Origin: Acidobacteriota bacterium
GTDB lineage: Bacteria > Acidobacteriota > JAAYUB01
Assembly: GCA_016935015.1 (NCBI GenBank)
Contig: JAFGRT010000018.1
Location: 22,693 to 86,692 of the forward strand
Direction: 5' to 3'
DNA length: 64,000 nucleotides
This document shows positions 1-64,000 of the stretch, in pieces (the stretch's first letter is position 1; every line of letters begins with the position of its first letter). Position numbers and translations under genes: made by a program. The notes beneath the pieces were generated by a model. The model was not told the DNA's origin and made no database searches. It saw nothing but the letters and a program-made list of their open reading frames with translations.

Positions 1-516
1 AGGGGCACGACACCCACATCGGTATTGGCGGCGGACATTCCGTCGCCGCGCAAACGGATGACGGCGTCACGAACCTTGACGGTGCCGCCCAGCCCGAACA
101 CGGTTTTATCCGTCCGAACGAAGTTGTAGCGGTACGTGGCCCGATACGAATTGAACTGGTACAGGGCGTCCACCCGGGTTCCTTGCGGGAACAGTGTCTC
201 TTCGAAGTGTACCGGGAAATCCAGCGTCCCGGTTGAATTGAACGCCAGCGGCGCGAAAAGGAAGCTAACGGTGTGCCGTTCGTTCACGGTGAAACCAAAA
301 CGGGCCCGAAAATAGGCCTGCGTCTCGGGATCCAGGTCGTCGGACAGGGAAAATCGGGTGGCCGTTTCCGTATTGGGGCTTTGCACATCCGCCGAGCCGA
401 GGAAGGCGGCACCACCTTCCAGATCCAGTTCCCATTCCATTCCCGCCCGCACCATTCCGGCACCCAGCAGAATGCCCAGGGCAGTCAAAAAAAACAATCG
501 CCTAAAATACCTCATC
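1..516 (-). CDS. Putative secreted/outer-membrane beta-barrel-like protein, N-terminal part (gene continues beyond window start)
   Basis: Reverse-strand reading from ATG (complement of 514-516) gives MRYFRRLFFLTALGILLGAGMVRAGMEWELDLEGGAAF... with a signal-peptide-like N-terminus and alternating hydrophobic pattern. It is not in the ORF track because it runs off the edge. The 273..650 + ORF is antisense to it. Confidence 0.45.
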
Positions 517-590
517 GCGTTCTCCTTCTGATGTTTTCGCCCGTAACGGAACCACGACGTCATGCTCCATGTTCCGGTAATGGCATCTCC

Positions 591-1162
591 TCAGTCAGCC
601 AATCCGGTTCCGGCCGGGACGTGCAATGGACGGGAAACGACCGGTGGTGAAAAAATCCGATTGGAGACAAGCACGAGTATGGGGTTGGCGGCACCCCACA
701 CCACAGCCAGAATCCCCAGCGTCATCTCCTGTCCGTAGGCAAAGGAAATGGCTCCCAGGCGCTGTCCAGCCAGGTAACTCAGCGGACCGAATACCGCGCC
801 GGCGGCGATGGCGAGGGCGTAGCTGCGGCGCATCCAGTCCATGGAGGAGGTGAAGGTGCTGGCATACAGCATCCACAGGGACACGATATAGAGCGGTGCC
901 AACCAGGGGATGGCCAGGGTGTCGTGGTGGTAGTTGATCAGGCCGCCGACTTTCTGGAGACTGTCCACCAGCAGGCCCATACCACCCGCCAGGGCGACAA
1001 AGAGTATCTCCCGCCGCCGGTCCCGGCTGCGCCAGAAATGATAGGCCAGAATGATCCCGATGGCCATGGGGCCGATCCAGGGATCCCCCCAGGCGACACC
1101 CAGGACACAGATAAACCATCCGCCTTGCAGCAGCCCGTAGTTCAGCAGTTTCTCGAGCATCA
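591..1162 (-). CDS. DUF2878-family integral membrane protein
   Basis: ORF 591..1202. The preferred start, MLEKLLNYG, is preceded by GGAGGTG. Its ATG overlaps the stop of the upstream SDR gene by 1 nt (TGATG). It is a multi-TM protein typical of the CFA-synthase/amine-oxidase cluster. Confidence 0.6.
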
Positions 1163-2131
1163 GCGCACCTCCACTCCGCCCAGTTCCTGACAACATCGCC
1201 ACAACGTTTCATATTCCGTAGGTGTATTTCGGGTATTCTCCAGGCGGTGGGTCGCTCGCCGCCGCCGATCAAACCAGAAAGCGCCGGATTCCCGCCCCGC
1301 TGCCTCCGCCACGGACAGCCAGACGATGGTGTCCGCTCCCTGGCGAATGTTCCTCAGAAAGGGGCGCATGATCCGGGTAAAACCCGGCAGTGACCTTTTC
1401 ACCCCCGGCGTATACACCCAGCCGGGGTGCATGGCCTGATAAGCCACGCCCGAGGACACCGTCTTTTCCGCCCACAATTCCGTCAGGATCACCTGCGCCC
1501 GCTTGCTGCTTGCGTATGCCGTCACTCCGTCAAATGGCCCGGTGGCTGCCTGCAGGTCATCGATTTCCACTTTGGCGGTGTACATCCCTCCCGAGGAAAC
1601 GGCGATGACCCGGGCGCCGCCTGCCGCCCGCAGCAGCGGCTGCAATTCGGCCGTGAGCACGAAGCCGCCCAGAACATTGGTGGCGAACGTCAACTCGAGC
1701 CCTTCCGGTGTCTCCTGCCGCTCATGGACCAGGATGCCGGCGTTGTTCACCAGGACGTCCAGCCGAGATTCCTGTTGACGGAATTCGGCACCAAACGCAC
1801 GAACTTCGCCCGGCCGGCTCAGGTCGCAGACAACGGTGTGGATGTCCGGATGGCCGGTTTGGCGGATGATTTCCGCTTGTGCGGCTTCCCCCTTTTGCCG
1901 ATTCCGCACCAACAGATACACTCGCGCACCCAACTTGGCCAAGCCCTCGGCCGCCCCCCGGCCGACACCCGAATTGGCGCCGGTCACCAGGGCGACCCGC
2001 CCACGCAGGGAATAGTCCCGCAGCCGGGTCTTCCACAAGGGACGACGCAACCAGTAGCCCAGATTGGTGAAACTGAAAAAGACGGTTTTTTCTAGGAGGG
2101 TGTCCCACCACTGCCCGCGGATTTCAGTCAT
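1160..2131 (-). CDS. Short-chain dehydrogenase/reductase (SDR) family oxidoreductase
   Basis: It has the SDR glycine motif VALVTGANSGVGRG, NNAG, and YxxxK-like ...YASSK. The start MTEIRG overlaps the upstream small ORF stop (ATGACTGA). Confidence 0.8.
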   Translation of the reverse strand: MTEIRGQWWDTLLEKTVFFSFTNLGYWLRRPLWKTRLRDYSLRGRVALVTGANSGVGRGAAEGLAKLGARVYLLVRNRQKGEAAQAEIIRQTGHPDIHTVVCDLSRPGEVRAFGAEFRQQESRLDVLVNNAGILVHERQETPEGLELTFATNVLGGFVLTAELQPLLRAAGGARVIAVSSGGMYTAKVEIDDLQAATGPFDGVTAYASSKRAQVILTELWAEKTVSSGVAYQAMHPGWVYTPGVKRSLPGFTRIMRPFLRNIRQGADTIVWLSVAEAAGRESGAFWFDRRRRATHRLENTRNTPTEYETLWRCCQELGGVEVR

Positions 2132-2459
2132 GATTCGCCCGCGCCCCCATCCAAAATGTACGCCAGTCACCGCCGCTGCGCAGGGCGGTCACGAATACAT
2201 ACAGACTCCCGGCGGCGAAACCCAGCGCCATCACCGCCACCATCCAGATCACCTTGGCCCAGACACTCCGCTCACGGAAAAAGATCCATAAGACGAACAG
2301 AGTAAAACCGGTATAAAGATCCACGAGCGAAACGATCCCCCACGGCAAACCGGTCAGCACATTCCCCTCGGCATTGAAATTCCCATGGATCAGGGCATAC
2401 CCTATGACAAACGACATCAGCAGAAACAAAACACATGCGATTGCAGCCACAGCTTTCAT
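2124..2459 (-). CDS. Small hydrophobic membrane protein (3-4 TM), first gene of the minus-strand SDR/DUF2878 operon
   Basis: The 111-aa ORF is strongly hydrophobic (MKAVAAIACVLFLLMSFVIGYALI...). It is translationally coupled to the SDR gene. Confidence 0.5.
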   Translation of the reverse strand: MKAVAAIACVLFLLMSFVIGYALIHGNFNAEGNVLTGLPWGIVSLVDLYTGFTLFVLWIFFRERSVWAKVIWMVAVMALGFAAGSLYVFVTALRSGGDWRTFWMGARANHD

Positions 2460-2530
2460 CCAGCCACCTCCAGAACATCTTCCGCTCTATCTGTTGCAGC
2501 GAACAGGATGTCGGATCCGCCTATTCCTTT

Positions 2531-2570
2531 TTTTCCTGAAATTATGTAAAAATGTGATTATAATTGGGTA
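2531..2570. promoter_or_regulatory. AT-rich core of divergent promoter region (TATAAT at 2559-2564; palindromic ATTATAAT usable on both strands)
   Basis: This is the only AT-rich stretch in the 350-bp divergent intergenic region between the minus-strand SDR operon and the plus-strand amine-oxidase/CFAS operon. It contains tgtgattataat. Confidence 0.35.
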
Positions 2571-2811
2571 TATCCCAGGCGCGAGGAAGGTGTGACGGCG
2601 TGTTAGGCGACCGACTGAACCCCGGTCCCTTCGGGACATCAGACAGCACTGCCACCTGACCGGATCCGTTTTGGAAGGCCGCCCTTCATCTCCGCCTCCT
2701 GTAATTTCCCCTGGGCTGGTGCGGGTCCTTTAATCACCGCCGGAGTGTATCTGTCAAGCAGCCGGTGGATATGAGCCAGATCGACCATTCCGAGAGGAAA
2801 AGGAGACGAAC

Positions 2812-4083
2812 ATGATTCAAGATCGTTTGCGGGTCGCCGTTGTGGGGGCCGGCGTGGCCGGTTTGACCGCCGCCTACATTTTGCAACGGATTCATCAGGT
2901 TACCCTCTTCGAAAAGAATTCCTATCTCGGCGGTCACACCAACACTGTTCACATCCCGGAAGGTCCCGATGCCGGCACCCCGGTGGATACCGGCTTCATC
3001 GTCATGAATCACCGCAACTATCCCTTGCTGACGCGTCTTTTTGAGCAACTGAACGTGGAATTGCGGGACAGTGACATGTCATTCGGTTACTGGTGCCAGA
3101 GCTCGGGGCTTCAGTATTCCGGGTCCGGCCTGACCGGCATGTTCGCCCAGCGGCGCAATCTTCTCCGCCCGGCCTTCCTTGGCCTGCTCCGCAATATCAT
3201 GCGCTTCTACCGGCAAGCCAACGCGGATTTGGCCGCGGCAAACCTCGGCGAATTGAGTCTGGGCGATTATCTGAAGCGCGGCCGCTATTCCCCCTGGTTT
3301 GTTCACCACCACTTGCTGCCCATGGGCGCGGCCATCTGGTCCACGCCCTGCGACCGGATGCTGGAGTTCCCCGCCGCGTCCTTTCTGCATTTTTTTCGCA
3401 ATCACGGGCTGCTCTCCCCGCGGAACCGCCCGCAATGGCGCACGGTGGTCGGCGGCAGCCAGACATACGTGCGCCAGATGCAGCGGACCTTCACGGGCCC
3501 CGCGCATCTCGACACGGCGGTGGCGGCCGTCACCCGTCACGAGAACGGGGTGGAGGTCCGGACCGCCGCCGGAGAAACCCTCCCCTTCGACAGGGTGGTC
3601 ATCGCCGCCCATGCCGATGAGGCCTGGCAAATGCTGGCCGACCCCTCGGAGCAGGAAGCCCGGCTGCTGCAACCCTGGGAATACGCCACCAACGGGGTAG
3701 TGTTGCACACGGATACGACGGTCCTGCCGCCCATTCGTCGAGCCTGGTCTTCCTGGAACTTCACTCGGGAGGCGTCCGCGGATGATGAACATCCCATTTC
3801 ACTGACCTATGACATGAACCGACTGCAGGGGCTGCCAACGAAACAGCGCTATCTGGTGAGCCTGAACCGGCGCCGGCCAGTGGATCCCCGCTCGGTGGTG
3901 ATGGAAACGACCTACACCCACCCCATGTACACCCAGACAGCCATGGATACGCAACCCCAGCTGGCGGAATTGAATGGCGGTCGTCACACCTATTTTTGCG
4001 GAAGCTATTTTGGTTACGGCTTCCATGAAGACGCCGTGCGTTCGGCGGTGCAGGTGGCTCAAAAAATGGGGCTGGACCTATGA
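2812..4083 (+). CDS. FAD/NAD(P)-binding amine oxidase-like oxidoreductase
   Basis: N-terminal Rossmann motif VAVVGAGVAGLTAAYIL...EKNSYLGGHTNT. It is the conserved partner of DUF1365/CFAS clusters. Its stop overlaps the next start (ATGA). Confidence 0.8.
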   Translation: MIQDRLRVAVVGAGVAGLTAAYILQRIHQVTLFEKNSYLGGHTNTVHIPEGPDAGTPVDTGFIVMNHRNYPLLTRLFEQLNVELRDSDMSFGYWCQSSGLQYSGSGLTGMFAQRRNLLRPAFLGLLRNIMRFYRQANADLAAANLGELSLGDYLKRGRYSPWFVHHHLLPMGAAIWSTPCDRMLEFPAASFLHFFRNHGLLSPRNRPQWRTVVGGSQTYVRQMQRTFTGPAHLDTAVAAVTRHENGVEVRTAAGETLPFDRVVIAAHADEAWQMLADPSEQEARLLQPWEYATNGVVLHTDTTVLPPIRRAWSSWNFTREASADDEHPISLTYDMNRLQGLPTKQRYLVSLNRRRPVDPRSVVMETTYTHPMYTQTAMDTQPQLAELNGGRHTYFCGSYFGYGFHEDAVRSAVQVAQKMGLDL

Positions 4084-6080
4084 GATCCCGCATTTACGTC
4101 GGCGAAGTCATGCATGCCCGGATCCATCCGGTCCGTCACCGCTTTCGTTATTCGCTCTATTTGTATCTCTTCGATCTCGACGAGTTGCCTGACCTGGGCC
4201 CTGCCCTTTGCGGTTTCAGTTACAACCGTTTCAACATCGTCAGCCTGCATGACAAGGATTACCTCCACGGCCATGGTTCCATCAAAGAGAACGTGCGGCG
4301 CCTGCTCGCCACCCACGGCATCGAGAACGGAATCGGCCGCATCGAGTTGCTGACGGCGGCCCGCTATTTCAACTTTGTCTTCAATCCCGTCAGTTTCTAC
4401 TACTGCTACCACCCGGACGACCGGTTGCGCTGCGTCGTGGCCGAGGTGAACAACACTTTCGGCGAGAAGCATATCTACATCCTGGACGAACCGGTGGCCG
4501 GTCAGTCGGGGAAGGTCACCCACTATCGGCATGAAAAGGAATTCCATGTCTCCCCCTTCATGAGCCGGGAAGGCTATTACGAATTCCGCCTATGGCAACC
4601 GGACGATCAGTTGCGCATCCAATTGGATTTATTTCAGCAGGGTCGCCGCATGCTGCTGACCCAGGTGACCGGCACCGCCCGCCCGCTGACCTCCCGGCAG
4701 TTGCGCCACACCATTCTGCGGCATCCGCTGGCGGCGGCCGTGACCATGGCCCGGATTCATTGGCAGGCAGCCAAACTCTATTTCGTGAGGAAGTTGCCGT
4801 TGCATACAAAACCCATTGCCGACAGCCCGGGAACCATCGCCGTCAAACCCCCTTCACGCTTCGAACGCCTGTACTATTCCCTCGTGACCCGCTTCCTGCG
4901 CTCTTTGGCAGGGGCCCATATCCCTCTGGTCCTGCCGGGCGGAAAGACGGTCCATTGGGGCGATCCCGCAGCGCCGGAGTCCCCGGCCATCACGGTCCGG
5001 CGCCACCGCTTCTTTCGGAAAATGGTCTGGGGCGGCTCCATCGGTTTCGGCGAAGCCTACGTGGATGGCGACTGGGATTCCACCGACCTGACCGCCGTCC
5101 TGAAGGTATTCGCTCGCAACATCGGGCCAATCAATCGCACGAAAAACGTCCTGGGCTGGGCCGTCCGCCCGCTTAATCGCTTGCGCCATGTTTTGCGGCG
5201 GAACACCCGCCCGGGCAGTCGACGAAACATCGCCGCCCACTATGACCTGAGCAATGCGTTTTTCCAATCATTTCTCGACGATGCCATGATGTATTCCGCC
5301 GCTGTTTTCCGCAGTCCCGCCGAGTCGCTGGAGGAGGCCCAGCGCCACAAGATCCGGCTGCTCATCGAGAAAGCCGGAATCACCGCCACTGACCATGTGC
5401 TGGAAATCGGCTCGGGCTGGGGCGGCTTCGCCATCCAGGCGGCAATGGAAACAGGCTGTCGCGTCACGTCCGTCACTCTTTCCCGCGAACAAATGGCCTA
5501 TGCCCGGGAACAGGCCCACCTGGTCGGCCTGGAGGAACGCATTTCCTTCGAGTTGCGGGATTATCGCGATCTCATCGGCACATTCGACAAGATCGTGAGT
5601 ATCGAAATGCTGGAAGCCGTGGGGCATGCGTTCTACGGCACATTCTTCGCCGCCTGTGAACGTTTGCTCGCTCCCGGAGGGAGAATGGTCCTGCAGGTGA
5701 TCACCATTCCCGACCAGCGATACGAGAACTACCGCCGCAATCCGGACTGGATTCAGAAGTATATCTTTCCCGGCGGACTGCTCCCCTCACTGACGGTGCT
5801 GTGTCAGGCCATGTCCCGCCATTCGCAGCTCGTTGTGGAGCATCTGGAAAACATCGGGCCCCACTACGCCCGCACTCTGGCTGAGTGGCGGCACCGGTTC
5901 GAGGCAGCGTGGGAGGACCTGATGGGGATGGGATACGATGAGCGTTTCCGACGCATGTGGCGCTACTATCTCTGTTACTGCGAGGCCGGATTCGCCGAGA
6001 AGATCATCAACAACCTGCAGCTGGTATTATCTCGTCCGGGTCGCCCGACTGGGAGCGCGACCGTTCGCGTGTCGTGCTGA
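4080..6080 (+). CDS. Fusion protein: DUF1365 domain (N-terminal ~250 aa) + cyclopropane-fatty-acyl-phospholipid synthase-like SAM-dependent methyltransferase (C-terminal ~400 aa)
   Basis: It is a single uninterrupted 666-aa ORF. The N-terminus MRSRIYVGEVMHARIHPVRHRFRYSLYLYLFDLDELP is DUF1365. The C-terminus has the SAM motif VLEIGSGWGGFAIQAA and the CFAS C-terminal signature (YERFRRMWRYYLCYCEAGF). Confidence 0.8.
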   Translation: MRSRIYVGEVMHARIHPVRHRFRYSLYLYLFDLDELPDLGPALCGFSYNRFNIVSLHDKDYLHGHGSIKENVRRLLATHGIENGIGRIELLTAARYFNFVFNPVSFYYCYHPDDRLRCVVAEVNNTFGEKHIYILDEPVAGQSGKVTHYRHEKEFHVSPFMSREGYYEFRLWQPDDQLRIQLDLFQQGRRMLLTQVTGTARPLTSRQLRHTILRHPLAAAVTMARIHWQAAKLYFVRKLPLHTKPIADSPGTIAVKPPSRFERLYYSLVTRFLRSLAGAHIPLVLPGGKTVHWGDPAAPESPAITVRRHRFFRKMVWGGSIGFGEAYVDGDWDSTDLTAVLKVFARNIGPINRTKNVLGWAVRPLNRLRHVLRRNTRPGSRRNIAAHYDLSNAFFQSFLDDAMMYSAAVFRSPAESLEEAQRHKIRLLIEKAGITATDHVLEIGSGWGGFAIQAAMETGCRVTSVTLSREQMAYAREQAHLVGLEERISFELRDYRDLIGTFDKIVSIEMLEAVGHAFYGTFFAACERLLAPGGRMVLQVITIPDQRYENYRRNPDWIQKYIFPGGLLPSLTVLCQAMSRHSQLVVEHLENIGPHYARTLAEWRHRFEAAWEDLMGMGYDERFRRMWRYYLCYCEAGFAEKIINNLQLVLSRPGRPTGSATVRVSC

Positions 6081-6171
6081 GCCGGCGGTGCCCCGCCGCT
6101 GCGCCCACCGCCGGCCTGACCCCGGACCCTCCGTTCTGCCGCCATGAATGCATGTCATCGGAGAAGCGATC

Positions 6172-6927
6172 ATGATCGATTGTCATGCCCACCTGAGCGA
6201 CATTTCATTTTCCGATGACCTGCCGGCGGTTCTGGACCGGGCTGCGTCGGCCGGGGTGGAGCAGATCATCTGCGTCGCCGAAGACCTGAATGATTGCCGG
6301 CACGTGCTGGCCCTGGCCGAACAGTATCATGCTCTGCGCCCTTGCCTGGGGCTTCACCCGGATGCTGCCGATCCGGATGAAGCGGCCGCTGTAGAAGAAT
6401 TGATCCGCAAGAATGCCCATCGCCTGATCGGGATCGGTGAGGTCGGGCTTGATTTTTGGATCGCCCGGGAAGAACCCGAACGGGAAATCCAACGCCGGGT
6501 CCTGTCGCGTTTCGTCCGGTTGTCCCGGGAATTGGATCTGCCGCTCAATGTCCATTCCCGCTCGGCGGGCCACTACACACTGGATCTCCTGCTGGCGGCC
6601 GGCGCCCAGCGGGTGCTGATGCATGCCTTCGACGGCAAGGTGAATCATGCCTGGCGCGGCGTGGCCGCCGGTTATCTTTTTTCGATTCCCCCCTCGGTGA
6701 TCCGTTCGCACCAAAAACAAAAACTGGTGAGACAGCTGCCACTGGAAGCCCTGGCCACGGAGACGGATTCCCCGGTACTGGGTCCCGAGCCCGGACGGCG
6801 CAACGAACCGGCCCATATTCCGCTGGTGGTGCAAACCGTGGCCGACCTCAAGCAGGTGCCACCCGCTCAGGTTCGGGAGATGATGGCCGCCAACGCCCGG
6901 CGGCTCTTTCGTCTTATACCCGGATGA
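6172..6927 (+). CDS. tatD: TatD-family metal-dependent hydrolase/DNase
   Basis: MIDCHAHL start with GGAGAAG RBS; HxH metal motif; TatD-like conserved segments (GEVGLDF, HSR..., FDG...). Confidence 0.8.
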   Translation: MIDCHAHLSDISFSDDLPAVLDRAASAGVEQIICVAEDLNDCRHVLALAEQYHALRPCLGLHPDAADPDEAAAVEELIRKNAHRLIGIGEVGLDFWIAREEPEREIQRRVLSRFVRLSRELDLPLNVHSRSAGHYTLDLLLAAGAQRVLMHAFDGKVNHAWRGVAAGYLFSIPPSVIRSHQKQKLVRQLPLEALATETDSPVLGPEPGRRNEPAHIPLVVQTVADLKQVPPAQVREMMAANARRLFRLIPG

Positions 6928-6998
6928 AACCGACCTGCTTTCCGGCTTGGTATCATCCGTCAAAAAAATGACTGACGACAGACATCGGCACGGCCGGA

Positions 6999-7799
6999 TC
7001 AGCGGTGCAGGCGGGGGATACGAAGAGTCGGGAGATGCCGGGCCAGGTTCAGCAGAGCAGCCTGCTGCACCTGATGCAGCAGATCGCGCTGCAACGCATC
7101 CTGCATGGACGCTCCGGACAGATTGGTCACCTGGTCTCGGCTCGTGGCCGAGACAAAAACGCCACCCTGAAATTGTTTTTTTTCAAAATCATACAGCAGG
7201 GCCTCGCCGATAAATTTCCCCTTGGTGAACCGGAAAAGCCCCCCGGGGGCCTCTTCCTCGATCGGCATGGGGGGGGCCCACACTTCCGCCCTTATAACCA
7301 GCACGAAACGAAGGTCCGCCAGGCCCTCGAAGGTCCGGCGCAGCGTCCGGGCACCGATGGTCGCCGGCAGTTCCCCATCGCCACGCAAAGCCAGCTTGGG
7401 CCACAGCCACCAGCGATCCACGTATTCGACATCGTCGTATAAGCTGCGCACATGCGGCGGATGCTGTTCATAGCGATCAAAAAAAATCATCCCCGCGTTG
7501 CCGGCCGACTCATCGTTCAGCACGTCGCGGAAGACCACTTCCATGGCCGGCCCGTCGATTTTCTCCGCCCGGAGGGGCGGGCGGTTGCGCACGTCGTCCA
7601 TAATCCGGTCCAGGGCGCGAAGCTTGCTCTCCGCCATGGCTCGGTACGGCTCCACCAAAGCTTTTTTACCGACGGAACAGGCCCCGGTCACCACCCAGCA
7701 AGCCAGCAGGACCATCCCGGCGACCTGCCACTTCAGCCGATCACGACCTAACGGGCCGGTGCTGAGCATTCGGTTCTCTTTCCGCAAAATAATCCTCAT
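6999..7799 (-). CDS. Hypothetical secreted/membrane-anchored protein (possible lipoprotein, VTGAC near the signal end)
   Basis: It has a signal/anchor segment VAGMVLLACWVVTGACSV. The start overlaps the thioesterase stop (ATGA). The gene contains G8, T8 and A8 homopolymers. Confidence 0.5.
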   Translation of the reverse strand: MRIILRKENRMLSTGPLGRDRLKWQVAGMVLLACWVVTGACSVGKKALVEPYRAMAESKLRALDRIMDDVRNRPPLRAEKIDGPAMEVVFRDVLNDESAGNAGMIFFDRYEQHPPHVRSLYDDVEYVDRWWLWPKLALRGDGELPATIGARTLRRTFEGLADLRFVLVIRAEVWAPPMPIEEEAPGGLFRFTKGKFIGEALLYDFEKKQFQGGVFVSATSRDQVTNLSGASMQDALQRDLLHQVQQAALLNLARHLPTLRIPRLHR

Positions 7800-8221
7800 T
7801 GGTCCAGCAAGGCGTGAAAGGCCGGTGGCATCCGCACCACCTTCCGCCGCTCATAATCGTAGAACACAATCCCCGTCTTGGCCCGGGCGATCTCCAGGCC
7901 GTCGGCCGGACGACTGACCCGGTACAGCACGTCACACCCTTTGGCCGATACATCGCCCACGCCCACTTCCACCAGCAGTCGGTCGCCGTGAAAACCTTCA
8001 CCCCTGTACTCCACCGCCGTGTCCACCATGATGATACCGCAGCCACCGACATCCATCTCCGACAGGCCGTGAGTCGCAAAGAAACGCAGCCGTGCTTCGT
8101 GAACCAGTGACAGAACGGCATCGTTGCCCAGATGCCCCCCGTAGTTTATGTCGCTGATGCGAACCGTCAACTCGGTCCGGAAAGGAAATTCGGACGGCAG
8201 ATGGATGCGGATACGGGCCAT
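7796..8221 (-). CDS. Hotdog-fold acyl-CoA thioesterase (4HBT/YbgC-like)
   Basis: 141 aa with the 4HBT pattern (NYGGHLGNDAVLSLVHEARLRFF...). It is coupled to the downstream secreted protein. Confidence 0.7.
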   Translation of the reverse strand: MARIRIHLPSEFPFRTELTVRISDINYGGHLGNDAVLSLVHEARLRFFATHGLSEMDVGGCGIIMVDTAVEYRGEGFHGDRLLVEVGVGDVSAKGCDVLYRVSRPADGLEIARAKTGIVFYDYERRKVVRMPPAFHALLDQ

Positions 8222-8290
8222 GATACGCAGCTCCGGGGAACAGTTGAATGGGTGGCGTCCACCATGGGCGCTGCCCGGTGATCGTGTTCA

Positions 8291-9223
8291 TTATACCGCA
8301 GATTCCACGCGGGAAAAAAGATCGAGCTCGGCATCGAACTGGGCCAGGTACTCGACGCTGAGGGCCCGATAGGTATAGGAGACAGGCAAAAGAATTACCG
8401 CCCCGATAAAGGGGACAGCCAGCAAGATCAAGCCGATACAGCAGGTCAGCAGGCCGGCCAGCACGACACAGAATCCCACAGCCAAGCCCAGGACGAAAAC
8501 AAACAACGCGTACAGAATAAAATGGCCGAAATGGGCCCGGAAGTGCTGCAAAAAAAGACGCCAGCCTTCCATGGCGCCACATTCGTACCGGTACATGATG
8601 GGGACCACGAAATTTTTCAGGTAGAAGGAAATGAAGGCGATGACCAGGACGACCAGCAGGAAGATCACCCCTTCGAGAACGAGAAACAGGATATATTCCG
8701 CCTTGTTGTTATCTGCCTGCAGCATATTCAGGACCGTCGAGAAAATCAACACCGCCAGGATAAGGACGAAGAACAGGCTGATGACGGCGAACCCTACCCG
8801 CCAGCCAAAGAGAGAGTTGCCGATGCGGCGATGCCGTCGCCAGGGATCGGTGATCAAGGCCTCATCTCGCACAACGTTCTCCAGAAAGACGAAACGGCCG
8901 CGGGAACTTAACCATAAAAGAAGAAGAATGATGGCGATGACCAGCACGATACCCGTTACAATCAGCGCCGTCCAGAGCGGATTGGCCATCAGCCAGTCCC
9001 AGGCCCGGCCAGGCAGTTCACCCAGACCGGATACATCCAAATCCTTGCGCCCCCACGAGCCCCGGATGTTGCCCGGACCGCCGCCGGTGCCCCCGTCGGC
9101 CAGCTGCGCCAGCCAGGCGCTGAAGCCGATCGTGAACCACTTGCCGAGGCTGAAGGGCTGGAACAAGGCCTTCTTCATGCGCGCCCACGCCCGTTCCAGT
9201 GGCTGACCATAGGTAATGCTCAT
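8291..9223 (-). CDS. Polytopic integral membrane protein of unknown function
   Basis: 310 aa with at least 6 hydrophobic helices. ATG at 9223 is preferred (GGGAGGA RBS 7 nt upstream) over the track's GTG at 9229. Confidence 0.5.
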   Translation of the reverse strand: MSITYGQPLERAWARMKKALFQPFSLGKWFTIGFSAWLAQLADGGTGGGPGNIRGSWGRKDLDVSGLGELPGRAWDWLMANPLWTALIVTGIVLVIAIILLLLWLSSRGRFVFLENVVRDEALITDPWRRHRRIGNSLFGWRVGFAVISLFFVLILAVLIFSTVLNMLQADNNKAEYILFLVLEGVIFLLVVLVIAFISFYLKNFVVPIMYRYECGAMEGWRLFLQHFRAHFGHFILYALFVFVLGLAVGFCVVLAGLLTCCIGLILLAVPFIGAVILLPVSYTYRALSVEYLAQFDAELDLFSRVESAV

Positions 9224-9409
9224 TGACACATCCTCCCGTTATGGTTGGCTGAAACTCTGTTATCTCATCTGTTTGAAAAACAGCCGTCCTATAACAGCCC
9301 CTTCAACTGCCGGCAACAGGTCGGCGATAGCGGCGATACAGAACTCCACCTTCAGCGCGAAAGGATCATGGTCATTTCCAGCGACGGGAATCGGGTCCGC
9401 GTCCGGCCA

Positions 9410-10093
9410 TCATAATTCCAGGGATTCGCCCGGTTGGAGCACCCGTACCCGGGTGCTGGTCTCTTCCTCCACCTGGCTCGCCCAGGCCCGGGGATCCTGG
9501 CGGATCACATCGAACGTATCGTAATGGATGGGTAGCACCTGCTGTGGCTGAATCAATTTGACCGCCCGGATGGCGTCAGCCGGCCCCATGGTGAAATTAT
9601 CCCCGATAGGCAGCACCGCCAGGTCGATGCCTTCCTCACCGATGAGTTTCATGTCGTAGAAAAGCCCCGTATCGCAGGCATGATAGATCTTTTTGCCCTG
9701 CAGATAGAAAAGCAGTCCGGCGGGACTGCCGCCGTAGCTGCCGTCGGGCAGGGCCGATCCGTGATGGGCGATGGTCAGCTTGATGCGCCCCCACGGGAAA
9801 TTGCAGCCCCCGCCGATGTGCAACGGGTGGGTGTGTTCCACGCCATGTTCCTGCAGCCAGTTGGTGATTTCAAAATTCGAAACGACGGTGGCATTGGTCC
9901 GCCGGGCGATGGCGACCGTGTCACCCACGTGATCGCCGTGCCCGTGAGAGACGAAGATATAGTCACATTCCACCTCATCCGCCGTCACTGGCGCCAGCGG
10001 ATTGCCGCTGAAAAAGGGATCCGTCAACAACCGCGTGCCATCGCTCTCGATCAGCAGACAGGCGTGACTATACCAGGTGATGGTCAGATTCAT
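9410..10093 (-). CDS. Metallo-beta-lactamase-fold metal-dependent hydrolase (UPF0173-like)
   Basis: HGHGDH motif (FVSHGHGDHVGD) and MBL-fold spacing; 227 aa. Confidence 0.75.
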   Translation of the reverse strand: MNLTITWYSHACLLIESDGTRLLTDPFFSGNPLAPVTADEVECDYIFVSHGHGDHVGDTVAIARRTNATVVSNFEITNWLQEHGVEHTHPLHIGGGCNFPWGRIKLTIAHHGSALPDGSYGGSPAGLLFYLQGKKIYHACDTGLFYDMKLIGEEGIDLAVLPIGDNFTMGPADAIRAVKLIQPQQVLPIHYDTFDVIRQDPRAWASQVEEETSTRVRVLQPGESLEL

Positions 10094-10242
10094 CGTTTAC
10101 CTCCTCGAAAATGCATCAGGGACATGGTTGGTGGTTTTATGGTACCATTGCCATGAGATGCAGCAAACCCATATCTTTCATGACAGGTTGGCCGAGGGCC
10201 ACGGCGTTTCCCGTTTGGGTCGCGGCCGGAGCTGAGGTCAGG

Positions 10243-10689
10243 ATGCAGATTGCCCTCTATGTTCTGGCGGGAGTGCTTCTTCTGCTGGTGATCCAGCGGG
10301 TGATCATCGGCGCCTTCCGCCGGCACCTGATGAAGCGGATCCAGGAACGATTCGCCGGCAAGGGGATTCGCCGGTTGTCTTTGGGAGCCAACTTTTTCGG
10401 TCAGCAATCCCGCGGCCGGGGGCAAATCCGCGGCAATGGCGCGCTGGTCCTCACCGAGGATAAACTCTGTTTCCTGCTGGCTGCGCCCCGCCGTGAATAT
10501 GTCATCCCGTTGCAGCAAATTACCGGCGTCTCCCTGCCCAAGAGTCATCTGGGAAAAACCATCCTCCGGCCCTTGCTGCGGGTGGATTTCATCACGGTCC
10601 ACGGCCCCGATGCCATTGCCTGGGCGTTGGCTGATCCGGACAGCTGGGCCCGCGAGATCGAAGCCCGCCGGCCGAAATCCGCTGGCTGA
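10243..10689 (+). CDS. Hypothetical membrane-anchored protein with bPH/GRAM-like C-terminal domain
   Basis: Internal start MQIALYVLAGVLLLLVI (one N-terminal TM) followed by a soluble domain. The upstream part of the track ORF lacks coding character. Confidence 0.4.
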   Translation: MQIALYVLAGVLLLLVIQRVIIGAFRRHLMKRIQERFAGKGIRRLSLGANFFGQQSRGRGQIRGNGALVLTEDKLCFLLAAPRREYVIPLQQITGVSLPKSHLGKTILRPLLRVDFITVHGPDAIAWALADPDSWAREIEARRPKSAG

Positions 10690-10783
10690 AAAAGGGACTC
10701 CCCACCGACGAAGACACCCGCCTGAATGATGCCGATTTTTTTCGGAAGTGCATCACACCGAATCGAACGCCCGCCGGCCCCCA

Positions 10784-11950
10784 TCAATCTCCATCCAGCA
10801 GATTGCCCAGCCCGCCCAGCACCGATCCTTCACCCTTGCGGCTGCCGCCGGCGGATGGTGCATGCGTGTAGATGCGGTCGGCCAGACGGCTGAAGGGTAA
10901 CGACTGCAGGTAAATTTTGCCGGGTCCGGTCAGGGTGGCGAAAAACAGGCCTTCGCCACCGAAAATAGCGGTTTTGACATTACCGACAAACTGAATATCG
11001 TAGGTCACCGTCTGCTCGAGAGCCACCAGACACCCGGTGTCCACCCGTAACGTCTCGCCCGGACCGAGTTCCTTTTTGATGATGGTACCGCAGGCGTGGA
11101 CGAAGGCCTTGCCGTCGCCGTCCAGCCGTTGGAGGATGAAACCCTCGCCGCCGAAGAAGCCGGCCCCGATTTTCTTGTTGAAGGCGATGCCCACAGCGGT
11201 TCCGTAAGCCGCGCACAGGAAAGCGTCCTTCTGACAAATCAGGGTGCCGCCGTGCTCTTTCAGCTCCACCGGAATAATTTTTCCCGGGTACGGCGCGCCG
11301 AAGGCCACTGTCTGTCTGCCCTGGCCCTGATTGGTGAACATGGTGATGAACAGGCTTTCACCGGTGATGACGCGCTTTCCGGCATCCAGCAGCTTGCCCA
11401 TCAGGCCCCGCTGAGCGTTGCTGCCGTCGGAAAATCGGGTTTCCATCTGGATGCCCGACGTCATATACATCATGGCCCCCGCTTCGGCGATGACCGTTTC
11501 GCCTGGGTCCAGGACGATGTCCACGAACTGCATGTCGTCCCCATGCACGTGGTAGTCGATTTCATGGCATTTTTGACCCGGCGGTGCATAGGTCGGCAGG
11601 TGCGCGGCATCGGGTATGCCGGCGGCGGCGCCGGCGGTAGCCGGTTGCGCTGTTGCTTGATCCACCGGTTGTGCTAACGCCTGATCCGCCGGCTGCGCGG
11701 CAGTTTGAGGCGCTGTTTGCGCAGCCGGCTCGGGCGCGGGCTGCGCCGCGGGTGCCGCTGCCGGCGGCTGCAGGTAGGATTGCAATTCGGGCACCTGCCC
11801 CAGTTGGGTCCAGTCCGACATTCCCTGCTTGAAGATGTAGCTCTGAACGTTCAATTGACCATTTCGTATTTGCCGGCCCAGATCCTCAATGGTCATGGGA
11901 CCCTGGGTCTGGCCGTTAACCGCAGTGTACCAAATCTTTTCCATGCTCAT
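10784..11950 (-). CDS. AIM24/TIGR00266-family protein with N-terminal GYF-like (DUF4339) domain and P/A/Q-rich linker
   Basis: The N-terminus is [50 protein letters not shown] (DUF4339 pattern). The C-terminal ~250 aa is AIM24-like ([11 protein letters not shown]..., [28 protein letters not shown]). Confidence 0.7.
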
Positions 11951-11959
11951 ACCCCATCT

Positions 11960-13597
11960 CTACAGATTCGCGTTCCACTTATCCTTTTCTATTGTGGCCA
12001 AAATTTCCTTGGTTTTCAACAGCATGGCCCGGGCCTGAGGAATGACTTCCAACGCCTTGTGGATCTGCTCGTCCCCTTCCGCCCGGATCTTGAAACCAGC
12101 CAGGACACCGAACACCCGCGTATACAGCTCCGACTTGATGCCGCGCTGGATCATGTCAAGGTTGTGGTTGAAATCGGTGTCGGTATAACTGACCTTTATC
12201 TCACTCAAAAACCCTTTGAAATCCTTGATGACTTCCTCCGTGACCTGAAAATGGCGCATGGCTTCCGTGTTTTTGAGGCGCTCTTTGGGCAAGGATTCCA
12301 CCTTGCCCTGCATGGCCTGCGTCGCAAATTTGAAAAACACATCCTTCGAATACATCACCATTTCGAAACGGTTCAGCTTACGCGCCAGCTGAACGATATC
12401 GGGCTGGATCCCCCCGCCGCCATACACCTTGCGCTGGCTGAGGGTATACCTGACATCTACATCGGAGAAATCAACATTTTTCCGGCGCCGGGCGTTGTAG
12501 TAGTCGTAGATGGATCCGGAATAAGGGCGCTGCAAGCAGCGGCCGCTGGGAGCGTAGTACTTGCCCGTGGTCAGGGCCAATCCCGAACCGTCGGCAAGCC
12601 GGTAGACGGATTGAACCAGGCCTTTGCCGAAACTACGCTCGCCAACGATGATGCCCCGATCATTGTCCTGAACAGCGCCGGCCACGATTTCCGAAGCACT
12701 GGCGGAATTGTTGTTGATCAGGATGACCAGCGGCACCTTCAGGTCACCCCTCTGGCGGGCGTTGTATTTCTGTTCGTCTTCGCCGTCCCGGCCCATGGTC
12801 GAGACAATGGGCGCACCCTTGGGCAGAAACTCCTGCGAAATCTTGATGGACTGCGTCAGATAGCCGCCCGGATTGTCCCGCAGATCGATGACTAGGCCCT
12901 CCAGCGAATCGACGTTCAGTTTTTCCAGGGATTTCATCAATTCATCATGAGTCGTCTCGGAAAAGTGTTCGATCTTCACATAGCCGATATTGGGACGGAT
13001 CCGGTACGCATAGTTGATGGTCCATTTGGGAATCTCGTCGCGAATGACATCCAACTCCAGCGGTTCATCCTTCCCCGGCCGCAGCACGGTGATGTGGACC
13101 CTGGTCCCTTTAGGGCCCTTGAGGTTGTCAATAACGTCGTCCACTTCCCAGTCGTCGATGGACTCACCGTTGACCTTGAAGATCACGTCCCCCGCCTGCA
13201 GGTCCACCTTGGCCGCCGGCGTACCGGGATCGGGTGGTTCGACAATGATGATGCGCCCGCTGCCCCGGGTGAGGGGTCGAATCCGGATGCCCAGACCGAA
13301 ATAGTAGCCGCTGTTGTCCTCCTCCATCTGCTTGTATTCCTTGGGACTGAAAAAGGCACTATGCGGATCCAGTTTTTGGAGCATCAGGCGGATGGAACTG
13401 TAGATCAGCTCCGACGTCTCCGGCTTGCGCGCCGCGTTCTGTTCGAGTATGGCCAGAATCTCGGCATAGTTGCGATACAGCGATTCCTTGGTGGAGACCT
13501 GTTTGTCATCGGCATTCGCTATTTCTCCCAGGAAGCCGCCCGCCAGGGAAGCCACCAGGAGAAACAGTAGGGTTACTAAATAAAAATTTTTTCTCAT
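11960..13597 (-). CDS. ctpA: S41-family carboxyl-terminal processing protease (signal peptide, PDZ + peptidase domains)
   Basis: PDZ region (GLGIRI...GDVIFKVNG) and S41 catalytic region (GLVIDLRDNPGG..., SASASEIVAGA). The first ATG at 13597 is preceded by GGAG. A 10-bp gap separates it from the downstream AIM24 gene. Confidence 0.85.
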   Translation of the reverse strand: MRKNFYLVTLLFLLVASLAGGFLGEIANADDKQVSTKESLYRNYAEILAILEQNAARKPETSELIYSSIRLMLQKLDPHSAFFSPKEYKQMEEDNSGYYFGLGIRIRPLTRGSGRIIIVEPPDPGTPAAKVDLQAGDVIFKVNGESIDDWEVDDVIDNLKGPKGTRVHITVLRPGKDEPLELDVIRDEIPKWTINYAYRIRPNIGYVKIEHFSETTHDELMKSLEKLNVDSLEGLVIDLRDNPGGYLTQSIKISQEFLPKGAPIVSTMGRDGEDEQKYNARQRGDLKVPLVILINNNSASASEIVAGAVQDNDRGIIVGERSFGKGLVQSVYRLADGSGLALTTGKYYAPSGRCLQRPYSGSIYDYYNARRRKNVDFSDVDVRYTLSQRKVYGGGGIQPDIVQLARKLNRFEMVMYSKDVFFKFATQAMQGKVESLPKERLKNTEAMRHFQVTEEVIKDFKGFLSEIKVSYTDTDFNHNLDMIQRGIKSELYTRVFGVLAGFKIRAEGDEQIHKALEVIPQARAMLLKTKEILATIEKDKWNANL

Positions 13598-13795
13598 TCC
13601 CACTCCACTGGGACAAATTTACCTGCCATCAAGCCCTTCGATCATCCGCATCAGGCTGTTCCGTACGTCCAGTCCCCCTGCGGCGCCGGCCCGCCGGCAT
13701 CCAACACTATAGCATATCACCCGGTCGGAGTAAACGCCGAGTCGCTTTGCCTTCGGCGGCCGATCAGCCGATGCGACCCGGCTCCGAAGCCAGGT

Positions 13796-15511
13796 CTATG
13801 CGGTCTGGTCGGCAAACACCGGCATGGTGAAGTAGAAGGTGGAGCCGGAGCCCAGCCGGCTGCGAACACCGATCTGGCCGCCCAGTTCCTCCACCATCTT
13901 GCGGCAGATATACAGTCCGAGGCCCGTGCCCTGGATATTTTTGGTCTTCGCATCATGGACACGGTAATATTTCTCAAACAGCTTGTTGAGTTGGTCCGGG
14001 GCGATACCGATCCCCCGGTCCGCAACCTGAATTTCCACGAATTCCCCTTTTTTCCGACCGGTAACGATCACATCGCCACCACGCGGGGAATACTTGATGG
14101 CGTTGGAAATCAGGTTGTCCATGATCTCCATCAACCGGTCGAAATCCGAGTACATGGCCGGCAGATCCCGATCATAGACAAACCGGATCCGATGATGGGG
14201 CATCTGCCGCATGGCGAACGCTTCCTCCAGTTTCTGCATATCCACTTTTTCCCGACAGTAGGCCATTTCACCCGATTCGAGGCGAGTGATCTTGAGGGCA
14301 CCGTCGGCCAACCGGCGCAGGTGTCCGATCTGGGCGAAAATGGAATGGAGGTACTCTTTCTTGGCGTCGTGGTCCAGATCGGGACGAATCAACAGCAACT
14401 CGGAATAGGCGTGAATCACCGTCAGCGGATTCCGGAAATCATGGGAAACGATGCTGATCAGTTCGTTCTTCATCTTGTTTAGATGCTCGAGCTTCTGTTT
14501 GCTTTCATTGATTTCGCGGAAAAGAAGAAAATTTTCCAGGGCGATGTGGATCTGGTCTCGGATGGTCTCCAGGACCTTCCGGATCGGTTCCTCATCGAAG
14601 TAGAAGGGCTGGCGGCTCTCCAGATACAGATATCCCCCCTGGCTGCCGCCATCCTCCAGCGGCAGGGCCGTCCGGCAGCGCGAGTCCCGCAACACGGAAG
14701 GGGCCTTCTCCGGAATCCGGTTGTGGGCCAGCAGTCCTCTGACCACGGCCGGAATCAATTCTTCGTCATCGGCTGTGTTGAAATTAAACAGGATATCGTC
14801 CTGGACCATTACCAGCAGCTGGGCGTAGCTGAGATCCATCTTATCGGCCAGAAAAACCAGCGCGGCCCGGAATCCCTCGGCTTTTTGGAGAGAGGAAGCC
14901 AGGATCCGGCTGAAATCATTGATGATCTGCAGCTGCAGTGTACGCCGCCGGACCTCTTCGTAGACGCGGGATCGTTCAATGGCCGCCGTCACCTGATCGG
15001 CGAATTTTTCGAAAAGCTGGATGTCCTGGATGCTGAAGGCCTCACGCTCCTGATTGTCCTTCAAGGTGCGGCGGGATGTGTTGATCACGCCCAGCAGTTT
15101 TTCCTTCTCCCCCGCTTGGGAAATAAGGGGCACGCACATCAGGGATTTAATGGGCGGCATCCGGGAATCACCACCCGGCTTGAAATCCGGGCTCTCCTCA
15201 GGATTTTCCACCAGCATGGCCCGGCGGGTGGCAGCCACCTTGCCGACGATCCCCTCATCCACCGAAAATACCACGGCCGGCTCTTCGGAAGCCCATGATT
15301 TCCAACCGGCAAAGGTCTTGAATACATTTTCCCGGTCGTCATACATCATGACGGAGACAGCATCGGCATCCAGCAGCCGGGCGGTGCTTTCGGCGATTCG
15401 TTCCAGCAGCGGTTTGACTTCCAGGCAGTAATTGATCTCCCGGTTGATTTCGCACAACACGTTAAACTGACGAGCCAGAACATCCTTGCCGGCGGCGGTT
15501 TTTTTGTTCAC
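13796..15511 (-). CDS. Cytoplasmic sensor histidine kinase: tandem GAF domains + HisKA + HATPase_c (no TM, no adjacent response regulator)
   Basis: H-box ISIVSHDFRNPLT, N-box ISNAIKYS and G-boxes DRGIGI/GTGLGL. The GTG start at 15511 is preceded by AAGGAGAG and lies only 12 nt downstream of the cdd stop. Confidence 0.85.
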   Translation of the reverse strand: MNKKTAAGKDVLARQFNVLCEINREINYCLEVKPLLERIAESTARLLDADAVSVMMYDDRENVFKTFAGWKSWASEEPAVVFSVDEGIVGKVAATRRAMLVENPEESPDFKPGGDSRMPPIKSLMCVPLISQAGEKEKLLGVINTSRRTLKDNQEREAFSIQDIQLFEKFADQVTAAIERSRVYEEVRRRTLQLQIINDFSRILASSLQKAEGFRAALVFLADKMDLSYAQLLVMVQDDILFNFNTADDEELIPAVVRGLLAHNRIPEKAPSVLRDSRCRTALPLEDGGSQGGYLYLESRQPFYFDEEPIRKVLETIRDQIHIALENFLLFREINESKQKLEHLNKMKNELISIVSHDFRNPLTVIHAYSELLLIRPDLDHDAKKEYLHSIFAQIGHLRRLADGALKITRLESGEMAYCREKVDMQKLEEAFAMRQMPHHRIRFVYDRDLPAMYSDFDRLMEIMDNLISNAIKYSPRGGDVIVTGRKKGEFVEIQVADRGIGIAPDQLNKLFEKYYRVHDAKTKNIQGTGLGLYICRKMVEELGGQIGVRSRLGSGSTFYFTMPVFADQTA

Positions 15512-15523
15512 GATTTACTCTCC

Positions 15524-15919
15524 TTACTCCGCCAGAAAATCGCCGTCGAAAGGAAACGGCAGCAGCTCGCGCATGGTGAACGTCCGGCTGTTTCCGGATG
15601 GATTGGCCAGGATGACGGGGATATCGCCGCACAATTCCCAAATAATCTGCCGGCAGGCCCCGCAGGGGGGTGTCGGTTCCGGCGTATCGGCGACGACGCA
15701 CAGCATCCTGAACCGGCGCTCCCCTTCGCTGATGGCCTTGAAAATGGCCACCCGTTCCGCGCAGATGGTCAAGCCGTAGGAGGCATTCTCGATGTTGCAG
15801 CCGGTGTACACTACACCGGAGTCCGCCAACAGCGCGGCGCCTACCCGAAAATTCGAGTAGGGAGCGTATGCGCGTTCCAAGCTCTGCAGCGCCCGGGTCA
15901 GCAGCTTTTTTTCGTTCAC
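15524..15919 (-). CDS. cdd: Cytidine deaminase
   Basis: Zinc-ligand motifs CAERVAI and PCGACRQ. The GTG start overlaps the PNP stop (GTGA). Length ~131 aa. Confidence 0.8.
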   Translation of the reverse strand: MNEKKLLTRALQSLERAYAPYSNFRVGAALLADSGVVYTGCNIENASYGLTICAERVAIFKAISEGERRFRMLCVVADTPEPTPPCGACRQIIWELCGDIPVILANPSGNSRTFTMRELLPFPFDGDFLAE

Positions 15920-16731
15920 GGCAAACACTCCACAATTTCCAGCAGCAGCTGAATAAAATTCTGACTGACCGCTGTCGATATGTCCAGTACTTCCTGATGA
16001 CTGAGCGGCTGTTCCTGCAATCCGGCCGCCTTGTTGGTGATGCAGCTGATGCATAAGACCGGAAGTCCAAGCTGGGCGGCGGCGATGGCCTCCGGGACCG
16101 TGGACATGCCCACCGCATCGGCGCCCCATTGCCGGAACAGGCGGATTTCCGCGGGTGTTTCATAGGACGGACCGCTTACCGCCAGATAGACACCCTCGCG
16201 CAAGGAAACACCCTGACGGTCCGCCGTCGCCCGGGCGATGCGGCGCAATTCTGCCGGATAAACCGCCGAAAGATCAGGGAAGCGAGGGCCAAAACCGGAG
16301 TCCACTCCGAGCAACGGATTAAACCCCATAAAATTGATGTGATCGGTGACCACCATCAGATCACCCGGTTCGAACGCGGGATTGATCCCGCCGGCGGAAT
16401 TGGACAGCACAAGATAACCGATCCCCAGTTCATGCAGCACCCGCACCGGGAACACCAGCTCATTTCCGCTGAAGCCTTCGTAATGATGGATCCGACCCTG
16501 CATGACCGCCACGGCCTGTCCGCCCAGGCGGCCGAGATGCATTACCCCCGCATGCCCGGCCACCGAACTGACGGGAAAATGAGGAATTTCCGCATAGGGG
16601 ATACGGACGGGATTTTCCACGGTTTCCGCCAGGGCACCCAAGCCGGAACCCAGCACGATCCCCACCGCCGGCTCACCGAGTGCCCGCTGTCGGATGAAGT
16701 CCGCGGCCTCTTTGACCTGTTGTGCCTTCAT
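15916..16731 (-). CDS. Purine nucleoside phosphorylase (PNP/MTAP trimeric family)
   Basis: 271 aa. It has the family segments GSGLG, VMQGRIHHYEG, VGMSTVPEAIAA and CISCITNKAAG. Confidence 0.85.
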   Translation of the reverse strand: MKAQQVKEAADFIRQRALGEPAVGIVLGSGLGALAETVENPVRIPYAEIPHFPVSSVAGHAGVMHLGRLGGQAVAVMQGRIHHYEGFSGNELVFPVRVLHELGIGYLVLSNSAGGINPAFEPGDLMVVTDHINFMGFNPLLGVDSGFGPRFPDLSAVYPAELRRIARATADRQGVSLREGVYLAVSGPSYETPAEIRLFRQWGADAVGMSTVPEAIAAAQLGLPVLCISCITNKAAGLQEQPLSHQEVLDISTAVSQNFIQLLLEIVECLP

Positions 16732-16734
16732 GGA

Positions 16735-17961
16735 TCAACCTCCGATGATACCGGCGATGGTGGCCGTCAGGCACGTGGCCAGGCTTCCGCCCAGCAAGGC
16801 ACGCAGGCCCAGTCTCGCCAGTTGGTGTTTCTTGTTGGGGGCCAACGGCCCGATCCCGCCAATCTGGATACCAATGGAACTGAAATTGGCGAAACCGCAC
16901 AGAGCATAGGTGGCGATCATCTCGCTGCGGGTACCCAGCGAGTGTTCGGCCATCAGCCTGGACAGGTCGGCATAGGCCACAAATTCATTGAGGATGACTT
17001 TCTTCCCCAACAGTCCTCCCACCTGAACCGCCTCGGACCAGGGCACGCCCATGACCAGGGCCAGCGGCGCGAGCGCCCATCCCATGAGCTGCTCGAGGGT
17101 CAGGGCTTCGTTCAGCAAGGGTTCTGTCAGTCGTGCCAGTATGCCGTTGGCCATGGCGATCAGGGCGATAAACGCGATGAGCATGGCAGCGACGTTGATG
17201 GCCAGCTGCATCCCCTTGGCGGCGCCACGGGAGGCGGCATCGATGATATTAGCGTCATCGGATTTCACCTCGATGGTGACGCGACCGGCGGTTTTGGGCT
17301 CATCCGTTTCCGGAATCAGGATCTTGGCCATCATAATGGCCGCCGGCGCCGCCATAATGCTGGCTGAAATGAGAAAGGCGGCATTGATGCCGAGCACATC
17401 GATGAACGTCACCAGGATGGCACCGGAGACGGTGGCCATCCCGCCCACCATGAGACACAGCAGCTCCGAGCGGGTCATCTCGGCGATGTAGGGGGCCACC
17501 AGCAGGGGAGCCTCCGTTTGGCCCATGAAGACGTTGGCGGCCACGGCCAGCGATTCGGCGCCGCTGATGGCCAGCAACCGCTTCATGATCCGGGCCAGGA
17601 AATACACGATCCATTGCATCACACCCAGGTAGTAAAGGACGGAAAAAATGCAGGAAATAAAAATGATGGTGGGCAATATCTTGATGGCGAAAATCACACC
17701 ATAGGTCTGCTCATCCATCAGGCTCCCGAACAGGAAGCGCGATCCATCATCGGCGAATTGACCCAGCAAGGTCACTTTTTGGGCAAACCAGCGCAGAGCC
17801 TCGATGCCGGGGCTGAACCGGAGCAGCACAAACGCCAGTAGGAATTGAAGGCCCAGCCCCCACAACAGAGTTCGGGGCCGGATGGCTCGGCGGTCGGTGG
17901 AGAAGAGCCAAGCGATGCCGATGATGACTGCCAGACCGATAAGCCCCGTGAATCGTTCCAC
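16735..17961 (-). CDS. nupC: Concentrative nucleoside transporter (NupC/CNT family)
   Basis: Multi-TM protein with CNT signature regions (GQTEAPLLV..., CGFANFSSIGIQIGG). GTG start at 17961 with GGAG RBS. The upstream part of the track ORF is a non-coding extension. Confidence 0.8.
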   Translation of the reverse strand: MERFTGLIGLAVIIGIAWLFSTDRRAIRPRTLLWGLGLQFLLAFVLLRFSPGIEALRWFAQKVTLLGQFADDGSRFLFGSLMDEQTYGVIFAIKILPTIIFISCIFSVLYYLGVMQWIVYFLARIMKRLLAISGAESLAVAANVFMGQTEAPLLVAPYIAEMTRSELLCLMVGGMATVSGAILVTFIDVLGINAAFLISASIMAAPAAIMMAKILIPETDEPKTAGRVTIEVKSDDANIIDAASRGAAKGMQLAINVAAMLIAFIALIAMANGILARLTEPLLNEALTLEQLMGWALAPLALVMGVPWSEAVQVGGLLGKKVILNEFVAYADLSRLMAEHSLGTRSEMIATYALCGFANFSSIGIQIGGIGPLAPNKKHQLARLGLRALLGGSLATCLTATIAGIIGG

Positions 17962-18010
17962 TTTTTCTCCTTGGGCCCGGACACTGCACACGATGCCCGG
18001 AGCATCAGGC

Positions 18011-19318
18011 CTAGCCGTTGATCCGGTTCCGGAGCAGAGGCGGGGACGGCACCGGCTGGTCGCTGATGCGGAACGCTCCGTCCAGACGCCGCCGGGCCTC
18101 ATCCTTTTTGGCCTCATCGTTGTAGTGGATCTCCGCCAGCACCTGTCCCGCTGCAACCGGGTCCCCCTCTTTGGCCTGCAGGACAATACCCACGGCCGGA
18201 TCAATCGGGTCTTCCTTGCGCAACCGGCCACCGCCCAGCAGCAGGCTGGCCATACCGACGGCCGCGGCGTCGATGACGGTCAGATAGCCAGACTGGTCGG
18301 CCACCAACGACATGGTCCCCCGCGCCCGAGGCAGGCGTTCGGGTTCGTCCACTACCCGAGCGTCTCCGCCCTGAAAGGCAATGCAATTCCGAAAAATCGC
18401 CAGCGCCCGGCCGTTCTCGATTTGCCGGCGAGCCAGCCGGCGGGCTGCCGACAGATCAGGCGCCAGCGCCGCCATGTGGATCATTTCGGCGGCCAGTTCC
18501 ACGGAAAGGGTGGTCAAATCCTCCGGTCCTTCGCCACGCAGCGTCGCGATGGATTCCACCACTTCCAGCGCATTTCCGACATTGTGCCCCAACGGCTGAT
18601 CCATGGCCGTAATAAGGGCCACTACATCCTTGCCCATGGATCGTCCGGTAGCCACCAGGGCGTCGGCGAGTTCCGCCGCTTGCCGGTCCGTGGTCATAAA
18701 CGCTCCGCGACCGACCTTGACATCCAGCACGAGACCGTCGATTCCCTCCGCCAATTTTTTACTCATGATGCTGGCCACGATGAGCGGGATGCTTTCCACC
18801 GTTGCCGTTACATCGCGCAGAGCGTAAAGATTGCGGTCGGCCGGCACCAGCTGGTCGGTCTGCCCGATGAGGCAGAGGCCGATCTTCTCGACCCCGCGCC
18901 GGAACCGATCCACCGGCAGATTCACCTGGAATCCGGGGATGGACTCCAGCTTGTCCAAGGTCCCGCCCGTATGCCCCAAGCCGCGACCGCTGATCATGGG
19001 CACCTTGACGCCGGCCGCCGCTGCGACGGGCGCCAGGATGAGGGAGGTTTTGTCCCCGACGCCGCCGGTGCTGTGCTTGTCGATTTTCCGGCCGGGGATT
19101 CCTGCCAGGTCCAGGACGTCGCCGGAACCGATCATGGCCTGGGTCAGGGCTCCCATCTCCTCTGCACTCATGCCGTTCAGATAAACCGCCATGAGCAGGG
19201 CGCTCATCTGGTAGTCGGGCACATGTCCGTTGGCGTAGGCGTCGATGATAAAATTGATTTCAGAGGGGGAAAGGGCGTGTCCGTCACGCTTTTTTCTGAG
19301 AATTTCGATTGCGGTCAT
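18011..19318 (-). CDS. pdp: Thymidine/pyrimidine-nucleoside phosphorylase
   Basis: N-terminal TAIEILRKKRDGHALSPSEINFII plus TP family glycosyltransferase and C-terminal domains. 435 aa from MTAIEIL. Confidence 0.85.
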   Translation of the reverse strand: MTAIEILRKKRDGHALSPSEINFIIDAYANGHVPDYQMSALLMAVYLNGMSAEEMGALTQAMIGSGDVLDLAGIPGRKIDKHSTGGVGDKTSLILAPVAAAAGVKVPMISGRGLGHTGGTLDKLESIPGFQVNLPVDRFRRGVEKIGLCLIGQTDQLVPADRNLYALRDVTATVESIPLIVASIMSKKLAEGIDGLVLDVKVGRGAFMTTDRQAAELADALVATGRSMGKDVVALITAMDQPLGHNVGNALEVVESIATLRGEGPEDLTTLSVELAAEMIHMAALAPDLSAARRLARRQIENGRALAIFRNCIAFQGGDARVVDEPERLPRARGTMSLVADQSGYLTVIDAAAVGMASLLLGGGRLRKEDPIDPAVGIVLQAKEGDPVAAGQVLAEIHYNDEAKKDEARRRLDGAFRISDQPVPSPPLLRNRING

Positions 19319-19342
19319 GAAGCCGACCCGCCGGTTGTGGTG

Positions 19343-19377
19343 TCGCAGAGACAAAAAAGGCTACCAGAAGAGAGCCG
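19343..19377 (-). terminator. Rho-independent terminator downstream of rpsU (AAAAAA-GGCTACC-loop-GGTAGCC-TTTT; U6 on minus transcript)
   Basis: 7-bp perfect stem at 19349-19355 / 19367-19373, flanked by A6 and T4. It lies between the rpsU stop (19403) and the pdp start (19318). Confidence 0.6.
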
Positions 19378-19402
19378 GTAGCCTTTTGGAAAAATCGGAC
19401 TA

Positions 19403-19609
19403 TTATTCGTACTTGCGCTGCAAGTTGCGCATTTTTTTACGGAGCCTCTTGCGGGCCAGCGCCTGCTTGATGCGGCGCTTTTCTCCGGGCTTGAGGAAGA
19501 AGGAGTGCTTTTTGACTTCTTTGATGATATCTTCCTGTTGCACTTTTCGCTTAAAACGGCGGAGAGCATTTTCCAGACTCTCGTTGTCATTTACCTCGAT
19601 GTAAGCCAC
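19403..19609 (-). CDS. rpsU: 30S ribosomal protein S21
   Basis: 68 aa, MAYIEVNDNESLENALRRFKRK...; highly basic C-terminus; canonical S21. Confidence 0.9.
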   Translation of the reverse strand: MAYIEVNDNESLENALRRFKRKVQQEDIIKEVKKHSFFLKPGEKRRIKQALARKRLRKKMRNLQRKYE

Positions 19610-19770
19610 GTGTTTTCACCTCCTCTCCGCTTGAGCATTCGAGCGAATTTATAAGTATAGAAATACGACGCGACCCTGTCAAGCAATTATTCAACGCTGC
19701 CGTCGCAAAAACCGGCCGTAAATCATGCCAATAAAAGATGCAATGATCCGCGTTCGGACAAAAAATTCAC

Positions 19771-19799
19771 TTTACATCACGGGATGACTGTGCTAAGGT
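19771..19799 (+). promoter_or_regulatory. Candidate sigma-70-type promoter for rpsO-pnp (TTTACA-17 nt-TAAGGT)
   Basis: -35 TTTACA at 19771-19776, 17-nt spacer, -10 TAAGGT at 19794-19799. It is ~36 nt upstream of the TTG start of rpsO, which has a GAGGAGG RBS. Confidence 0.35.
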
Positions 19800-19834
19800 A
19801 TCCGTTCTTTTGAACTCGTTCTGAGGAGGTCGAC

Positions 19835-20104
19835 TTGTCTCTACTGAAAGAGGAAAAACAGGACATCATCAAAAAGTTCGGGCGCGATGACCACGACTCC
19901 GGCTCACCTGAAGTCCAGATTGCCCTGTTCACGACACGGATCAACCAGTTAAATGAACACTTTAAAACCCACGCCAAGGACCATCACTCCCGGCGGGGAC
20001 TTCTCCGTCTGGTCGGTCAGCGCAAACGCCTGCTGGAATACCTGAAGCAGCAGGATATTGAACGATATCGTGCATTGATTAAAGAACTGGGTCTCAGAAA
20101 GTAG
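19835..20104 (+). CDS. rpsO: 30S ribosomal protein S15 (TTG start)
   Basis: 89 aa, canonical S15 ([44 protein letters not shown]...). GAGGAGG RBS. Confidence 0.9.
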
Positions 20105-20282
20105 CGCAGTCTTTACTCCCACCCTTACGTCTGTTCGGGATCACAAAATGAGGGGTAACACTCCCAGACGCAGCACATACCATTTTGTTTTCCCCCATCA
20201 TTCTACTTACATCGGGATGATCAGAAGTTGCATGGGAACGAACCTGCCCGAATGGGTTTTATTTTAAATCGGAGGAATTTCT

Positions 20283-22478
<2,196 letters not shown>

Positions 22479-22510
22479 TCATTTGTTGTCAGTTGATCGC
22501 TTGACGAAGC

Positions 22511-22543
22511 AGGGGAAGCGCCAGCGCTTCCCCTCTTTTTATT
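22511..22543. terminator. Bidirectional rho-independent terminator between convergent pnp and RNase E/G genes
   Basis: AGGGGAAGCGC-cag-GCGCTTCCCCT (11-bp perfect stem) followed by CTTTTTATT. The T-tract overlaps the TAA stop of the minus-strand RNase gene. Confidence 0.75.
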
Positions 22544-24623
22544 GGGTGGCGATATCGAACGTGGGGATCGGCAGTAACGGATCAGCGATCAGGACCAGTT
22601 CCCGCTGGAAACGCGCCTTGATCTGGTTGGCTACCGCTTTCTCGTCCGTCTTCAGGGCGGTTGTCACGGCCGGGTTGGCCCGCACCACGATTTCCCGACT
22701 GCTCAGGGAGGATTGCATCCTTTCGATCTGGGAGTAGATGTCATAGCAAACGGTGGAAACGGATTTGGTATACCCGGAACCGCCACACATGGGGCAGGCC
22801 TCGGAAATGTTCTTTTCCAACGCGCTGGCTGTCCGTTTGCGAGTCATAATCACCAGGCCGAACTCATTGAAAGGCAGAACCTTGGACGGCGACTTGTCCA
22901 GCTTCAGCTCGTTAAAAATAACATCCATAACCGTCCGTTTGTTCTTTTTCTCCTGCATATCGATGAAATCCATCACGATGATCCCGCCGAGATTGCGCAA
23001 CCGGATCTGGCGGATGATCTCCCGGGCGGCATCCAGATTGATCTTGGCAATGGTGTCCTCAAAATTGTTGGATTTCCCCACGTATTTGCCCGTGTTCACA
23101 TCGATGGCGATAAGGGCTTCGGTGTGGTTGATGACGATAAATCCACCGGAGCGCAGCCAGACCTTCTGTTTGGTGGCTTTCTGAATATCAGGCACCAGGT
23201 TGAAGAAATCGAATATGGGTTGCACCCGGGTGTACAGCTTCACATTCGGCAACATTTCCGGCATGAACCGGTCGATGAATTCCACGATGTTGGCATATTC
23301 GTCGGGATCGTCCACCCAGATGCTGTTGTACGTCTCGTCCAGCCGATCGCGGAGGGTCCGGATCACCAAATCCTCCTCCTCGTAAAGGGGCGCCGGCGCG
23401 CTGAGCTCGGCATATTTTCCCTGGATGGTTTCCCAGGTCCGCAACAGGAAATTCATATCCTTCAGAATATCCGCCTCGCTGCAGCCTTCGCTGGCTGTCC
23501 GGACGATGAAACCGCCCGAGCGGTTCTTCATGTTGGTGCGGATGATGGAGCGCAGCCGTCGCCGCTCCTTGTCTTCCTTAATCTTGCGGGACACACCGAC
23601 CCGGTTGAAGGTAGGCATGTACACCAGCATCCGTCCCGGAATGGAAATGTGGGAGGTGATACGGGCGCTTTTCAGAGCCATGGGCTCCTTCATCACCTGC
23701 ACAATGATTTCCTGGCCCTGGCGCAGCATGGACGAAATATTGGCCGATGGATCATCGGTGGAAACCTGACTCTTGCGTCGTTTCCGCCGGCCGCCGCTCC
23801 GCCGGCCGCCATTGTCATAATGGACTTCACTGCCGGGGAGGGGCAGCTCGGCAGATCTTTCCGCCTGTTCGAGTCCGTTAGCCTGCTCTGTTTCCTGCTC
23901 CAAGAGATGCTGGGTCAGCTGTGTTTCAGGATGGATCTTCCCTTGGTCCGAAGTCGCCTGCTCACTCGGTTGGTCGGGTTGGGATGGGGCCTCCGCTTCT
24001 TTCGGCGGAACGGATTTCTTCCGGCCACGTCCTCTCTTGCGCCGCTCGGTCTTGGCCGCGGCTTTCCCTTCCGTCGCGGGCGCGGCACCCGAATCCCTTT
24101 CCTCGGTTCGCTCCCCGTCCGCTGCAGCGACCTGTTTCTCCGCCGCCTTGGGCTCAGACTCGTCGACCGACCGTCGCGCCCGGGTATCGCCGGGTACCGG
24201 CTCGGCATCCTTCCTTACGGGCTCCTCCAACGGCAGTTCCTTCTTTGATTCCGGAGCCTCGTCTGTTTTCTTCTGTTCGCCATCGGATTTTTTGTCCGTG
24301 TGGGGCGTGGTATCCTTTTTTTCGGGGCCCTGCCTGCCGGAATCCGCCTTGATCGGTTCATCATCGTCGACGATGGTGTCCTTTAGATCTGCAAATTCCT
24401 CGAGAAAATCCGTCACATAGAGAAATGCGTTCTTGTCCAGTCCGATGTCGACGAAAGCCGACTGCATGCCGGGCAACACTTTTCCAACCTTGCCTTTGTA
24501 AATGTTTCCCACCACGCTGACTTCATTCCGACGTTCGATATGGTATTCCACCAGAACGTTATTCTCCATGATGGCAGCGTGCACTTCAAATGGCGTGACG
24601 TGCACCACCATGTCACGGTTCAT
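22539..24623 (-). CDS. rng: RNase E/G-family endoribonuclease (RNase G-like, no C-terminal scaffold) with a ~200-aa highly charged insertion inside the S1-domain region
   Basis: The N-terminal S1 region is VVGNIYKGKVGKVLPGMQSAFVDIGLDKNAFLYV. The catalytic core (IIVQVMKEP...ITSHISIPGRMLVYMPT..., CPMCGGSGY zinc link) follows a long K/R/E/D/P/S/T-rich segment that Rng and Rne of model organisms lack. Confidence 0.85.
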   Translation of the reverse strand: MNRDMVVHVTPFEVHAAIMENNVLVEYHIERRNEVSVVGNIYKGKVGKVLPGMQSAFVDIGLDKNAFLYVTDFLEEFADLKDTIVDDDEPIKADSGRQGPEKKDTTPHTDKKSDGEQKKTDEAPESKKELPLEEPVRKDAEPVPGDTRARRSVDESEPKAAEKQVAAADGERTEERDSGAAPATEGKAAAKTERRKRGRGRKKSVPPKEAEAPSQPDQPSEQATSDQGKIHPETQLTQHLLEQETEQANGLEQAERSAELPLPGSEVHYDNGGRRSGGRRKRRKSQVSTDDPSANISSMLRQGQEIIVQVMKEPMALKSARITSHISIPGRMLVYMPTFNRVGVSRKIKEDKERRRLRSIIRTNMKNRSGGFIVRTASEGCSEADILKDMNFLLRTWETIQGKYAELSAPAPLYEEEDLVIRTLRDRLDETYNSIWVDDPDEYANIVEFIDRFMPEMLPNVKLYTRVQPIFDFFNLVPDIQKATKQKVWLRSGGFIVINHTEALIAIDVNTGKYVGKSNNFEDTIAKINLDAAREIIRQIRLRNLGGIIVMDFIDMQEKKNKRTVMDVIFNELKLDKSPSKVLPFNEFGLVIMTRKRTASALEKNISEACPMCGGSGYTKSVSTVCYDIYSQIERMQSSLSSREIVVRANPAVTTALKTDEKAVANQIKARFQRELVLIADPLLPIPTFDIATQ

Positions 24624-24815
24624 AATTCACCTCTGATTTAACTTTTTGGTGGGAATCCAGGGCTTTCTAAGCGGGCGGTGTTATCACCGAAAATATCTCT
24701 CAATGCCTCCGGACGTTTCCAGGATTCCCAGATCCGGTGCGGTACATATCCGTCCCAAGGTGACATCATATCACAACTTTGAACATGATCACAACGCGAA
24801 AGACGTACGGGCGGT

Positions 24816-24842
24816 AAAAAACCTGAACCGGCCGCATGGCCG
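24816..24842 (-). terminator. Rho-independent terminator after the outer-membrane protein gene, preceding the RNase E/G leader
   Basis: Palindrome CCGGCCGCATGGCCGG (24827-24842) with A6 on the plus strand (24816-24821), giving stem + UUCAGGUUUUUU on the minus transcript. Confidence 0.5.
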
Positions 24843-24881
24843 GATTCCCCCGGTCATTCCGCCGCCAGACCGGACTTTTTC

Positions 24882-26264
24882 TTAAAAATTATAAAGAAAC
24901 GAGATGGCCCAGTAATCCGTTTCCCGGGACAGATCCGCCGCCAGATCGAGCAGGAAATGGTTGCGGAAGATCATTCCCAGGCCGAACGTCGCATGATAGT
25001 CCGTATCATTCTCGGGAAAAAGTGCCGCCTGGGCGCGAGGAAAATCGTTGAAAACCTCGTTGATGGGAATCACCACATTGGGCGGCAGGGTGAAGACATC
25101 ATTGCCGGCCCGGTCGCCGATGAAGTGGAGGGAATTGTCGGGATCACTGTAGAAACCGACACGGAGAAAAACCGGCACATCCCGGATATACAGGGCATAC
25201 TCGCCGCCCAGGTGAATTTCCCAACCATGCATGAATTCGTAATCATCCTGAAACTCTTGCTGAATGTAGCCGATAAACTGCGGCGTCAGATCGCCATACT
25301 CAATGCGCACCACGTCGAACGTGAGGGTCAAATCGTCCGTGGGGGTCAATCCAACCCCTACCCCGTAACGGTCCGGAATCTTGATCTGAAAAGCAGGAAT
25401 CTCCTCCCGCAGCGGCTGTTGTTGCAAATCGAGAATATTCTCCTTGAAAACGGCCCGGACCTCATGCCGGGAACCGCTGCGATAGACGGCACCGATCTTC
25501 AGCCAATCCAGCGGCTTGACAATCAGACCGGCCACCCAGCTGATATCCCAATCGTCATCCCGGATACGCAACTGAACGGCTTCGGTATCCCCTTCAGGTA
25601 GCCGGTAAAAAGCGCCGAGCGCCTCAGTGGGCTGCACTTCCAGGGCCTCGAAGGACAGGCGGGAGGCGCGGATGGAGAAACCCAGGTTCAGTCGTTCGCC
25701 ATACCGATGGGCCAGGGAGAAACCATAATTGGTCAGGGTGAAATCGATGGTGGAATCGAACTGCTGCACCACTACCGGCGTGGGCGTCGGATACAGAATA
25801 TTGTACACGTCCGGAATCGTGGCCTGGCGCTGGTGAATGTCGATGGCATAATCGGCCAGCTCCTGACGATAGAACCCAACAGCCCAGTTGCGGAACGGGT
25901 AGACCAGGCTAAGAAAGGTCGGGGAAAACTGGTGATCGGTGGTTTCCGCGTAACGGATCTCTTCGGCGGTGGGGGCCAGGGTGCGGAAGGTGTTGGAGAC
26001 AAGACGACCCTCGATGAAGAGCTGAGGGGTCAGGAGCGCCGTCAGCCCGGCCGGATTGGTCTCTGAACCGGTGGCGTCGTCGCCCAGGGCGATGAAGGCC
26101 TGTCCCATGGCCGTAGCCCGACCGCCCGGGTTGATGAAGTTGAAACGAAAATTGGAAAACGGGAACGTCGGCAGGGGATCACCGGGCCCCTGGCCAAACG
26201 CCGTCGACATCAACAGAAAGATCAATCCCACCGCCGACATCAAACGGAAGCAGAGATGTCTCAT
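24882..26264 (-). CDS. Outer-membrane beta-barrel protein, FadL/PorV/UPF0164-like
   Basis: Signal peptide MRHLCFRLMSAVGLIFLLMSTAFGQ; N-terminal motif GGRATAMGQAFIALGDDATGSETNPAGL; C-terminal aromatic residue (..YNF). Confidence 0.55.
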   Translation of the reverse strand: MRHLCFRLMSAVGLIFLLMSTAFGQGPGDPLPTFPFSNFRFNFINPGGRATAMGQAFIALGDDATGSETNPAGLTALLTPQLFIEGRLVSNTFRTLAPTAEEIRYAETTDHQFSPTFLSLVYPFRNWAVGFYRQELADYAIDIHQRQATIPDVYNILYPTPTPVVVQQFDSTIDFTLTNYGFSLAHRYGERLNLGFSIRASRLSFEALEVQPTEALGAFYRLPEGDTEAVQLRIRDDDWDISWVAGLIVKPLDWLKIGAVYRSGSRHEVRAVFKENILDLQQQPLREEIPAFQIKIPDRYGVGVGLTPTDDLTLTFDVVRIEYGDLTPQFIGYIQQEFQDDYEFMHGWEIHLGGEYALYIRDVPVFLRVGFYSDPDNSLHFIGDRAGNDVFTLPPNVVIPINEVFNDFPRAQAALFPENDTDYHATFGLGMIFRNHFLLDLAADLSRETDYWAISFLYNF

Positions 26265-26423
26265 GGTCTGGATTCTCCTCGTTGCGGACATGGTTCACCA
26301 TAGCAAAAAGTGACAACAAGATCAAAAGGAATCCAGAGCCTGTCGCCGTCATACCCGGCCGGAATATTCCGCTGCCCTCGCCGTTTTCGGCGACGGCACC
26401 GCATGCGCTCGGCGGCTTGATGC

Positions 26424-26807
26424 TCAGTAATTCTGTTTCAGGGTCATCAGCAATGGCAACCGGTTTAGAATCAACAACCCCAGGGGCATACCGAGGATGG
26501 TGACACAGAGGAGCCATCCGATCTTGAGCGCCAGAGCGCCCAGCCACCAGCCGATGACCAGGAAGTAGAGAATACGCACCAGCAGATGGATCTCCTGATG
26601 GGGGACGGTCATGGTGCGGCCGCTCATGTCCCGCACCGATATACCCTTGATGGGCCGCAGCGTCAGGATTTGCGGGTACCGGTTAAAGATCATGACCCCC
26701 AGCGGTGCCCCGATGAACGAGGCGCACAACAGGTAACCGACAGCACCGGCCAGCAAGCCGAACCACCAGCCGATCAGCAGAAAATAGAGTATGCGCAAGA
26801 ACATCAT
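26424..26807 (-). CDS. yccF: YccF-family inner-membrane protein (two tandem DUF307 repeats)
   Basis: Internal duplication RILYFLLIGWWFGLL... / RILYFLVIGWWLGAL.... 127 aa. Start MM abuts the stop of the upstream RHH gene. Confidence 0.75.
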   Translation of the reverse strand: MMFLRILYFLLIGWWFGLLAGAVGYLLCASFIGAPLGVMIFNRYPQILTLRPIKGISVRDMSGRTMTVPHQEIHLLVRILYFLVIGWWLGALALKIGWLLCVTILGMPLGLLILNRLPLLMTLKQNY

Positions 26808-26808
26808 G

Positions 26809-27156
26809 TCACATTACCTCGTTCCGGATTTCCTCCTTGATGCGACGGATTTCCTCGATCTTCGCATTGATCTTGTCGAAGAGATCCTGGCGGGCCTTGA
26901 TTCCCTCCGCCGTCAGGAAGGCCACCGCTTCCGAGCGGGAGCGACAGATATCCGCCTCGATGAGCTGTTCCACCCGGGACATGGCCTCATCATCCAGTCG
27001 AACGGAGATCACCAGCTGTCGCTTCATGGTACGGATCTCCTCCACGATTTTTTCGGCACTGCGGGCGATGTCCGAACCGATTTCTTCCGCCGCCTTGCGG
27101 GCCGATCCGACAAATTTCTTGAAATCCTCTTTGGCCTGCTTGCCGCTTTCAGACAT
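26809..27156 (-). CDS. Ribbon-helix-helix (CopG/Arc-like) domain protein with coiled-coil flanks
   Basis: Central segment LVISVRLDDEAMSRVEQLIEADICRSRSEAVAFLTAEGI matches the RHH beta-alpha-alpha pattern. The flanks are K/E-rich. Confidence 0.5.
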   Translation of the reverse strand: MSESGKQAKEDFKKFVGSARKAAEEIGSDIARSAEKIVEEIRTMKRQLVISVRLDDEAMSRVEQLIEADICRSRSEAVAFLTAEGIKARQDLFDKINAKIEEIRRIKEEIRNEVM

Positions 27157-27210
27157 TTCCAGTTCCTCCTTTCGGGTTATTTCTACCTTCTTGTTTGAGT
27201 AAATGAAATT

Positions 27211-27263
27211 TGATTACATGATACACCGTAATTTGTAATTATGTAACTCAATTACATATTACG
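27211..27263. promoter_or_regulatory. AT-rich promoter/operator with imperfect inverted repeat GTAATTATGTAA-N5-TTACATATTAC and extra GTAA/TTAC half-sites
   Basis: Located 55-107 nt upstream of the RHH start. It is strongly AT-rich in a GC-rich genome. Arms at 27235-27246 and 27252-27262. Confidence 0.4.
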
Positions 27264-27379
27264 CAGCGAACTGTCCAAATGTTCCACGGGGCCGGGACTT
27301 GATAACAAAGGAAGCGATTCGGCGAAATACCACCACGGCAGGGGTTATTGGCAAAAACACCAGGGAAAGCAAGCGACGG

Positions 27380-30300
27380 TTATCGGGCGATCTCTTCGCT
27401 GAAGGACTGGGGCGGAACGGCCGACATGAAGGTGCCGGCCATGTCGCCGAACAGCTCGAAAGCTACCAGGCGGGCGGCCGGGTCGGAGGTGGTGATGGTG
27501 ATGTATCCTTTGATCTGGGGTAGCAGTCCGGGCACGAAATCGGCAAGCATCCGGCTACTTTTGGTTCCGGCCAAAATGGGGACATCACCGGCTCCCGTCA
27601 GATTGCCGAATTCGTCGAAGACCTCGAAATGGGCGACGGCATCATTGGCGCCGGCATTGAGCAGGGTGAGGCCGGTAAAGTAATCGGTGCCGTACAATTC
27701 ACCGTAGGCCAGATGGGAGAACATCATCCGGTTCAGGCCCCCGGCCTGCAGGACCAGCGTGGCGGCGAAGCTGGCCTGCGCGCGATCGCCGAAGGTAAGG
27801 GTGCCGCCCAGGCCCGACTGATCGGAATCCACCTGCAAAAAACCCACTTCATAGTCCACGGACTGCCAGTCGATGTCCAGCAACTGTGAAAGCTCCTCGC
27901 GCCGCATCCCGCCCGGCGGTATCATCGCCGGCGCCGACGTCCGGAATGGCGTGCCGTCATCCCGGAAAGCGCTGATCACGATCTCCGCCGGATTCGCGGA
28001 GCGATTGTACAGCTCGAGGACGGAGCGGTAAAACCGCCCTTCGGCAAAATGGGGCGCATACAGACGGGAAGCGGTTTTGTCCGGCTCGGTCAGCACCACG
28101 CCCGGCGCGGCGGTCATCAGGTTGTCCGTTCCGCCGTACTGAAAGCAGTCCAGCGGCCGATCGGCGCTCACTTCAAGATAGCAGGCGCCGGTGACACCGG
28201 GAAACATGTCGCTGAACGGAAACGACAGCCGCCCACCCGGCGCCAAGGTGGTCTGGAACGGATCGGCCAGCCCGCTTCCGTCGGTGCCGATACACGCGAC
28301 GGTCACCCGGGCGGTGGCATCGTTGGGATTGACGATGGAGACCTGGCAGTCACCATCTGTGGTCAGGGATTCGTTGGTCGGCAGAATGGTGATCACTGCC
28401 GGCACCTCCTGGGCGACAGCGCCATCCATAAAAGGCCCCGCTGTTACCGAAGTCAACAAGTAGAAGCCCTGCAGGCGGGGGCTCAGGGATACGGCTCGCA
28501 TCCATGGATGATAGGCGTTGATGCCGCTGCCGAAGATATCCGTCACGTAAAAGGCAATCTGTTCCCCTTCAGGGATGGTCAGGGCCACGGGATTCTCCAC
28601 ATCGGGATCGGCCACCAGCGATCCGTCTTCATCATACAGGGAAAAATAGACCAGCGCCTCACCGCCGCCGGCCGGATTGGCCAGGGCGAAGGCTGCGGCC
28701 ACCTCCGTCGAGGTCTCACTGTTGGGGAAATCCAGAATCCGGTAGTTGCCCTTCAGCAAAGACACGAACTCGGTGTCGGGCGAAATGCCGATATACCCGC
28801 CGCCGTTGCCAAAGGAGAGCCACAGCAGCTCCTCCACCTCACCCGTCTCCGTCAGCACGGCAGCCGGGATCAAAAGGCCCTGCTGCACGCCTTGGTAGAT
28901 ATAAATATCCTGGCTTCCACCGTTGGCCACCGCTACATCCTCGAATCCGTCGGCATTTAAATCGGCAACGGCGATGGAGGTCGGATTGGTGCCGGCCGGC
29001 AAATCCTGATAGAGTTCGAACTCGAACGAGGTGAGCGCGCTGAAGGTATGGAGCAGGCCCTCGCCGTCGGTACAGACCAGGATATCCGCCAGCCCGTCAT
29101 CGTTCAGGTCCGTCGCTTTCAGATCCGTGGGCGAGGCAGCGGTGATTAGGGTGGACGCCGCTTCGAAATCCCCGTCGCCCATCCCCCGGAATACCCGGAC
29201 CAGGCTGTCGGTACCGTCGACGACGGCGATATCCGGCGCCTGGTCGCCGTTGAAATCGGCGGTGGCCATGGTGACGGGTCCGCTGCCGGCCGCCAGGACC
29301 TGGTTCAGGGAAAGATTACCGCTCCCGTCATTGAGATAAATCTGCAGGGTTTGTTCGGAATTGCTGAGGAACGCGTAATCGGTGAAGGTATCCTTGTTGA
29401 AATCCGACGAGGTTCCCTCGCCCTCGCCGGCGGGAACCGAAAAGAGGCTGCTCTTGCCGGTGGCCATTATAGACTTCCCGGCGGCGGATTTGCCGAACTG
29501 TCCGGTGTTGAACAGAATGAACACATTGCCGGTGACGGGATCGGTCAGCAACAGATCCACACGACCGTCGTTGTCGAAATCCTGAATGGTGATGTCATGG
29601 GCGGCAAAACCGATGTTCACCATCAGCGGTGGCCGGAAATTCATTCCCGGCCGGGGATCTTTCAGGAGAACCGCGATCTGCGGCACCCCGGCCAAGGTAA
29701 CGATCAGGTCATCATAGCCGTCATTGTCCAGATCGCCCCGGGCCACCCGATCCGGCACATGGGCCAGGTCTACCTGATCGGGTGGGCGGTCAGGCGCGAA
29801 ACTCTCCTGCCGACGATCGATCCAGGCCCTGAGTCGAAACCGGTAATCCTGGCCGCTGCGCAGATACAGGTCGGCCACCGCCAAGAAGTAGACACCGGAT
29901 TCGGGTACGATGAATTGCACGTAAGAGTCCACGCCGCGGTAATTGTTGTTGAAGGCCAGGGTCCGCGGAAAACCGCTGAAGACATGCACCACCGGATCCA
30001 GCCGCAGATTCCCTTCCGCATCGGGCAGGCTTTCCACCGTTACATTCAGGATCTCGCCGGCCGAGGCGGCAAACCGATAGTAATTGTAAGGAATCAACCC
30101 CGCCAGTTGATCTTCGAGCTCGGCTGGAACATTGACGGTGATTTCCGTGGCCTCGTCCACGTATATCCGTGAATCGGCCTGTGCCCCGCCGTATTCCGGC
30201 GGAACCTTCAGCGTAAGCAGCGTGCCACCCCGGTTCAAACCCTGCAGATGGGCTACGAGATGGTTGCCGTCCCGGATTATCGTCGTATCGATGAATTGGG

Positions 30301-31750
30301 CAATGCCAACGGGATCGAACGCATGATTGATGGTCAGGTCTTCGCTGACACGATCATTGGTGTTGATACCGAAACCCCGCACCTCCCCCCGCGGGAGGAG
30401 AAAATGGTTTTGCCAGGCCTGGAGCTGGAGAACGGGCTGCGTCCCACTGACCTCCTGTAGAAGGATGGTCTGGGAAAACTCCGACGTATTCCCCTCCGCC
30501 GTGGCCAACAGCGTGACCGCATGGCCGGGATCCATGATGAACGGAACGGTGAACTCACCGTCGTCCGCCGCCACCGTTTCTCCCAGAAACAGCATGCCCT
30601 CCCCGTATCCGGAAGGATCCGGATCCGCCTCATACACCTCGACCAACGCCTGAGGCATGGTCACGCCGTGCAAGGTAAAACGGTGCACATTGAAAAGACG
30701 CTCATGCGTGTAATCGTAGAGAATGGGCGCCGGCATGAGTTGATTGGGACCGGCACGAAATTCCATGTTGCTGTAACGGTTGGGACCATCACCGTAGCCC
30801 CCGATCAGGCTTAGATCCACGCCGAGAGCGCCGTTGCCGAAAATGGAATTATGGCTGATGACATTGCCGACGGCTTCTTTCCCCTCGACGAGCACCCCGC
30901 TGAAGCGGTTGCCGATGATGATATTCCTCTCGCTCAAGGTGCTACCGCCCACCATGGTATGCTTCCCGCGAATCCGGATACCCGTGCCGTTGGGCGTGGT
31001 CTGGGCCGGATTCAACAGTTCGGTGGAGCCCAGCACATTGCGCTGGAACCGGTTGAACTCGCAGGTAGGGGATGCGACAAAGATCCCGGTATCCTTGCAA
31101 TTGACAAAGGCATTCCCTCCCAGGGTCACGGCTTCGCCGATGGTGTTGTCGGAAGCCCCGTTGGCAAGATACACGCCGTGCCGCAGTTGGATTTTGTCCT
31201 CACCGAAACCCGACAGGACCGACAGGCCGAACAGGCAGCCGGCCACGGCGTTGTGGTGGGCGTCCGGACCATTCAGCAGCACGCCGATACTGTTCCGCCC
31301 GCCGAACACCAGGTGCTTGAGGGTGTTGCCTGACGATTGAATGGTCAGAATGGGCTCGCCGGGAGTGTCGGCCGAATACACGGGATGGATCAGGAAGATC
31401 CGGATGAGCAGCCGTTTCTCCAGATCCGTGAAGGTGTCGTTGGTCAAACCGACGATGAGCGTCTCGGGTATCTTGAGGGCCGGCAGCGGCCGGGATAGCA
31501 GCAGGACACCCGAATTGGCCAATTCCTCGGCAAAGATGATCTGGACGGGTTCACCCATTCCGTTGCGGGTCTGGATGGCCTCGCGCAGGCTCATGACGTT
31601 GTCGCCGGGATCGATATCCGAATCAGGCGGATCGAGCAAGGTGTTCACGGTAATGGTGGTTTGTCCCTGGACCAGGGCCGGACAAAGAACCAATATCCCC
31701 AACATACATAACCATTTAACAAAAGATGTTCGGAAAAAGAAGCTCATTGT
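27380..31750 (-). CDS. Giant secreted protein (1456 aa): signal peptide, CSLREA-type motif, right-handed parallel beta-helix repeats, FG-GAP (integrin-alpha-like) repeats, and four C-terminal ~110-aa beta-sandwich-like repeats
   Basis: Start MSFFFRTSFVKWLCMLGILVLCPALVQG with GAGGTG RBS. MSLREAIQ motif. Gly/Asn-rich beta-helix rungs (NVISHNSIFGNGALG...). Repeated Dx[DN]xDGxxD motifs (DLDNDGYDDLIV, DFDNDGRVDLLL, DFNGDQAPDIAV, DLNDDGLADILV, DLNADGFEDVAV). Confidence 0.8.
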   Translation of the reverse strand, partial: TMSFFFRTSFVKWLCMLGILVLCPALVQGQTTITVNTLLDPPDSDIDPGDNVMSLREAIQTRNGMGEPVQIIFAEELANSGVLLLSRPLPALKIPETLIVGLTNDTFTDLEKRLLIRIFLIHPVYSADTPGEPILTIQSSGNTLKHLVFGGRNSIGVLLNGPDAHHNAVAGCLFGLSVLSGFGEDKIQLRHGVYLANGASDNTIGEAVTLGGNAFVNCKDTGIFVASPTCEFNRFQRNVLGSTELLNPAQTTPNGTGIRIRGKHTMVGGSTLSERNIIIGNRFSGVLVEGKEAVGNVISHNSIFGNGALGVDLSLIGGYGDGPNRYSNMEFRAGPNQLMPAPILYDYTHERLFNVHRFTLHGVTMPQALVEVYEADPDPSGYGEGMLFLGETVAADDGEFTVPFIMDPGHAVTLLATAEGNTSEFSQTILLQEVSGTQPVLQLQAWQNHFLLPRGEVRGFGINTNDRVSEDLTINHAFDPVGIAQFIDTTIIRDGNHLVAHLQGLNRGGTLLTLKVPPEYGGAQADSRIYVDEATEITVNVPAELEDQLAGLIPYNYYRFAASAGEILNVTVESLPDAEGNLRLDPVVHVFSGFPRTLAFNNNYRGVDSYVQFIVPESGVYFLAVADLYLRSGQDYRFRLRAWIDRRQESFAPDRPPDQVDLAHVPDRVARGDLDNDGYDDLIVTLAGVPQIAVLLKDPRPGMNFRPPLMVNIGFAAHDITIQDFDNDGRVDLLLTDPVTGNVFILFNTGQFGKSAAGKSIMATGKSSLFSVPAGEGEGTSSDFNKDTFTDYAFLSNSEQTLQIYLNDGSGNLSLNQVLAAGSGPVTMATADFNGDQAPDIAVVDGTDSLVRVFRGMGDGDFEAASTLITAASPTDLKATDLNDDGLADILVCTDGEGLLHTFSALTSFEFELYQDLPAGTNPTSIAVADLNADGFEDVAVANGGSQDIYIYQGVQQGLLIPAAVLTETGEVEELLWLSFGNGGGYIGISPDTEFVSLLKGNYRILDFPNSETSTEVAAAFALANPAGGGEALVYFSLYDEDGSLVADPDVENPVALTIPEGEQIAFYVTDIFGSGINAYHPWMRAVSLSPRLQGFYLLTSVTAGPFMDGAVAQEVPAVITILPTNESLTTDGDCQVSIVNPNDATARVTVACIGTDGSGLADPFQTTLAPGGRLSFPFSDMFPGVTGACYLEVSADRPLDCFQYGGTDNLMTAAPGVVLTEPDKTASRLYAPHFAEGRFYRSVLELYNRSANPAEIVISAFRDDGTPFRTSAPAMIPPGGMRREELSQLLDIDWQSVDYEVGFLQVDSDQSGLGGTLTFGDRAQASFAATLVLQAGGLNRMMFSHLAYGELYGTDYFTGLTLLNAGANDAVAHFEVFDEFGNLTGAGDVPILAGTKSSRMLADFVPGLLPQIKGYITITTSDPAARLVAFELFGDMAGTFMSAVPPQSFSEEIAR

Positions 31751-31933
31751 TGCACCTCGGGGAAACCCATTCAATCCGTCCTGCTCATCACACAACACCG
31801 GTGAATGGCCGCCTTCATCCGGGTAGTTTTTCCGGCCGCAATCCTGAGACCGGTCCGTCACGCGCCGGCGGGAATTCGCCCTCGCCACACGGATGGCGTT
31901 CGGTTTGTTGAACCCGGTAACCAGTCAAAAGTT

Positions 31934-33568
31934 TCACTCGTCCGCCGGCTGGTCGGCTCCGCGCCATTCATCGAACTTTTTCAGCGCCTTGCCGGCAATC
32001 CAGCGGCGCGGCGGCTCAAAAGAGGGGGAAATTTGCGCGATGTCCCGGCGGGCCTTCTCCAGGAAATCGGAGTTTTTATCGCCTTCCAGATACTGCAGAT
32101 AAATCTGCGACATGGCGCGGAAAAACAGGGCCAGATCGCGGCGGGTGCCCTTTTCCAGGTAGGTGTCGAAATAAAAAGTGGCCTTGTGATAATCCCCTTC
32201 TCTGAAAAAGAGCCGCAGTCCTTCCTTGAGATACTCCTCCACAGCGAGCCGCCCACTTTCGGCCCTTCCCTGGCGCAGGCTCTGCTGCAACCCGGCGATG
32301 GTACCGGCCCCGGGATAATCCTGGGCCAGTGCGTTGAGCGCCGTCTCCGCGGTCTCGAAATCTTGGGCAGTGATCATTTGTTCAATTTCACCGGTTCGCT
32401 GGGCCAGGCGGTTCTCGGCCTGCCGGATATCATCCAGGTGTTGGACCGCGTCAGCGCCGAAGCGCGGATCTTCCCGCAGATGATACAGCAGCGGCTTGGC
32501 CTGCTGGTACCTCTTGGCATTCAGCAGGCTCTGGGCCTGGCGCCACTCCTGCGCGGCGGCAATCCGCTCACGGAGAGCCGACACGGCCGGGACCGTCGCG
32601 CCGCCATCCTCCAGCAGGCGGCACAAGCCGTCCGCCGCCTCCAGCTCACCACTTTCCAGACGCGTCTGGGCCTCTTCGAGCATACGTCCCAACAGCCGCT
32701 GACGCAAAACACCCACTTCGGGCTGCGTGCCCTGCCGCTCGGCGATACCCCGCAGTAAGGCCAGCGCTTGTCCGTATTTTTTCTGCGACAACAGATCCTG
32801 GATCTCCTGCAGCCGTTCCCTGAAGACCCGGCGTTCTGTCTTCTGCTCGATGCTGGCCGCACTTACCCGTTGCCGCATTTCCTGGGCCGCGCCGTGCAAT
32901 CGCTTGATTTTCTGCAACTCCGCCAGGGCCTCATCGTATTTCTCCGCTCCAAACAACCGCTGGGCTTCGGACAACGCCTGCTCATCATCGGCCAGCTCCT
33001 TCAGCCGGCGTTCGGCCTCCGCGGCGGTGGTTGAATCCTGCCGGGCCAGCGCGTCGGACTGAACCTGGCGCCAGAGATGGCGGGCACCGTTCAGATCGCC
33101 CGAGCGCAGACGCTCCTCGCCCTCGGCCAATTTGTGCTGCATTTCCGGGTCCAGCGGCGCCGGAACGGTCGGCCGGGCCTGGGCCTGGCGGTCACGCGCC
33201 GAACCCACGGCGGACTTGAGATCCGCCAGTTTGTGCCGGAAATCTTCATCCCCAAGGATCTCCTTCCAACTTTCCGACAGACCGATATACTCTTCGGCAG
33301 CCTCATACTTGCCCTGGTTGTAATAGGCCTCGGCCAGCCAGTAATAGGGGAAATAATCGATGCGGATGTTGCTGTGTATTTTCTTGTTGCGCTTGGGCTC
33401 AGGCTCTTTGCGGATGGCGATGCGCAGATTCTCCACCACATCGCCCCAGCGGCCTTCAGCCTTGGCCTTCATGGCGTCGTCCCAGTACTTGTACCATTCC
33501 TGTTCCGCCGCCGGCAGGACAGCCGAGACCAGACAGACCGACCACAGGATGAGCGCCGCCCGCTTCAT
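31934..33568 (-). CDS. Secreted tetratricopeptide-repeat (TPR/helical repeat) protein
   Basis: Signal peptide MKRAALILWSVCLVSAVLPAAEQ, followed by ~500 aa of A/E/R/L/Q-rich helical repeats. The start overlaps the kinase stop (ATGA). Confidence 0.7.
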   Translation of the reverse strand: MKRAALILWSVCLVSAVLPAAEQEWYKYWDDAMKAKAEGRWGDVVENLRIAIRKEPEPKRNKKIHSNIRIDYFPYYWLAEAYYNQGKYEAAEEYIGLSESWKEILGDEDFRHKLADLKSAVGSARDRQAQARPTVPAPLDPEMQHKLAEGEERLRSGDLNGARHLWRQVQSDALARQDSTTAAEAERRLKELADDEQALSEAQRLFGAEKYDEALAELQKIKRLHGAAQEMRQRVSAASIEQKTERRVFRERLQEIQDLLSQKKYGQALALLRGIAERQGTQPEVGVLRQRLLGRMLEEAQTRLESGELEAADGLCRLLEDGGATVPAVSALRERIAAAQEWRQAQSLLNAKRYQQAKPLLYHLREDPRFGADAVQHLDDIRQAENRLAQRTGEIEQMITAQDFETAETALNALAQDYPGAGTIAGLQQSLRQGRAESGRLAVEEYLKEGLRLFFREGDYHKATFYFDTYLEKGTRRDLALFFRAMSQIYLQYLEGDKNSDFLEKARRDIAQISPSFEPPRRWIAGKALKKFDEWRGADQPADE

Positions 33569-35619
33569 CGGCTGTCCTCCTGTGACAGAATGCTCTCAAT
33601 GACGGTCTCGACGTCAAATTCGGGCAGTGTTTTCCGGATGGCAACCGTCTGTCCGGCGTCAATGGCAAATTCCTCAACGATAGGGTTGTCCTGGAGATTC
33701 TGCCGCTGATAGCGGAGACGGTACCGGCCCGTCGGAAGTGCCAGCCGCAGCGGCGTCTCTTGCTCCGGCAACAGGATGGCTTCCCGGGTGCCTGTATCGA
33801 TCAAGTCCAGGATTTGCACGGCCGGCCGGATGTCCAGCAACAGGACGCCATTGGGCACTGGGACCGGCTCGGATCGGGTCTGTCGCACCACCACCACCAC
33901 AACGACGGCCAGCACCAGTGTTACGAAAATCAGTAACGGTACCAGCCACTTGCGTCGCCGGGCCGCCAGAATCTGGCGGGTGCTTTTTTTCAGCCGAGAA
34001 TCGACCCCCACCTGCTCCACCGCGGCGCCGGCCACCTGCAGGGCCGCGTCGTACTCCTTGCGCAGGTAGAGGGCCTCCATCTCCTGGAGGGCCCGCCCGA
34101 CAACCTCTTCCTTCTCCGCGGCGGCGATCTCGTCCAGCATCTCCGCCGCCGGGGGGTAGTCGGCCATCACGTCCATGGCCAGCCGGCAGTATCTCCGGGC
34201 CTCGTCCCGCTGCCCCTCGGCCAACATAACCCGCGCCTGGTCAGTCCATTGTTCGGCCTTGGCCTGGCGCTCCCGCCGGTCGATGAGCTCCTGGATATCG
34301 TTCAGCTTGACCGACAGATCCCGGGCCGCAGGATTGAGCTTCAAGGCCTCGCTGTACAGTTTTTTGGCCTCATCGAGCTTCTCCTGCTGCAGGGCGGTAT
34401 GCCCCAGCTGCATGTACTTTTCGATGGTCTGGTTGAGTCGTTTCTCTGCCTCTTTTTGGTGAGTTTTCCGGACCCACTCCAGCGCCATGGTATTTTCCGG
34501 CTCGACGGACAGCGCTTCGTTGAAGCACTCCAGGGCGAGATCATAATGATCATCATCAAAAAAGGTGATCCCCTCCGTCAGCAACTCCTCGATGCGCGCC
34601 TTGCGCTTCTTTTCGGCGATGTCCTCTTGCAACGCCTCGATGATTTCGGGCGATTCCCCCTGGGCGCGCAGCTTGTCCAGCACCCGCAACGCCTGGTCAA
34701 ATTTGCCTTCTTTGAGATAGCGGTTCACCAGATCGATCTTGATGCTCTGTTCTTCCGACCGGGTGCGCGGCACGGCGATGGTGGGTTCCATGGACATGTC
34801 CTGCTCGAACTCATCCTTGAGCTTGCGCAGGCGCCGGGCCAGGCTGGCCAGATCGGCGAACCGGTTTTCAGGTGATTTATCCAGGGCTTTCAGCACTATT
34901 TTTTCCAGCGATGACGGGCAGGCCGGGTAAACATCCCGCAGGGGACGGGGATTCTCGTGAAGAATCTTATACATGATGTTGGTATAGGTTTCGCCGTCGA
35001 ACGGACGCCGCCCGGTCAGCAGCTCGTACATGATCACGCCCAGGGAAAACTGGTCCGAGCTGCCGGCCAACGTCTCGCACTTGACCTGTTCCGGCGACAT
35101 GTAGCTGGGTGTGCCCAGCAGCATGCCCGTCTTGGTCATAAGGGAGGACTGGCTGATGTGAGCGATGCCGAAATCGACAATCTTGACCTTGCCGTTGGTG
35201 AGCAGAAAGATATTGGCTGGCTTGATGTCCCGGTGGATGATCCCGTGGCTGTGGGCGAAATGAAGACCTTCGCACACCTGGATGATCAGATCGATGATCT
35301 TTTGCAGGGTGAAGATATGCCTATGCTGTATCAGCCGGAACAGGTCGTCTCCCTCCAGAAACTCCATGGCGATGAAAGGAACACCCTGATCTTCGTTCAG
35401 TTCATAAATAACGACGATGTTCTCATGATGCAGCCGTCCCGGAGCCTGGGCTTCCTTGAAGAACCGTTTCTTGAACTCCGCATCGGACTGGCTGGAGTAG
35501 GACATGGTCTTGAGGGCCACATAGCGGCCCATGAGCGGGTCAAAGGCCTTGTAGACATGGCCCATGGCCCCTTTGCCGATCTCCTCGATGATTTCGTATT
35601 TGCCCAGCTTTTTCAGCAT
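33565..35619 (-). CDS. Hanks-type Ser/Thr protein kinase with cytoplasmic TPR region, single TM and ~105-aa extracytoplasmic C-terminal domain
   Basis: Kinase subdomains GKGAMGHVYKA, VALK, HRDIKPANIF, DFGIA, SPEQ. TM segment LVPLLIFVTLVLAVVVVVVV. Confidence 0.85.
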   Translation of the reverse strand: MLKKLGKYEIIEEIGKGAMGHVYKAFDPLMGRYVALKTMSYSSQSDAEFKKRFFKEAQAPGRLHHENIVVIYELNEDQGVPFIAMEFLEGDDLFRLIQHRHIFTLQKIIDLIIQVCEGLHFAHSHGIIHRDIKPANIFLLTNGKVKIVDFGIAHISQSSLMTKTGMLLGTPSYMSPEQVKCETLAGSSDQFSLGVIMYELLTGRRPFDGETYTNIMYKILHENPRPLRDVYPACPSSLEKIVLKALDKSPENRFADLASLARRLRKLKDEFEQDMSMEPTIAVPRTRSEEQSIKIDLVNRYLKEGKFDQALRVLDKLRAQGESPEIIEALQEDIAEKKRKARIEELLTEGITFFDDDHYDLALECFNEALSVEPENTMALEWVRKTHQKEAEKRLNQTIEKYMQLGHTALQQEKLDEAKKLYSEALKLNPAARDLSVKLNDIQELIDRRERQAKAEQWTDQARVMLAEGQRDEARRYCRLAMDVMADYPPAAEMLDEIAAAEKEEVVGRALQEMEALYLRKEYDAALQVAGAAVEQVGVDSRLKKSTRQILAARRRKWLVPLLIFVTLVLAVVVVVVVRQTRSEPVPVPNGVLLLDIRPAVQILDLIDTGTREAILLPEQETPLRLALPTGRYRLRYQRQNLQDNPIVEEFAIDAGQTVAIRKTLPEFDVETVIESILSQEDSR

Positions 35620-35637
35620 ATTCGATGAACAGTCCGC

Positions 35638-36228
35638 TTATTTCTGTTTCATGACATACGGATCCAGGATGATGTCCTCCAGTTTGCGCTTGGGCACATG
35701 ATGCATACCGTCCTCGCTGCGCCAGTAGCGGATACTCCCATCCGGTCCCATCGTCTCCAGCCGGACCGCCTCGCTGGGTTTGCCGAGGGCCACCACCAGC
35801 AGAATTTCAAAGGAATCCGGCAGGGACAGATCCCGCTGCAGACCCACGCGGTTGACGGAACCCATGATACAACCACCCAGTCCTTTTTCCGCGGCGCCCA
35901 GCATGATGCTCTGGGCGGCGATCCCCTGATCCACCCGGAAAGATCTCGCCAGTTGCCGGTCGCCCAGAATGACGATGTAGGCCGTTGGTCGCTCGCCTTC
36001 TGCGGGACCCGGCCAATCCTTGAGATATCCGGCCCAGGACAGGTGGCGGAAGATGACATCATTGGCATGCGGATCACAGGCCAGATAATACTTGAGGGGC
36101 TGTATATTGGCCGAACTCGGCGACAGGCGCGCCAGGTCGACCAATTCCCGCAGCGTATCGGCCGTAATCTTCTGCGCCTCGTCGAACCTGCGGTAGCTCC
36201 GGTTTTGCCGGATAAGATCATGTAACAT
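35638..36228 (-). CDS. Nitroreductase-family flavoprotein
   Basis: N-terminal RSYRRFDEAQKITADTLRELVDLARLSPSSANIQP is the classical NfsB-like nitroreductase motif. It lies 18 nt upstream of the kinase gene. Confidence 0.8.
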   Translation of the reverse strand: MLHDLIRQNRSYRRFDEAQKITADTLRELVDLARLSPSSANIQPLKYYLACDPHANDVIFRHLSWAGYLKDWPGPAEGERPTAYIVILGDRQLARSFRVDQGIAAQSIMLGAAEKGLGGCIMGSVNRVGLQRDLSLPDSFEILLVVALGKPSEAVRLETMGPDGSIRYWRSEDGMHHVPKRKLEDIILDPYVMKQK

Positions 36229-36409
36229 GGAAACCTCCCGCCGGATTGCAGAATTTCAGATGCCGCCGCGGTTGCCGTCACCAGCCGGATGGCCGCTCTT
36301 TATCGTTCTGCCCTTTTTATATCACAGAAATCGGAATTATTTCCAGCTTCGTTCTGCACGGGTTCCATTTCCGCCCGGCTGATCATCCGCATGAATGACA
36401 ACCGGCGGC

Positions 36410-36418
36410 GGGGGGGGG
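36410..36418. repeat. Homopolymeric G9 tract (C9 on the coding strand of the flanking operon)
   Basis: ggcggcGGGGGGGGGtgaatc; intergenic, ~30 nt after the 36445 stop and ~180 nt upstream of the nitroreductase start. Confidence 0.6.
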
Positions 36419-36444
36419 TGAATCTTTTATCGGGGCTTTGCACT

Positions 36445-36987
36445 TCATTTGTCGGCGGATCGGGCCCGGACGCCTGCCGCCTGGTGTTCGAGACCAGGTG
36501 GTTTGGTCCTGGATCGTAAAAACACCCAGGCGGCCTTGCCGCCGATGGTGATGAGGATGATGGACAGATAATTCGCCCAGAGATGATGGGCTTCGTGAAG
36601 AAAGAACGTCCAATCGAAATGGGCCGGGTAGTCCGACAGGATCGCCGGAAATACGAACGCAGGCAGGACAAACATCCAGCAGAGGGCATCGAGTGCGATG
36701 GACAGAATGATCCAATACAATGTCAGGCACCGCCACTCCATATCGAAGAACCTGACGCCGTCATGACCGGTGGTGCGATAGTACAAGTATGCAAAGACCA
36801 TATAGACGATTGGAAACACCGATACCGTGGCAATGATCATCATGTCCGCCGAGATATACATGTAGATCAGTGTTCCGCCGATATTGCCGGTCAAATATGG
36901 AATCATGTTGTAGATGGTGGCCCATTTCCAGTTCATCACAAGGTGTTCCCTTGCCGTTTCGTTGCAAAGCCAGAACTGCCGGGACAA
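36445..36987 (-). CDS. Hypothetical integral membrane protein encoded in a locally low-GC (~48%) segment
   Basis: Hydrophobic Y/W/F-rich helices (IYMYISADMMIIATVSVFPIVYMVFAYLYY...). The start is uncertain (MSRQFWL vs MNWKWATIY). Confidence 0.4.
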   Translation of the reverse strand: MSRQFWLCNETAREHLVMNWKWATIYNMIPYLTGNIGGTLIYMYISADMMIIATVSVFPIVYMVFAYLYYRTTGHDGVRFFDMEWRCLTLYWIILSIALDALCWMFVLPAFVFPAILSDYPAHFDWTFFLHEAHHLWANYLSIILITIGGKAAWVFLRSRTKPPGLEHQAAGVRARSADK

Positions 36988-37145
36988 GTCCCGTTGCTTC
37001 TGTTATGGTTTGCGATGCGCGGATTCTATAGACAGAAAAAACGCTTGTCATCATTAAACACATTCTTCACCTGCCGGGAAGGAAGTCGGGTCATCACCCG
37101 GAAATTGGCCGAATCCTTGCGTTCAGTGATAAAATAGCCCTCACA

Positions 37146-38279
37146 ATGGATGCGAAACAACCCGTTGCCGGGCAACATACAATCGCCTCGCTGATTGTGC
37201 TGGCAGTATTCCTGCTTCTAACCGGCGGGCTGCCCCTGCTGGGCGTCCTCGCCGGCGGATTGCCACTGCGCCGCTATCTGGAATTCCCGCCGCAGACGCG
37301 CTATGTGGACCATGCCGCTTTCTCCTGGTGGCTGTTTGTTTTTCTGGCGCTGCTGATCCTGGGGACCGTGGCGCCGTTCGTGATACACGTTCTCCGCCAG
37401 GCCCGGACCGCGACAGCGCCACCATCCCCGGCACGGGCCTTCCCCTGGTGGGGCTGTGCCGGCCTGGGTTGCGGGGCACTGTTCTGGCTGTTGTCCTGGA
37501 CCCGTTTCCCCTGGTTCCAGAACTTCCAGGCCTTCACGTTCACGCCCCTCTGGCTGTCGTACATCATCGTCATCAATGCCTTGAGCTGGCGACGCACCGG
37601 CCGTTGCCTCATGTGCCGGCGGCCCTGTTTCTTTTTACTGCTCTTCCCGACGAGTGCCGTTTTCTGGTGGTTATTCGAGTATCTTAACCGCTTCGTTCAG
37701 AACTGGTACTATGTGGGGGGCGGGCCTTACGATGCGTGGGAATATTTCTGGCGGGCGACGCTCCCTTTTTCGACCGTCCTGCCGGCAGTCCTGAGTACCA
37801 CTGGCTGGCTGGAGTCCTTCCCACGCCTGACCGCCGGCCTGGAGGATTTCATCCGTCTGCCGGCTGTTCGTTCATACCCTTGGGCTGCCCTCCTGCTGCT
37901 GGGCTTCGGTGCCGGACTGGTCGGCATCGGCCGCTGGCCCAATGTGCTGTTTCCCCTGCTGTGGACCGCTCCGCTGGCCATCCTCGCGGCGTTGCTGACC
38001 TTGGCGGGCCGGCCGACCCTGTTCGACGGCGTGCGACAGGGCGACTGGCGGCGGGTGGTCCGCCTGGCCCTGGCCGCCCTCATCTGCGGCTTCTTCTGGG
38101 AGATGTGGAACTCCCACAGCCTGGCCAAGTGGGTATACGAGATCCCCTATGTGGGGCGCTTTCACCTCTTCGAGATGCCCGTGCTGGGGTATTCCGGCTA
38201 TCTCCTCTTCGGCCTGGAATGTGGCCTCATCGCCGATCTTTTCGGAGGCGATGCTCCGGCGCGGCCGGACGTCCATTGA
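37146..38279 (+). CDS. Large polytopic Trp/Phe-rich integral membrane protein of unknown function
   Basis: 377 aa with at least 9 hydrophobic segments and no recognisable enzyme motif. It lies directly upstream of the ECF sigma gene. Confidence 0.5.
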   Translation: MDAKQPVAGQHTIASLIVLAVFLLLTGGLPLLGVLAGGLPLRRYLEFPPQTRYVDHAAFSWWLFVFLALLILGTVAPFVIHVLRQARTATAPPSPARAFPWWGCAGLGCGALFWLLSWTRFPWFQNFQAFTFTPLWLSYIIVINALSWRRTGRCLMCRRPCFFLLLFPTSAVFWWLFEYLNRFVQNWYYVGGGPYDAWEYFWRATLPFSTVLPAVLSTTGWLESFPRLTAGLEDFIRLPAVRSYPWAALLLLGFGAGLVGIGRWPNVLFPLLWTAPLAILAALLTLAGRPTLFDGVRQGDWRRVVRLALAALICGFFWEMWNSHSLAKWVYEIPYVGRFHLFEMPVLGYSGYLLFGLECGLIADLFGGDAPARPDVH

Positions 38280-38406
38280 GATTGGCCAGCGGGAAGAAAG
38301 TATTGTCCGGCGCGGCAAATTATGTCATGCTGGTGGCGCTTCTTGGGAGATTATATTCGTTTGGCCGGAAAGGGCCGGATTTTCGATTCCATCCGAAAGT
38401 GTGCCG

Positions 38407-39027
38407 ATGACACCCTATACCGATGAAGAGCTCATGGCCGAACTTGTCCGGGGCGAAACCGGCGCCTTGGACGAATTGTACCGTCGTTATGCCCGTCCGC
38501 TGTATGTCTTTTGCGACCGGTTGATCCAGTTACGGGGAACGCGCCAGGCCGAAGACCTGGTTCAGGATATTTTTCTGCGGGTGATCCGTGGTGCCGCCGG
38601 TTTCGACTCTCGCAGGGCATCTTTCCGGACATGGCTTTTTCGGATCGCCCGCCATGGCTGCATCGATGTGCTGCGACAGCGGGGTAAAGTGAAAATCGTT
38701 CCGCTGGAAGAGGAAAAGGCTCGGTCGGATGATCCGTACCTCCGGCCGCAAGCGGTTGAAAATCCGGCCGGATCAAATATACAAGCGGAAACGGATGCAA
38801 CCCAGATGCTGGTTCATACCGAATGGCGGCAAGCCATCCGGGATTGTATCGCGGCCTTGCCGAACTACGAAGAACGGGAAGCCGTCATCCTTTACTATCT
38901 GGGCGGCAAGGTACTTGTGGAAATCGGGCGAATTCTGGGCAAATCCACCAGTACGGCCAAAAACCGGGTTTGGGCGGCCCGCGCGAAATTGAAGGCATGC
39001 CTCGCCGGCAAGGGTGTGAGCCCTTAG
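38407..39027 (+). CDS. ECF (sigma-70 family group IV) RNA polymerase sigma factor
   Basis: Region 2 (LVQDIFLRVIRGAAGFD...FRTWLFRIARHGCIDVLR) and region 4 HTH (ILGKSTSTAKNRVWAARAKLK). Confidence 0.85.
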   Translation: MTPYTDEELMAELVRGETGALDELYRRYARPLYVFCDRLIQLRGTRQAEDLVQDIFLRVIRGAAGFDSRRASFRTWLFRIARHGCIDVLRQRGKVKIVPLEEEKARSDDPYLRPQAVENPAGSNIQAETDATQMLVHTEWRQAIRDCIAALPNYEEREAVILYYLGGKVLVEIGRILGKSTSTAKNRVWAARAKLKACLAGKGVSP

Positions 39028-39096
39028 GCTCGATCAGGCTTGCAAAATTGACCTGTCCCGCAGTACATATAGTAAGAAGGGAGCGCCGCCAGTAGC

Positions 39097-39957
39097 ATGA
39101 AGGATGAAAATCTGGACCGGATCATGGACAGATGGGTGGAAGAAGAGTTGCGCCGGGCGCCGGAGATCCGCCCGGCCGAGGCCGTCTACCGTCAACTGGA
39201 CACGATCCGGATCATTGGACAGCCATCCCGCTCCAGACTTTATATCGTCGCCAGTACCGCCGCAGCGATGATCGCCGTCGTCGTGGTGTATATCATCTTT
39301 CTGATGCCGCCGCCGGCGCCAGCGCCACCCATTCCGACACCCATCGGGTTGCGCAAGGGTTTTTTACCGGGCCGCGGCGGTAGCGAAAAGGGGCCGGAAA
39401 TTTCACCGCGCGGTGACCTATCGGCCAAACCCAAGAAAGGGGGGCGAGCTTTCAGCCAATTGCTGATCCAGTATCAGCGACCGGAAGCACGCCGCATCCG
39501 GGAATTCGACCTCCGGCAGAGGCCACCCCAACCATTTTCCCTTACGGCGGCCGACAACTACCGTCTGGTGCTTGGTGTGAGCGCTTATCGCCACGTATAT
39601 GTCGTTCAGCTCAGTCCGGACCTGGCCCCGGTGATGCTTTTCCCCAACCGGCAGCATTCCCCGGCACCCAATCCGGTGCCGGCCGGGCGAACACTTCAGC
39701 TGCCCGGCGATCCTTACTGGTTCCATCTGGGCAACACCGCCGGCGAGGAACGTTTGCTGATCCTGGCGGCCGAGATGCCTTTCCGCAAACTGGAAGAATT
39801 GTGGAACAGCTATTTGACCGCCGGCGATGCGGATGAGCAGCAGACCTTTCGACGCCAGCTGGTGGATTTGCTTCAGGCACCGCCTGCCGCCGCGGAGATT
39901 CCCCTCGAAGTGACGGTGTTCTTTTTTCAACATCATCCGCCCGAGGATCATCGCTGA
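39097..39957 (+). CDS. Putative anti-sigma factor: short cytoplasmic N-domain, one TM, Pro-rich linker, periplasmic DUF4384-like domain
   Basis: 69 nt downstream of the ECF sigma gene. TM helix LYIVASTAAAMIAVVVVYIIFLM, then PPPAPAPPIPTP. Confidence 0.55.
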   Translation: MKDENLDRIMDRWVEEELRRAPEIRPAEAVYRQLDTIRIIGQPSRSRLYIVASTAAAMIAVVVVYIIFLMPPPAPAPPIPTPIGLRKGFLPGRGGSEKGPEISPRGDLSAKPKKGGRAFSQLLIQYQRPEARRIREFDLRQRPPQPFSLTAADNYRLVLGVSAYRHVYVVQLSPDLAPVMLFPNRQHSPAPNPVPAGRTLQLPGDPYWFHLGNTAGEERLLILAAEMPFRKLEELWNSYLTAGDADEQQTFRRQLVDLLQAPPAAAEIPLEVTVFFFQHHPPEDHR

Positions 39958-40098
39958 GGAGCGGGTCCATCGTCCTACCGTCCACACGTTTGCGCCGGGT
40001 GTTCGGACAGACTTGTCGGTTGCTTGCAAACGGACTGCCAACAGGTGAGAATACCATTGGCGACGGCGGACCTCGAAATCGATGGAAGAGGAGGTATT

Positions 40099-40650
40099 AT
40101 GACTCAAGATCAGGCCCTGGACCTGCTGCACGAATGGACCCTCAAGGACGGGCTGCGCAAGCATGCGTACGGCGTGGCGGCCGCCATGCGCGCCTATGCC
40201 CGCAAATTCGGCGAGGACGAGGAAAAATGGGCCGTGGTGGGCCTGCTGCACGATTTTGACTATGAACGCTATCCCGACGCCGAGAACCATCCGTATCGTG
40301 GTGCCGAAGTATTGCGGGGAAAGGGACTTGACGAGGAAATGGTTCGGGCCGTTCTGTCCCACGCCAGTTACACCGGCGTACCCCGGGATACCCTCATGGC
40401 CAAGACCCTGTTCGCCGTGGACGAATTGGTGGGTTTCGTCACCGCTGTGGCGCTGGTCCGGCCCGAGCGGAAGGTGGCGGCGGTGACGCCCAAATCCGTT
40501 CGAAAAAAAATGAAAGACCACGCTTTCGCCCGGTCTGTCAATCGGGAAGAGATCGTGACGGGGGCTGAAGAACTGGGTGTCGAACTGAATGAACACATCG
40601 CCTTCGTCGTGGAGGCCATGGCCGGGATTGCCAACGAGTTGGGGCTTTGA
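40099..40650 (+). CDS. HD/HDIG-domain metal-dependent phosphohydrolase
   Basis: Start MTQDQ with GGAGG RBS. H...HD motif (HAYGVAAAMR...GLLHDFDYERYP). Confidence 0.75.
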   Translation: MTQDQALDLLHEWTLKDGLRKHAYGVAAAMRAYARKFGEDEEKWAVVGLLHDFDYERYPDAENHPYRGAEVLRGKGLDEEMVRAVLSHASYTGVPRDTLMAKTLFAVDELVGFVTAVALVRPERKVAAVTPKSVRKKMKDHAFARSVNREEIVTGAEELGVELNEHIAFVVEAMAGIANELGL

Positions 40651-40723
40651 GCCGGGGCTACTCGTCCCGCATCGTGCCTCACCCGGCTGTGGGAGGAAGC
40701 CGTTCGCCAGGAAGATCCCCGGC

Positions 40724-41380
40724 TTAGACGATTTTGTTGTTCGGGACTTTCTTCCAGTCGGCGAGGAACAACTCCAGACCTCGCTCGGTCAGGGGATGCT
40801 TGATGATCTGCATCAACACCTTAAAAGGTACCGTAGCCACATCGGCACCCATCAAGGCCGCTTCCAGGATATGGAGCGGATTGCGAACCGAAGCCACCAG
40901 CACTTCCGTCTCGAAATCGTAATTGCTGAAAATTTCCACGATCTGACCCACCAGCTCCATGCCCACGTGGCTGATGTCATCCAAGCGGCCGACGAACGGA
41001 CTGACAAAGGTAGCCCCGGCTTTGGCCGCCAGCAGCGCCTGCAGCGGTGAAAACACCAAGGTGACGTTGGTATGGATTCCTTCGGCCGACAGGCGCCGGA
41101 CCGCCTTGAGTCCGTCGGCGATGATCGGCACTTTGACGGTGATGTTGTCGGCGATTTTGGCCAGTTCGCGACCTTCGCGGACCATGCCGTCGGCTTCCAC
41201 ACTTACGACCTCGGCGCTGACCGGTCCGTCGACGATGCGGCAGATCTCCTGCAGAGTCTCCCGAAAATCCCCTTTTTCCTTGGCGATAAGGGAGGGATTG
41301 GTCGTCACGCCATCGATGAGTCCCAAGGCCTGGGCCTCGCGGATTTCGCTCAGATTGGCCGTATCGATAAAAAACTTCAT
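40724..41380 (-). CDS. fsa: Fructose-6-phosphate aldolase / transaldolase (subfamily 3B)
   Basis: 218 aa. [21 protein letters not shown] and catalytic-Lys region TVKVPI are typical of Fsa/TalC. Confidence 0.85.
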
Positions 41381-41399
41381 GGATCACCTCTTTTGCAGT

Positions 41400-42461
41400 T
41401 TATTTATGGGGAAACACAACTTCCGCCGAACGTGGACTTTCGTTGCCGCTGGTGTCGACGGCCGTCACGACATAGACATACTCGCCGGCGGGATCCGCCG
41501 TCTCGTCGGTGAAGGAAGGGAACTCCAGCAGCTGGCGGGTCAGTCGCCGGAAGGATTCCTCCCTGGATCCCCGCCGGTAGACACGGTATCCGGCCAGGTC
41601 CTTGTCGGGTACCGGATCCCAGAGCAGCTTGATCCGGTTTTCATCGAGGACGATGGTCACTGATTGGGGCGGCTCCGGTCCGAAAACATCCCGGGTGTTC
41701 ACTTGCTGCCACTCCGATTTGCCGCCGAATACCTCATCATCTCCCACGTTCCGGAACGAGCTGAGGGCATAGGCGAATTCCTGGCCCACGGCGAAATGTT
41801 CATCCGTGAACCGGCGGTCAGCCGGTGCGACCCGGCCGATTTCCGTCACCGGACCATCGGGCAGCTGCCGGCGATGGATCACCACGCCATCGCTGACCGG
41901 TGGGCGGCTCCCATTGAAATTGACGGACGCCGATTCCCAGGTCAGCACCACACCCTGCTTTTCCACCTGGGCGGTCACACGGCGGGGCGGGGCGGCTGCC
42001 ACCGCCACAGGCACGGCCGGCAGCCGGGCGGGCTCACTCCATTTGTTCCGCTCATTCTGGAAGCGGATGGTCATCGTCAGGCGGGCCTCATCCGGCCAGC
42101 GGTCGAGGCCGAGCCGACGGTCCAGATCCGTCACCACCACCCGGAAGGTTCGCCCCGTTAACCGGCCATTGAGTTCTTTCTCCGCCAGCTGGAGGAGCGG
42201 CACTGGTCCCGTTGGTTCGGTGTCACCGGTCAAGGATTCCAGGAAACCAGTGATCTCCAGTTGCCGGTAGGCCTCGATGGACGAACCGTCACGGTTAGCC
42301 GCCGGCAATGTTCCCGTCACCACGATGGTATCGCCTTCCTGAACGGCCGTCATTTTAAGGGGCGGCCCGGGCAGCCGTTTCAGCGGGGGTAGGGGCGGCT
42401 CCATTCGCGCACAGCCGGCGACGGCCAACAGCAACAGGATGATGGAAATCCGTGTGATCAT
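41400..42461 (-). CDS. Lipoprotein with fibronectin type III-like domains
   Basis: Lipobox LLLAVAGCA. Two Fn3-like segments (LTWES..., LLWDPVPDKDLAGYRVYR...YVYVVTAVDTSGNES). Its ATG overlaps the hslU stop. Confidence 0.55.
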   Translation of the reverse strand: MITRISIILLLLAVAGCARMEPPLPPLKRLPGPPLKMTAVQEGDTIVVTGTLPAANRDGSSIEAYRQLEITGFLESLTGDTEPTGPVPLLQLAEKELNGRLTGRTFRVVVTDLDRRLGLDRWPDEARLTMTIRFQNERNKWSEPARLPAVPVAVAAAPPRRVTAQVEKQGVVLTWESASVNFNGSRPPVSDGVVIHRRQLPDGPVTEIGRVAPADRRFTDEHFAVGQEFAYALSSFRNVGDDEVFGGKSEWQQVNTRDVFGPEPPQSVTIVLDENRIKLLWDPVPDKDLAGYRVYRRGSREESFRRLTRQLLEFPSFTDETADPAGEYVYVVTAVDTSGNESPRSAEVVFPHK

Positions 42462-42463
42462 GA

Positions 42464-43873
42464 TCAGAGGATATACTTGCTCAAATCTTCGTCTTCAACG
42501 ATGTCTTTCAGCTGTTTTTCTACATAGTCGCTGGAAATGGTGATTTGCTTGTCGGCCAGCTCCTCTCCTTCAAACAGGATCTGATCCAGGACGCTCTCCA
42601 TGATGGTGTACAACCGGCGGGCGCCGATGTTCAGGGCGGAATCGTTCACCCGGGCAGCAAAATGGGCGATGGAACGGATGGCCGAATCATGGAAATGCAG
42701 GGTTACGCCCTCGGTCTCCATCAGAGCGGTGTACTGCTTGATCAGGGCGTTCTCCGGCTCGGTGAGAATGCGGACGAAGTCCTCCTCGGAGAGGCTGTCC
42801 ATCTCCACGCGCAGTGGAAAGCGCCCCTGCAGCTCGGGGATGAGATCCGACGGCGAGCTGACATGGAAGGCTCCGGCGGCGATGAACAGGATGTGATCGG
42901 TCCGGACCATGCCGTGCTTGGTGTTGACGGTGGTGCCTTCCACGATGGGGAGGATGTCGCGCTGAACACCTTCGCGGCTGACGTCCGGCCCGTGGGTCGT
43001 GCCCTCACTTTTGGCGATCTTGTCGATCTCGTCCAAAAAGATGATGCCCGAATGCTCCACCCGCTTGATGGCGTCGCGCGACAGGCGGTCGGTATCGATC
43101 AGACGCTGCTCCTCCTCCCGGATGAGGTGCTCCATCCCCTCATCCACCCGCATCTGGCGACGCTTTTTCTGACTGCCGAACAGGCCACCCAGCATGTCCT
43201 TCATGTTGACGCCCAGTTCCTCTACCCCGGCCGAGCTGAAAATTTCGAAACTGGGGAAACGGTTCTGCTGGACCTCGATCTCCACCGCCCGGTGATCCAG
43301 CTCGCCGGTACGCAGCTTTTCCCGCATTTTTTCTCGGGTTTTCTGGAAATTCTCGTAGGCCGACCACTCGCCCGGCGCCTGGGACTCGGGCTGGACGGGC
43401 TTGGGGTAGGGCGGCAGCAGCAGGTCCAGCATGCGGTTCTCGGCGTTGATGACGGCTTTCTCGCGCACTTCCTGGAACATTTCCTCCCGGACCATGTCCA
43501 CGCCGATTTCCACCAGGTCGCGGATCATGGACTCCACGTCGCGGCCCACGTACCCTACCTCAGTGAATTTACTGGCTTCCACCTTCAGAAAAGGGCTGCG
43601 CGACAGACGCGCCAAGCGGCGGGCGATCTCCGTTTTGCCCACACCGGTGGGACCGATGAGGATGATGTTCTTGGGCGCCACTTCTTCGGCCATGGCTTCG
43701 CTCAGTTTCTGGCGGCGGACCCGGTTACGCAGCGCGATGGCTACCGCCCGTTTGGCCTTGTGCTGGCCGACGACGTACTTGTCCAGTTCGGCCACGATCT
43801 GACGTGGATTCAACTCGTCCAGGTTGATGGGCTTCTCCTGCAGGGCAGGCTGGTACTGGCGGTAAATATTCAT
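42464..43873 (-). CDS. hslU: ATP-dependent protease ATPase subunit HslU
   Basis: Walker A GPTGVGKT, followed by the I-domain and the C-terminal HslV-docking end. Start MNIYRQ overlaps the hslV stop. Confidence 0.9.
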
Positions 43874-43874
43874 G

Positions 43875-44417
43875 TCAGGACGCTCCGGCGGCAAGGATTT
43901 CCACAACGAGACTCTCGTTGGTGTAGATGCAGATTTCGGCGGCGATCTTCATGGCCTCGCGGGCGATCTCCTCGGCCGACAGGGTGGTGTGACGCAGCAG
44001 GGCCGTGGCCGCCGCCTTGGCGAAATCGCCGCCCGAGCCGATGCCGATGAGCCCGTCCTCCGGCTCGATGATGTCGCCGGTCCCCGACAAGAGGAAAGCG
44101 CGCTTTTCGTCGGCCACCAGCATCAGGGCCTCCAGGTGCCGCAGCGAGCGGTCGGTGCGCCATTCCTGGGCCAGCTCCACGGCGGCCCGTTCCAGATTGC
44201 CCGAGAACTCCTTGAGTTTCTTCTCGAAACGGGCGAAAAGAGCGAAGGCGTCGGCCGTGGAGCCGGCGAAACCGGCGATGACCTTGCCGTCGAAGAGCCG
44301 CCGCACTTTGCGGGCGGTATGTTTGACCACGGTTTTACCCATGGTCACCTGGCCGTCGCCGGCCAGGACGGACACGCCGTCCTTGCGCACAAAGAGAATG
44401 GTGGTGCCTGTCATCAT
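43875..44417 (-). CDS. hslV: ATP-dependent protease subunit HslV
   Basis: N-terminal catalytic Thr ([14 protein letters not shown]...), GSGGDFA. Confidence 0.9.
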
Positions 44418-44460
44418 GGGTGATATGCCTCGATGGGGACGACCGGAGGACGCACCGGCG

Positions 44461-45018
44461 TCAGATTTTCATCAGTTCCGTCTCTTTTTTCTTGGTGAGT
44501 TCGTCGATTTTCTTCACGTACTCGTCGGTCAGGGACTGCACCCGGTCCTGCCCTTTGTGGGACTGGTCCTCGGAGATTTCCTTGTCCTTTTCCAGCTTCT
44601 GGATCTGGTCGCGGGCGGTCTGGCGGTTCTGGCGAACGGCGATCCGGTGCTGCTCGGACATCTGGTGGACGTTCTTGACCAGCTGCTTGCGCCGCTCCTC
44701 GGTCAACGGCGGCACCGGGAGTCGGATGACCTTGCCGTCGTTGGAGGGGGTGATGCCGAGATCCGACTGCTGGATGGCCTTTTCGATGGCGCCGATGCTG
44801 GAGACATCCCACGGCTGGATCACGATGAGGGTCGGGTCGGGCGTGGAAATGGTGGCCAGCTGGTTGAGGGGCGTCATGGTGCCGTAGTAGTCCACACGGA
44901 CCGGATCCACCAGGTGGACCGAGGCCCGGCCGGTGCGTACCGATTTGAGCTCCTGCTCGAAGTCGAGGAGCGTCATCTCCATTTTCTCTTCCGTTTGTTT
45001 TAATACTTCCTCTAGCAT
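44461..45018 (-). CDS. frr: Ribosome recycling factor
   Basis: 185 aa, canonical RRF ([19 protein letters not shown]..., [13 protein letters not shown]). Confidence 0.9.
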
Positions 45019-45348
45019 AACCTGGTCCTCTCCACGTAATGTTCATAAACGACCATACGAAAAGCTTATTATACGGGAGCTCCGGCCGGTTGGTCAAGGA
45101 GCAGATCACCTTCGGAAGAAATCCTCATTGCTGTCGGTGGACGATGGGGGCGGGCCGGGAGGGAGGCGAACAGTCCGGCGGCCTGTCATTCTGCGCCCTT
45201 GCGGCGGATGATGTCGGCTGCGAGCGTGATCAAGAAGGCTGATCGGGTAATCCGATGCTCTCCATTACCAGTAGCCGGAGGATTTTCTCCTTTTCTTTTG
45301 CCATGTTGCCGGTATAATGAAGTCGATCCACGAGCGTAACCGAATCGT

Positions 45349-47088
45349 ATGGTTAGAAAACCATTGCCCAAATACATCCCGCCCTGGAGCCTGGCGGTCC
45401 TGTTCTGCCTGGCGCTGACCGCCGCCTGGATCGGCTCCCTCCTCACGCATTCCGGCGGGATCTCGGCTTCCACCACCACCATCCACGCTTCATCCTGGAC
45501 CAGCATTCTGCCGCCGCTGCTGGCTATCGCCTTCGCCCTGATCTCCCGCCAGGTGATGCTGGCGCTTTTTCTCGGCGTCTGGCTGGGGGCCTTCCTGGTG
45601 GGACCGCCCGGCTGGGGACGCCTGATGTTCAGCTTCTTTCGGGCCCTGTCCGAGTACGTTGTGCCGGCCGTGGCCGAACGGGATCATGCCAGTATCATCA
45701 TCTTCAGCCTCCTCATCGGCGGCATGATCGGCGTGATTACCGAAAACGGCGGCATGAACGGGGTGGTGGAGCGCATCAGCCGCTACATTAAAACACGGCG
45801 GGGCGGACAGCTGGCCACCTCCTGTTTCGGACTGCTGATTTTTTTCGATGATTACTCCAACACCATGATCGTGGGCAATGCCATGCGTGCCCTCACGGAC
45901 AAGCTGCGCATCAGTCGTGCCAAGCTGGCTTACCTGGTGGACTCCACCGCCGCGCCGGTGGCCACAGTGGCCCTGGTGAGCACCTGGATCGGTGCCATGG
46001 TAGCCTATATCGCCGAAGCCGAAACCTTCATGGAAAACTATGCCGAATCGGCCTACCTGGTGTTCGTCAATTCCCTGCCGTACAATTTCTACGCTTTTTT
46101 CACCCTGTTTTTCGTACTGGCCATCGCCGCCTCCGACAAAGATTTCGGCCCCATGCTCACCGCCCGGCGCCGGCTACTGGCCAACCCCGAGCCCCTCGGC
46201 CCTGACAAGTACGACTTCTACAAGATCAGCGATCCCACCCAACCCTTTCTCGTCCGAACCGCCCACTGGAGTAACGCGGCCGTACCCATCTCCATCCTCA
46301 TCGCCGCCACCCTCGTCGGATTATGGGTAACGGGTGATGGGGAGTCGGTCCAGGACATCATCGGCTCGGCGGATTCCTACGCCGCCCTGTTGTGGGCCTC
46401 CCTCATCGCCATCTTCGTCGCCGGCCTGCTCACCCACTTCAACCGGTTACTGACCGCTGAGCAGACCATGCGTGGCATCCGCTCCGGGATGCACCTCATG
46501 TTCGACGGCCTGCTGATCCTGGTGCTGGCCTGGTCCATCAGTACCGTCACCAAAGAACTCGGCACCGCCAATTACCTGGTACAGGTGTTGCATGACATTC
46601 TGAATCCCTATTGGACACCCATGGTGATCTTCATCCTGGCAGCGCTCATCAGCTTCGCCACCGGCTCCAGCTGGGGCACCATGGGTATCCTCATGCCCCT
46701 GGTCGTACCGCTGGTCTGGAATACCGGCCTGGCCAACCATCTGCCGCCGGAAGCAACCCACAGTCTCATTTTCGGCAGCGTCAGTTCCGTCCTGGCCGGC
46801 TCGGTGTGGGGCGATCACTGTTCACCCATTTCCGACACCACCATCCTCAGCTCTTCCGCCAGCCACTGCAATCACATCGAGCACGTCCGCACCCAGCTGC
46901 CATACGCCGTGGTGGTGGGCGTGGTCAGCATCATGGCCCTTATCGCCGCCTTCGTGTGGGAGATTCCCGTGTGGATCATCTACCCCATCGGGTTTCTGAT
47001 CTTGTTCGGCGTTATTTACCGTTTCGGCCGCAGTCCGGAGACGGAAACCGTCGCGGAGACCCATGACATTTCACGACCGGCCGAATAG
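45349..47088 (+). CDS. nhaC: Na+/H+ antiporter NhaC-family transporter
   Basis: 12+ TM; NhaC-family conserved stretches (FFDDYSNTMIVGNAMR..., GSSWGTMGILMP). A TATAAT sits 31 nt upstream. Confidence 0.75.
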   Translation: MVRKPLPKYIPPWSLAVLFCLALTAAWIGSLLTHSGGISASTTTIHASSWTSILPPLLAIAFALISRQVMLALFLGVWLGAFLVGPPGWGRLMFSFFRALSEYVVPAVAERDHASIIIFSLLIGGMIGVITENGGMNGVVERISRYIKTRRGGQLATSCFGLLIFFDDYSNTMIVGNAMRALTDKLRISRAKLAYLVDSTAAPVATVALVSTWIGAMVAYIAEAETFMENYAESAYLVFVNSLPYNFYAFFTLFFVLAIAASDKDFGPMLTARRRLLANPEPLGPDKYDFYKISDPTQPFLVRTAHWSNAAVPISILIAATLVGLWVTGDGESVQDIIGSADSYAALLWASLIAIFVAGLLTHFNRLLTAEQTMRGIRSGMHLMFDGLLILVLAWSISTVTKELGTANYLVQVLHDILNPYWTPMVIFILAALISFATGSSWGTMGILMPLVVPLVWNTGLANHLPPEATHSLIFGSVSSVLAGSVWGDHCSPISDTTILSSSASHCNHIEHVRTQLPYAVVVGVVSIMALIAAFVWEIPVWIIYPIGFLILFGVIYRFGRSPETETVAETHDISRPAE

Positions 47089-47282
47089 ACGCCGTTCCGC
47101 CTCCCCTCCATCAACCATCCCAGAACAGTTTGCCTTTGACAAATGCCCGACCATGAGTTACTAACATAATTCCGCCCCCTGTGAGACGGAAGGGCCGCCC
47201 GCCCGGCCATGCGTCGTCAGTCTGTTCAGCCGCTGATGATTCCGCCCCGGCGGCGGTCCAGTAAAGAGCGGAGCCTGAATTC

Positions 47283-48233
47283 ATGCACATCATCAACACC
47301 CTGACTCCCATCATCGTTCTGGTCGGATTGGGCGCCATCCTGCGGCTGGCCGGTTTTTACGAAAACGCCTTCTGCCGGGAGCTCAACCGGCTGGTATATT
47401 GGGTGGGGGTCCCCTGCCTGCTGTTCAGCAAAACCGCCCAAAGCACCGTCCCCTTGGACACCGCCATACGGCTTTTCCTATGTATGTCGCTGGTCATGGT
47501 CCTGGGGATCCTGCTGGGCTATGCCGGCGGGTGGACTCTGCGCCTGCCGGGCCCTTCCCTCGGCGCCTTCGTGCAGGGTGCCTTTCGCAGTAACCTCGTA
47601 TACGTCGGCTTGCCGGTGATTCTATTCGCGCTGGCGACCCCGGGACACCCACCCGAGGCTGACATCGCCTCCCTGGCGGTACTGTCCGTCGCTCCGCTGA
47701 TCCCGCTCTACAATGTGGTTGCCGTGATCATCCTGCTGCTCGGCCAGCCGCGGGACAGCACCTCCTGGAGCCGCTACCTGCGCCGCATGTTCATCAGTGT
47801 CGTTTCCAACCCCCTGCTCATCGCCTGCGTGGCCGGCCTGGCCTATCTGCTTACGGGCTGGACGCTTCCCCCCGTGGTGGAGCGCAGCTGTAGTCTCATC
47901 GGCCAGATGGCCCTTCCCCTGGCCCTGCTCAGTACCGGCGCTTCCCTTTCGTTCTCTTCCCTCCGGGGCAGTATGCCCGCCACGGTGGTCGCCGCGATTC
48001 TCAAGATAGGCGTCACCCCCATGCTGGGGTTCCTGCTAGCACCCTGGTTCGGTCTGACCGGCCGGGAACTGGTCATCGTTCTCATCTATTTAGCCTGCCC
48101 CACCGCCGTGGTTTCTTTCGTCATGGCCGAGCAACTGAAGGCGGATCATCTCCTCACCGGCAATATCATCCTGGTGACCACCATCCTGTCCATGCCCGGT
48201 CTGGCCCTGATCCTGCTCCTGGCCTCGGGCTGA
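47283..48233 (+). CDS. AEC (auxin efflux carrier) family permease
   Basis: 316 aa, 10 TM in a 5+5 arrangement. Hairpin GGCTCAtttcTGAGCC ~15 nt downstream. Confidence 0.75.
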   Translation: MHIINTLTPIIVLVGLGAILRLAGFYENAFCRELNRLVYWVGVPCLLFSKTAQSTVPLDTAIRLFLCMSLVMVLGILLGYAGGWTLRLPGPSLGAFVQGAFRSNLVYVGLPVILFALATPGHPPEADIASLAVLSVAPLIPLYNVVAVIILLLGQPRDSTSWSRYLRRMFISVVSNPLLIACVAGLAYLLTGWTLPPVVERSCSLIGQMALPLALLSTGASLSFSSLRGSMPATVVAAILKIGVTPMLGFLLAPWFGLTGRELVIVLIYLACPTAVVSFVMAEQLKADHLLTGNIILVTTILSMPGLALILLLASG

Positions 48234-48559
48234 GGCGCACCGCCCGGTCAGGCCGGCTCATTTCTGAGCCCAAATCTGAACAGTCACCTCCACGTCTGGC
48301 GGGGAAGATCCGTGTGACATGGCATAGACCGGCTTGCCGGCCGGATTCGGGCATGAACCATCCCCGGCCGGGGTAAATCTAAACAGGAAAGCGCCCTCCA
48401 CCAGGATGCGATGGCTGGTCTCCGGATTAGCCATTTTTCTTTCTTTACGGGAGCATGTGTACGGCCACTGATGCAGCAGATATAAAAAATTTTAAATATA
48501 GTACAACTTTCATGGCCGGCTGGCGTAAGATGAGGGGAATTTTCAGAGAGGTGAAACAG

Positions 48560-49882
48560 ATGCCCAACCAAGCAGAATCGGATCGTCGCCGTTTTATCCG
48601 CAACGCCGGCCTGGGCCTGGTGGGTGCCGGTGTCCTGAGTCATGGCGCCTGGTCCTCCGCCCAGGAAGCGGCGGAAGCCGAGGCTCCCGACGGAGCCAGG
48701 ATCAAGGAGTTCCGCACCCTGGGCCGGACCGGGTTCAAGGTCTCCGACATCAGCACCGGCGGTCCCCTTGAAGCCGGCCTTCTCCGGGCCTTGCTGGATG
48801 TGGGCGTCAACTACATCGACACCGCCGAAAGCTACGGTCGCGGCGCCTCGGAAAAAGTGGTGGGCGAGGTGCTCAAGGACCGCGATCGCAAATCTCTCTT
48901 CATCTCCTCCAAGCTGGTGGTGAAGGAAACGGACACCCGGGATACCATCCTGGATCGCTCCCGCCAGTGTCTCGAGCGCCTGGGGACCGAATACCTCGAC
49001 TGCATGATGATCCACAGTGCCCCCACCATCGCCATCGTCAAGCATGAGGGCTTCCATGAAGCCATGCGCCAGCTGAAGACCGACGGCAAGGTTCGTTACC
49101 TGGGCATCTCCAATCACGGTTCCCAGTGGGAGGAGCAGGCCGAGACCATGGAGCAGGTGATCTGTGGCGCCGCGGCGGACGGCCGGTTCGACGTTATGCT
49201 GCTGGTCTACAACTTCATCCAGCAGGAGCAGGGCCGAAACGCCCTGGCCGCCTGTCGCGAACACAACATCGGCACCACCCTGATGAAGACCAACCCGGTG
49301 GGCGGGTATATGGGTCTCAAGCAGATGATCGAGCAACGTGAAAAGGAAGGGCAGGAGATCCCCGACCAATACCGTCATATCCTGTCCAAACTGAAAGCGG
49401 TAGCCGATCAGGCCGATGATTTCATCCAGAAGAACGATCTGAATAATCCCGCCGAGATCCGGGATGCCGCCATCCGCTTTGTCCTGAGCAATCGGGACGT
49501 GCATACGGTCTGCGTTTCGTTCCGGAATTTTGATGACGTCGACACGTACGTCAAGCTCTCCGGTACGGCATTGTCGGCACCCGAAGCGAAAAAGCTCAGC
49601 GCCTACCGTCAGGGATGCGGCGCCATCTACTGCCGCCATGCCTGCGGCATCTGCGAAGCCAACTGTCCGCGGGGTGTGCCTGTGAATACCATCATGCGCT
49701 ACAACCATTATTTTGAAGCCCAGGGCCGGGAAAAATACGCCATGGCCAAATATGCCGCCTTGCCCACCGCCAAGGGAAACGTCTGCCAGGATTGTGCCGG
49801 GCATTGTGAATCCGCCTGCCCGTATGGCGTGCCGGTCCAGGGATTGCTGGCGCTGGCCCATCATCGTTTGACACTTGTCTGA
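48560..49882 (+). CDS. Aldo/keto reductase with twin-arginine (Tat) signal peptide and C-terminal 4Fe-4S ferredoxin-like Cys cluster
   Basis: Start MPNQAESDRRRFIRNAGLGLVGAGV (RRxFI Tat motif; GAGAGGTG RBS). AKR core (GVNYIDTAESYG...). C-terminal CRHACGICEANCP...CQDCAGHCESACP. Confidence 0.75.
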   Translation: MPNQAESDRRRFIRNAGLGLVGAGVLSHGAWSSAQEAAEAEAPDGARIKEFRTLGRTGFKVSDISTGGPLEAGLLRALLDVGVNYIDTAESYGRGASEKVVGEVLKDRDRKSLFISSKLVVKETDTRDTILDRSRQCLERLGTEYLDCMMIHSAPTIAIVKHEGFHEAMRQLKTDGKVRYLGISNHGSQWEEQAETMEQVICGAAADGRFDVMLLVYNFIQQEQGRNALAACREHNIGTTLMKTNPVGGYMGLKQMIEQREKEGQEIPDQYRHILSKLKAVADQADDFIQKNDLNNPAEIRDAAIRFVLSNRDVHTVCVSFRNFDDVDTYVKLSGTALSAPEAKKLSAYRQGCGAIYCRHACGICEANCPRGVPVNTIMRYNHYFEAQGREKYAMAKYAALPTAKGNVCQDCAGHCESACPYGVPVQGLLALAHHRLTLV

Positions 49883-50010
49883 CAGTGCCGAAACGTCATC
49901 CTCACCGCCCATCGGCTGAACCGGACGGCGGCCGTCGACGCGTCCGCCACCGGTTCATATGCTCACAAATTCGGCAAACCTGCGCGCCCTTTCCATCATC
50001 TATACCAGTG

Positions 50011-50787
50011 ATGAAGGGCTATATCATTTGTCTGGTTTTTGTGTTCCTTGTGGGCTGGGTTGCCGACGCAGCGGCCGAGGAGAAATCTGCGGCCCGCCAG
50101 GAGGAAACCCTCTTTCCGGAGTGCCCGGTCCCGGAGATGAAGGAAAACGACGATTTTTTCAAGGTCAATCCCAGTCTCCGTGAACAATATTACGAATACC
50201 ACCGCTCGCTGGCCAGACTGGACAAAGATATTTATGGCGTGAACGGCGGCGTTTTCAATACCAGCGTCAACTACATTGTCCTGGCCGCCAAATTCCGCCT
50301 GTTCGTGGAGGATTTTTTAAATAACAACCGGAAATTGCTGCATCATGCGCGTCGTTTGTACCGGGAGCTCCAGGAGCCGTCCCGGGACATGCGGCGGACT
50401 GCCTATCGCGACATGTTCAAGGAAGTCCAGAAATATGCCAGTCGCCTCGCCGGGAAAGTCGATTTCCTGATCCCCGGCTCCTTGGCCAAGGCCCGGGATG
50501 GCGCACTCGAAGACAATTTTAAGAAAGAAATCCGCTCCCAATCCACCGCCGCCCTGATCGGATTACTCTTTTTGCGGATGGAAACTCTGCAAGACGAAAT
50601 CGGCCATTTTTTCTTTCCGGATCGTTTCACTGTCAGCTATGAAGAACTGAACGGCCAGAGCACCCCACTGCATCCGCTGAATGAAATCGCGTTTCTGGCC
50701 GAGGAACTGGCCAATCGCTTTCCCGAAAGAGGCCTGCCGGAGGACCTGGCCGCGCCCCCCTGGTTGTCGCAAAATTCCCACGACTAG
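50011..50787 (+). CDS. Hypothetical secreted protein
   Basis: Signal-like MKGYIICLVFVFLVGWVADAAA; no recognisable domain. Confidence 0.4.
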   Translation: MKGYIICLVFVFLVGWVADAAAEEKSAARQEETLFPECPVPEMKENDDFFKVNPSLREQYYEYHRSLARLDKDIYGVNGGVFNTSVNYIVLAAKFRLFVEDFLNNNRKLLHHARRLYRELQEPSRDMRRTAYRDMFKEVQKYASRLAGKVDFLIPGSLAKARDGALEDNFKKEIRSQSTAALIGLLFLRMETLQDEIGHFFFPDRFTVSYEELNGQSTPLHPLNEIAFLAEELANRFPERGLPEDLAAPPWLSQNSHD

Positions 50788-50916
50788 CCGTCCGGCGTGT
50801 AACCGACGCCGTCATTTTCCTTTCCCGCAGACCCCGGATTTTCCCGCACCGCCGCCCGGTACATCGATGAGGGGTCAAAGTCATCGCAACACTGCCGCCG
50901 CCGTCCACGTAAGATC

Positions 50917-53382
50917 ATGGAGTGCCGCAATGACCCCTCGGGGAAATCCTTCACGGAAAGGAATCCGGATATCTTCCAGCACCTTCTGAAACTCTTTGTT
51001 CGCTCCGTCCGCGCCAATCCGGTCGTCAACATGGCCAACCTCATCGGACTGGCAGCCGGCCTCGCCACCTGCATGATGATCATGATCTTTCTGCACCATG
51101 AGTTCCGCTACGACGCCTTTCAGCCCAATGCGCATCGTCTGGTGCGCATCAACACATTCCAGCAGGTGGGCGGCGGACAGGCCATCCGGATTCCCACCGC
51201 ATCCTATCCGGTGGCGGAGGGACTGGCCGCTGAAATTCCGGCGGTGGAGAACTTCACCCGGTTTGTCCTCTCTGGCGCCCGTCGGCCCGTGTATGTCCGG
51301 GACAAGATCTTCTTCGAGGAGCATCTGGTCTGGGCCGAAGCCTCCGTATTCGCCGTCTTTCATTACCCGTTGCGGCAAGGCAATCCCGCCACGGCCCTGG
51401 CTGCCCGCAACAGCGTCGTCCTGGCCGAGTCCACCGCCCGAAAATATTTCGGTGATGAAAACCCGTTGGGGCAGAATATCCGGCTGGGACAGGACGAGGT
51501 CTATCAGGTGACGGGGGTGATGGTCGACATCCCCCAGCCGTCTCACCTGCCGTCGCACCCCATGCTGCTGTCCATGAAAACCCGGTCTATCGACGGCGCC
51601 GAGTACTGGGTGGGCCGCTCCAATATCGCCAGCTACCTTCTTCTGCGCGAAGGCGCACACCTGGCAGATGTCCAGCGTCTGGCCGACGAGATCTACCTCA
51701 ATCACGCCCGGGAGATCATGGCCGCGGTCAACGCCGACTGCCGCATCACCTTGCAGCCGCTGACAGAGATCCATTTCGACACCACCTTCGACTTCACCTT
51801 CGACTATCAGCCGGCCATTTCCTACCAGAAGATCCTGGTATTTTCCCTGCTCGCCGTCTTTATCCTGGTCATCGCCGCTATCGGCTTCATCAACATGACC
51901 ACCGCCCGCAGCGGCGAGCGGGCACGGCAGGTTGGCATCTGCAAAGCCGTGGGCGCGTCACGGCGCTGGCTGATTGTCCGCTTCCTGGGGGAGTCGGTCA
52001 TTACCGCCCTGGTGGCCATGGTGGTGGCCCTGGTGCTGGTGCAGCTCCTCCTGCCCACGTTCAGCGGCTTCGTCAGCCGCGAGCTGTCTTTCGGGCTGAC
52101 CCGGGACCTGAATCTGGCGGGCATCTTTCTGCTGCTGGCTCTGGGGGTGGGACTGCTGGCGGGAATCTATCCGGCCTTCGTGCTCTCCTCGTTCGCTGCG
52201 GGAGAAACCATGCGCGGCAATGTCATCCCCGGCACCCGCCGGGCGCGGCTTCGCTCCGCCCTCATCGTCTTGCAGTTCGCCATCTCCATCCTGCTGGTGA
52301 TCTGCACCCTGACCGTCAATCATCAGTTGCGCTACATGAGCGATACGAATCCCGGCTTTTATCGCGATCAGATCGTCCTGTTCGACACTTTCCCCGAAAT
52401 GACCCTCGACGACTGCCGGCGGCTCCGCCAGGAAGCGCTGAAGCATCCGGGAATCGAGGCGGCCACCCTGTCCTATTACCTGCCCACCATGGGCCAGATG
52501 GAATACACGTACCGCGTCCCCGAGGCGGCCAACACCGAGATGCTGATGGCGCGGCAGCTGGCGGTGGATGAGCACTTCATCGACACCATGGGCCTTAAAC
52601 TTCTGGCCGGTCGTGATTTCCGCGCCAACCTGGCGGAAGACATCAATAAGTCCATCATCATCAACGAGACAGCGGCGCGGGTGCTGGGCTGGAAAGAGCC
52701 GGTGGGCCGACAGCTCGACGCCAATCCCAGCAAGGGTCCGGAGAATTTTCAGCCGGTCACCATCGTGGGCGTGGTGCAGGACATCCATTTCGAATCACTG
52801 CATCACGACATTCAGCCCATGGTGCTGGCCCCGGTCAGCATGCGGCCGGCCAGGATTGCCGTACGCATCCAGCCGGGGAACACGGCCGGGGCCATTGCTT
52901 TCCTCCGCAAGCTGTGGACGAAAAATTTCCCCCAGTTCCCGTTCGTCTACCAGTTTCTCAACGAAAACTTCGAAAAGATGTACGACAATGAAATCCGGCT
53001 GGGCCGCCTGTTCACGTTCTTCACCGGACTGGCCATCGTCATCTCCTGCATCGGCCTTCTCGCCCTCATCGTCTACGCCACCGAACGGCGCACCCGGGAA
53101 ATCAGCATCCGCAAGGTGCTTGGCGCTTCCCCCTCCAGCCTGCTTTACCTGCTGTCCCGCGATTACCTGCGCCTGGTGCTGGCGGCAAATCTGCTGGCCT
53201 GGCCGCTGGCCCTCTGGGCGCTGCTGCGCTGGCTGGACGATTTTGCCTACCGCGCCCCCTTCCCGTGGTGGCTCTACCCATTGGCCGGGCTGATCGCCCT
53301 GCTGCTGGCGCTGGCCACCGCCAGCCTGATCACCTGGAAGACCTGCCGTCTGAATCCGGCCGACGCATTGCGGGAAGAATAA
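50917..53382 (+). CDS. MacB/FtsX-like ABC transporter permease with two FtsX domains (orphan: no adjacent ATPase)
   Basis: 821 aa. An N-terminal TM precedes a large periplasmic domain, 3 TM and a second FtsX half. The true start may be a non-ATG codon slightly downstream of 50917. Confidence 0.75.
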   Translation: MECRNDPSGKSFTERNPDIFQHLLKLFVRSVRANPVVNMANLIGLAAGLATCMMIMIFLHHEFRYDAFQPNAHRLVRINTFQQVGGGQAIRIPTASYPVAEGLAAEIPAVENFTRFVLSGARRPVYVRDKIFFEEHLVWAEASVFAVFHYPLRQGNPATALAARNSVVLAESTARKYFGDENPLGQNIRLGQDEVYQVTGVMVDIPQPSHLPSHPMLLSMKTRSIDGAEYWVGRSNIASYLLLREGAHLADVQRLADEIYLNHAREIMAAVNADCRITLQPLTEIHFDTTFDFTFDYQPAISYQKILVFSLLAVFILVIAAIGFINMTTARSGERARQVGICKAVGASRRWLIVRFLGESVITALVAMVVALVLVQLLLPTFSGFVSRELSFGLTRDLNLAGIFLLLALGVGLLAGIYPAFVLSSFAAGETMRGNVIPGTRRARLRSALIVLQFAISILLVICTLTVNHQLRYMSDTNPGFYRDQIVLFDTFPEMTLDDCRRLRQEALKHPGIEAATLSYYLPTMGQMEYTYRVPEAANTEMLMARQLAVDEHFIDTMGLKLLAGRDFRANLAEDINKSIIINETAARVLGWKEPVGRQLDANPSKGPENFQPVTIVGVVQDIHFESLHHDIQPMVLAPVSMRPARIAVRIQPGNTAGAIAFLRKLWTKNFPQFPFVYQFLNENFEKMYDNEIRLGRLFTFFTGLAIVISCIGLLALIVYATERRTREISIRKVLGASPSSLLYLLSRDYLRLVLAANLLAWPLALWALLRWLDDFAYRAPFPWWLYPLAGLIALLLALATASLITWKTCRLNPADALREE

Positions 53383-53511
53383 GTAAATCCACCGCTTGCC
53401 ACTCTTCACCTGTCTGCATCCGGTGCCTCCTCGCCGGGGGAGATTGACTCACCGCGGCGGCGGGTGTATACTTCGACACGACAAATCGACTGACCCGAGA
53501 TCCTTGCCAAC

Positions 53512-54909
53512 ATGGCCGATTATCAAATCATCACGGAAACGGATATCGCCGCGCTTCGCCGTCTCGTCGGGGACGGATATGTCAGCCGCGGCGAATCCCA
53601 CCGGGAACTCCACGCCCATGACGAGTCCTTCCATGAAACGCACCGCCCCGACGTGGTGGTCTGGCCCCATTCCACCGCCGACGTGCAGGCCGTCGTCCGC
53701 CTGGCGGCGGAACGGCGCTGGCCGGTGACCCCGTGGGGCGCGGGCAGCAGCCTGGAGGGGAATCCCATCCCCGTATCCGGCGGCATTGTCCTGGATATGC
53801 AGGAGATGAACCGGATCCTGGACATCCGTGAAACGGACTTCCAGGTGGATGTCCAGGCCGGTGTCATTTACAAGGAACTGAACCAGCGTCTCCAGCGGCA
53901 GGGCCTGTTTTTCCCGCCCGACCCGGGGGCGTCCGCCACCGTGGGCGGCATGATCGCCAACAACGCCAGCGGAATCCGCACCGTCAAATACGGCCCCACC
54001 AAGGACTACGTGCAGCGCCTCACCGTGGTGCTGGCCGACGGGCGGGTGATCCCCATCGGCAATCGGGCGCGGAAGAGTTCCTCCGGTTACGACCTTTGCC
54101 GGCTGTTCACCGGATCGGAGGGCACACTGGGCATCGTGACCGAAGCCACTCTCCGGCTGGTGGGCCTGCCCGAGAAGGTAATGGCGGTGCGGGCCGCCTT
54201 TCCGGCGGTGGAGAACGCCTCACAGACCGTCTTCGAGGTCATGTCCTCGGGCCTGACGCCGTCGGCCATGGAGTTTCTGGACGGTGCCGTGATGGGCGTT
54301 CTCAATCGCGACCGCGGACTCGATCTGGAGGAAAAGCCCACCCTGCTCATGGAATTCCACGGTTTCAGCGAGCAGGGGCTGCAGGCCGAACTGGAGCTGG
54401 TGGAAGACATCTGCCGCGCCAACGGCTGCGTGGTGCTGGACCGGGGCATCGGCCCCGATGAGCGCCACCGCCTGTGGGAGATGCGCCACCTGACGGTGGA
54501 ATCCATCAAGCGGGTTCACCCCGCTCTGCACTTGCTCATCATGGACGTGGCCGTGCCCCTGTCGCGTTACAGCGACATGGTCACCTTCATCGAGGAAGAA
54601 ACCCGCGGCTTCACGGCCTACGTCTTCGGGCACGCCGGCGACGGCAACATCCACGTGGTGGTTATGGACGATCACCACGCGCCCGACCGCTGGTGCCGGG
54701 TGCAGGACCTGAACCGGCGTATCGTCCTGCAGGCGCTGGAGTACGAGGGCACCTGCACCGGCGAGCACGGCATCGGCATCGGCAAGCGGGAATTCATGAG
54801 ACGGGAGCATGGCCCCGGCCTGGACCTGATGCGCGACCTGAAGTCCCTGCTGGATCCGCAGGGCATCCTCAATCCCGGCAAAATCTTTCCCCCGGCCGCC
54901 GAAGAATGA
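53512..54909 (+). CDS. FAD-linked oxidase (GlcD / D-lactate dehydrogenase family)
   Basis: FAD-binding PCMH domain (VVWPHSTADVQAVVRLAAERRWPVTPWGAGSSLEGN) plus C-terminal oxidase domain. Confidence 0.85.
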   Translation: MADYQIITETDIAALRRLVGDGYVSRGESHRELHAHDESFHETHRPDVVVWPHSTADVQAVVRLAAERRWPVTPWGAGSSLEGNPIPVSGGIVLDMQEMNRILDIRETDFQVDVQAGVIYKELNQRLQRQGLFFPPDPGASATVGGMIANNASGIRTVKYGPTKDYVQRLTVVLADGRVIPIGNRARKSSSGYDLCRLFTGSEGTLGIVTEATLRLVGLPEKVMAVRAAFPAVENASQTVFEVMSSGLTPSAMEFLDGAVMGVLNRDRGLDLEEKPTLLMEFHGFSEQGLQAELELVEDICRANGCVVLDRGIGPDERHRLWEMRHLTVESIKRVHPALHLLIMDVAVPLSRYSDMVTFIEEETRGFTAYVFGHAGDGNIHVVVMDDHHAPDRWCRVQDLNRRIVLQALEYEGTCTGEHGIGIGKREFMRREHGPGLDLMRDLKSLLDPQGILNPGKIFPPAAEE

Positions 54910-54937
54910 TCCTGCCTCGCCATGTCGACAGCATCCT

Positions 54938-55168
54938 CTACTGTTGAGTCAGCAGCGACGCGATGCGGCGGGCCACCATGCCGGCCGCCCCGTCGTAATT
55001 GGCCAGCACCACCACCGTATAGCCTTTGTCCCAGAACATCTGCAGGCTGGCGGTTCTGGAACCATTACTCTCCTCCCTGCAGGGCCAGAACGAAGAGGAC
55101 TGTTTCAGGAGCCAGCAATGGACGAACATGCCTTTCCGCAAGCCTTCCTGTCTCCAGCGCCTGTACAC
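54938..55168 (-). pseudogene. Possible C-terminal remnant of a class-C beta-lactamase-family serine hydrolase
   Basis: The ORF ends ...MFWDKGYTVVVLANYDGAAGMVARRIASLLTQQ*. This resembles AmpC-family C-termini (...VMLANKNYPNPARV..ILNAL). No upstream catalytic domain is present. Confidence 0.25.
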
Positions 55169-55349
55169 GCAATTGTATGATAAGGAATACCTGACTTTTT
55201 AAGGCATTTGTCACGCGCCGGAGGCAGACTCCTGCCGGAAGATCATCTCCGCCGTCCCCCACTGAAAACGGCGGAGGATTTATCCATGGCCGGCGTCTGT
55301 TTCTGGTATAGTAGAACGTACCCTGACATGAGGAGGCCCTGATCTGCCC

Positions 55350-55673
55350 ATGCCTGGCCTTCGCGCCCGTTGCCGCTGTCTGGCCGGTCTGCTGGCCGTC
55401 TGGCTGGTTCTGGCTCTGGCGGATATTCTTCGTCCTCCGGCGGACCAGTTCCTGGGCGAGATCTATGTCCGCTGGATCGTTATTTATCAGGATCATCTGG
55501 AAACCGTGGCCCCCTTGCCGGCACGATGTCGATTCATTCCCACCTGTTCCGAATATTCCCTGCTGGCCGTGCGGCGTCACGGATTGGCCAAAGGGCTGCA
55601 CCTGACGGTCCGCCGCCTGCTGGCCTGTCATTCCGCGCCGGGATACGATATACCGGATCCCGTGCCGCCCTGA
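55350..55673 (+). CDS. yidD: Membrane protein insertion efficiency factor YidD
   Basis: Motif CRFIPTCSEYSLLAVRRHGLAKGLHLTVRRLLACHSAPGYDIPDPV is the YidD signature. Confidence 0.8.
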   Translation: MPGLRARCRCLAGLLAVWLVLALADILRPPADQFLGEIYVRWIVIYQDHLETVAPLPARCRFIPTCSEYSLLAVRRHGLAKGLHLTVRRLLACHSAPGYDIPDPVPP

Positions 55674-55839
55674 TCCACCGGTCGCCGTGCGTCCTGGCCG
55701 CACTGGCCACCCTCCGCCCGCGCGCGGCCCCTCCGCCAATGACCGCGGCGGAAAGTGGTTTCCGCCACCGTTCATTTCTGCTAGAATGCCTGCGTCCGCC
55801 CCTTGCCGGGGCTTGAATCTTCGCAGGAGGAAGGCGTCC

Positions 55840-57237
55840 ATGAAAGAATATGATGTCGTGGTCATCGGCAGTGGCCCCGGAGGATATGTCGCCGCCATCA
55901 AGTCCGCCCAGTTGGGCCTGGAGACAGCCCTCATCGAAAAGGACGACTCCTATGGCGGGACCTGTCTCAACGTCGGCTGCATCCCCACCAAGGTCATGAT
56001 CCACAGCTCGGAACTATACGATAACATGAACCATATCCGGGAGCATGGGGTCGTGGTGGAGAACGTTCACTTTGATATGGATCTGCTGCATAAGCGGAAA
56101 AAAAAGATCGTCACCAAGCTGACCAAGGGCGTCGCCTATCTGCTCAAGAAAAACAAGGTGACCACCTATCAGGGGCGGGGATCCTTCGTGGATCCGCACA
56201 CCATCGCCATCATGCCCGGCGAGGGTGACACGGAAGAGATCAAGGCGCGGCATGTCATCATTGCCACCGGGTCCGTGCCCAAAGAATTGCCGCACATCAA
56301 ATTCGACGGCGAGCGGATTCTCAACAGTACCCATATGCTGGATCTGCCTGAGCCACCGAAAAGTCTGGCCGTCATCGGCGCCGGGGCGGTGGGGGTGGAA
56401 TTCGCCTCCATCTATGCCTTTCTCGGCAGCCAGGTGACCCTCATCGAGATGCTGCCTCACCTCCTGCCGCTGGAAGACGAGGAGATCAGCCTGGAACTGG
56501 AGAAAGCGTTCAAGAAACGAAGGATCGATTATCATCTCAACTCCGTGGTGAAGGAAGTGCGGCCCGGCGATGACGGCATGATCCTCGTCGTCAAGGACAA
56601 GGAGGGGAATGTCCGGGAATTGCAGATGGACAAGGTTCTCCTGGCTGTTGGGCGGGCCCCCTATACCGACGGTTTGTCCCTGGAGTACGCCGGCCTGAAA
56701 CCCGAGAAAGGGTTCATTCCCGTAGACGAGCTCTGTCGGACGGAAGTGGAACATATTTTCGCCATCGGTGATGTGGTGGCGACGCCGCAGCTGGCCCATC
56801 TGGCTTCGGCCGAGGGGATCATGGTCGCCAAAATCATCGCCGGCCAGGCGATTCATCCCGTCAACTACTCCACCGTTCCGGCCTGCACATACTCCTTCCC
56901 CCAGGTGGGCTCCACCGGTTTGTCGGAGAAGGCCGCCCGGGAGAAGGGCCATGACGTGAAGATCGGCAAATTTCCCTTTTCCGCCATCGGCAAGGCGATG
57001 ATCGAGAATTCCACCGACGGCTTCATCAAGATCGTCACTGATGCCAAACTGGGTGAAGTCCTGGGCGTGCATATCATCGGCGCTATCGCCACCGAGCACA
57101 TCTCCGAAATGGTGCTGGCCATCAACCTCGAGTGCACCGCCGAGGAACTTGCCCTGGCCATCCATCCACATCCGACCATTTCCGAGGCGCTGATGGAAGC
57201 TGCCCACGCCGCCCATGACCTGGCGATCCATATCTGA
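55840..57237 (+). CDS. lpdA: Dihydrolipoyl dehydrogenase
   Basis: Start MKEYDVVVIGSGPGGY with GGAGG RBS. Redox-active disulfide GGTCLNVGCIPTK. C-terminal HPHPTISE. Confidence 0.9.
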   Translation: MKEYDVVVIGSGPGGYVAAIKSAQLGLETALIEKDDSYGGTCLNVGCIPTKVMIHSSELYDNMNHIREHGVVVENVHFDMDLLHKRKKKIVTKLTKGVAYLLKKNKVTTYQGRGSFVDPHTIAIMPGEGDTEEIKARHVIIATGSVPKELPHIKFDGERILNSTHMLDLPEPPKSLAVIGAGAVGVEFASIYAFLGSQVTLIEMLPHLLPLEDEEISLELEKAFKKRRIDYHLNSVVKEVRPGDDGMILVVKDKEGNVRELQMDKVLLAVGRAPYTDGLSLEYAGLKPEKGFIPVDELCRTEVEHIFAIGDVVATPQLAHLASAEGIMVAKIIAGQAIHPVNYSTVPACTYSFPQVGSTGLSEKAAREKGHDVKIGKFPFSAIGKAMIENSTDGFIKIVTDAKLGEVLGVHIIGAIATEHISEMVLAINLECTAEELALAIHPHPTISEALMEAAHAAHDLAIHI

Positions 57238-57345
57238 GAAACGGCCGGCCCGACGACACACTCCCGTCACGGCCGCTGAAGGATGAGGCCCGCGGCGCCG
57301 GACCGGCCGGCACGGGCCGCCGCCAGCCTGTGACCCGGTGCGGAT

Positions 57346-57361
57346 CCGGATTCGAATCCGG
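57346..57361. repeat. Perfect 16-bp palindrome CCGGATTCGAATCCGG, 29 nt upstream of the radical SAM gene start
   Basis: Read directly from the sequence; candidate operator or RNA hairpin. Confidence 0.5.
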
Positions 57362-57389
57362 GGTTGCGAACTACGCGGAACCTTTCATC

Positions 57390-58769
57390 ATGAAGATACT
57401 GCTGGTCAAACCGTATTCCCGCTTCCCAACGCGCATGCCCCACCTCGGATTGGGCTATCTGGCCACAGCTTTGCGCCGACAGCAACACGACGTGGATATC
57501 GCCGACTGTCCCCGGGAGAACCTGGACCGCCGCCGCCTGCAACAGCGAGCCCTCCTTTTTTCACCCGACGTCCTCGGCATCTCCGCGTTCTCTTCGGATC
57601 TGACCGCCGTGCGCCAAATAGCCGCCGATTTTCGCCGATCCTTTCCCCAGATCACCCTGGTGCTGGGCGGTGCGCACGCCAGCGCCCTGCCCGAACACTG
57701 CTTCACTTTTCTGCCGGAACTCGATTTCGTCCTGCGCGGCGAGGCCGAACACGGGCTGCCGCCACTAGTCCGCCGCCTGCAGGAAGGGGGCACCGACTGG
57801 GAAAACGTTCCCGGCCTCGCCTTCCGCAAAGACGAACGCATCATCGTCACCTCGCCCCGTCTGGAACAGGACCTGGATTCGCTGGGGTTTCCTGCCTGGG
57901 ACCTGCTCAGACCCGATATCCAGACCCTGGCTCCTCACGGGGCTTTCGTGCAGCGACTCCCGGTGGTGCCCATCATCACAACCCGTGGCTGCCCGTTCCC
58001 CTGCACCTTCTGCGCGGCCCGCTGCATCAGCGGCCGGACCATCCGCCACCGTTCCCTGGAGAACATTTTCGAGGAAATCGACTACCTCGTGACGCACTAC
58101 GGCGTGCGTGAGATCCATATCGAGGATGATAATTTCACTTTTCGGCGGGAATTCGCCCTCGGATTCTGCGAGGAGCTCCTCCGGCGGGGTCATGATCTGA
58201 GCTGGTGCTGTCCCAACGGCGTCCGCCTGGATACGCTGGACCGCGAACTCCTGACCATGATGAAACGCGCCGGCTGCTATTCCCTATCCCTGGGCATCGA
58301 GGCCGGCACCGATCACATCCTGCAGCAAATTCGCAAGGGCCTGACCACCGAACAGATCACCCGCCAGGTGGCCCTGATCGCCGCGGCCGGTATCAAAACC
58401 ACCGGCTTTTTCATGATTGGCTTTCCCGGCGAGACCCGGGCGGATATCCGGGCCACCCTGCGTTTCGCCCGGCATTTACCGCTGGATCGGGCCCAGTTCT
58501 CCACGTTTCTGCCCTTGCCCGGTACCGATTATTTCGAGGATTACCTCCGCGCGTGCCCCCTTGAGGACGTTCCCTGGGACAAGTTTTTCACCACCGAGGT
58601 TGTCTGGCCGCCGGCGGGAATCTCCCCTCGTGACATGGCGCGCTTCCAGCGCCGGGCCTTCCTGGGATTCTATCTGCGACCGGCTATCCTGGCCGGCCTG
58701 GCCCGAGAAATCCGTTCGCCGCGTCAGATCAGCCGCCTTTTTCAAAGGGCCTGGGAAATCTTCAAGTAA
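57390..58769 (+). CDS. B12-binding-domain radical SAM protein
   Basis: N-terminal cobalamin-binding-like domain (MKILLVKPY...LGLGYLATAL). Radical SAM motif CPFPCTFC (Cx3Cx2C). Confidence 0.85.
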   Translation: MKILLVKPYSRFPTRMPHLGLGYLATALRRQQHDVDIADCPRENLDRRRLQQRALLFSPDVLGISAFSSDLTAVRQIAADFRRSFPQITLVLGGAHASALPEHCFTFLPELDFVLRGEAEHGLPPLVRRLQEGGTDWENVPGLAFRKDERIIVTSPRLEQDLDSLGFPAWDLLRPDIQTLAPHGAFVQRLPVVPIITTRGCPFPCTFCAARCISGRTIRHRSLENIFEEIDYLVTHYGVREIHIEDDNFTFRREFALGFCEELLRRGHDLSWCCPNGVRLDTLDRELLTMMKRAGCYSLSLGIEAGTDHILQQIRKGLTTEQITRQVALIAAAGIKTTGFFMIGFPGETRADIRATLRFARHLPLDRAQFSTFLPLPGTDYFEDYLRACPLEDVPWDKFFTTEVVWPPAGISPRDMARFQRRAFLGFYLRPAILAGLAREIRSPRQISRLFQRAWEIFK

Positions 58770-58920
58770 TTCATTGCCTTGACGTAAACCACTGTTTATA
58801 ATAAATGCACTAATTGTCGAAACACCGTTCCAGGTCCGTGTATCTCCGTAGCGTTGAAATGGCCCCCAGCGGGAAGGGGGCGGGTTTCCGACAGCAAGCC
58901 GATCCGATGGACGGAGTCGA

Positions 58921-59316
58921 TTGATGACAGAAAGAAGAAAATTCGTCCGTTTCTCCAAGAAGGGGCTTCTCACCTACCGGATTTTGCAATTGCCCAAGGG
59001 GCTGATTCGGGATGAAGCCGGTTTCTATACCAATATCTCGGGGGGCGGACTGCTTTTCGAGTCGACCGCCCCTCTTGCCGTCCCGACGATGCTCAAACTG
59101 GAGATCGATCTCCACGATTGGGCCCATCGTTTAAACGATAAAGCCGGACCCGCCTACGAAAACCAGCCGCTGAAAATATTGGGCGAAGTGGTTCATTGCC
59201 AGGAACTTGTGCCGAACCATACGTACACAATCGGTGTCAAATTTGTCGGCCTTGATCCCAAGTACCAGAAGGCCGTGATTCAGTACCTGGAAAATTCGAT
59301 GAAAAAAGATGATTAA
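58921..59316 (+). CDS. PilZ-domain (c-di-GMP-binding) protein
   Basis: RRKFVR...NISGGGLLF matches the PilZ RxxxR / DxSxxG signature. 131 aa. A TATAAT lies upstream at 58797-58802. Confidence 0.65.
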   Translation: MMTERRKFVRFSKKGLLTYRILQLPKGLIRDEAGFYTNISGGGLLFESTAPLAVPTMLKLEIDLHDWAHRLNDKAGPAYENQPLKILGEVVHCQELVPNHTYTIGVKFVGLDPKYQKAVIQYLENSMKKDD

Positions 59317-59980
59317 AGCACTCGTATTCGACCTCGACGACACCTTATATCCCTCCGATGATTACGTGGAGAGCGGCTTTCGCGCCGTCGCCCGGTATGC
59401 CGGCGAAAAATACGGCATCGATCCCGAACATGCCTACGCCTATATGAAAATACTGTACACCCGCTACGGCGAGCGGGAAGTGTTCTCCCGCACGGTGTGT
59501 TACTTTGACCTGGATACCTCCTCCATCATTGAGTTGACCTCCGTATTCCGGAATCATGCCCCCGTGATCTCCCTCTACCAAAACTATCGTCGTATCCTGG
59601 AAGATCTGGGCACGGTTTTCAGTCTGGCCATTCTGGCCGACGGTGATCCCGAAGTGCAGGAACGAAAGCTGAAAGCTCTACGCATTCGCAAATTATTCAA
59701 AAACATCATATTCACCGGCAAATTCGACGAAGGCAAATGGAAGCCGAATCCCTTTTGTTTCAATCTGATGGCCCGCGTGCTCCGCCTGCCGCCCCATGAA
59801 CTGGTTTACGTCGCCGACAATCCGCTGACCGACTTTCTGGGTGCCAAGAAGGCCGGCTACTATACCTTGCGGGTATTGACGGGCCCCATGGCCGCCAAGA
59901 AAGTCCCCATGGAATTCGAAGCTCATTTCCGTATCCGGGACATCACAAAAATCCACGAGTGCCTGGATGAACAATTTTGA
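59309..59980 (+). CDS. HAD-superfamily hydrolase
   Basis: Motif I LVFDLDDTLY plus downstream HAD motifs. It overlaps the PilZ stop and the GNAT start (operon). Confidence 0.7.
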   Translation: MIKALVFDLDDTLYPSDDYVESGFRAVARYAGEKYGIDPEHAYAYMKILYTRYGEREVFSRTVCYFDLDTSSIIELTSVFRNHAPVISLYQNYRRILEDLGTVFSLAILADGDPEVQERKLKALRIRKLFKNIIFTGKFDEGKWKPNPFCFNLMARVLRLPPHELVYVADNPLTDFLGAKKAGYYTLRVLTGPMAAKKVPMEFEAHFRIRDITKIHECLDEQF

Positions 59981-60942
59981 ATATGATGCGAATCATCCCC
60001 TTTCGCCATTTGCAATACGCTCAGTTGGAACCGCTGCTGCTCCAGGAAAAAGAGGAATGGGAACACCTGTTGGAGTGGGATTTCCATAATGTCATCCTGG
60101 CCTTCCGTTCCATGCTCCCCTCCCGGCTGCTGCCCGGCCTGGCACTGTTGGAAGATGACTGCTGTGTCGGTTATCTGTATGTGGTGCAGCGTGAAATGCG
60201 CTGTATCATCGGCGGCCTCTATTTTCAGCGGGAATTGCGTGATTCTCGCTGGCCGAAACTGTTGCTGGAGCGTCAGCTGGCGGAACTTTCCCTGACTGCG
60301 TCATCTCTGTCCGTCGAAGGCCAGATTACGTTTCCCGGTCCGGAACAATCTTTGCGCGGCGTTTTGGAAGAAGAGGGCTTCCACGTGATGCAACGGAGTT
60401 TCCGGCGGTTGACGAACCTGTCGGCGGAAGTCCCCGCCGCTCCCGACCATGATTTTTTGCTGCGCCCGTTACACTATGCCGACATCGATGCCATGGCGTT
60501 GCTCATGACCACCTGTTACCGGGATCATATCGACGGCCGGGTGTCGGCCCTGTACGCTACGTTCCGCGGCTGCAGCTTCCTGCTCAACCAGCTGATTCTG
60601 AAAGACGGCTGCGGTGCTTTTCAGCCCTGGTGCTCGTTCACCGCCCATTTACGCAATGAATTGATCGGTGTCATTGTCGTGTCCCGCATTTCCGAACGAT
60701 CGTTCTTCGTTTCCCAGATTTTCATCCATCCGCGGCAGCAAAAGAAAGGTTACGGCCGCTATCTTCTCTATGCCTGCATCGACCGTATCGCCCGCCGCGC
60801 GCCCGGCGCCCACCTGGCGCTGACGGTGACCCGGGATAATACGAAGGCGATGGATTGGTATGAGAGAATTGGTTTTACAGAAGTAACACCCAATTTCTCG
60901 TTCATGCGGCCGCCGCCGGAGACGGAATTGTCACCGGACTAA
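59977..60942 (+). CDS. GNAT-family N-acetyltransferase (tandem/duplicated acyl-CoA N-acyltransferase fold)
   Basis: C-terminal GNAT core (QIFIHPRQQKKGYGRYLL...TRDNTKAMDWYERIGF). Confidence 0.6.
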   Translation: MNMMRIIPFRHLQYAQLEPLLLQEKEEWEHLLEWDFHNVILAFRSMLPSRLLPGLALLEDDCCVGYLYVVQREMRCIIGGLYFQRELRDSRWPKLLLERQLAELSLTASSLSVEGQITFPGPEQSLRGVLEEEGFHVMQRSFRRLTNLSAEVPAAPDHDFLLRPLHYADIDAMALLMTTCYRDHIDGRVSALYATFRGCSFLLNQLILKDGCGAFQPWCSFTAHLRNELIGVIVVSRISERSFFVSQIFIHPRQQKKGYGRYLLYACIDRIARRAPGAHLALTVTRDNTKAMDWYERIGFTEVTPNFSFMRPPPETELSPD

Positions 60943-61704
60943 AATCCGGATCATCTGATCGTGGATCCGGCCGTTGGACGCCAGAATCTCCCCATCGAAA
61001 ATAGAATAGGGACCCCCATCGAAACGGCTGACTCTCCCCCCGGCTTCAGTCACGACCACACGGGCGGCGGCCGTATCCCAGGGGTGCAACCGTCGTTCCC
61101 AAAAGCCGTCGAATCGTCCGGCGGCCACGTAGCATAGATTCAGCGCCGCCGATCCGTCTCGCCGCACTGCCTGGGCGGCAGGAAGGACGCGCTCCAGATC
61201 CCCCAGCACGTCCTCATAATGCCGATGGACATCATAGGGAAAGCCCGTGCAGAGCATTCCGTCCTCGAGTTTGGCGACCTCGCTGACACGGATCCGCCTT
61301 CCGTTCAGCCACGCGCCTTCTCCTTCCGCCGCCCAGAACATCTCCTGCAGGACCGGCGCATACACCACCCCGGCCACTTCCCGTCCCTGCCGGCGTAATC
61401 CGATGGACACACAAAACATCGGGTAGCCATGGGCGAAATTCGTGGTCCCGTCGATGGGATCCACCACCCACACGAACTCCTCCGCCAGATTCTCCGCCTC
61501 TCCTTCCTCCCGCAGCAAGCCATGACCGGGAAACTCCTCTCGGAGCTCCGATACGATCTGCTCCTCCACCGCCACATCCGCCTCGGTGACCAGATCGATT
61601 TTCCCCTTTTTCCGGACCTCCACCCCCTGACGGAAATAATGCAACGCCAGGTCGCCCGCTTGCGCGGCGATTTTTACGGCTGTTTCAATGTAGGCAGGGC
61701 TCAT
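60931..61704 (-). CDS. suhB: Inositol monophosphatase-family protein (SuhB-like)
   Basis: Start MSPAYIE with GAAGGAAG RBS. IMPase motifs WVVDPIDGTTNF and WDTAA. Confidence 0.85.
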   Translation of the reverse strand: MSPAYIETAVKIAAQAGDLALHYFRQGVEVRKKGKIDLVTEADVAVEEQIVSELREEFPGHGLLREEGEAENLAEEFVWVVDPIDGTTNFAHGYPMFCVSIGLRRQGREVAGVVYAPVLQEMFWAAEGEGAWLNGRRIRVSEVAKLEDGMLCTGFPYDVHRHYEDVLGDLERVLPAAQAVRRDGSAALNLCYVAAGRFDGFWERRLHPWDTAAARVVVTEAGGRVSRFDGGPYSIFDGEILASNGRIHDQMIRILVR

Positions 61705-61922
61705 GATACTTCCTTCGAAAAGTCTCGTTCTAAAAAGAAATTTTGTCATGAAAATCATCCCAACACAACGCCGCATTGACGCCCGACAGGATGACCGACC
61801 AGGATTGTCCGTCCAAATTGCTGCCGGTCATGAGATTCAACACCGCAATTATGCATTCGGATTATCGCCGATTTATGCTATGCTTGTAACTTTAGTGGAA
61901 TACTTCACAAAAGGAGTGTCTC

Positions 61923-62243
61923 ATGGGAAATATCGATGTGAACGGACAAAACGTCGCCACCAACGAGGAAGGTTTCCTCCTCGATCCGGATGTCTGGTCA
62001 CAGGCTGTGGCGGCGGCGCTGGCCAAAAAGGAGGAAGGCATTAAATCCCTGTCGGAGGATCATTGGGCGGTGATTGATTGCATCCGCGAATACTACACAG
62101 AGAAGCAGCAGGCACCCATGGTTCGTAAAATATGCCAGCAGACCGGTTTCCCACTGAAGTATATTTACCAGCTTTTCCCCTCGGGCCCGGCCAAGGGAGC
62201 CTGCAAGGTCGCCGGTCTGCCCAAGCCGGACGGCTGTGTCTGA
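61923..62243 (+). CDS. dsrC: DsrC-like protein (TusE/DsrC/DsvC family) with both conserved C-terminal cysteines
   Basis: C-terminus ...GACKVAGLPKPDGCV has the penultimate Cys plus a Cys 10 residues upstream, as in bona fide DsrC. AAGGAG RBS. Confidence 0.75.
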   Translation: MGNIDVNGQNVATNEEGFLLDPDVWSQAVAAALAKKEEGIKSLSEDHWAVIDCIREYYTEKQQAPMVRKICQQTGFPLKYIYQLFPSGPAKGACKVAGLPKPDGCV

Positions 62244-62258
62244 TTCCGGAGATCCGGT

Positions 62259-62894
62259 ATGATGACATTGCTGCCGTTTGCCGTTCTGGTTAGCCTGCTG
62301 ATCTGTGTGGCGACTCTGACCGCCATGGTTCTGCGATCCCGTGCGTTCGGAAAAAGGGCGCTGCATGCTGCACCGGTGGCCACCGCAACCCGGGGCATTG
62401 TGTTCGCCTTCGGCACCGGTATGCTGCCCTGGGAAAAAGAGAGCGCCCGCCGGCACTTGTTCACCTATCTCGCTGGAATCATTTACCATGTGGGAGTGTT
62501 CACCGCTGCGGGCTATGTATCGTGGCGCCTGGTGTTCGGTGCGCCGGCCGGTGGTTCAGCGCTGCTGACGGTGTTTCTTCTGCCGGGTGTGGCGGCCGGA
62601 GTCTTTCTGCTGCTGAAGCGGCTGTTCGTCCGGAACATGCGCCGTCTCAGCGTACCCGACGACTACATCTCCAATCTCCTGGTGAACTATCTCCTGGCCG
62701 CCTCAGCCGTGGATGCCGTTACCGGCACCTTCACCCCCGGTCTCTATCTGGCCGTGATCCTCCTGCTGATTTATATTCCACTGGGCAAAATCCGCCACTG
62801 CGTGTTCTTCTTCTATGCCCGTTACCTGCTGGGCCGCTTTCATGGCCGTCGTGGAACCTGGCCCAAACCCGACCTCAACGAGGACGCCTCATGA
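62259..62894 (+). CDS. Small polytopic membrane protein, putative NarI/HdrE/DsrM-like b-type cytochrome
   Basis: 211 aa, ~5 TM. His pairs sit within hydrophobic helices (RRHLFTYLAGIIYH; RHCVFFFYARYLLGRFH). It is translationally coupled to the downstream CCG Fe-S protein. Confidence 0.45.
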   Translation: MMTLLPFAVLVSLLICVATLTAMVLRSRAFGKRALHAAPVATATRGIVFAFGTGMLPWEKESARRHLFTYLAGIIYHVGVFTAAGYVSWRLVFGAPAGGSALLTVFLLPGVAAGVFLLLKRLFVRNMRRLSVPDDYISNLLVNYLLAASAVDAVTGTFTPGLYLAVILLLIYIPLGKIRHCVFFFYARYLLGRFHGRRGTWPKPDLNEDAS

Positions 62895-64000
62895 CACCAT
62901 CATTTCCCGCCCTTACCATCATGGAGGCCAAGATCCGCCAACTGACGGAAAAGGATCTGGAGCGGGCCCTGCAGGTCTTTCGCCGGAGCCTGGATCACGA
63001 GGCGTCCGCCTACCTCAATTCGTGTGTGCACTGCGGTCTGTGTGACGTATCGTGCCACTATTTCCTGACCTATCATGATCTTGAATCCATGCCCGCCTAC
63101 AAGCTGAAGCTGGTCACCGACGTCTTCAAGGGGCACTTCAGCCGATTGGGACGCACGCTACCCGGCCTGATCGGAGCCAAGAAACTGGATCACGCCATGA
63201 TCCGGGCCTGGCTGGACTCCCTTTTCGGCCGCTGCTCCCTGTGCGGCCGCTGTTCCATCAATTGCTCCATCGGCATCAACATCACGCAACTGATCCGGGC
63301 CGCCCGCGGCGCCCTGGCCGCCATCGGCCTGGTACCGCCCGGCCTGCAGTCCACCGTGGACACGGCCATCCAAAAAGGGAACAACATGGGAATCCCCCGG
63401 GAGGACTGGCTGGAAACCGTGGAATGGCTGGAAGAGGAGCTGCAGGCCGAAGTCGACGATCCCTCCGCCCGGCTGCCGCTCGATGAGCCCGACGTGAATC
63501 TGTTTTACACCATCAACCCCCGGGAGGCCATGTTTTTTCCGCTGTCCATTCTGGCCGCCGCCAAGATTTTTTACGCCGCCGGCGAAAGCTGGACCTTCTC
63601 CCGCGAAAATTACGACGTGACCAACTACGGGCTGTACAGTGGTGACGACGCCGTGGCCGGCACCTTGTCCAACCGACTGGTTGAATCCATGCTCGCCCTG
63701 AAGGCCGGGACCCTGGTTCTGGCCGAATGCGGGCACGGCTTCAACTCCAACCGCTGGGAAGCACCGGAATGGCTGTCGAAACATTACCCATTTCCGGTGA
63801 AAAGCGTGCTGGAAATCGTCGCCGACTACATTCGAGACGGCCGCATCCGCCTCGATCCGTCGCGGAATTCCAAAACCGTGACGCTGCATGATCCGTGCAA
63901 TCTGGTCCGCCTGGGAGGGATCATCGAGGAACAGCGGTTTATCCTGCGGCATGCCGTGGCCGATTTCGTCGAGATGACACCCAACCGCGAAAAGAACTAC
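62891..64000 (+). CDS. CCG-domain iron-sulfur protein (HdrD/DsrK/GlpC-like), 3'-truncated by window end
   Basis: Two Cx2Cx2Cx3C motifs (CVHCGLCDVSC, CSLCGRCSINC) followed by a Cys-rich CCG region (LAECGHGFNS...LHDPCNL). It is missing from the ORF track because it has no stop in the window. Confidence 0.7.
   Translation, partial: MTPSFPALTIMEAKIRQLTEKDLERALQVFRRSLDHEASAYLNSCVHCGLCDVSCHYFLTYHDLESMPAYKLKLVTDVFKGHFSRLGRTLPGLIGAKKLDHAMIRAWLDSLFGRCSLCGRCSINCSIGINITQLIRAARGALAAIGLVPPGLQSTVDTAIQKGNNMGIPREDWLETVEWLEEELQAEVDDPSARLPLDEPDVNLFYTINPREAMFFPLSILAAAKIFYAAGESWTFSRENYDVTNYGLYSGDDAVAGTLSNRLVESMLALKAGTLVLAECGHGFNSNRWEAPEWLSKHYPFPVKSVLEIVADYIRDGRIRLDPSRNSKTVTLHDPCNLVRLGGIIEEQRFILRHAVADFVEMTPNREKNY

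Follow-up and report, generated by a model that had tools for sequence, protein, structure and literature searches.

A soluble orphan histidine kinase as the probable last cistron of an operon for nucleoside uptake and catabolism in uncultured Acidobacteriota

In the 64,000 nucleotides of DNA from an Acidobacteriota bacterium analysed here (hereafter the window), four genes for the uptake and degradation of nucleosides are followed by a gene coding for a cytoplasmic histidine kinase, which is probably a clade-specific orphan kinase co-transcribed with the nucleoside operon. On balance, we lean towards the view that the locus represents a nucleoside uptake and catabolism operon of uncultured Acidobacteriota in which a soluble HisKA kinase, as the last cistron, reports nucleoside-catabolic status. 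As stated in the original prediction, pdp, nupC, the PNP gene, cdd and the kinase gene are all present as five co-directional genes with strong family matches (Table 1). Its right limit at position 19354 had to be corrected, however, as this is a TTG within the U-tract of the rpsU terminator, and pdp in fact starts with the ATG at 19318, in agreement with homologues as well as with the public gene call. The nupC gene starts with a GTG preceded by AAGGAG 5 nt upstream, and the cdd product carries the zinc motifs CAE and PCGACRQ. A nucleoside transporter and nucleoside phosphorylases are thereby found in one co-directional cluster, as in operons of the deo/dra-nupC-pdp kind. The neighbours in the scanned region of about 35 kb comprise, amongst others, rpsU, rpsO, pnp and genes for RNase E/G, the S41 peptidase, the AIM24 protein, an MBL-fold protein and TatD, and among the ORFs analysed from about 1160 to 39000, small ORFs being covered in part, there is no DeoR/SorC or CytR/LacI repressor domain and neither deoC nor deoB.

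Table 1. Features of the nucleoside catabolism locus and its flanks, in coordinates of the window.
Feature	Coordinates	Strand	Description
GYF_2/AIM24-domain protein	10784..11950	-	end of the syntenic block common with relatives at ~55% kinase identity
S41 C-terminal processing peptidase with PDZ domain	11960..13603	-	192 nt downstream of the kinase
Soluble orphan histidine kinase	13796..15511	-	571 aa, GTG start; GAF-HisKA-HATPase_c
HATPase_c catalytic domain	13814..14266	-	kinase residues 416-566
DHp/HisKA region	14267..14497	-	kinase residues 339-415; phospho-acceptor H357
Kinase domain 2 (degenerate, shortened GAF-B)	14498..14953	-	kinase residues 187-338
Kinase GAF-A	14954..15478	-	kinase residues 12-186; canonical GAF, likely ligand-binding sensor
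cdd-kinase junction	15509..15526	-	TAA, 12-nt spacer GGAGAGTAAATC, GTG
cdd (homotetrameric-type cytidine deaminase)	15524..15919	-	131 aa, GTG start; TIGR01354, 150 bits
punA-type purine nucleoside phosphorylase (PNP)	15916..16731	-	271 aa, ATG start; NF006054, 361 bits
nupC (CNT-family nucleoside transporter)	16735..17961	-	408 aa, GTG start; Pfam Nucleos_tra2_N/Gate/Nucleos_tra2_C
pdp (pyrimidine-nucleoside/thymidine phosphorylase)	18011..19318	-	435 aa, ATG start; NF004490, 562 bits
Intrinsic terminator after rpsU	19345..19387	-	13-pair hairpin and U-tract
rpsU (ribosomal protein S21)	19403..19609	-	68 aa, GTG start; adjoins pdp upstream
Sigma-70-like promoter	19654..19682	-	TTGACA-17-TATACT, 11/12, upstream of rpsU

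With respect to the packing of the genes, the proposed 4-nt overlaps hold for PNP and cdd, which share a GTGA at 15919-15916, but not for the other nucleoside genes, as pdp and nupC are 49 nt and nupC and PNP 3 nt apart. At the last junction, the cdd stop codon (TAA, 15526-15524) precedes the GTG of the kinase (15511-15509) by 12 nt, and an AAGGAG at 15525-15520 spans the stop codon, so that spacing and position of the ribosome-binding site at the cdd 3' end are as originally described. Judged from this spacing, translation of the kinase may be coupled to that of cdd. A spacer of 12 nt is also too short to hold a terminator or promoter, and no significant match to either (the promoter scan being of the sigma-70 type only) was found between cdd and the kinase, so that the prediction of co-expression is supported. 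The junction region has no significant structure when compared to shuffled sequences (z -0.02), and a 7-pair hairpin in the cdd coding sequence (15561-15541) was discarded as a terminator candidate, being absent from the minimum-energy fold; terminator-like matches number 11 in total as against 8.8 +/- 2.4 expected from shuffles. Upstream of the gene cluster, the sole good promoter match is the strong sigma-70-like one of rpsU. Between the end of the rpsU terminator and the pdp ATG there are about 26 nt, and the terminator hairpin is kept in relatives with compensatory changes in its stem and is the only element that their rpsU-pdp spacers share. As for a riboswitch or other leader of the operon, an Rfam scan of positions 11000-21000 (E<=1) returned only a sub-threshold S15 leader, which lies upstream of rpsO.

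The junction was then to be expected in relatives as well, and cdd and the kinase gene are indeed adjacent in all seven orthologue lineages with available context (54-91% identity; loci L001-L004, L009-L014, L027-L032 and L039). In the closest relatives, L009 and L027, the cdd stop overlaps the kinase start (GTGA, -4 nt, and TAATG, -1 nt, respectively), and L001, at 13 nt, is close to the 12 nt of the window, with longer gaps of 34 nt (L031), 53-58 nt (L002-L004 and L039), about 80 nt (L010) and 132 nt (L029). The adjacency is kept despite the loss of nupC in L010 and L031, the loss of the S41 gene in L027 and an altered upstream flank. In all orthologous loci extending that far, rpsU directly precedes pdp. 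The two findings that were named beforehand as contradicting the prediction, an independent promoter or terminator at the junction and a lack of its conservation in relatives, were thus both looked for, and neither was obtained. Co-transcription of cdd and the kinase gene, as inferred from spacing and conservation, is thus the most economical reading, given the 12-nt spacer, the lack of a significant terminator or promoter and the overlapping codons in relatives.

By the same evidence, it is very unlikely that the kinase is expressed independently, from a promoter situated in the spacer or towards the 3' end of cdd, and is not co-regulated with the catabolic genes. In two lineages, with spacers of about 80 and 132 nt, such a promoter could be accommodated, and, as promoter types of Acidobacteriota are poorly known, sites in cdd could escape a scan based on the sigma-70 consensus. 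However, this explanation has to contend with the short spacers of the window and L001 and the stop/start overlaps in L009 and L027, and the sigma-70 scan gave no promoter-like site in cdd or in the longer spacers, those of L010 and L029 being likewise free of terminator matches. Since there is no terminator, an internal promoter would moreover add to, and not exclude, read-through from upstream.

An alternative hypothesis accepts the common mRNA but assumes that signalling by the kinase is unrelated to nucleosides, its start, abutting or overlapping the cdd stop, being hard to separate from cdd and thus simply inherited through a young and narrow clade. In its favour is that, among 5.8 billion proteins, the kinase orthologue family forms only 14 clusters (90% identity), all belonging to one small clade, and therefore provides few independent observations. 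In addition, the rpsU, S41 and AIM24 genes are conserved in the same block, largely syntenic and without an obvious link to nucleosides, so that adjacency alone proves no shared function. Distant full-length homologues of the kinase follow thiL, with or without an acetyltransferase gene in addition, and in one case a receiver gene (for the L041 homologue only the acetyltransferase is visible, as the contig ends there), and no nucleoside genes were found beside those whose contexts were checked; the GAF-GAF-kinase orphans after thiL in another lineage suggest that such kinases might lodge in assorted housekeeping operons. Clues from the sensor domain that would point to nucleosides are also lacking (see below). 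Against this hypothesis, the adjacency holds at 54-59% kinase identity, where synteny beyond the rpsU-to-AIM24 block has vanished, it outlasts independent losses of nupC and of the S41 gene, and it holds with junctions of 34-132 nt, which means that the pair is not locked by overlap. We therefore regard an unrelated function of the kinase within the shared transcript as rather unlikely, and a functional link of the co-transcribed kinase to the nucleoside genes as the preferred reading.

It would be extremely unlikely, in turn, that the kinase merely abuts the nucleoside genes and has its functional partners in the products of the S41 (Ctp-type) peptidase and AIM24 genes downstream of it, e.g. 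in an envelope or proteolysis stress module. Both genes do follow the kinase in six of the seven lineages, at gaps of 55-190 nt with zero terminator matches. In L027/L028, however, where the kinase is 69% identical, genes on the opposite strand are found downstream instead while cdd overlaps the kinase start, and the S41 gene can therefore not be counted as part of the core. Furthermore, the gap between kinase and S41 always exceeds the tightest gaps between cdd and kinase, and in the window the S41 gene is preceded by a weak promoter-like site of its own (TTTACT-17-TATAGT with TG, 13734-13706).

With regard to its catalytic part, the kinase is predicted from intact motifs to be a catalytically competent enzyme of class I (HisKA). 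Pfam HisKA (PF00512) matches residues 347-414 (E 5e-11), and H357, within the motif SHDFRNPL, is invariant in the 14 orthologues and in 36 homologues. The HATPase_c match extends over residues 456-565 (E 3e-29), with invariant N, G1, F and G2 boxes (N466, D498/G500/G502, F512 and G528-L533, respectively), and the model of the kinase superposes on HK853 and YycG. A transmembrane segment is absent, as had been claimed, the top Kyte-Doolittle mean over 19 residues being 1.33.

The sensor part had been described as a tandem of GAF domains, which is true of the first domain by Pfam, while the second is recognisable only by profile and fold comparison, as a degenerate GAF. GAF-A matches GAF_2 (E 6e-18) and GAF (E 8e-17) at residues 34-179, its domain model shows a canonical GAF fold (pLDDT 83), and the motifs GWKSW, EGIxG and NxSRR are invariant. 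GAF-B has no Pfam match in the window copy, the best family member reaching E 0.08. Its profile (residues 187-338) aligns to residues 197-364 of the protein P0019 (hhalign 94%, E 8.5e-8), a region that is a bona fide Pfam GAF_2 domain (E 1e-34), and its predicted fold (pLDDT about 90) matches the PDE5A tandem, although the domain is shortened and devoid of the GIVG segment. An origin of GAF-B as a duplicate of GAF-A was dismissed, profile-profile comparison giving no similarity (probability 0.4%). The AF2 model (pLDDT 85) finds matches in the GAF-A/B tandem of PDE5A, in bacteriophytochromes and in HK853, and the superposition of the full sensor model on the PDE5A tandem has a TM score of 0.62 over about 355 columns. 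Mean pairwise identity across eight lineages is highest in the DHp region (80%), followed by GAF-A (63%) and the catalytic domain (61%), and lowest in GAF-B (43%).

Concerning the ligand, the best sequence matches of GAF-A among solved structures are the tandem GAFs that bind cyclic nucleotides (E 2e-6 to 1e-4), yet identity to those of PDE2, PDE5, PDE6, PDE10 and CyaB2 (PDB 3lfv, 1mc0, 1ykd) is only 17-21%. GAFs binding cyclic nucleotides are marked by the NKFDE motif (PMC11977230), which is incomplete in GAF-A: F159 and D163 are kept, but the NK dipeptide is missing, the family having N144-x-S-R-R, and in the alignment with PDE5 the E of the motif falls on I164. A search by fold does not separate these GAFs from those of PtsP, HD-GYP proteins or DosS, and the PtsP and HD-GYP GAFs fit as well or better. 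Because of the incomplete motif and the non-discriminating fold search, assignment to the cyclic-nucleotide GAFs was rejected. A haem- or bilin-binding GAF was likewise rejected, as residues 12-186 of the window protein contain no histidine, and therefore no Cys-His motif either, and none is invariant in the family. When GAF-A was searched by HMMER against 1.84 billion representatives, only P0010 (63% identity) came from the clade; the others among the best 150 matches listed are at most 32% identical and mostly multi-GAF proteins of more than 1,000 residues, so that these matches contain no informative sister family. The suggestion that the GAF domains sense a nucleotide or nucleoside thus finds no supporting clue, and a pathway product (nucleoside, base or pentose-1-phosphate) is one candidate ligand among others. 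The joint proposition that the ligand of GAF-A comes from the pathway which the operon itself encodes (a nucleoside, a nucleobase or (deoxy)ribose-1-phosphate), and that the kinase controls nucleoside scavenging via an unlinked regulator, appears improbable.

In line with the original prediction, the kinase is an orphan, whereas class-I kinases usually have their response regulator encoded next to them. No ORF of the window contains a receiver domain, and none was found within 8-10 kb of the orthologous loci, except for an unrelated hybrid kinase on the opposite strand in L027; the search can be considered valid, as it did find receivers in unrelated loci. The very high conservation of the DHp region argues for a fixed partner.

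Comparison with known systems places the locus in a familiar setting. In Escherichia coli, the CytR/DeoR regulon covers cdd, udp, nupC and deoCABD. Bacillus subtilis has a dra-nupC-pdp operon with the DeoR repressor (PMC11229326). As in these two systems, a NupC/CNT transporter, a pyrimidine nucleoside phosphorylase and other catabolic enzymes are combined in one cluster, but whereas the former rely on one-component repressors (DeoR/SorC, CytR/LacI) binding pathway intermediates, the operon in the window ends in a histidine kinase, lacks deoC/dra and includes punA and cdd. Within the same phylum, the outgroup cluster of two Sulfotelmatobacter-like loci (L037 and L038, with pdp 59-61% identical) also has co-directional cdd, pdp and nupC genes, together with a nucleoside hydrolase gene, in a different order and without punA, kinase or rpsU, in surroundings encoding dihydropyrimidinase-type amidohydrolase, CN_hydrolase, DeoC and cytosine/purine permease domains. 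This comparison shows the kinase to be a clade-specific addition.

Amongst sensor kinases, SgmT of Myxococcus xanthus is also an orphan cytoplasmic GAF histidine kinase, with its partner DigR encoded elsewhere (PMC3509222). Like the window kinase, it is soluble and encoded without its partner, and its primary sensor is the N-terminal GAF, the ligand of which is not known; in contrast to the window kinase, it is of the hybrid type, containing receiver and GGDEF domains, and lies outside any catabolic operon. DosS and DosT of Mycobacterium tuberculosis bind haem through a histidine of GAF-A, and have a DHp domain of the HisKA_3 type and an adjacent partner, DosR. With these (PDB 2w3d and related entries) the window kinase shares the order GAF-A, GAF-B, DHp and catalytic domain and the absence of a membrane segment, but not the GAF-A histidine, and its DHp domain is of the HisKA type (PF00512). 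The literature searched yielded nothing relevant on kinases with a connection to the catabolism or sensing of nucleosides. The wiring may be called unusual only in so far as it occurs in a single small clade and no published precedent was found, but cytoplasmic orphan GAF kinases as such are common. All parts of kinase and operon are common domain types and the clade is small; the observation is a lead and not a surprise.

According to the proposed mechanism, the kinase would be translated from the mRNA of the catabolic genes, in the closest relatives probably by re-initiating ribosomes, and its amount would thereby follow the expression of the operon. The conserved GAF-A might bind a cytoplasmic small molecule, and GAF-B and the long connecting helices might relay the signal to the DHp domain, upon which the kinase would phosphorylate one conserved response regulator encoded elsewhere. 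As a working hypothesis, it would in this way signal the state of nucleoside catabolism, with either a distal regulon or the operon itself as the target.

These uncultured Acidobacteriota live in sediments and anaerobic digesters, where debris of nucleic acids is a major nutrient. In model bacteria, nucleoside catabolism is under the control of one-component repressors, and a kinase conserved at the end of the operon would amount to a different regulatory design. If, moreover, a metabolite of the pathway were its ligand and nucleoside scavenging were under its control, the kinase would be the first sensor of the two-component type devoted to nucleoside catabolism, replacing one-component repressors of the DeoR/CytR type. 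The link to the operon would also provide, for an orphan GAF kinase, a candidate physiological setting of unusual clarity.

Four nucleoside salvage genes, pdp, nupC, the gene for purine nucleoside phosphorylase (PNP) and cdd, can be assigned to their families with strong confidence on the basis of profile matches, and they are followed by the gene for a histidine kinase. This gene content and the start of the kinase 12 nt past the cdd TAA, with an AAGGAG ribosome binding site spanning that stop codon, are essentially as set out in the original prediction. Of the 4-nt overlaps which it described among the salvage genes, the one between the PNP stop and the cdd GTG (GTGA) is present, whereas the nupC GTG lies 49 nt after the pdp stop and the PNP ATG 3 nt after that of nupC. 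The cluster had also been extended 36 nt too far, to a TTG at 19354 that sits in the U-tract of the rpsU terminator. As the family models align with the 435-aa product right from its N-terminus, and the public gene call agrees, the start of pdp is placed at the downstream ATG.

Coordinates of the nucleoside gene cluster, the histidine kinase gene and the adjoining rpsU unit
Feature	Position	Strand	Start	Remarks
rpsU promoter	19682-19654	minus		TTGACA-17-TATACT, near-consensus
rpsU	19403-19609	minus		
Terminator hairpin after rpsU	19387-19345	minus		13 pairs plus U-tract
pdp	18011-19318	minus	ATG at 19318	435 aa; NF004490, 562 bits
nupC	16735-17961	minus	GTG, AAGGAG ahead	all three CNT Pfam domains
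PNP	15916-16731	minus	ATG	NF006054, 361 bits
cdd	15524-15919	minus	GTG	TIGR01354, 150 bits
Kinase	13796-15511	minus	GTG	

Only some 26 nt separate the end of the rpsU terminator from the pdp ATG, and in the related locus L031 the distance from U-tract to pdp start is roughly 20 nt. The hairpin is kept in all relatives (L009, L027, L001, L002, L004, L010 and L031), with compensatory stem changes (GGCTACCGG/CCGGTAGCC, GGCTATCAG/CTGATAGCC, GGCTGCCGG/CCGGCGGCC). So short an interval offers no obvious place for a sigma-70 promoter; transcription of the nucleoside genes may thus depend on a non-canonical promoter, or on RNA polymerase that started at the rpsU promoter and read through the terminator. 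On the far side of rpsU (19780-24623), rpsO and pnp (PNPase) lie divergently on the plus strand and an RNase E/G gene on the minus strand; these RNA-decay genes adjoin rpsU in the window and in its two closest relatives, L009 and L027, but not in those lineages whose identity is about 55%. A sub-threshold match to the Rfam S15 leader (19780-19891; 20.2 bits vs. a gathering score of 39.5, E 0.4) immediately precedes rpsO and extends over its start. Further away, a single plus-strand ORF of about 670-680 aa (4029-6077) carries a DUF1365 (22-262) and a cyclopropane-fatty-acyl-phospholipid synthase (CMAS) domain (398-664); the two families usually have separate, adjacent genes, which here appear to have been fused.

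The kinase of the window is identical to a protein from an Acidobacteria MAG, and its orthologue family is small, comprising 14 clusters at at least 54% identity, after which the next homologues drop to 32%. The gene neighbourhood could be retrieved for seven of the eight orthologue lineages, from four GTDB species representatives, six metagenome contigs and look-ups of the homologous proteins P0004, P0007, P0014 and P0128. The cdd-kinase junction, whose conservation had been named as a test, is present in every locus recovered, always within the order and orientation pdp-(nupC)-PNP-cdd-kinase. Its spacing varies from a GTGA overlap in L009 (kinase 91% identical) and a TAATG overlap in L027 (69%) to 13 nt in L001, 34 nt in L031, 53-58 nt in front of the long-form kinases, whose N-terminus is extended by about 110 aa, about 80 nt in L010 and 132 nt in L029. 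In L009 (7975-8003) sense codons stand in place of the cdd stop of the window, and cdd extends five codons to a TGA overlapping the kinase GTG; here the junction has tightened recently. The extra segment of the long-form orthologues (P0006 and P0010-P0012; loci L002-L004, L010-L014 and L039), about 105-110 aa without a Pfam domain, occupies an otherwise 370-400-nt gap after cdd.

The adjacency of cdd and kinase is kept despite the loss of nupC in L010 and L031/L032 (pdp-PNP-cdd-kinase), where it is the enzymes, rather than the transporter, with which the kinase is linked, and it is also kept where the upstream flank is replaced. In lineages at about 55% kinase identity, synteny ends outside the block from rpsU to the AIM24-domain gene 3' of the kinase, a block which includes the S41 peptidase gene. 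However, in L027 the kinase remains next to cdd although the downstream S41/AIM24 genes are replaced, and a functional tie of the kinase to the S41 peptidase is accordingly very improbable, the most remote of the explanations weighed here and well behind a hitch-hiking kinase.

Joint expression could be refuted by an independent promoter or terminator separating the kinase from cdd, but neither was found at significant strength, and the 12-nt spacer is too short for either. A terminator-like match inside cdd (15561-15541) is absent from the minimum-energy fold (region z -0.02), and the scan gave 11 such matches vs. 8.8 +/- 2.4 expected from shuffles. By a sigma-70-type scan there is no promoter-like site inside cdd; the nearest is a weak 9/12 match in the 3' end of PNP (15986-15958), and the two longest junction spacers (L010 and L029) contain neither a sigma-70-like promoter nor an intrinsic terminator. 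Independent expression of the kinase is therefore improbable, less likely also than hitch-hiking, while co-transcription with the nucleoside genes is probable, and co-expression, as originally proposed, is a reasonable reading of the sequence.

With respect to specificity, the closest pdp homologues outside the clade (59-61% identical, one labelled Candidatus Sulfotelmatobacter) lie in a cluster cdd-pdp-nupC-nucleoside hydrolase without a kinase, surrounded by genes with dihydropyrimidinase-type, CN_hydrolase, DeoC and cytosine/purine permease domains. In turn, the full-length homologues closest to the kinase (27-32% identity; Pfam detects both GAFs) had no nucleoside genes nearby in the contexts checked. 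They form an orphan GAF-GAF-HisKA family located after thiL (L040), after thiL and an acetyltransferase gene (L034, L035) or after an acetyltransferase gene only (L041, where the contig ends just upstream of it); one further distant homologue follows a receiver gene. In L034 and L035 the orphan homologue is convergent with a Vut_1/YhhQ-type transporter gene. The pairing is hence best regarded as a clade-specific innovation, and the kinase is not a chance neighbour of the nucleoside genes. However, clade-specificity also means few independent observations, and the thiL-linked homologues show that soluble kinases without a partner occur among housekeeping genes elsewhere too. A hitch-hiking kinase with a role unrelated to nucleosides is the main rival, less likely than a genuine functional link to nucleoside metabolism, for which the chances are about even.

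The kinase itself is predicted to be soluble, in line with the original description, as its 19-residue Kyte-Doolittle mean never exceeds 1.33. It should be active, since H357, N466, D498/G500/G502, F512 and G528-L533 are invariant in the 14 orthologues. Pfam detects GAF (34-179), HisKA (347-414) and HATPase_c (456-565), and an AlphaFold2 model (pLDDT 85) consists of two alpha/beta sensor domains, long helices and a DHp/CA core, matching HK853, YycG and bacteriophytochromes, and the PDE5A GAF-A/B tandem with a TM of 0.62 over about 355 columns. The predicted GAF-GAF architecture is correct by profile and fold, although only the first GAF is seen by Pfam: domain 2 (187-338) has no Pfam match and no detectable similarity to GAF-A. 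When its family profile is compared with the distant homologue P0019, however, it aligns with residues 197-364 (hhalign 94%, E 8.5e-8), a clear Pfam GAF_2 (E 1e-34), so that domain 2 is a shortened, degenerate GAF; of the two GAFs, GAF-A alone has the appearance of a ligand-binding domain.

GAF-A is closest in sequence to the cNMP-binding GAFs of PDE5, PDE2, PDE10 and CyaB2 (E 2e-6 to 1e-4). Such GAFs are distinguished by an NKFDE motif (PMC11977230), of which F159 and D163 are kept and the NK dipeptide and E are absent. A GAF-A-only model (pLDDT 83) matched HD-GYP, PtsP, PDE6, PDE10, CyaB2, Lcd1, DosS and fRMsr about equally, at 17-21% identity, and among the best 150 matches listed from 1.84 billion representative proteins no relative above 32% identity lies outside the clade. 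As the domain has no histidine, both DosS-type haem ligation and a Cys-His bilin motif were rejected. A nucleoside-derived ligand would be a guess, and a pathway metabolite is an unlikely one.

That no response regulator lies near the kinase was borne out by searches with CheY, Spo0F and PhoB, which found no receiver domain among all window ORFs of at least 70 aa, and none in the orthologous loci except an unrelated opposite-strand hybrid kinase 4 kb off in L027; run on unrelated loci, the same search did detect receivers in ten, among them L033, where one was expected. No DeoR-, CytR- or GntR-type regulator is encoded by the larger ORFs between about 1160 and 39000, and the signalling genes closest to the kinase, for a Ser/Thr kinase and an ECF sigma factor, are at a distance of about 20 kb. 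In pairwise comparison of eight lineages, DHp has the highest mean identity (0.80), followed by GAF-A (0.63), the catalytic domain (0.61) and GAF-B (0.43). Because DHp residues are known to contribute to partner specificity, the high DHp identity suggests a fixed partner regulator.

As last cistron of the nucleoside operon, the kinase would be made at a level tracking operon expression, in the closest relatives probably by translational re-initiation. GAF-A would bind a cytoplasmic small molecule and the signal would pass via the degenerate GAF-B and a helical spine to the DHp domain, leading to phosphorylation of a response regulator that is conserved and encoded elsewhere.

The E. coli CytR/DeoR regulon is a comparable nucleoside-catabolic system, and the catabolic genes also resemble the B. 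subtilis dra-nupC-pdp operon under DeoR (PMC11229326). Unlike both, the cluster of the window lacks deoC and has no such repressor nearby. The kinase belongs to a common class of soluble GAF kinases, GAF domains occurring in about 9% of histidine kinases; SgmT is a studied orphan example (PMC3509222). With DosS/DosT it shares the architecture but neither cofactor chemistry nor DHp type. A limited literature search yielded no account of a nucleoside catabolic operon that contains a histidine kinase or is served by one as its sensor. The pairing of kinase and nucleoside operon is real and conserved; ordinary components are here combined in a new way, within a small uncultured clade.

Follow-up and report, generated by a model that had tools for sequence, protein, structure and literature searches.

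Introduction

What could hold a Hanks-type Ser/Thr kinase, a protein built of TPR repeats and a giant secreted protein together on one strand of a bacterial genome? To our knowledge, beyond Actinobacteria and Firmicutes very few bacterial Hanks-type kinases have known signals and partners, and our literature search found no Acidobacteriota Hanks-type kinase with a known signal or partner. The DNA examined is a 64,000-nt window (the whole stretch analysed) of contig JAFGRT010000018.1, assembly GCA_016935015.1, from an Acidobacteriota bacterium. All data are from metagenome assemblies of uncultured organisms. An initial annotation had grouped five minus-strand genes into one operon and suggested a role in surface signalling or adhesion.

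Results

The conserved unit comprises three genes

All five proposed open reading frames are real and correctly placed. The main features of the locus are:

36445-36936, minus strand: hydrophobic ORF, 163 aa, two broad hydrophobic stretches (NCBI MBN2430178.1, hypothetical protein)
35638-36228, minus strand: nitroreductase-family protein, 196 aa (PF00881)
33565-35619, minus strand: Hanks-type Ser/Thr kinase, 684 aa; Pkinase, TPR, one TM (NCBI MBN2430176.1, 'protein kinase')
31934-33568, minus strand: secreted TPR protein, 544 aa; N-terminal hydrophobic signal, TPR-superhelix model
31906-31936, minus strand: conserved promoter-like motif TGAAACTTTTGACTGGTTACCGGGTTCAACA, which begins within the TPR gene stop codon
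27380-31750, minus strand: giant secreted multi-domain protein, 1,456 aa (NCBI MBN2430174.1, 'VCBS repeat-containing protein')
27404-28750, minus strand: four tandem beta-sandwich repeats in the giant, ~105 aa each, ASRT/TM1070 (ASRAH) fold

The tight packing ascribed to these genes (0-18 bp spacing or overlaps) is true of only two junctions out of four: the kinase and TPR genes share the 4-bp ATGA overlap that had been noticed, and 18 bp separate the nitroreductase from the kinase gene. The other two gaps are 216 bp, between the membrane ORF and the nitroreductase, and 183 bp, between the TPR gene and the ATG of the giant. A five-gene operon is not what is conserved; the conserved unit is kinase-TPR-giant, and the two upstream genes fall outside this core. 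The hydrophobic ORF has a GC content of 0.53 against 0.59-0.62 in its neighbours, and gave no family match in domain model searches. Neither tblastn nor blastn found a counterpart of it in L001, an 88%-identical relative that is otherwise fully syntenic. It lies outside the module. The nitroreductase is a clear member of its family (PF00881, 79.1 bits, cut-off 23.5, E 6e-22), with no NCBIfam equivalog reached. It stands upstream of the kinase only in the window, L001 and L005 and is absent in L009, L081 and L083; L078, with just 197 bp upstream of the kinase, does not bear on this comparison. The nitroreductase is an accessory gene of one sub-clade.

A membrane-spanning kinase and its TPR neighbour

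The kinase is organized as follows:

aa 8-254, nt 34858-35598, minus strand: kinase domain (Pkinase)
~aa 285-545, minus strand: cytoplasmic TPR array (TPR_1/2/8/14 matches at ~aa 290-440)
aa 555-583, nt 33871-33957, minus strand: TM helix (hydropathy, one segment)
aa 584-684, nt 33568-33870, minus strand: beta-rich ectodomain of ~100 aa, a conserved C-terminal part

The reading of this protein as a transmembrane Hanks kinase with cytoplasmic TPR repeats is borne out by the Pkinase match (PF00069, 193.6 bits against a cut-off of 31.7, E 5e-57, aa 8-254), the TPR matches and the single TM segment. In the translation the catalytic motifs GKGAMG, VALK, HRDIKPAN, DFG and SPE are intact, and the RRRK that precedes the TM segment fits an N-in orientation. 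Orthologues in L001, L005, L009, L078, L081 and L083 are 52-87% identical. The best NCBIfam match, PknB_PASTA_kin (NF033483), reaches 332 bits against a cut-off of 450 and covers aa 6-316 only; Pfam finds no PASTA repeats, and a profile search with the ectodomain returned only a weak CarboxypepD_reg/NOMO-like signal. An anti-phage kinase was considered and rejected: the matches to PADLOC PD-T4-6 and MADS mad6 span the generic kinase domain only (aa 5-290), and the other genes have no PADLOC match except a faint one in a TPR region.

The next gene had been described as encoding a secreted, all-TPR protein, and the evidence agrees with this. A hydrophobic segment at aa 3-23 resembles a signal sequence and is followed by a conserved N-terminal module (aa 24-120, EWYKY…YFPYYWLAEAYY); a second conserved module closes the protein (aa 437-537). 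Pfam TPR matches stay below threshold (19.9-24 bits against 23.5-27). In the AF2 model (pLDDT 87), however, all of the ~25 helices are arranged in helical hairpins, which predicts a TPR superhelix throughout. The best Foldseek matches of the model are P58IPK, APC/C subunits and OGT, with probability 1.0, and the matches in profile searches are likewise TPR proteins. At the profile level, the middle of the protein resembles the TPR arrays of large kinases.

The protein is rare, with only 8 full-length orthologue clusters among 1.84 billion representatives and only three homologues in a word-indexed protein search. Its gene always follows the kinase gene directly, with an overlap of 4-14 bp wherever both gene ends were called. 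Origin of the TPR protein as a paralogue of the kinase TPR array was rejected, the similarity being faint (best E 0.014).

A giant protein with an ASRAH-like tetrad

The domains of the giant, in order, are:

aa 1-29, minus strand: signal peptide, an N-terminal hydrophobic segment
aa 33-61, minus strand: CSLREA-like start (TIGR04214, sub-threshold)
~aa 62-430, minus strand: predicted right-handed beta-helix, cap and sandwich ending GNTSEFSQ (homology to CSLREA proteins)
~aa 440-545, minus strand: Ig-like domain
aa 555-625, minus strand: PPC-like domain (PPC E 2e-4, below threshold)
~aa 660-970, minus strand: FG-GAP propeller (FG-GAP_3)
aa 1001-1449, minus strand: ASRAH-like tetrad (ASRT/TM1070 fold)

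Is so large an ORF genuine? Mis-assembly or repeat collapse, which the initial annotation had itself raised as a danger, is rejected, for the ORF contains no tandem DNA repeats and is colinear from end to end with full-length, independently assembled orthologues at 37-88% identity. Its start codon is supported by a ribosome-binding site, GAGGTG, conserved 6-7 nt upstream in four loci. Like the TPR protein, the giant has a signal-like hydrophobic N terminus; no sorting signal was recognized in its sequence. When genome contigs were scanned with the single giant sequence there was no match, and a scan with an alignment of seven orthologues recovered one short full-length orthologue (L014) along with generic FG-GAP matches.

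In the N-terminal third, the proposed CSLREA motif stays below threshold. TIGR04214 gives 14.1 bits against a cut-off of 25 (E 0.033, aa 33-61), the motif reads MSLREA in the window and L/T-SLREA or TLREA in orthologues, and no orthologue keeps the Cys, which has given way to M, L or T; the beta-helix behind it is nevertheless homologous to that of CSLREA proteins. Similarly, the claimed beta-helix rungs yield no Pfam Beta_helix match above threshold and a weak one to TIGR03804 (E 0.36), but BLASTP aligns them with the rungs of the CSLREA protein P0026 at E 4e-19, and dozens of homologues bearing PF13229 were found. By homology the giant shares with CSLREA/parallel beta-helix proteins (TIGR04214, PF13229) the predicted rungs, a cap C-terminal to them and a sandwich that ends in NTSEFSQ, and differs from them in a motif that lacks the Cys and scores below the family cut-off. 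Full membership would add little, because these families have no known function. The FG-GAP repeats were read correctly: PF13517 matches five stretches (102.5 bits against 26.9, E 2e-29) and PF01839 gives 42.4 bits. There are six loops of the DxNxDG type, a form typical of calcium binding, five located by regular expression (aa 673, 724, 783, 881 and 930) and one, ADFNGDQ at aa 831, by eye.

The four C-terminal beta-sandwich repeats that had been noted are present and form the best-conserved part of the giant. Each is an eight-stranded beta-sandwich of the TM1070 fold. An Asn at the end of strand 2 (N1025, N1141, N1249 and N1365) is invariant in the seven orthologues, and across all repeats the invariant residues are this Asn and one Gly only. 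A near-invariant Asn closing strand 2 has been described for ASRAH domains (PMC2739507). No conserved Trp is seen at the start of strand 1 in the repeat alignment, the repeat profile is only marginally similar to 2ii7 (E 0.018), and the Pfam ASRT model does not match the giant. Known members of the ASRAH (ASRT/TM1070) superfamily include secreted tetrads fused to an amidase in Chloroflexi and lipoprotein dyads in actinobacteria, and the binding of sugars or small molecules by the domain is itself only a prediction (PMC2739507). Here, by contrast with the amidase fusions, the tetrad is joined to a beta-helix, a PPC-like domain and an FG-GAP propeller. The giant carries the ASRAH (ASRT-like) domain into an architecture and a phylum that are new for it.

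The cassette recurs with changing flanks

Linkage in related genomes was the test by which the initial annotation proposed to stand or fall, and its central idea, a Hanks kinase coupled to a secreted TPR protein and a giant secreted one, passes it. The order kinase-TPR-giant is shared by at least seven divergent lineages of metagenomic origin: window/L001, L005, L009/L010, L078/L079, L080, L081/L082 and L077, the last with only a short putative gene start after the TPR gene. What surrounds the triad differs from lineage to lineage, with nitroreductase, CarD or FHA-GGDEF genes upstream and RHH, CarboxypepD_reg or LytTR genes downstream. Identity to the window falls to 55% for the kinase, 32% for the TPR protein and 41% for the giant, and the neighbour-joining trees of the three proteins are congruent. 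Two departures from the rule were observed. In L083/L084 the kinase-TPR pair is followed, with a 4-bp overlap, by RelA/SpoT, and no giant is encoded within 10 kb; in L002 and L006 the giant stands alone, with neither a kinase nor a TPR gene nearby. The stand-alone giants are derived, since they are nested inside the linked clade in the tree. The kinase-TPR-giant triad is a vertically inherited cassette of an uncultured Acidobacteriota clade.

A promoter-like motif upstream of the giant

The spacer between the TPR gene and the giant contains a conserved motif, tGAAACtTT…GGnTTnAA, which occurs once in the 64 kb, where chance would give 0.02 matches. L001, L005 and L009/L010 have it in the corresponding position, and it also precedes the stand-alone giants of L002 and L006. 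In the window its position weight matrix scores 30 at the giant and 16.4 at the next best site. With a matrix trained on four loci, the site upstream of the giant ranked first or second of ~10-17 thousand positions in the held-out loci L006, L078, L080 and L014. L081 and L007 have a weaker site.

What kind of element is this? Its -35-like part, GAAACTTT, displays a G-AAC-T-tract arrangement that resembles the promoters of ECF sigma factors, whose -35 architecture has been described (PMC1540707). The motif suggests a promoter-like element, candidate ECF-type, with a -10 part, GGnTTnAA, that has no assignment to a known ECF group. Simple co-transcription of the giant within an operon, as had been assumed, is probably not the case, given a conserved promoter-like motif of its own that stand-alone copies share. 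Furthermore, with the same motif ahead of the solitary genes, the giant can do its work with no kinase gene beside it. Two other candidates were rejected. A structured RNA in the 183-nt spacer is not indicated by the folding z-score (+0.33), and there were no Rfam matches in the window. The ECF sigma factor gene at 38431-39027, 2 kb away, is not accepted as the cognate regulator: it has a canonical QAED motif (QAEDLVQD) and no counterpart in related loci, with no tblastn match in L001, L005, L009, L081 or L083. The conserved motif could define a regulon.

Discussion

Based on these observations, we tentatively propose that the cassette works as a sensing module for extracytoplasmic glycans or the cell envelope and feeds the Hanks kinase. 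The giant would be exported over the inner membrane, and its ASRAH tetrad, beta-helix and FG-GAP propeller would bind it to a carbohydrate polymer. The adhesion role suggested earlier finds no specific support; the domain content (ASRAH tetrad, beta-helix) points to carbohydrate binding instead. The periplasmic TPR superhelix may act as an adaptor, making contact with the giant, or with its ligand-bound state, on one side and with the beta-rich ectodomain of the kinase on the other, and translational coupling would keep it in a fixed ratio with the kinase. The suggested direction of signalling is inward: the kinase would phosphorylate cytoplasmic targets brought in by its own TPR array. The giant would be transcribed separately, from the conserved promoter with the ECF-type -35, and might be an output of the same pathway. 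We propose that its level can be set independently because this promoter is separate.

How does such a module compare with known systems? PknG is soluble, and the membrane protein GlnX, together with GlnH, a solute-binding lipoprotein, conveys the signal to it. The PknG-GlnX-GlnH system of Actinobacteria and the cassette both have a Hanks kinase whose catalytic domain is followed on its C-terminal side by a TPR scaffold, and both encode it beside exported proteins thought to supply the signal. For PknG, a TPR-bearing kinase, the signal comes from an extracytoplasmic ligand-binding protein of the same operon (PMC8546545). The cassette kinase, in contrast, itself spans the membrane, and its partners are a TPR protein of 544 aa and a multi-domain protein of 1,456 aa; the likeness is an analogy only, as the cassette has no GlnX or GlnH homologues. 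PknB/Stk1 (PASTA) and PknD (beta-propeller) share with the cassette kinase a cytoplasmic kinase domain, one TM helix and an extracytoplasmic domain. Here, however, the ectodomain measures only ~100 aa, and propeller, beta-helix and ASRAH domains reside on a separate protein.

The strongest competitor, though somewhat doubtful, holds that the genes are autonomous neighbours: the giant would be a self-sufficient secreted polysaccharide-binding or -processing protein with its own (ECF-type) promoter, the kinase-TPR pair a signalling unit apart from it, and their adjacency synteny inherited in a narrow clade, with neither physical nor regulatory coupling behind it. The conserved motif, retained by solitary giants, speaks for this, as does the L083 pair, where RelA/SpoT occupies the position of the giant. 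In addition, all lineages belong to one narrow group, with 8 TPR-orthologue clusters in the 1.84 billion representatives, so that common descent could account for some of the conservation of the triad. Yet the surroundings have been reshuffled in every lineage while the order and orientation of the triad were kept down to 31-43% identity, and the solitary giants are derived. Alternatively, the kinase, with the TPR protein as co-sensor, might by phosphorylation act on an ECF-type sigma factor or its anti-sigma factor, and the activated sigma factor would drive the giant promoter as output. We consider such a cascade unlikely. Kinase-activated ECF sigma factors are documented in the pairs PknT-EcfP and PknS-EcfK (ECF43; PMC8999054), and there, as here, a kinase gene lies beside a gene with an ECF-type -35 promoter; in most of our lineages the kinase gene is immediately upstream of the giant promoter. 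On the other hand, no ECF sigma gene accompanies the module across lineages and no sigma factor of the ECF43 type, which lacks the DAED motif, is linked to it. The sigma factor nearby is canonical and missing from the five related loci searched, the -10 part has no assignment to a known ECF group, and solitary giants retain the motif with no kinase nearby.

Periplasmic TPR proteins act in exopolysaccharide secretion and in type 9 secretion. The TPR protein could likewise serve the giant as a chaperone or scaffold during its export or assembly, a process tuned by the kinase and possibly aided by a FadL-like outer-membrane partner. The gene order is fixed and places the TPR gene directly ahead of the giant, which would suit this arrangement, and a FadL-like gene is found downstream in the window and in L001 and directly after the giant, across a 10-bp gap, in L008. 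In the remote loci L012 and L013, FadL-like proteins are likewise combined with a related ectodomain of the kinase or N-module of the TPR protein, and SprE, a protein of type 9 secretion, is among the Foldseek matches of the TPR model, though only as a generic match to the fold. Nevertheless, giants exist with no TPR gene nearby, L005, L081 and L002 carry no FadL-like gene beside the giant, and the fold matches are generic throughout; a biogenesis module is, in our judgement, improbable.

Returning to the sensing module, a bolder version can be envisaged, in which a receptor kinase for polysaccharide outside the cell is split among the three proteins: the giant would be the detachable, glycan-binding ligand subunit, the TPR adaptor would dock it to the minimal ectodomain of the kinase, and the kinase would feed back on the ECF-type promoter of the giant. 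This version strikes us as rather unlikely; if true, the three proteins would be a new type of bacterial receptor complex in diderm bacteria. As far as we have checked, no paper describes the kinase-TPR-giant combination, in line with the early impression that the system is undescribed, and searches of the literature on CSLREA, on DUF5719 and on PEGA combined with a kinase returned nothing relevant. Every component of the cassette is a familiar domain type. As read from sequence, a conserved, co-evolving cassette pairs a Hanks kinase with two proteins predicted to be exported, one of them with predicted sugar-binding domains. This makes it a testable candidate for the sensing of polysaccharide or envelope status in abundant soil and sediment bacteria.

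A conserved kinase–TPR–giant cassette

Sequence comparison establishes the kinase, its TPR neighbour and the giant secreted protein as a vertically inherited cassette. The window is ordinary chromosome of an uncultured Acidobacteriota MAG, and housekeeping genes (PNPase, RNase E/G, transaldolase and HslUV-like genes) flank the region. The minus strand carries five ORFs at the coordinates first reported; the NCBI entries for their proteins are MBN2430174-78, with JXQ27 locus tags.

36445-36936 (-): hydrophobic ORF, 163 aa, without a family match
35638-36228 (-): nitroreductase-family protein (PF00881, E 6e-22)
33565-35619 (-): protein kinase, 684 aa; Pkinase at aa 8-254 (E 5e-57), TPR matches at approximately aa 290-440
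31934-33568 (-): TPR protein, 544 aa; TPR matches, all sub-threshold
27380-31750 (-): giant, 1,456 aa; FG-GAP PF13517, 102 bits, five stretches

The initial annotation had read these ORFs as one operon with spacings of 0-18 bp or overlaps. Such spacing is found between nitroreductase and kinase genes (18 bp) and at the ATGA overlap of kinase and TPR genes; the other two junctions are wider, with 216 bp between the membrane ORF and the nitroreductase gene and 183 bp between the TPR stop codon and the ATG of the giant. Conservation of a GAGGTG ribosome-binding site in four loci confirms ATG 31750 as the giant's start. The five-gene unit does not survive comparison either: the membrane ORF lacks a counterpart even in the close relative L001, and the nitroreductase gene sits beside the kinase in a single sub-clade, formed by the window, L001 and a second related locus, L005. 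What was first observed is largely real, and its interpretation right in part only.

To survey linkage, contigs were looked up by exact protein, and 1.84 billion representative proteins were searched with a profile. The idea of a linked triad was borne out, as kinase, TPR protein and giant keep their order and orientation in multiple lineages, at related loci from other assemblies (L001, L005, L009/L010, L078/L079, L080 and L081/L082). L001, whose flanks are fully syntenic with the window, is not counted as an independent case. A fragmentary locus, L077, carries the kinase–TPR pair followed by a short, unverified gene start where the giant is expected. Flanks are unrelated between lineages: L005 has CBM/dockerin and DUF4332 genes upstream and CarboxypepD_reg downstream, L009 has CarD upstream, and L081 lies between an upstream FHA-GGDEF gene and a downstream LytTR response regulator. 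Identity to the window drops to 55% in the kinase, 32% in the TPR protein and 41% in the giant, and neighbour-joining gave congruent trees for all three. Wherever both gene ends are called, kinase and TPR genes share 4-14 bp; the two proteins are made together.

Two exceptions were encountered. In L083/L084 (7950-13827; two NCBI MAGs, GCA_020047475.1 and GCA_018001935.1), whose upstream flank of transaldolase, fn3-like, HslU and HslV genes is syntenic with the window at 40.7-43.9 kb, there is no giant within 10 kb of the kinase–TPR pair. A RelA/SpoT (p)ppGpp synthetase gene takes its place and shares 4 bp with the TPR gene, which hints at a link of the kinase pair to the stringent response. 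Conversely, the giant orthologues P0004 and P0005, in L002 and L006, stand alone without the pair; their position in the tree, nested beside L005, shows them to be derived copies.

Architecture of the three proteins

Concern that the giant ORF might be a mis-assembled repeat region can be set aside: there are no tandem DNA repeats, and orthologues from independent assemblies are colinear with it over the full length at 37-88% identity. The CSLREA motif initially assigned to its N terminus scores below threshold (TIGR04214, 14.1 bits; cut-off 25), with the Cys replaced in all orthologues. Homology of the N-terminal third to CSLREA/parallel-beta-helix proteins is nonetheless clear, through the rung region, the cap and a terminal 'NTSEFSQ' sandwich; matches to PPC and DUF5719 are weak. 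Structure prediction confirmed four beta-sandwiches at the C terminus (491 residues, modelled with seven orthologues; pLDDT 73, pTM 0.73). They resemble the ASRAH superfamily, for which sugar binding is predicted and whose secreted members come in twos or fours, as dyads or tetrads (PMC2739507). Sequence support for this is marginal (repeat profile against 2ii7, E 0.018), and the strand-1 Trp of the superfamily is not evident in the repeats. Judged by its domains, the giant is an assembly of modules associated with carbohydrate recognition, binding itself being predicted.

The kinase has the full set of catalytic motifs. Its one hydrophobic segment (aa 555-583) follows RRRK, and therefore the catalytic domain and TPR array should be cytoplasmic and the last ~100 residues should lie outside the membrane. 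This ectodomain is kept across orthologues, occurs on a shorter kinase of the remote locus L012, and gave a weak CarboxypepD_reg/NOMO-like signal only. TPR protein and giant each begin with a hydrophobic, signal-like segment; by prediction, part of each of the three proteins is extracytoplasmic. The TPR protein is modelled with confidence as an all-helical hairpin array (pLDDT 87) that matches generic TPR superhelices only. Its family is very small: the profile search among 1.84 billion representatives gave only 8 full-length clusters at 50% identity. In its middle region the protein is similar to TPR arrays found in very large kinases, and its N-terminal module of ~120 aa is common to at least 190 other proteins of varied architecture, some of which carry STAND ATPases. 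Within this module a conserved beta-hairpin, KRNKKIHSNIRIDYFPYY (aa 59-72, window 33352-33393), is inserted in the first TPR. A PASTA kinase was rejected as the identity of the kinase, and a known defence system and an ECF43-type system as that of the module.

A candidate promoter for the giant gene

The giant gene probably has its own candidate promoter, separate from the kinase–TPR pair. A block, TGAAACTTTTGACTGGTTACCGGGTTCAACA (31906-31936, minus strand), begins within the TPR gene stop codon; its promoter-like pattern occurs once in the window against 0.02 expected by chance. The motif recurs at the matching position in L001, L005 and L009, and upstream of the stand-alone giants of L002 and L006. 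A PWM of the motif scores 30 at the giant's site, and no other site in 64 kb exceeds 16.4. In the held-out loci L006, L078, L080 and L014, a PWM trained on four loci puts the upstream site in first or second place among 9-17 thousand positions; in L081 and L007 the site is weak. The distance from motif to ATG varies from 65 to ~200 nt, as would be expected if a leader of variable length followed a promoter, and the spacer RNA between TPR gene and giant showed no unusual folding (z = +0.33). If the motif is a promoter, the 5' end would lie ~7-10 nt downstream of GGGTTCAA. In its first element, G-AAC-T-tract, the motif has the overall layout known from -35 elements of ECF sigma promoters (PMC1540707). 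An ECF sigma gene 2 kb off (38431-39027) was considered as the module's regulator and rejected; no link is drawn because its QAED is canonical and tblastn found no match in L001 or other related loci.

Neighbouring genes and remote loci

The window has several further features.

24882-26291 (-): FadL/TodX-like outer-membrane protein, ~1.1 kb downstream of the giant, beyond RHH and YccF genes
36445-37145: 163-aa ORF and upstream region, GC 0.49-0.53, below its neighbours
37051-37023 (-): sigma-70-like promoter match near the 163-aa ORF
37146-38279 (+): 377-aa polytopic membrane protein, divergent from the module; L001 counterpart 75% identical
38431-39957 (+): ECF sigma factor (region 2.2 canonical QAED), then a DUF4384 protein
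4080-6080 (+): one-ORF fusion of DUF1365 and a cyclopropane-fatty-acid-synthase-like methyltransferase, unrelated to the triad
10784-11950 (-): GYF_2–AIM24 protein, unrelated to the triad

The FadL/TodX-like protein is possibly a fourth partner, more loosely associated. Its homologue in L008 (3308-3904; 61% identical) begins 10 bp past the giant's stop codon; in L012 (2168-3550) a FadL-like protein adjoins the kinase with the same ectodomain, and in L013 (167-3097) one adjoins proteins carrying the TPR N-module. L013 (3189-8706) is an unusual envelope-associated cluster: one protein joins a remote relative of that module to Big_13, Glucodextran_B and an LpoB/CsgG-like domain, the next gene combines adenylate cyclase, CHAT, TPR and a CsgG-like domain in one protein, and the preceding gene encodes a Sortilin/BNR–CarboxypepD_reg–FadL fusion. 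In L007 the gene at 4606-5013, directly after the giant orthologue P0006, matches the giant N terminus at 39% identity over its first ~100 residues, which suggests a tandem paralogue within which the contig ends.

Region 36445-37145 lacks a counterpart in L001 at both DNA and protein level; it has the look of a spacer that evolves fast or of a recent insertion. The 377-aa membrane protein gave no Pfam, NCBIfam or PADLOC match. The DUF4384 protein is possibly the anti-sigma partner of the adjacent ECF sigma factor; tblastn found no match to the latter in syntenic L001, where the DUF4384 gene is retained.

A proposed role in envelope signalling

How might the three proteins work together? A split sensing module would explain the cassette most economically, and we advance it tentatively. 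The giant would bind a polymer through its carbohydrate-recognition-type modules, the TPR superhelix would connect the giant with the kinase ectodomain, and the kinase would signal inward via targets held by its cytoplasmic TPR array. The main rival, somewhat less likely in our estimate, is that the giant is functionally autonomous, which its own promoter-like motif, the stand-alone copies and the giant-less kinase–TPR pair of L083 support; against this, adjacency persists despite complete reshuffling of the flanks. A cascade from the kinase through an ECF sigma factor to the giant gene is improbable, and a role of the TPR protein in biogenesis slightly more so.

Among described systems, PknG with GlnX and GlnH comes closest: there, too, a kinase bearing TPRs takes its input from an exported protein that binds a ligand (PMC8546545). 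Homology is limited to the kinase and TPR folds. The kinase–TPR–giant cassette appears to be undescribed, yet made of familiar parts, in uncultured organisms.

Follow-up and report, generated by a model that had tools for sequence, protein, structure and literature searches.

The presence of DsrC is taken to indicate sulfur metabolism based on DsrAB, and a dsrC gene that stands next to genes for a membrane protein and an Fe-S protein raises the question of whether such metabolism is in fact encoded. The question is posed by the last genes of the window (the whole stretch of 64,000 nucleotides of Acidobacteriota DNA that was analysed), for which a first-pass annotation had proposed either dissimilatory sulfur metabolism or a DsrC-dependent redox module. 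The reading preferred here, with a probability of roughly 0.6, is that the operon encodes a membrane-bound, self-contained quinol:DsrC oxidoreductase and, with it, the protein on which the enzyme acts; the sulfur on this protein might be supplied by a cysteine desulfurase. The following features can be differentiated:

61843-61922, + strand: conserved 5' region of the operon, near-identical to the sequence upstream of dsrC in the related locus L081
61923-62243, + strand: dsrC, 106-aa two-Cys DsrC-type sulfur-carrier protein (Pfam DsrC and TIGR03342)
62259-62894, + strand: membrane protein of 211 aa with five predicted transmembrane (TM) helices and a NarI/EtfD fold, presumed to be a quinol-oxidising cytochrome b
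62891-64000, + strand: K, putative cytoplasmic catalytic subunit of the DsrK/HmcF/TmcB family (5' 1110 nt, 370 of about 445 codons)

The carrier protein and the layout of the operon

The 106-aa protein ends in CKVAGLPKPDGCV, and its C-terminal arm (...FPSGPAKGACKVAGLPKPDGCV) carries the two cysteines that the first-pass annotation had assigned to it: CysB is C94 (62202-62204) and CysA is the penultimate C105 (62235-62237), CysB lying eleven residues upstream of CysA, with ten residues between them. The protein matches Pfam DsrC (PF04358) at 4.8e-37 and 127 bits (cut-off 24.9) and TIGR03342, the profile suggested for checking it, at 2e-31 and 108.6 bits (cut-off 53.5). Among solved structures, its nearest likeness is to reductive-type and archaeal DsrCs (1ji8, 108 bits; 2v4j_C, 104 bits), while the TusE-like sulfurtransferase 7syb reaches only 31 bits; the arm is practically identical to that of D. 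vulgaris DsrC. On these comparisons the protein is of the DsrC type. TusE identity was considered and discarded on account of the equivalog score (NF008562, 77.7 bits for the window protein and about 78-82 overall, cut-off 191), the two cysteines and the similarity to PDB entries. TusE (E. coli YccK) does belong to the same Pfam/TIGR03342 superfamily and carries sulfur on its penultimate Cys, but it has a single Cys and its partners are TusA, TusBCD and MnmA, none of which is found near the module.

A two-Cys DsrC whose arm is nearly identical to those of sulfate reducers speaks for canonical dissimilatory sulfite or sulfate reduction, in which dsrAB would be located elsewhere in the genome and the substrate would be the DsrC trisulfide made by DsrAB. 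We consider this reading unlikely. Both arm cysteines are present in 118 of the 120 best database matches and in 52 of 60 DsrCs from module loci. CysB is, however, absent from the remaining eight (13%), and the trisulfide is therefore not obligatory. Besides, the arm signature across the module family is PKPDGCV, with Asp instead of the Thr of PKPTGCV.

A ribosome-binding site (AGGAG, 61912-61916) provides dsrC with a good Shine-Dalgarno sequence. Upstream of 61843, the sequences of the window and L081 have diverged, and the conserved 61843-61922 region probably holds the promoter or operator of the operon; a consensus sigma-70 scan returned no credible + strand promoter upstream of dsrC, and Rfam and tRNA scans of the window gave no match. 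Overlapping stop and start codons had been reported for the cluster. This is correct for the membrane and K genes, which overlap by ATGA at 62891-62894, but not for the first pair of genes, as a 15-nt spacer separates the dsrC stop (62241-62243) from the membrane-gene ATG at 62259. The three genes most likely form one operon.

The membrane and Fe-S subunits

No Pfam family was found for the membrane protein even at E 0.1, and a PDB sequence search with it gave nothing meaningful; it was the fold search alone that provided matches. The AlphaFold2 model (pLDDT 87.7) has five TM helices, as previously annotated, and resembles NarI and the membrane domain of mycobacterial EtfD, its helix bundle being superposable on NarI, with His residues in TM2 and TM5. 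By contrast, the description of the protein as His-rich does not hold: only five of its 211 residues are His, and the family conserves three of them. H77 (62487-62489) and H180 (62796-62798), located in TM2 and TM5, are invariant, as is C181, and H66 (62454-62456) is 97% conserved, whereas position 203 is Lys in the window and His in 65% of the family. The H77/H180 pair is proposed to ligate heme b. Since only three His are conserved, one heme b is assigned and a second one is doubtful; likewise, as the fourth His of a NarI-type di-heme site is missing, the heme content and the quinol site are putative. A NarI-type di-heme assignment, also considered, is unproven, the fourth His being absent from the window protein and from a third of the family.

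Profile scores place the membrane protein as only a distant relative of HmcE (26-31 bits, cut-off 275) and TmcC (24-27 bits, cut-off 240), with alignments of nearly full length. Against DsrM (NF038037, cut-off 300), a model suggested for checking the earlier assignment, it reaches just 12.9-18.4 bits.

The K gene, described from the start as cut by the window edge, is an open reading frame of 370 codons from 62891 that runs off the window at Tyr370, one residue short of CCGGGGG. The two [4Fe-4S] motifs recognised earlier were found again as CxxCxxCxxxC sequences: (i) C45/48/51/55 (63023-63055); and (ii) C115/118/121/125 (63233-63265), both of them invariant in 68 K sequences. The Cys of the AECGH motif is C280 (63728-63730), and the variants of this motif in those sequences are AECGH (49), GECGH (17) and SECGH (2). 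The CCG domain attributed to the protein lies outside the window: just the first Cys of the motif (C336, 63896-63898) is inside it, the CCG...CxxC part is beyond, and Pfam CCG does not match the window fragment. The full-length ortholog in L081 (92% identical) does contain Pfam CCG, and the complete motif (C336...C371C372...C411xxC414; CX34CCGX38CxxC) occurs in that ortholog and in 65 of 68 family members. All 14 Cys of K are invariant in 67-68 family members, and the first CCG-like half keeps only C280.

Within NCBIfam, the K fragment matches HmcF (1e-59), TmcB (1e-58) and DsrK (4.5e-54). The L081 ortholog reaches 287 bits against HmcF (cut-off 750) and 283 bits against TmcB (cut-off 735); DsrK (NF045796, cut-off 400), the other model that had been suggested, gives 183.8 bits with the window fragment and 235.2 bits at best, with the full-length ortholog. 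By these scores the membrane/K pair is nearer to HmcE-HmcF and TmcC-TmcB than to DsrM-DsrK, and it constitutes a separate subfamily, because it falls far below every equivalog cut-off. This is a further point against canonical reduction. The DsrMK/HdrED architecture originally proposed is thus upheld in its general outline (DsrC, a NarI-like cytochrome b and an HdrD/DsrK-like subunit) but not in its affiliation, which is closer to HmcEF/TmcCB; HdrDE membership was rejected on the basis of one CCG motif instead of two, and HdrB and HdrC score about 18 bits against the L081 ortholog.

The first-pass annotation had envisaged refutation by a generic GlpC/lactate-utilisation identity of the downstream genes; K would then be a membrane-anchored Fe-S oxidoreductase of the general GlpC/GlcF/LutA type, and DsrC would be next to it without any relation. 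Weak matches to GlpC, GlcF, LdhH and TfrB fit such a reading, as does a glycolate-oxidase-like FAD protein encoded 7 kb upstream of the operon (53512-54909). Those matches amount to 20-60 bits (GlpC 38.9, cut-off 278, and GlcF 33.7, cut-off 333, for the L081 ortholog), as opposed to 235-287 bits for DsrK, TmcB and HmcF. In addition, the ECGH and single-CCG signature is present, dsrC lies directly upstream in about 60 loci, and no GlpAB, GlcDE or LutBC partner genes adjoin the operon. The probability of this reading is close to nil, and a GlpC/Lut-type assignment of K was rejected on the scores, the signature and the conserved dsrC. The alternative phrasing of the first annotation, a DsrC-dependent redox module, holds, because the K family carries the single CCG and the ECGH of DsrK, HmcF and TmcB.

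Two CxxCxxCxxxC motifs, one CCG and ECGH are the signature common to these three proteins (PMC10861901), and the Cys and His of ECGH have been proposed as sulfur relay and proton donor in the cryo-EM structure of DsrMKJOP (bioRxiv 10.64898/2026.08.25.746951). Asp500 of A. fulgidus DsrK, proposed to tune the cluster for oxygenated sulfur (bioRxiv 10.64898/2026.08.25.746951), corresponds to a retained Cys (CHNC) in 65 of 68 K proteins, at a position beyond the window end in the window copy. This Cys argues against canonical reduction. Some DsrK paralogs likewise keep Cys at this position (PMC10861901).

The enzyme is most likely a minimal two-subunit relative of the DsrMK and HmcEF/TmcCB modules, to judge from its motifs and scores. 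DsrMK(JOP) with DsrC is the menaquinol:DsrC-trisulfide oxidoreductase of sulfite and sulfate reducers such as A. fulgidus (PMC10861901; bioRxiv 10.64898/2026.08.25.746951). Like DsrMK, the module would combine a NarI-fold cytochrome b, at which quinol oxidation is predicted in the two-subunit form of DsrMK, with a cytoplasmic subunit bearing, according to its motifs, two [4Fe-4S] clusters and one non-cubane cluster; the ECGH Cys and His are kept, and a DsrC with a CysA/CysB arm would serve as protein substrate. It differs in that (i) its membrane protein has 211 aa and three conserved His, while DsrM has about 320-340 aa and four; (ii) dsrC is in the same operon, outside any dsrAB context; and (iii) the arm has Asp for Thr.

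HmcE-HmcF and TmcC-TmcB, from the Hmc and Tmc complexes of Desulfovibrio, are the best-scoring families for both subunits and have similar sizes (about 211-226 aa and about 430-457 aa), one CCG and T/GECGH. Unlike those complexes, the module lacks periplasmic subunits of the cytochrome c or Fe-S kind (HmcABCD, TmcA/D), nor do genes for cytochrome c, HmcB/C/D or TmcA/D adjoin it, and in consequence its electron donor would have to be the quinone pool. Furthermore, dsrC is part of the module operon, whereas it is absent from hmc and tmc, for which the use of DsrC as substrate is a hypothesis.

Mycobacterial EtfD (PDB 9ojn) likewise has five TM helices with His in TM2 and TM5, where His78 and His241 ligate a single heme b (PMC13083937). 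K matches the Fe-S/CCG part of EtfD (E 8e-9), and in one homolog, P0377, the membrane and K domains are naturally fused, in the same one-chain layout. Nevertheless, EtfD is a single polypeptide with two CCG domains and closed, non-catalytic clusters (a linear 3Fe-4S and a His-capped non-cubane cluster) (PMC13083937); it passes electrons from ETF to menaquinone, with no DsrC and no ECGH Cys chemistry. Finally, methanogen HdrDE also joins a membrane cytochrome b to a CCG-domain catalytic subunit and draws on a quinone-like carrier in the membrane for the electrons with which it reduces a disulfide, but in HdrD the complete CCG motif and the non-cubane cluster are each present twice, in K once, and the HdrDE substrate is the small molecule CoM-S-S-CoB, as compared with protein-bound sulfur in the module.

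Distribution and neighbouring genes

Of 80 related genome loci, about 60 share the order dsrC-membrane gene-K while their flanking genes differ; with so many independent loci, the three-gene block is beyond chance. Its carriers belong to several phyla (Aminicenantes, Zixibacteria, other Acidobacteriota and others), and Aminicenantia is the lineage with most copies. Among the carriers are the closed genomes CP070825.1 (Aminicenantes), OY970208.1 (Zixibacteria) and JAXGLX010000002.1. The window itself comes from a deep-branching Acidobacteriota MAG, whose PNPase has best matches of at most 74%, none labelled Aminicenantes.

These neighbourhoods bear directly on canonical reduction. No gene of the set dsrAB, D, N, T, JOP, apr, sat and qmo is present either in the 62 kb upstream of the operon in the window or in the surrounding 10 kb of 85 related loci. 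Most carriers are Aminicenantes, which have been described as fermenters, and no Aminicenantia are included among the genomes of a 950-genome dsrAB census. On the other hand, the window organism is not clearly a member of Aminicenantia, some Acidobacteriota and Zixibacteria carry full Dsr pathways, DsrMK-only systems occur in sulfite reducers (PMC10504309), and dsrC and dsrD were reported from one Aminicenantes MAG (PMC6081815). For the module family as a whole, dissimilatory sulfite or sulfate reduction is unlikely.

What does accompany the trio is a cysteine desulfurase gene (csd), located 3' of K and always convergent to it, with a median gap of 22 nt and frequent tail-to-tail overlap; being convergent, it is not co-transcribed with the operon. 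In the 56 loci with both flanks readable, csd was found in 41 of 47 that bear dsrC and in none of the nine that lack it (dsrC and csd, 41; dsrC only, 6; neither, 9; csd only, 0), an association with a Fisher p of 6.6e-7 if phylogenetic non-independence is ignored. The L081 protein scores 451 bits against TIGR01977 (cut-off 377), and H202-K203 (with the PLP lysine) and C341 of RTGLHCA are invariant in 46 sequences. In five loci cysK sits between K and csd. For the window, synteny with L081 and L082 suggests that csd lies downstream of its end. This linkage could also reflect Fe-S cluster supply or inherited synteny.

The same linkage, to a desulfurase predicted to be active, would suit a biosynthetic sulfur relay, in which DsrC acts as a TusE/SufE/CsdE-like persulfide acceptor of csd and the membrane complex is the electron source for sulfide release or carrier recycling, in support of cysteine, Fe-S, cofactor or tRNA thiolation. 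In E. coli, a cysteine desulfurase is the ultimate sulfur source of the TusE relay. The occasional presence of cysK in the block and the resemblance of CysB-less DsrCs to single-Cys carriers are in line with such a role, as is the name 'tRNA 2-thiouridine synthesizing protein E' given by JGI to many homologs, although this is an automatic annotation. Against it, the TusE equivalog scores (78-82 bits) are far from the cut-off of 191; no tusBCD, tusA, mnmA, sufE or sufBCD gene was found in any module locus; and a respiratory-type cytochrome b with a DsrK-type subunit would be an unusual biosynthetic reductant, known biosynthetic systems using ferredoxin. A biosynthetic relay is rather improbable.

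Proposed sulfur reduction and its significance

The firmest part of the preferred reading is that the module is a self-contained quinol:DsrC-bound-sulfur oxidoreductase, which we regard as very probable. In its mechanism, the 5-TM cytochrome b would oxidise menaquinol, the conserved ECGH Cys of K (C280) would relay sulfur, and the sulfur would be reduced to H2S with regeneration of DsrC; we infer the direction of electron flow, the quinol donor and the role of C280 by homology to A. fulgidus DsrMKJOP. To our knowledge, DsrMKJOP is the only system with a DsrK-type enzyme for which DsrC reduction has been demonstrated. The missing fourth His, with Lys203 in the window membrane protein, counts against the proposed function.

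There are signs that the substrate of the module differs from the DsrAB product, namely the Cys at the Asp500 position, the CysB-less DsrCs and the absence of Aminicenantia from the dsrAB census. As to its origin, gene linkage suggests, tentatively, that DsrC receives its sulfur as a persulfide from the adjacent convergent cysteine desulfurase and not from DsrAB; overall, the desulfurase and the module would then catalyse cysteine + quinol -> alanine + H2S + quinone. We know of no case in which a cysteine desulfurase hands sulfur directly to DsrC; known sulfur routes pass through TusA and DsrEFH/TusBCD. More speculatively, Aminicenantes, Zixibacteria and other uncultured anaerobes related to them might run a DsrC cycle independent of DsrAB: csd would persulfidate DsrC, the HmcEF-like complex would release H2S, and respiratory electrons might be disposed of on cysteine sulfur (cysteine + MQH2 -> alanine + H2S + MQ). 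In that event, DsrC would for the first time be assigned, from genomic data, to an HmcF/TmcB-type subunit as its substrate.

With S0/HS- at about -270 mV and MK at about -74 mV, menaquinol has little thermodynamic room to reduce a persulfide. The opposite flow, from thiols to menaquinone, is downhill, which counts for operation in reverse: reduced DsrC or DsrC-bound sulfane sulfur would be oxidised and the quinone pool would receive the electrons, a direction that has been put forward for DsrMKJOP of sulfur oxidisers and that EtfD takes with ETF. It also counts in favour of such operation that, among solved structures, the membrane domain and part of K come closest to EtfD, a menaquinone-reducing enzyme. 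Yet no dsrEFH, dsrL, sox, sqr or sHdr genes are found near module loci, the DsrC is most like reductive-type and archaeal DsrCs, and K has a catalytic open site (the ECGH Cys and one non-cubane cluster), whereas the clusters of EtfD are closed and fully ligated. Reverse operation is very improbable.

The preferred reading, a quinol:DsrC oxidoreductase with its own substrate, would make the module a compact version of the sulfide-releasing machine of sulfate reducers, present in lineages for most of which sulfite reduction is not known. The compact arrangement of dsrC with HmcE-like and HmcF-like genes in one operon is, in any case, kept across dozens of uncultured species, most of them in lineages without known DsrAB. 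In the open-access literature, no description was found of a dsrC, cysteine desulfurase and DsrK block, of DsrC with TmcC/HmcE, or of Aminicenantes with DsrK/DsrM. If the reading is true, (i) dsrC alone, or together with a DsrK-like gene, is unsafe evidence for sulfite or sulfate reduction in metagenome surveys; (ii) the operon is the first operon-level link between DsrC, so far a hypothesised substrate, and the HmcF/TmcB branch; and (iii) the operon points to a testable route from organic (cysteine) sulfur to sulfide at the membrane of abundant sediment fermenters. With two enzyme subunits and one carrier protein, the module is an attractive system for heterologous reconstitution.

Gene order and products of the dsrC operon

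The final 2.1 kb of the window contain three plus-strand ORFs, listed here with their upstream neighbour:

60931-61776, minus strand: inositol-monophosphatase-family gene, divergent from the operon
61923-62243, plus strand: ORF 1, dsrC, 106 aa, C-terminus ...FPSGPAKGACKVAGLPKPDGCV
62259-62894, plus strand: ORF 2, membrane subunit, 211 aa
62891 to the window end, plus strand: ORF 3, K (Fe-S protein), 370 codons, last residues ...PNREKNY

The first-pass annotation had dsrC and the membrane gene overlapping; instead, ORF 2 begins 15 nt past the dsrC stop and, hence, the two do not overlap, while the ORF 2 stop and the ORF 3 start share an ATGA. Since the upstream neighbour is divergently transcribed, the three genes constitute a unit whose 5' region is its own; there, an AGGAG (61912-61916) precedes dsrC. 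About 80 nt 5' of dsrC (61843-61922) are nearly identical to positions 9600-9664 of L081 (the syntenic locus of the closest relative, 76-92% identical), the sequence before them having diverged. This conserved stretch possibly acts as operator or promoter; a search for the sigma-70 consensus gave no match in it. Repeated TTATGC elements occur along the same stretch (AATTATGCAT ... GATTTATGCTATGCT).

ORF 1 matches Pfam DsrC (4.8e-37) and TIGR03342 (108.6 bits); the solved DsrCs of Pyrobaculum and Desulfovibrio vulgaris score 104-108 bits against it, and a TusE-like sulfurtransferase of solved structure only 31 bits. Identity as TusE was rejected (equivalog 77.7 bits vs. a cut-off of 191). Both arm cysteines, C94 (CysB) and C105 (CysA), are present. 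While solved sulfite-reducer DsrCs carry Thr in the arm motif (PKPTGCV), the module DsrC carries Asp (PKPDGCV; Asp102, at 62226-62228), a residue found in 60/60 DsrCs of related loci and 120/120 best database matches and which may be diagnostic for module-type DsrC. In 8 of the 60 module DsrCs, Ala replaces CysB (AKIAGLPKPDGCV) and the remaining operon is intact; in these loci (L002, L003, L006, L007, L009, L016, L018 and L054), dsrC lies directly 5' of the membrane gene.

The K fragment best matches the NCBIfam models for HmcF (1e-59), TmcB (1e-58) and DsrK (4.5e-54). Of the two [4Fe-4S] motifs plus CCG domain previously claimed for it, the two CxxCxxCxxxC motifs are indeed there; the window ends one residue ahead of the CCG motif and, in consequence, Pfam CCG does not match the fragment. 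That domain is seen in the L081 ortholog (445 aa, 92% identical), which continues ...NYCCGGGGG...PCHNC and matches Pfam CCG. Full-length K from L081 scores 287 (HmcF), 283 (TmcB) and 235 bits (DsrK), far below the equivalog cut-offs of 750, 735 and 400, respectively. GlpC, GlcF, LdhH and HdrB/C were rejected as identities (18-63 bits). Fourteen cysteines are invariant across 68 K family members: (i) eight for the two cubane clusters; (ii) C280 in (A/G/S)ECGH; and (iii) C336...C371C372...C411xxC414. A single CCG motif together with the ECGH cysteine marks DsrK, HmcF and TmcB and sets them off from HdrD/HdrB (Barbosa et al., PMC10861901). In the cryo-EM structure of DsrMKJOP (2026; bioRxiv 10.64898/2026.08.25.746951), the ECGH cysteine is persulfidated; the proposal is that it hands sulfur on from DsrC CysA to the single non-cubane cluster and that the His two residues past it donates the proton. 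At the last CCG position, the K family has Cys where A. fulgidus DsrK has Asp500.

The membrane subunit, with five transmembrane segments (TM), has no match in a Pfam search. It matches NCBIfam HmcE (26-31 bits) and TmcC (24-27 bits) weakly and over nearly its full length, and DsrM (13-18 bits) over a short stretch. A search of 1.84 billion proteins at E<=1e-3 gave a small family of 494 representatives, with H77 (TM2), H180 (TM5) and C181 invariant and H66 conserved in 97%; the fourth NarI-like His position is His in only 65% of the family and Lys in the window protein. In EtfD, a His in TM2 and a His in TM5 ligate a single heme b (PMC13083937) and, by analogy, we infer one heme b on H77/H180, a second heme being doubtful. 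The charge distribution predicts an external N-terminus, and the conserved loops GMLPWEKES, KR and DD would be cytoplasmic, where K would dock. A natural fusion (database protein P0377, 670 aa, corresponding to window 62259-64000) supports the view that the membrane protein and K form one complex: it joins an HmcE-like membrane domain (8-207) and a DsrK/TmcB/HmcF-like Fe-S/CCG domain (240-670) in one chain, the same layout as mycobacterial EtfD. P0377 has Met at the Cys181 equivalent, and its ECGH reads PCGH.

Conservation of the gene block and its carriers

A scan of the K fragment against species-representative genomes yielded 80 loci (59-72% identity), mostly from Aminicenantes; the rest come from Zixibacteria, other Acidobacteriota, one Eisenbacteria and one Chrysiogenales MAG, and several doubtfully labelled bins. 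The membrane gene lies 5' of K in nearly all loci with a readable upstream flank, and dsrC lies 5' of the membrane gene in 61 loci. The next gene 3' of K is a convergent class-V aminotransferase (387-390 aa, median gap 22 nt, frequently overlapping tail to tail), termed csd here: that of L081 passes TIGR01977 "cysteine desulfurase family" (451 vs. a cut-off of 377 bits), and 46 of 46 sequences retain the PLP lysine and the cysteine of RTGLHCA.

Among 56 loci with both flanks readable, dsrC and csd are both present in 41 and both absent in nine, six have dsrC without csd, and none has csd without dsrC (Fisher p = 6.6e-7, uncorrected for shared ancestry). Of the six dsrC loci without csd, five belong to the group with Ala for CysB. 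Outside the four-gene block, genes differ between Aminicenantes and Zixibacteria; hence, the block itself is conserved, not its neighbourhood. In five loci (L085, at 12565-13620, L011, L019, L033 and L036; gene cluster c28), a cysK gene in operon orientation lies between K and csd; its product, a cysteine synthase A (L085: TIGR01139, 365 bits, above cut-off), has a Cys-rich C-terminal tail. Within 10 kb in the related loci, no dsrAB, dsrJOP, dsrD/N/T, apr, sat, qmo, tusA or dsrEFH was found, and the remaining 62 kb of the window contain no recognisable sulfur-metabolism gene.

The membrane protein, DsrC and PNPase of the window each match, at 100% identity, a protein from an NCBI MAG with the name "Acidobacteria bacterium" (102-kb contig). 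The best non-self relatives of the window PNPase (20283-22478) are at most 74% identical and labelled Acidobacteria, Vicinamibacteria or Terriglobia, none being labelled Aminicenantes; the window organism is therefore a deep-branching Acidobacteriota. Unlike PNPase, the dsrC operon has its nearest named relatives in Aminicenantes (72% for K), so the operon may have a history different from that of the core genome, or the lineage may be an unsampled Acidobacteriota class. In a census of 950 dsrAB-carrying genomes, 19 were Acidobacteriota, with no Aminicenantia among them, and two or three were Zixibacteria, all from a single family (PMC10591310). Aminicenantes are described as fermenters in metagenome papers, and one of their MAGs (~50% complete) has a two-Cys dsrC and dsrD, with no dsrAB (PMC6081815).

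Known systems and proposed function

In order of closeness, the known systems are DsrMK with DsrC, then HmcEF/TmcCB, then EtfD, and then HdrDE. DsrMK with DsrC follows the same logic, but scores, His pattern and Asp500 set it apart; the window operon differs from canonical DsrMK in including DsrC and in having HmcE/HmcF-like, not DsrM/DsrK-like, sequences. HmcEF/TmcCB give the best sequence matches, yet far under cut-off, and their periplasmic partners are absent here. EtfD matches best in structure, but its chemistry differs. HdrDE has two CCG motifs and, hence, does not include the module. Word-based searches of the open-access literature turned up no account of dsrC sharing an operon with HmcE- and HmcF-like genes next to a linked csd.

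Quinol oxidation is likewise predicted at the NarI-like subunit of two-subunit DsrMK and, thus, the general idea first put forward for this locus, a DsrMK-like quinol-driven reduction of DsrC, holds. The core module is assigned, with a probability of roughly 0.8, as a quinol-oxidising complex that reduces DsrC-borne sulfur. By homology with DsrMK(JOP), menaquinol electrons would enter at the cytochrome b and pass from heme b via the two cubanes to the non-cubane cluster, where sulfur carried on CysA of the DsrC arm would be reduced, with C280 as relay, and released as H2S.

Gene linkage suggests that this sulfur is a plain persulfide loaded from cysteine, not an oxygenated DsrAB product. Six features together suggest such a cysteine-derived persulfide: operon-encoded DsrC, HmcE/HmcF-like sequences, Cys for Asp500, dispensable CysB, no dsrAB context and tight linkage to csd (sometimes cysK). 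On that linkage, cysteine as the sulfur source for DsrC is a tentative proposal with the odds somewhat against it: the convergent orientation of csd counts as a caution, and we know of no precedent for direct sulfur transfer from a desulfurase to DsrC. Persulfide reduction by quinol is energetically tight. The module would call for caution in metabolic assignments based on dsrC and offers a tractable candidate, drawn so far from comparative genomics alone, for a DsrAB-independent DsrC cycle.

Other genes of the window

No tRNA genes or Rfam families reached threshold across the window (1-64000). Two further gene groups were recorded:

591-1202, minus strand: DUF2878 gene
1160-2170, minus strand: short-chain dehydrogenase
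2812-4083, plus strand: flavin amine oxidase
4080-6080, plus strand: DUF1365 + cyclopropane-fatty-acyl-phospholipid-synthase fusion protein
27380-31888, minus strand: FG-GAP-repeat protein, 1502 aa
31934-33568, minus strand: 544-aa protein, no Pfam match
33565-35619, minus strand: 685-aa ORF, Ser/Thr kinase-like by the look of its sequence

The cluster at 591-6080 looks like a lipid-modification gene set, and the last three genes are tightly packed on one strand (27380-35619). Long ORFs at 16129-19381, 42545-45003 and 48284-49912 have no Pfam match and show atypical codon-position GC (GC1 at least 0.72 and GC3 0.6-0.68, vs. ~0.62 and ~0.74 for genes called with confidence); most are likely to be shadow ORFs in the wrong strand or frame.
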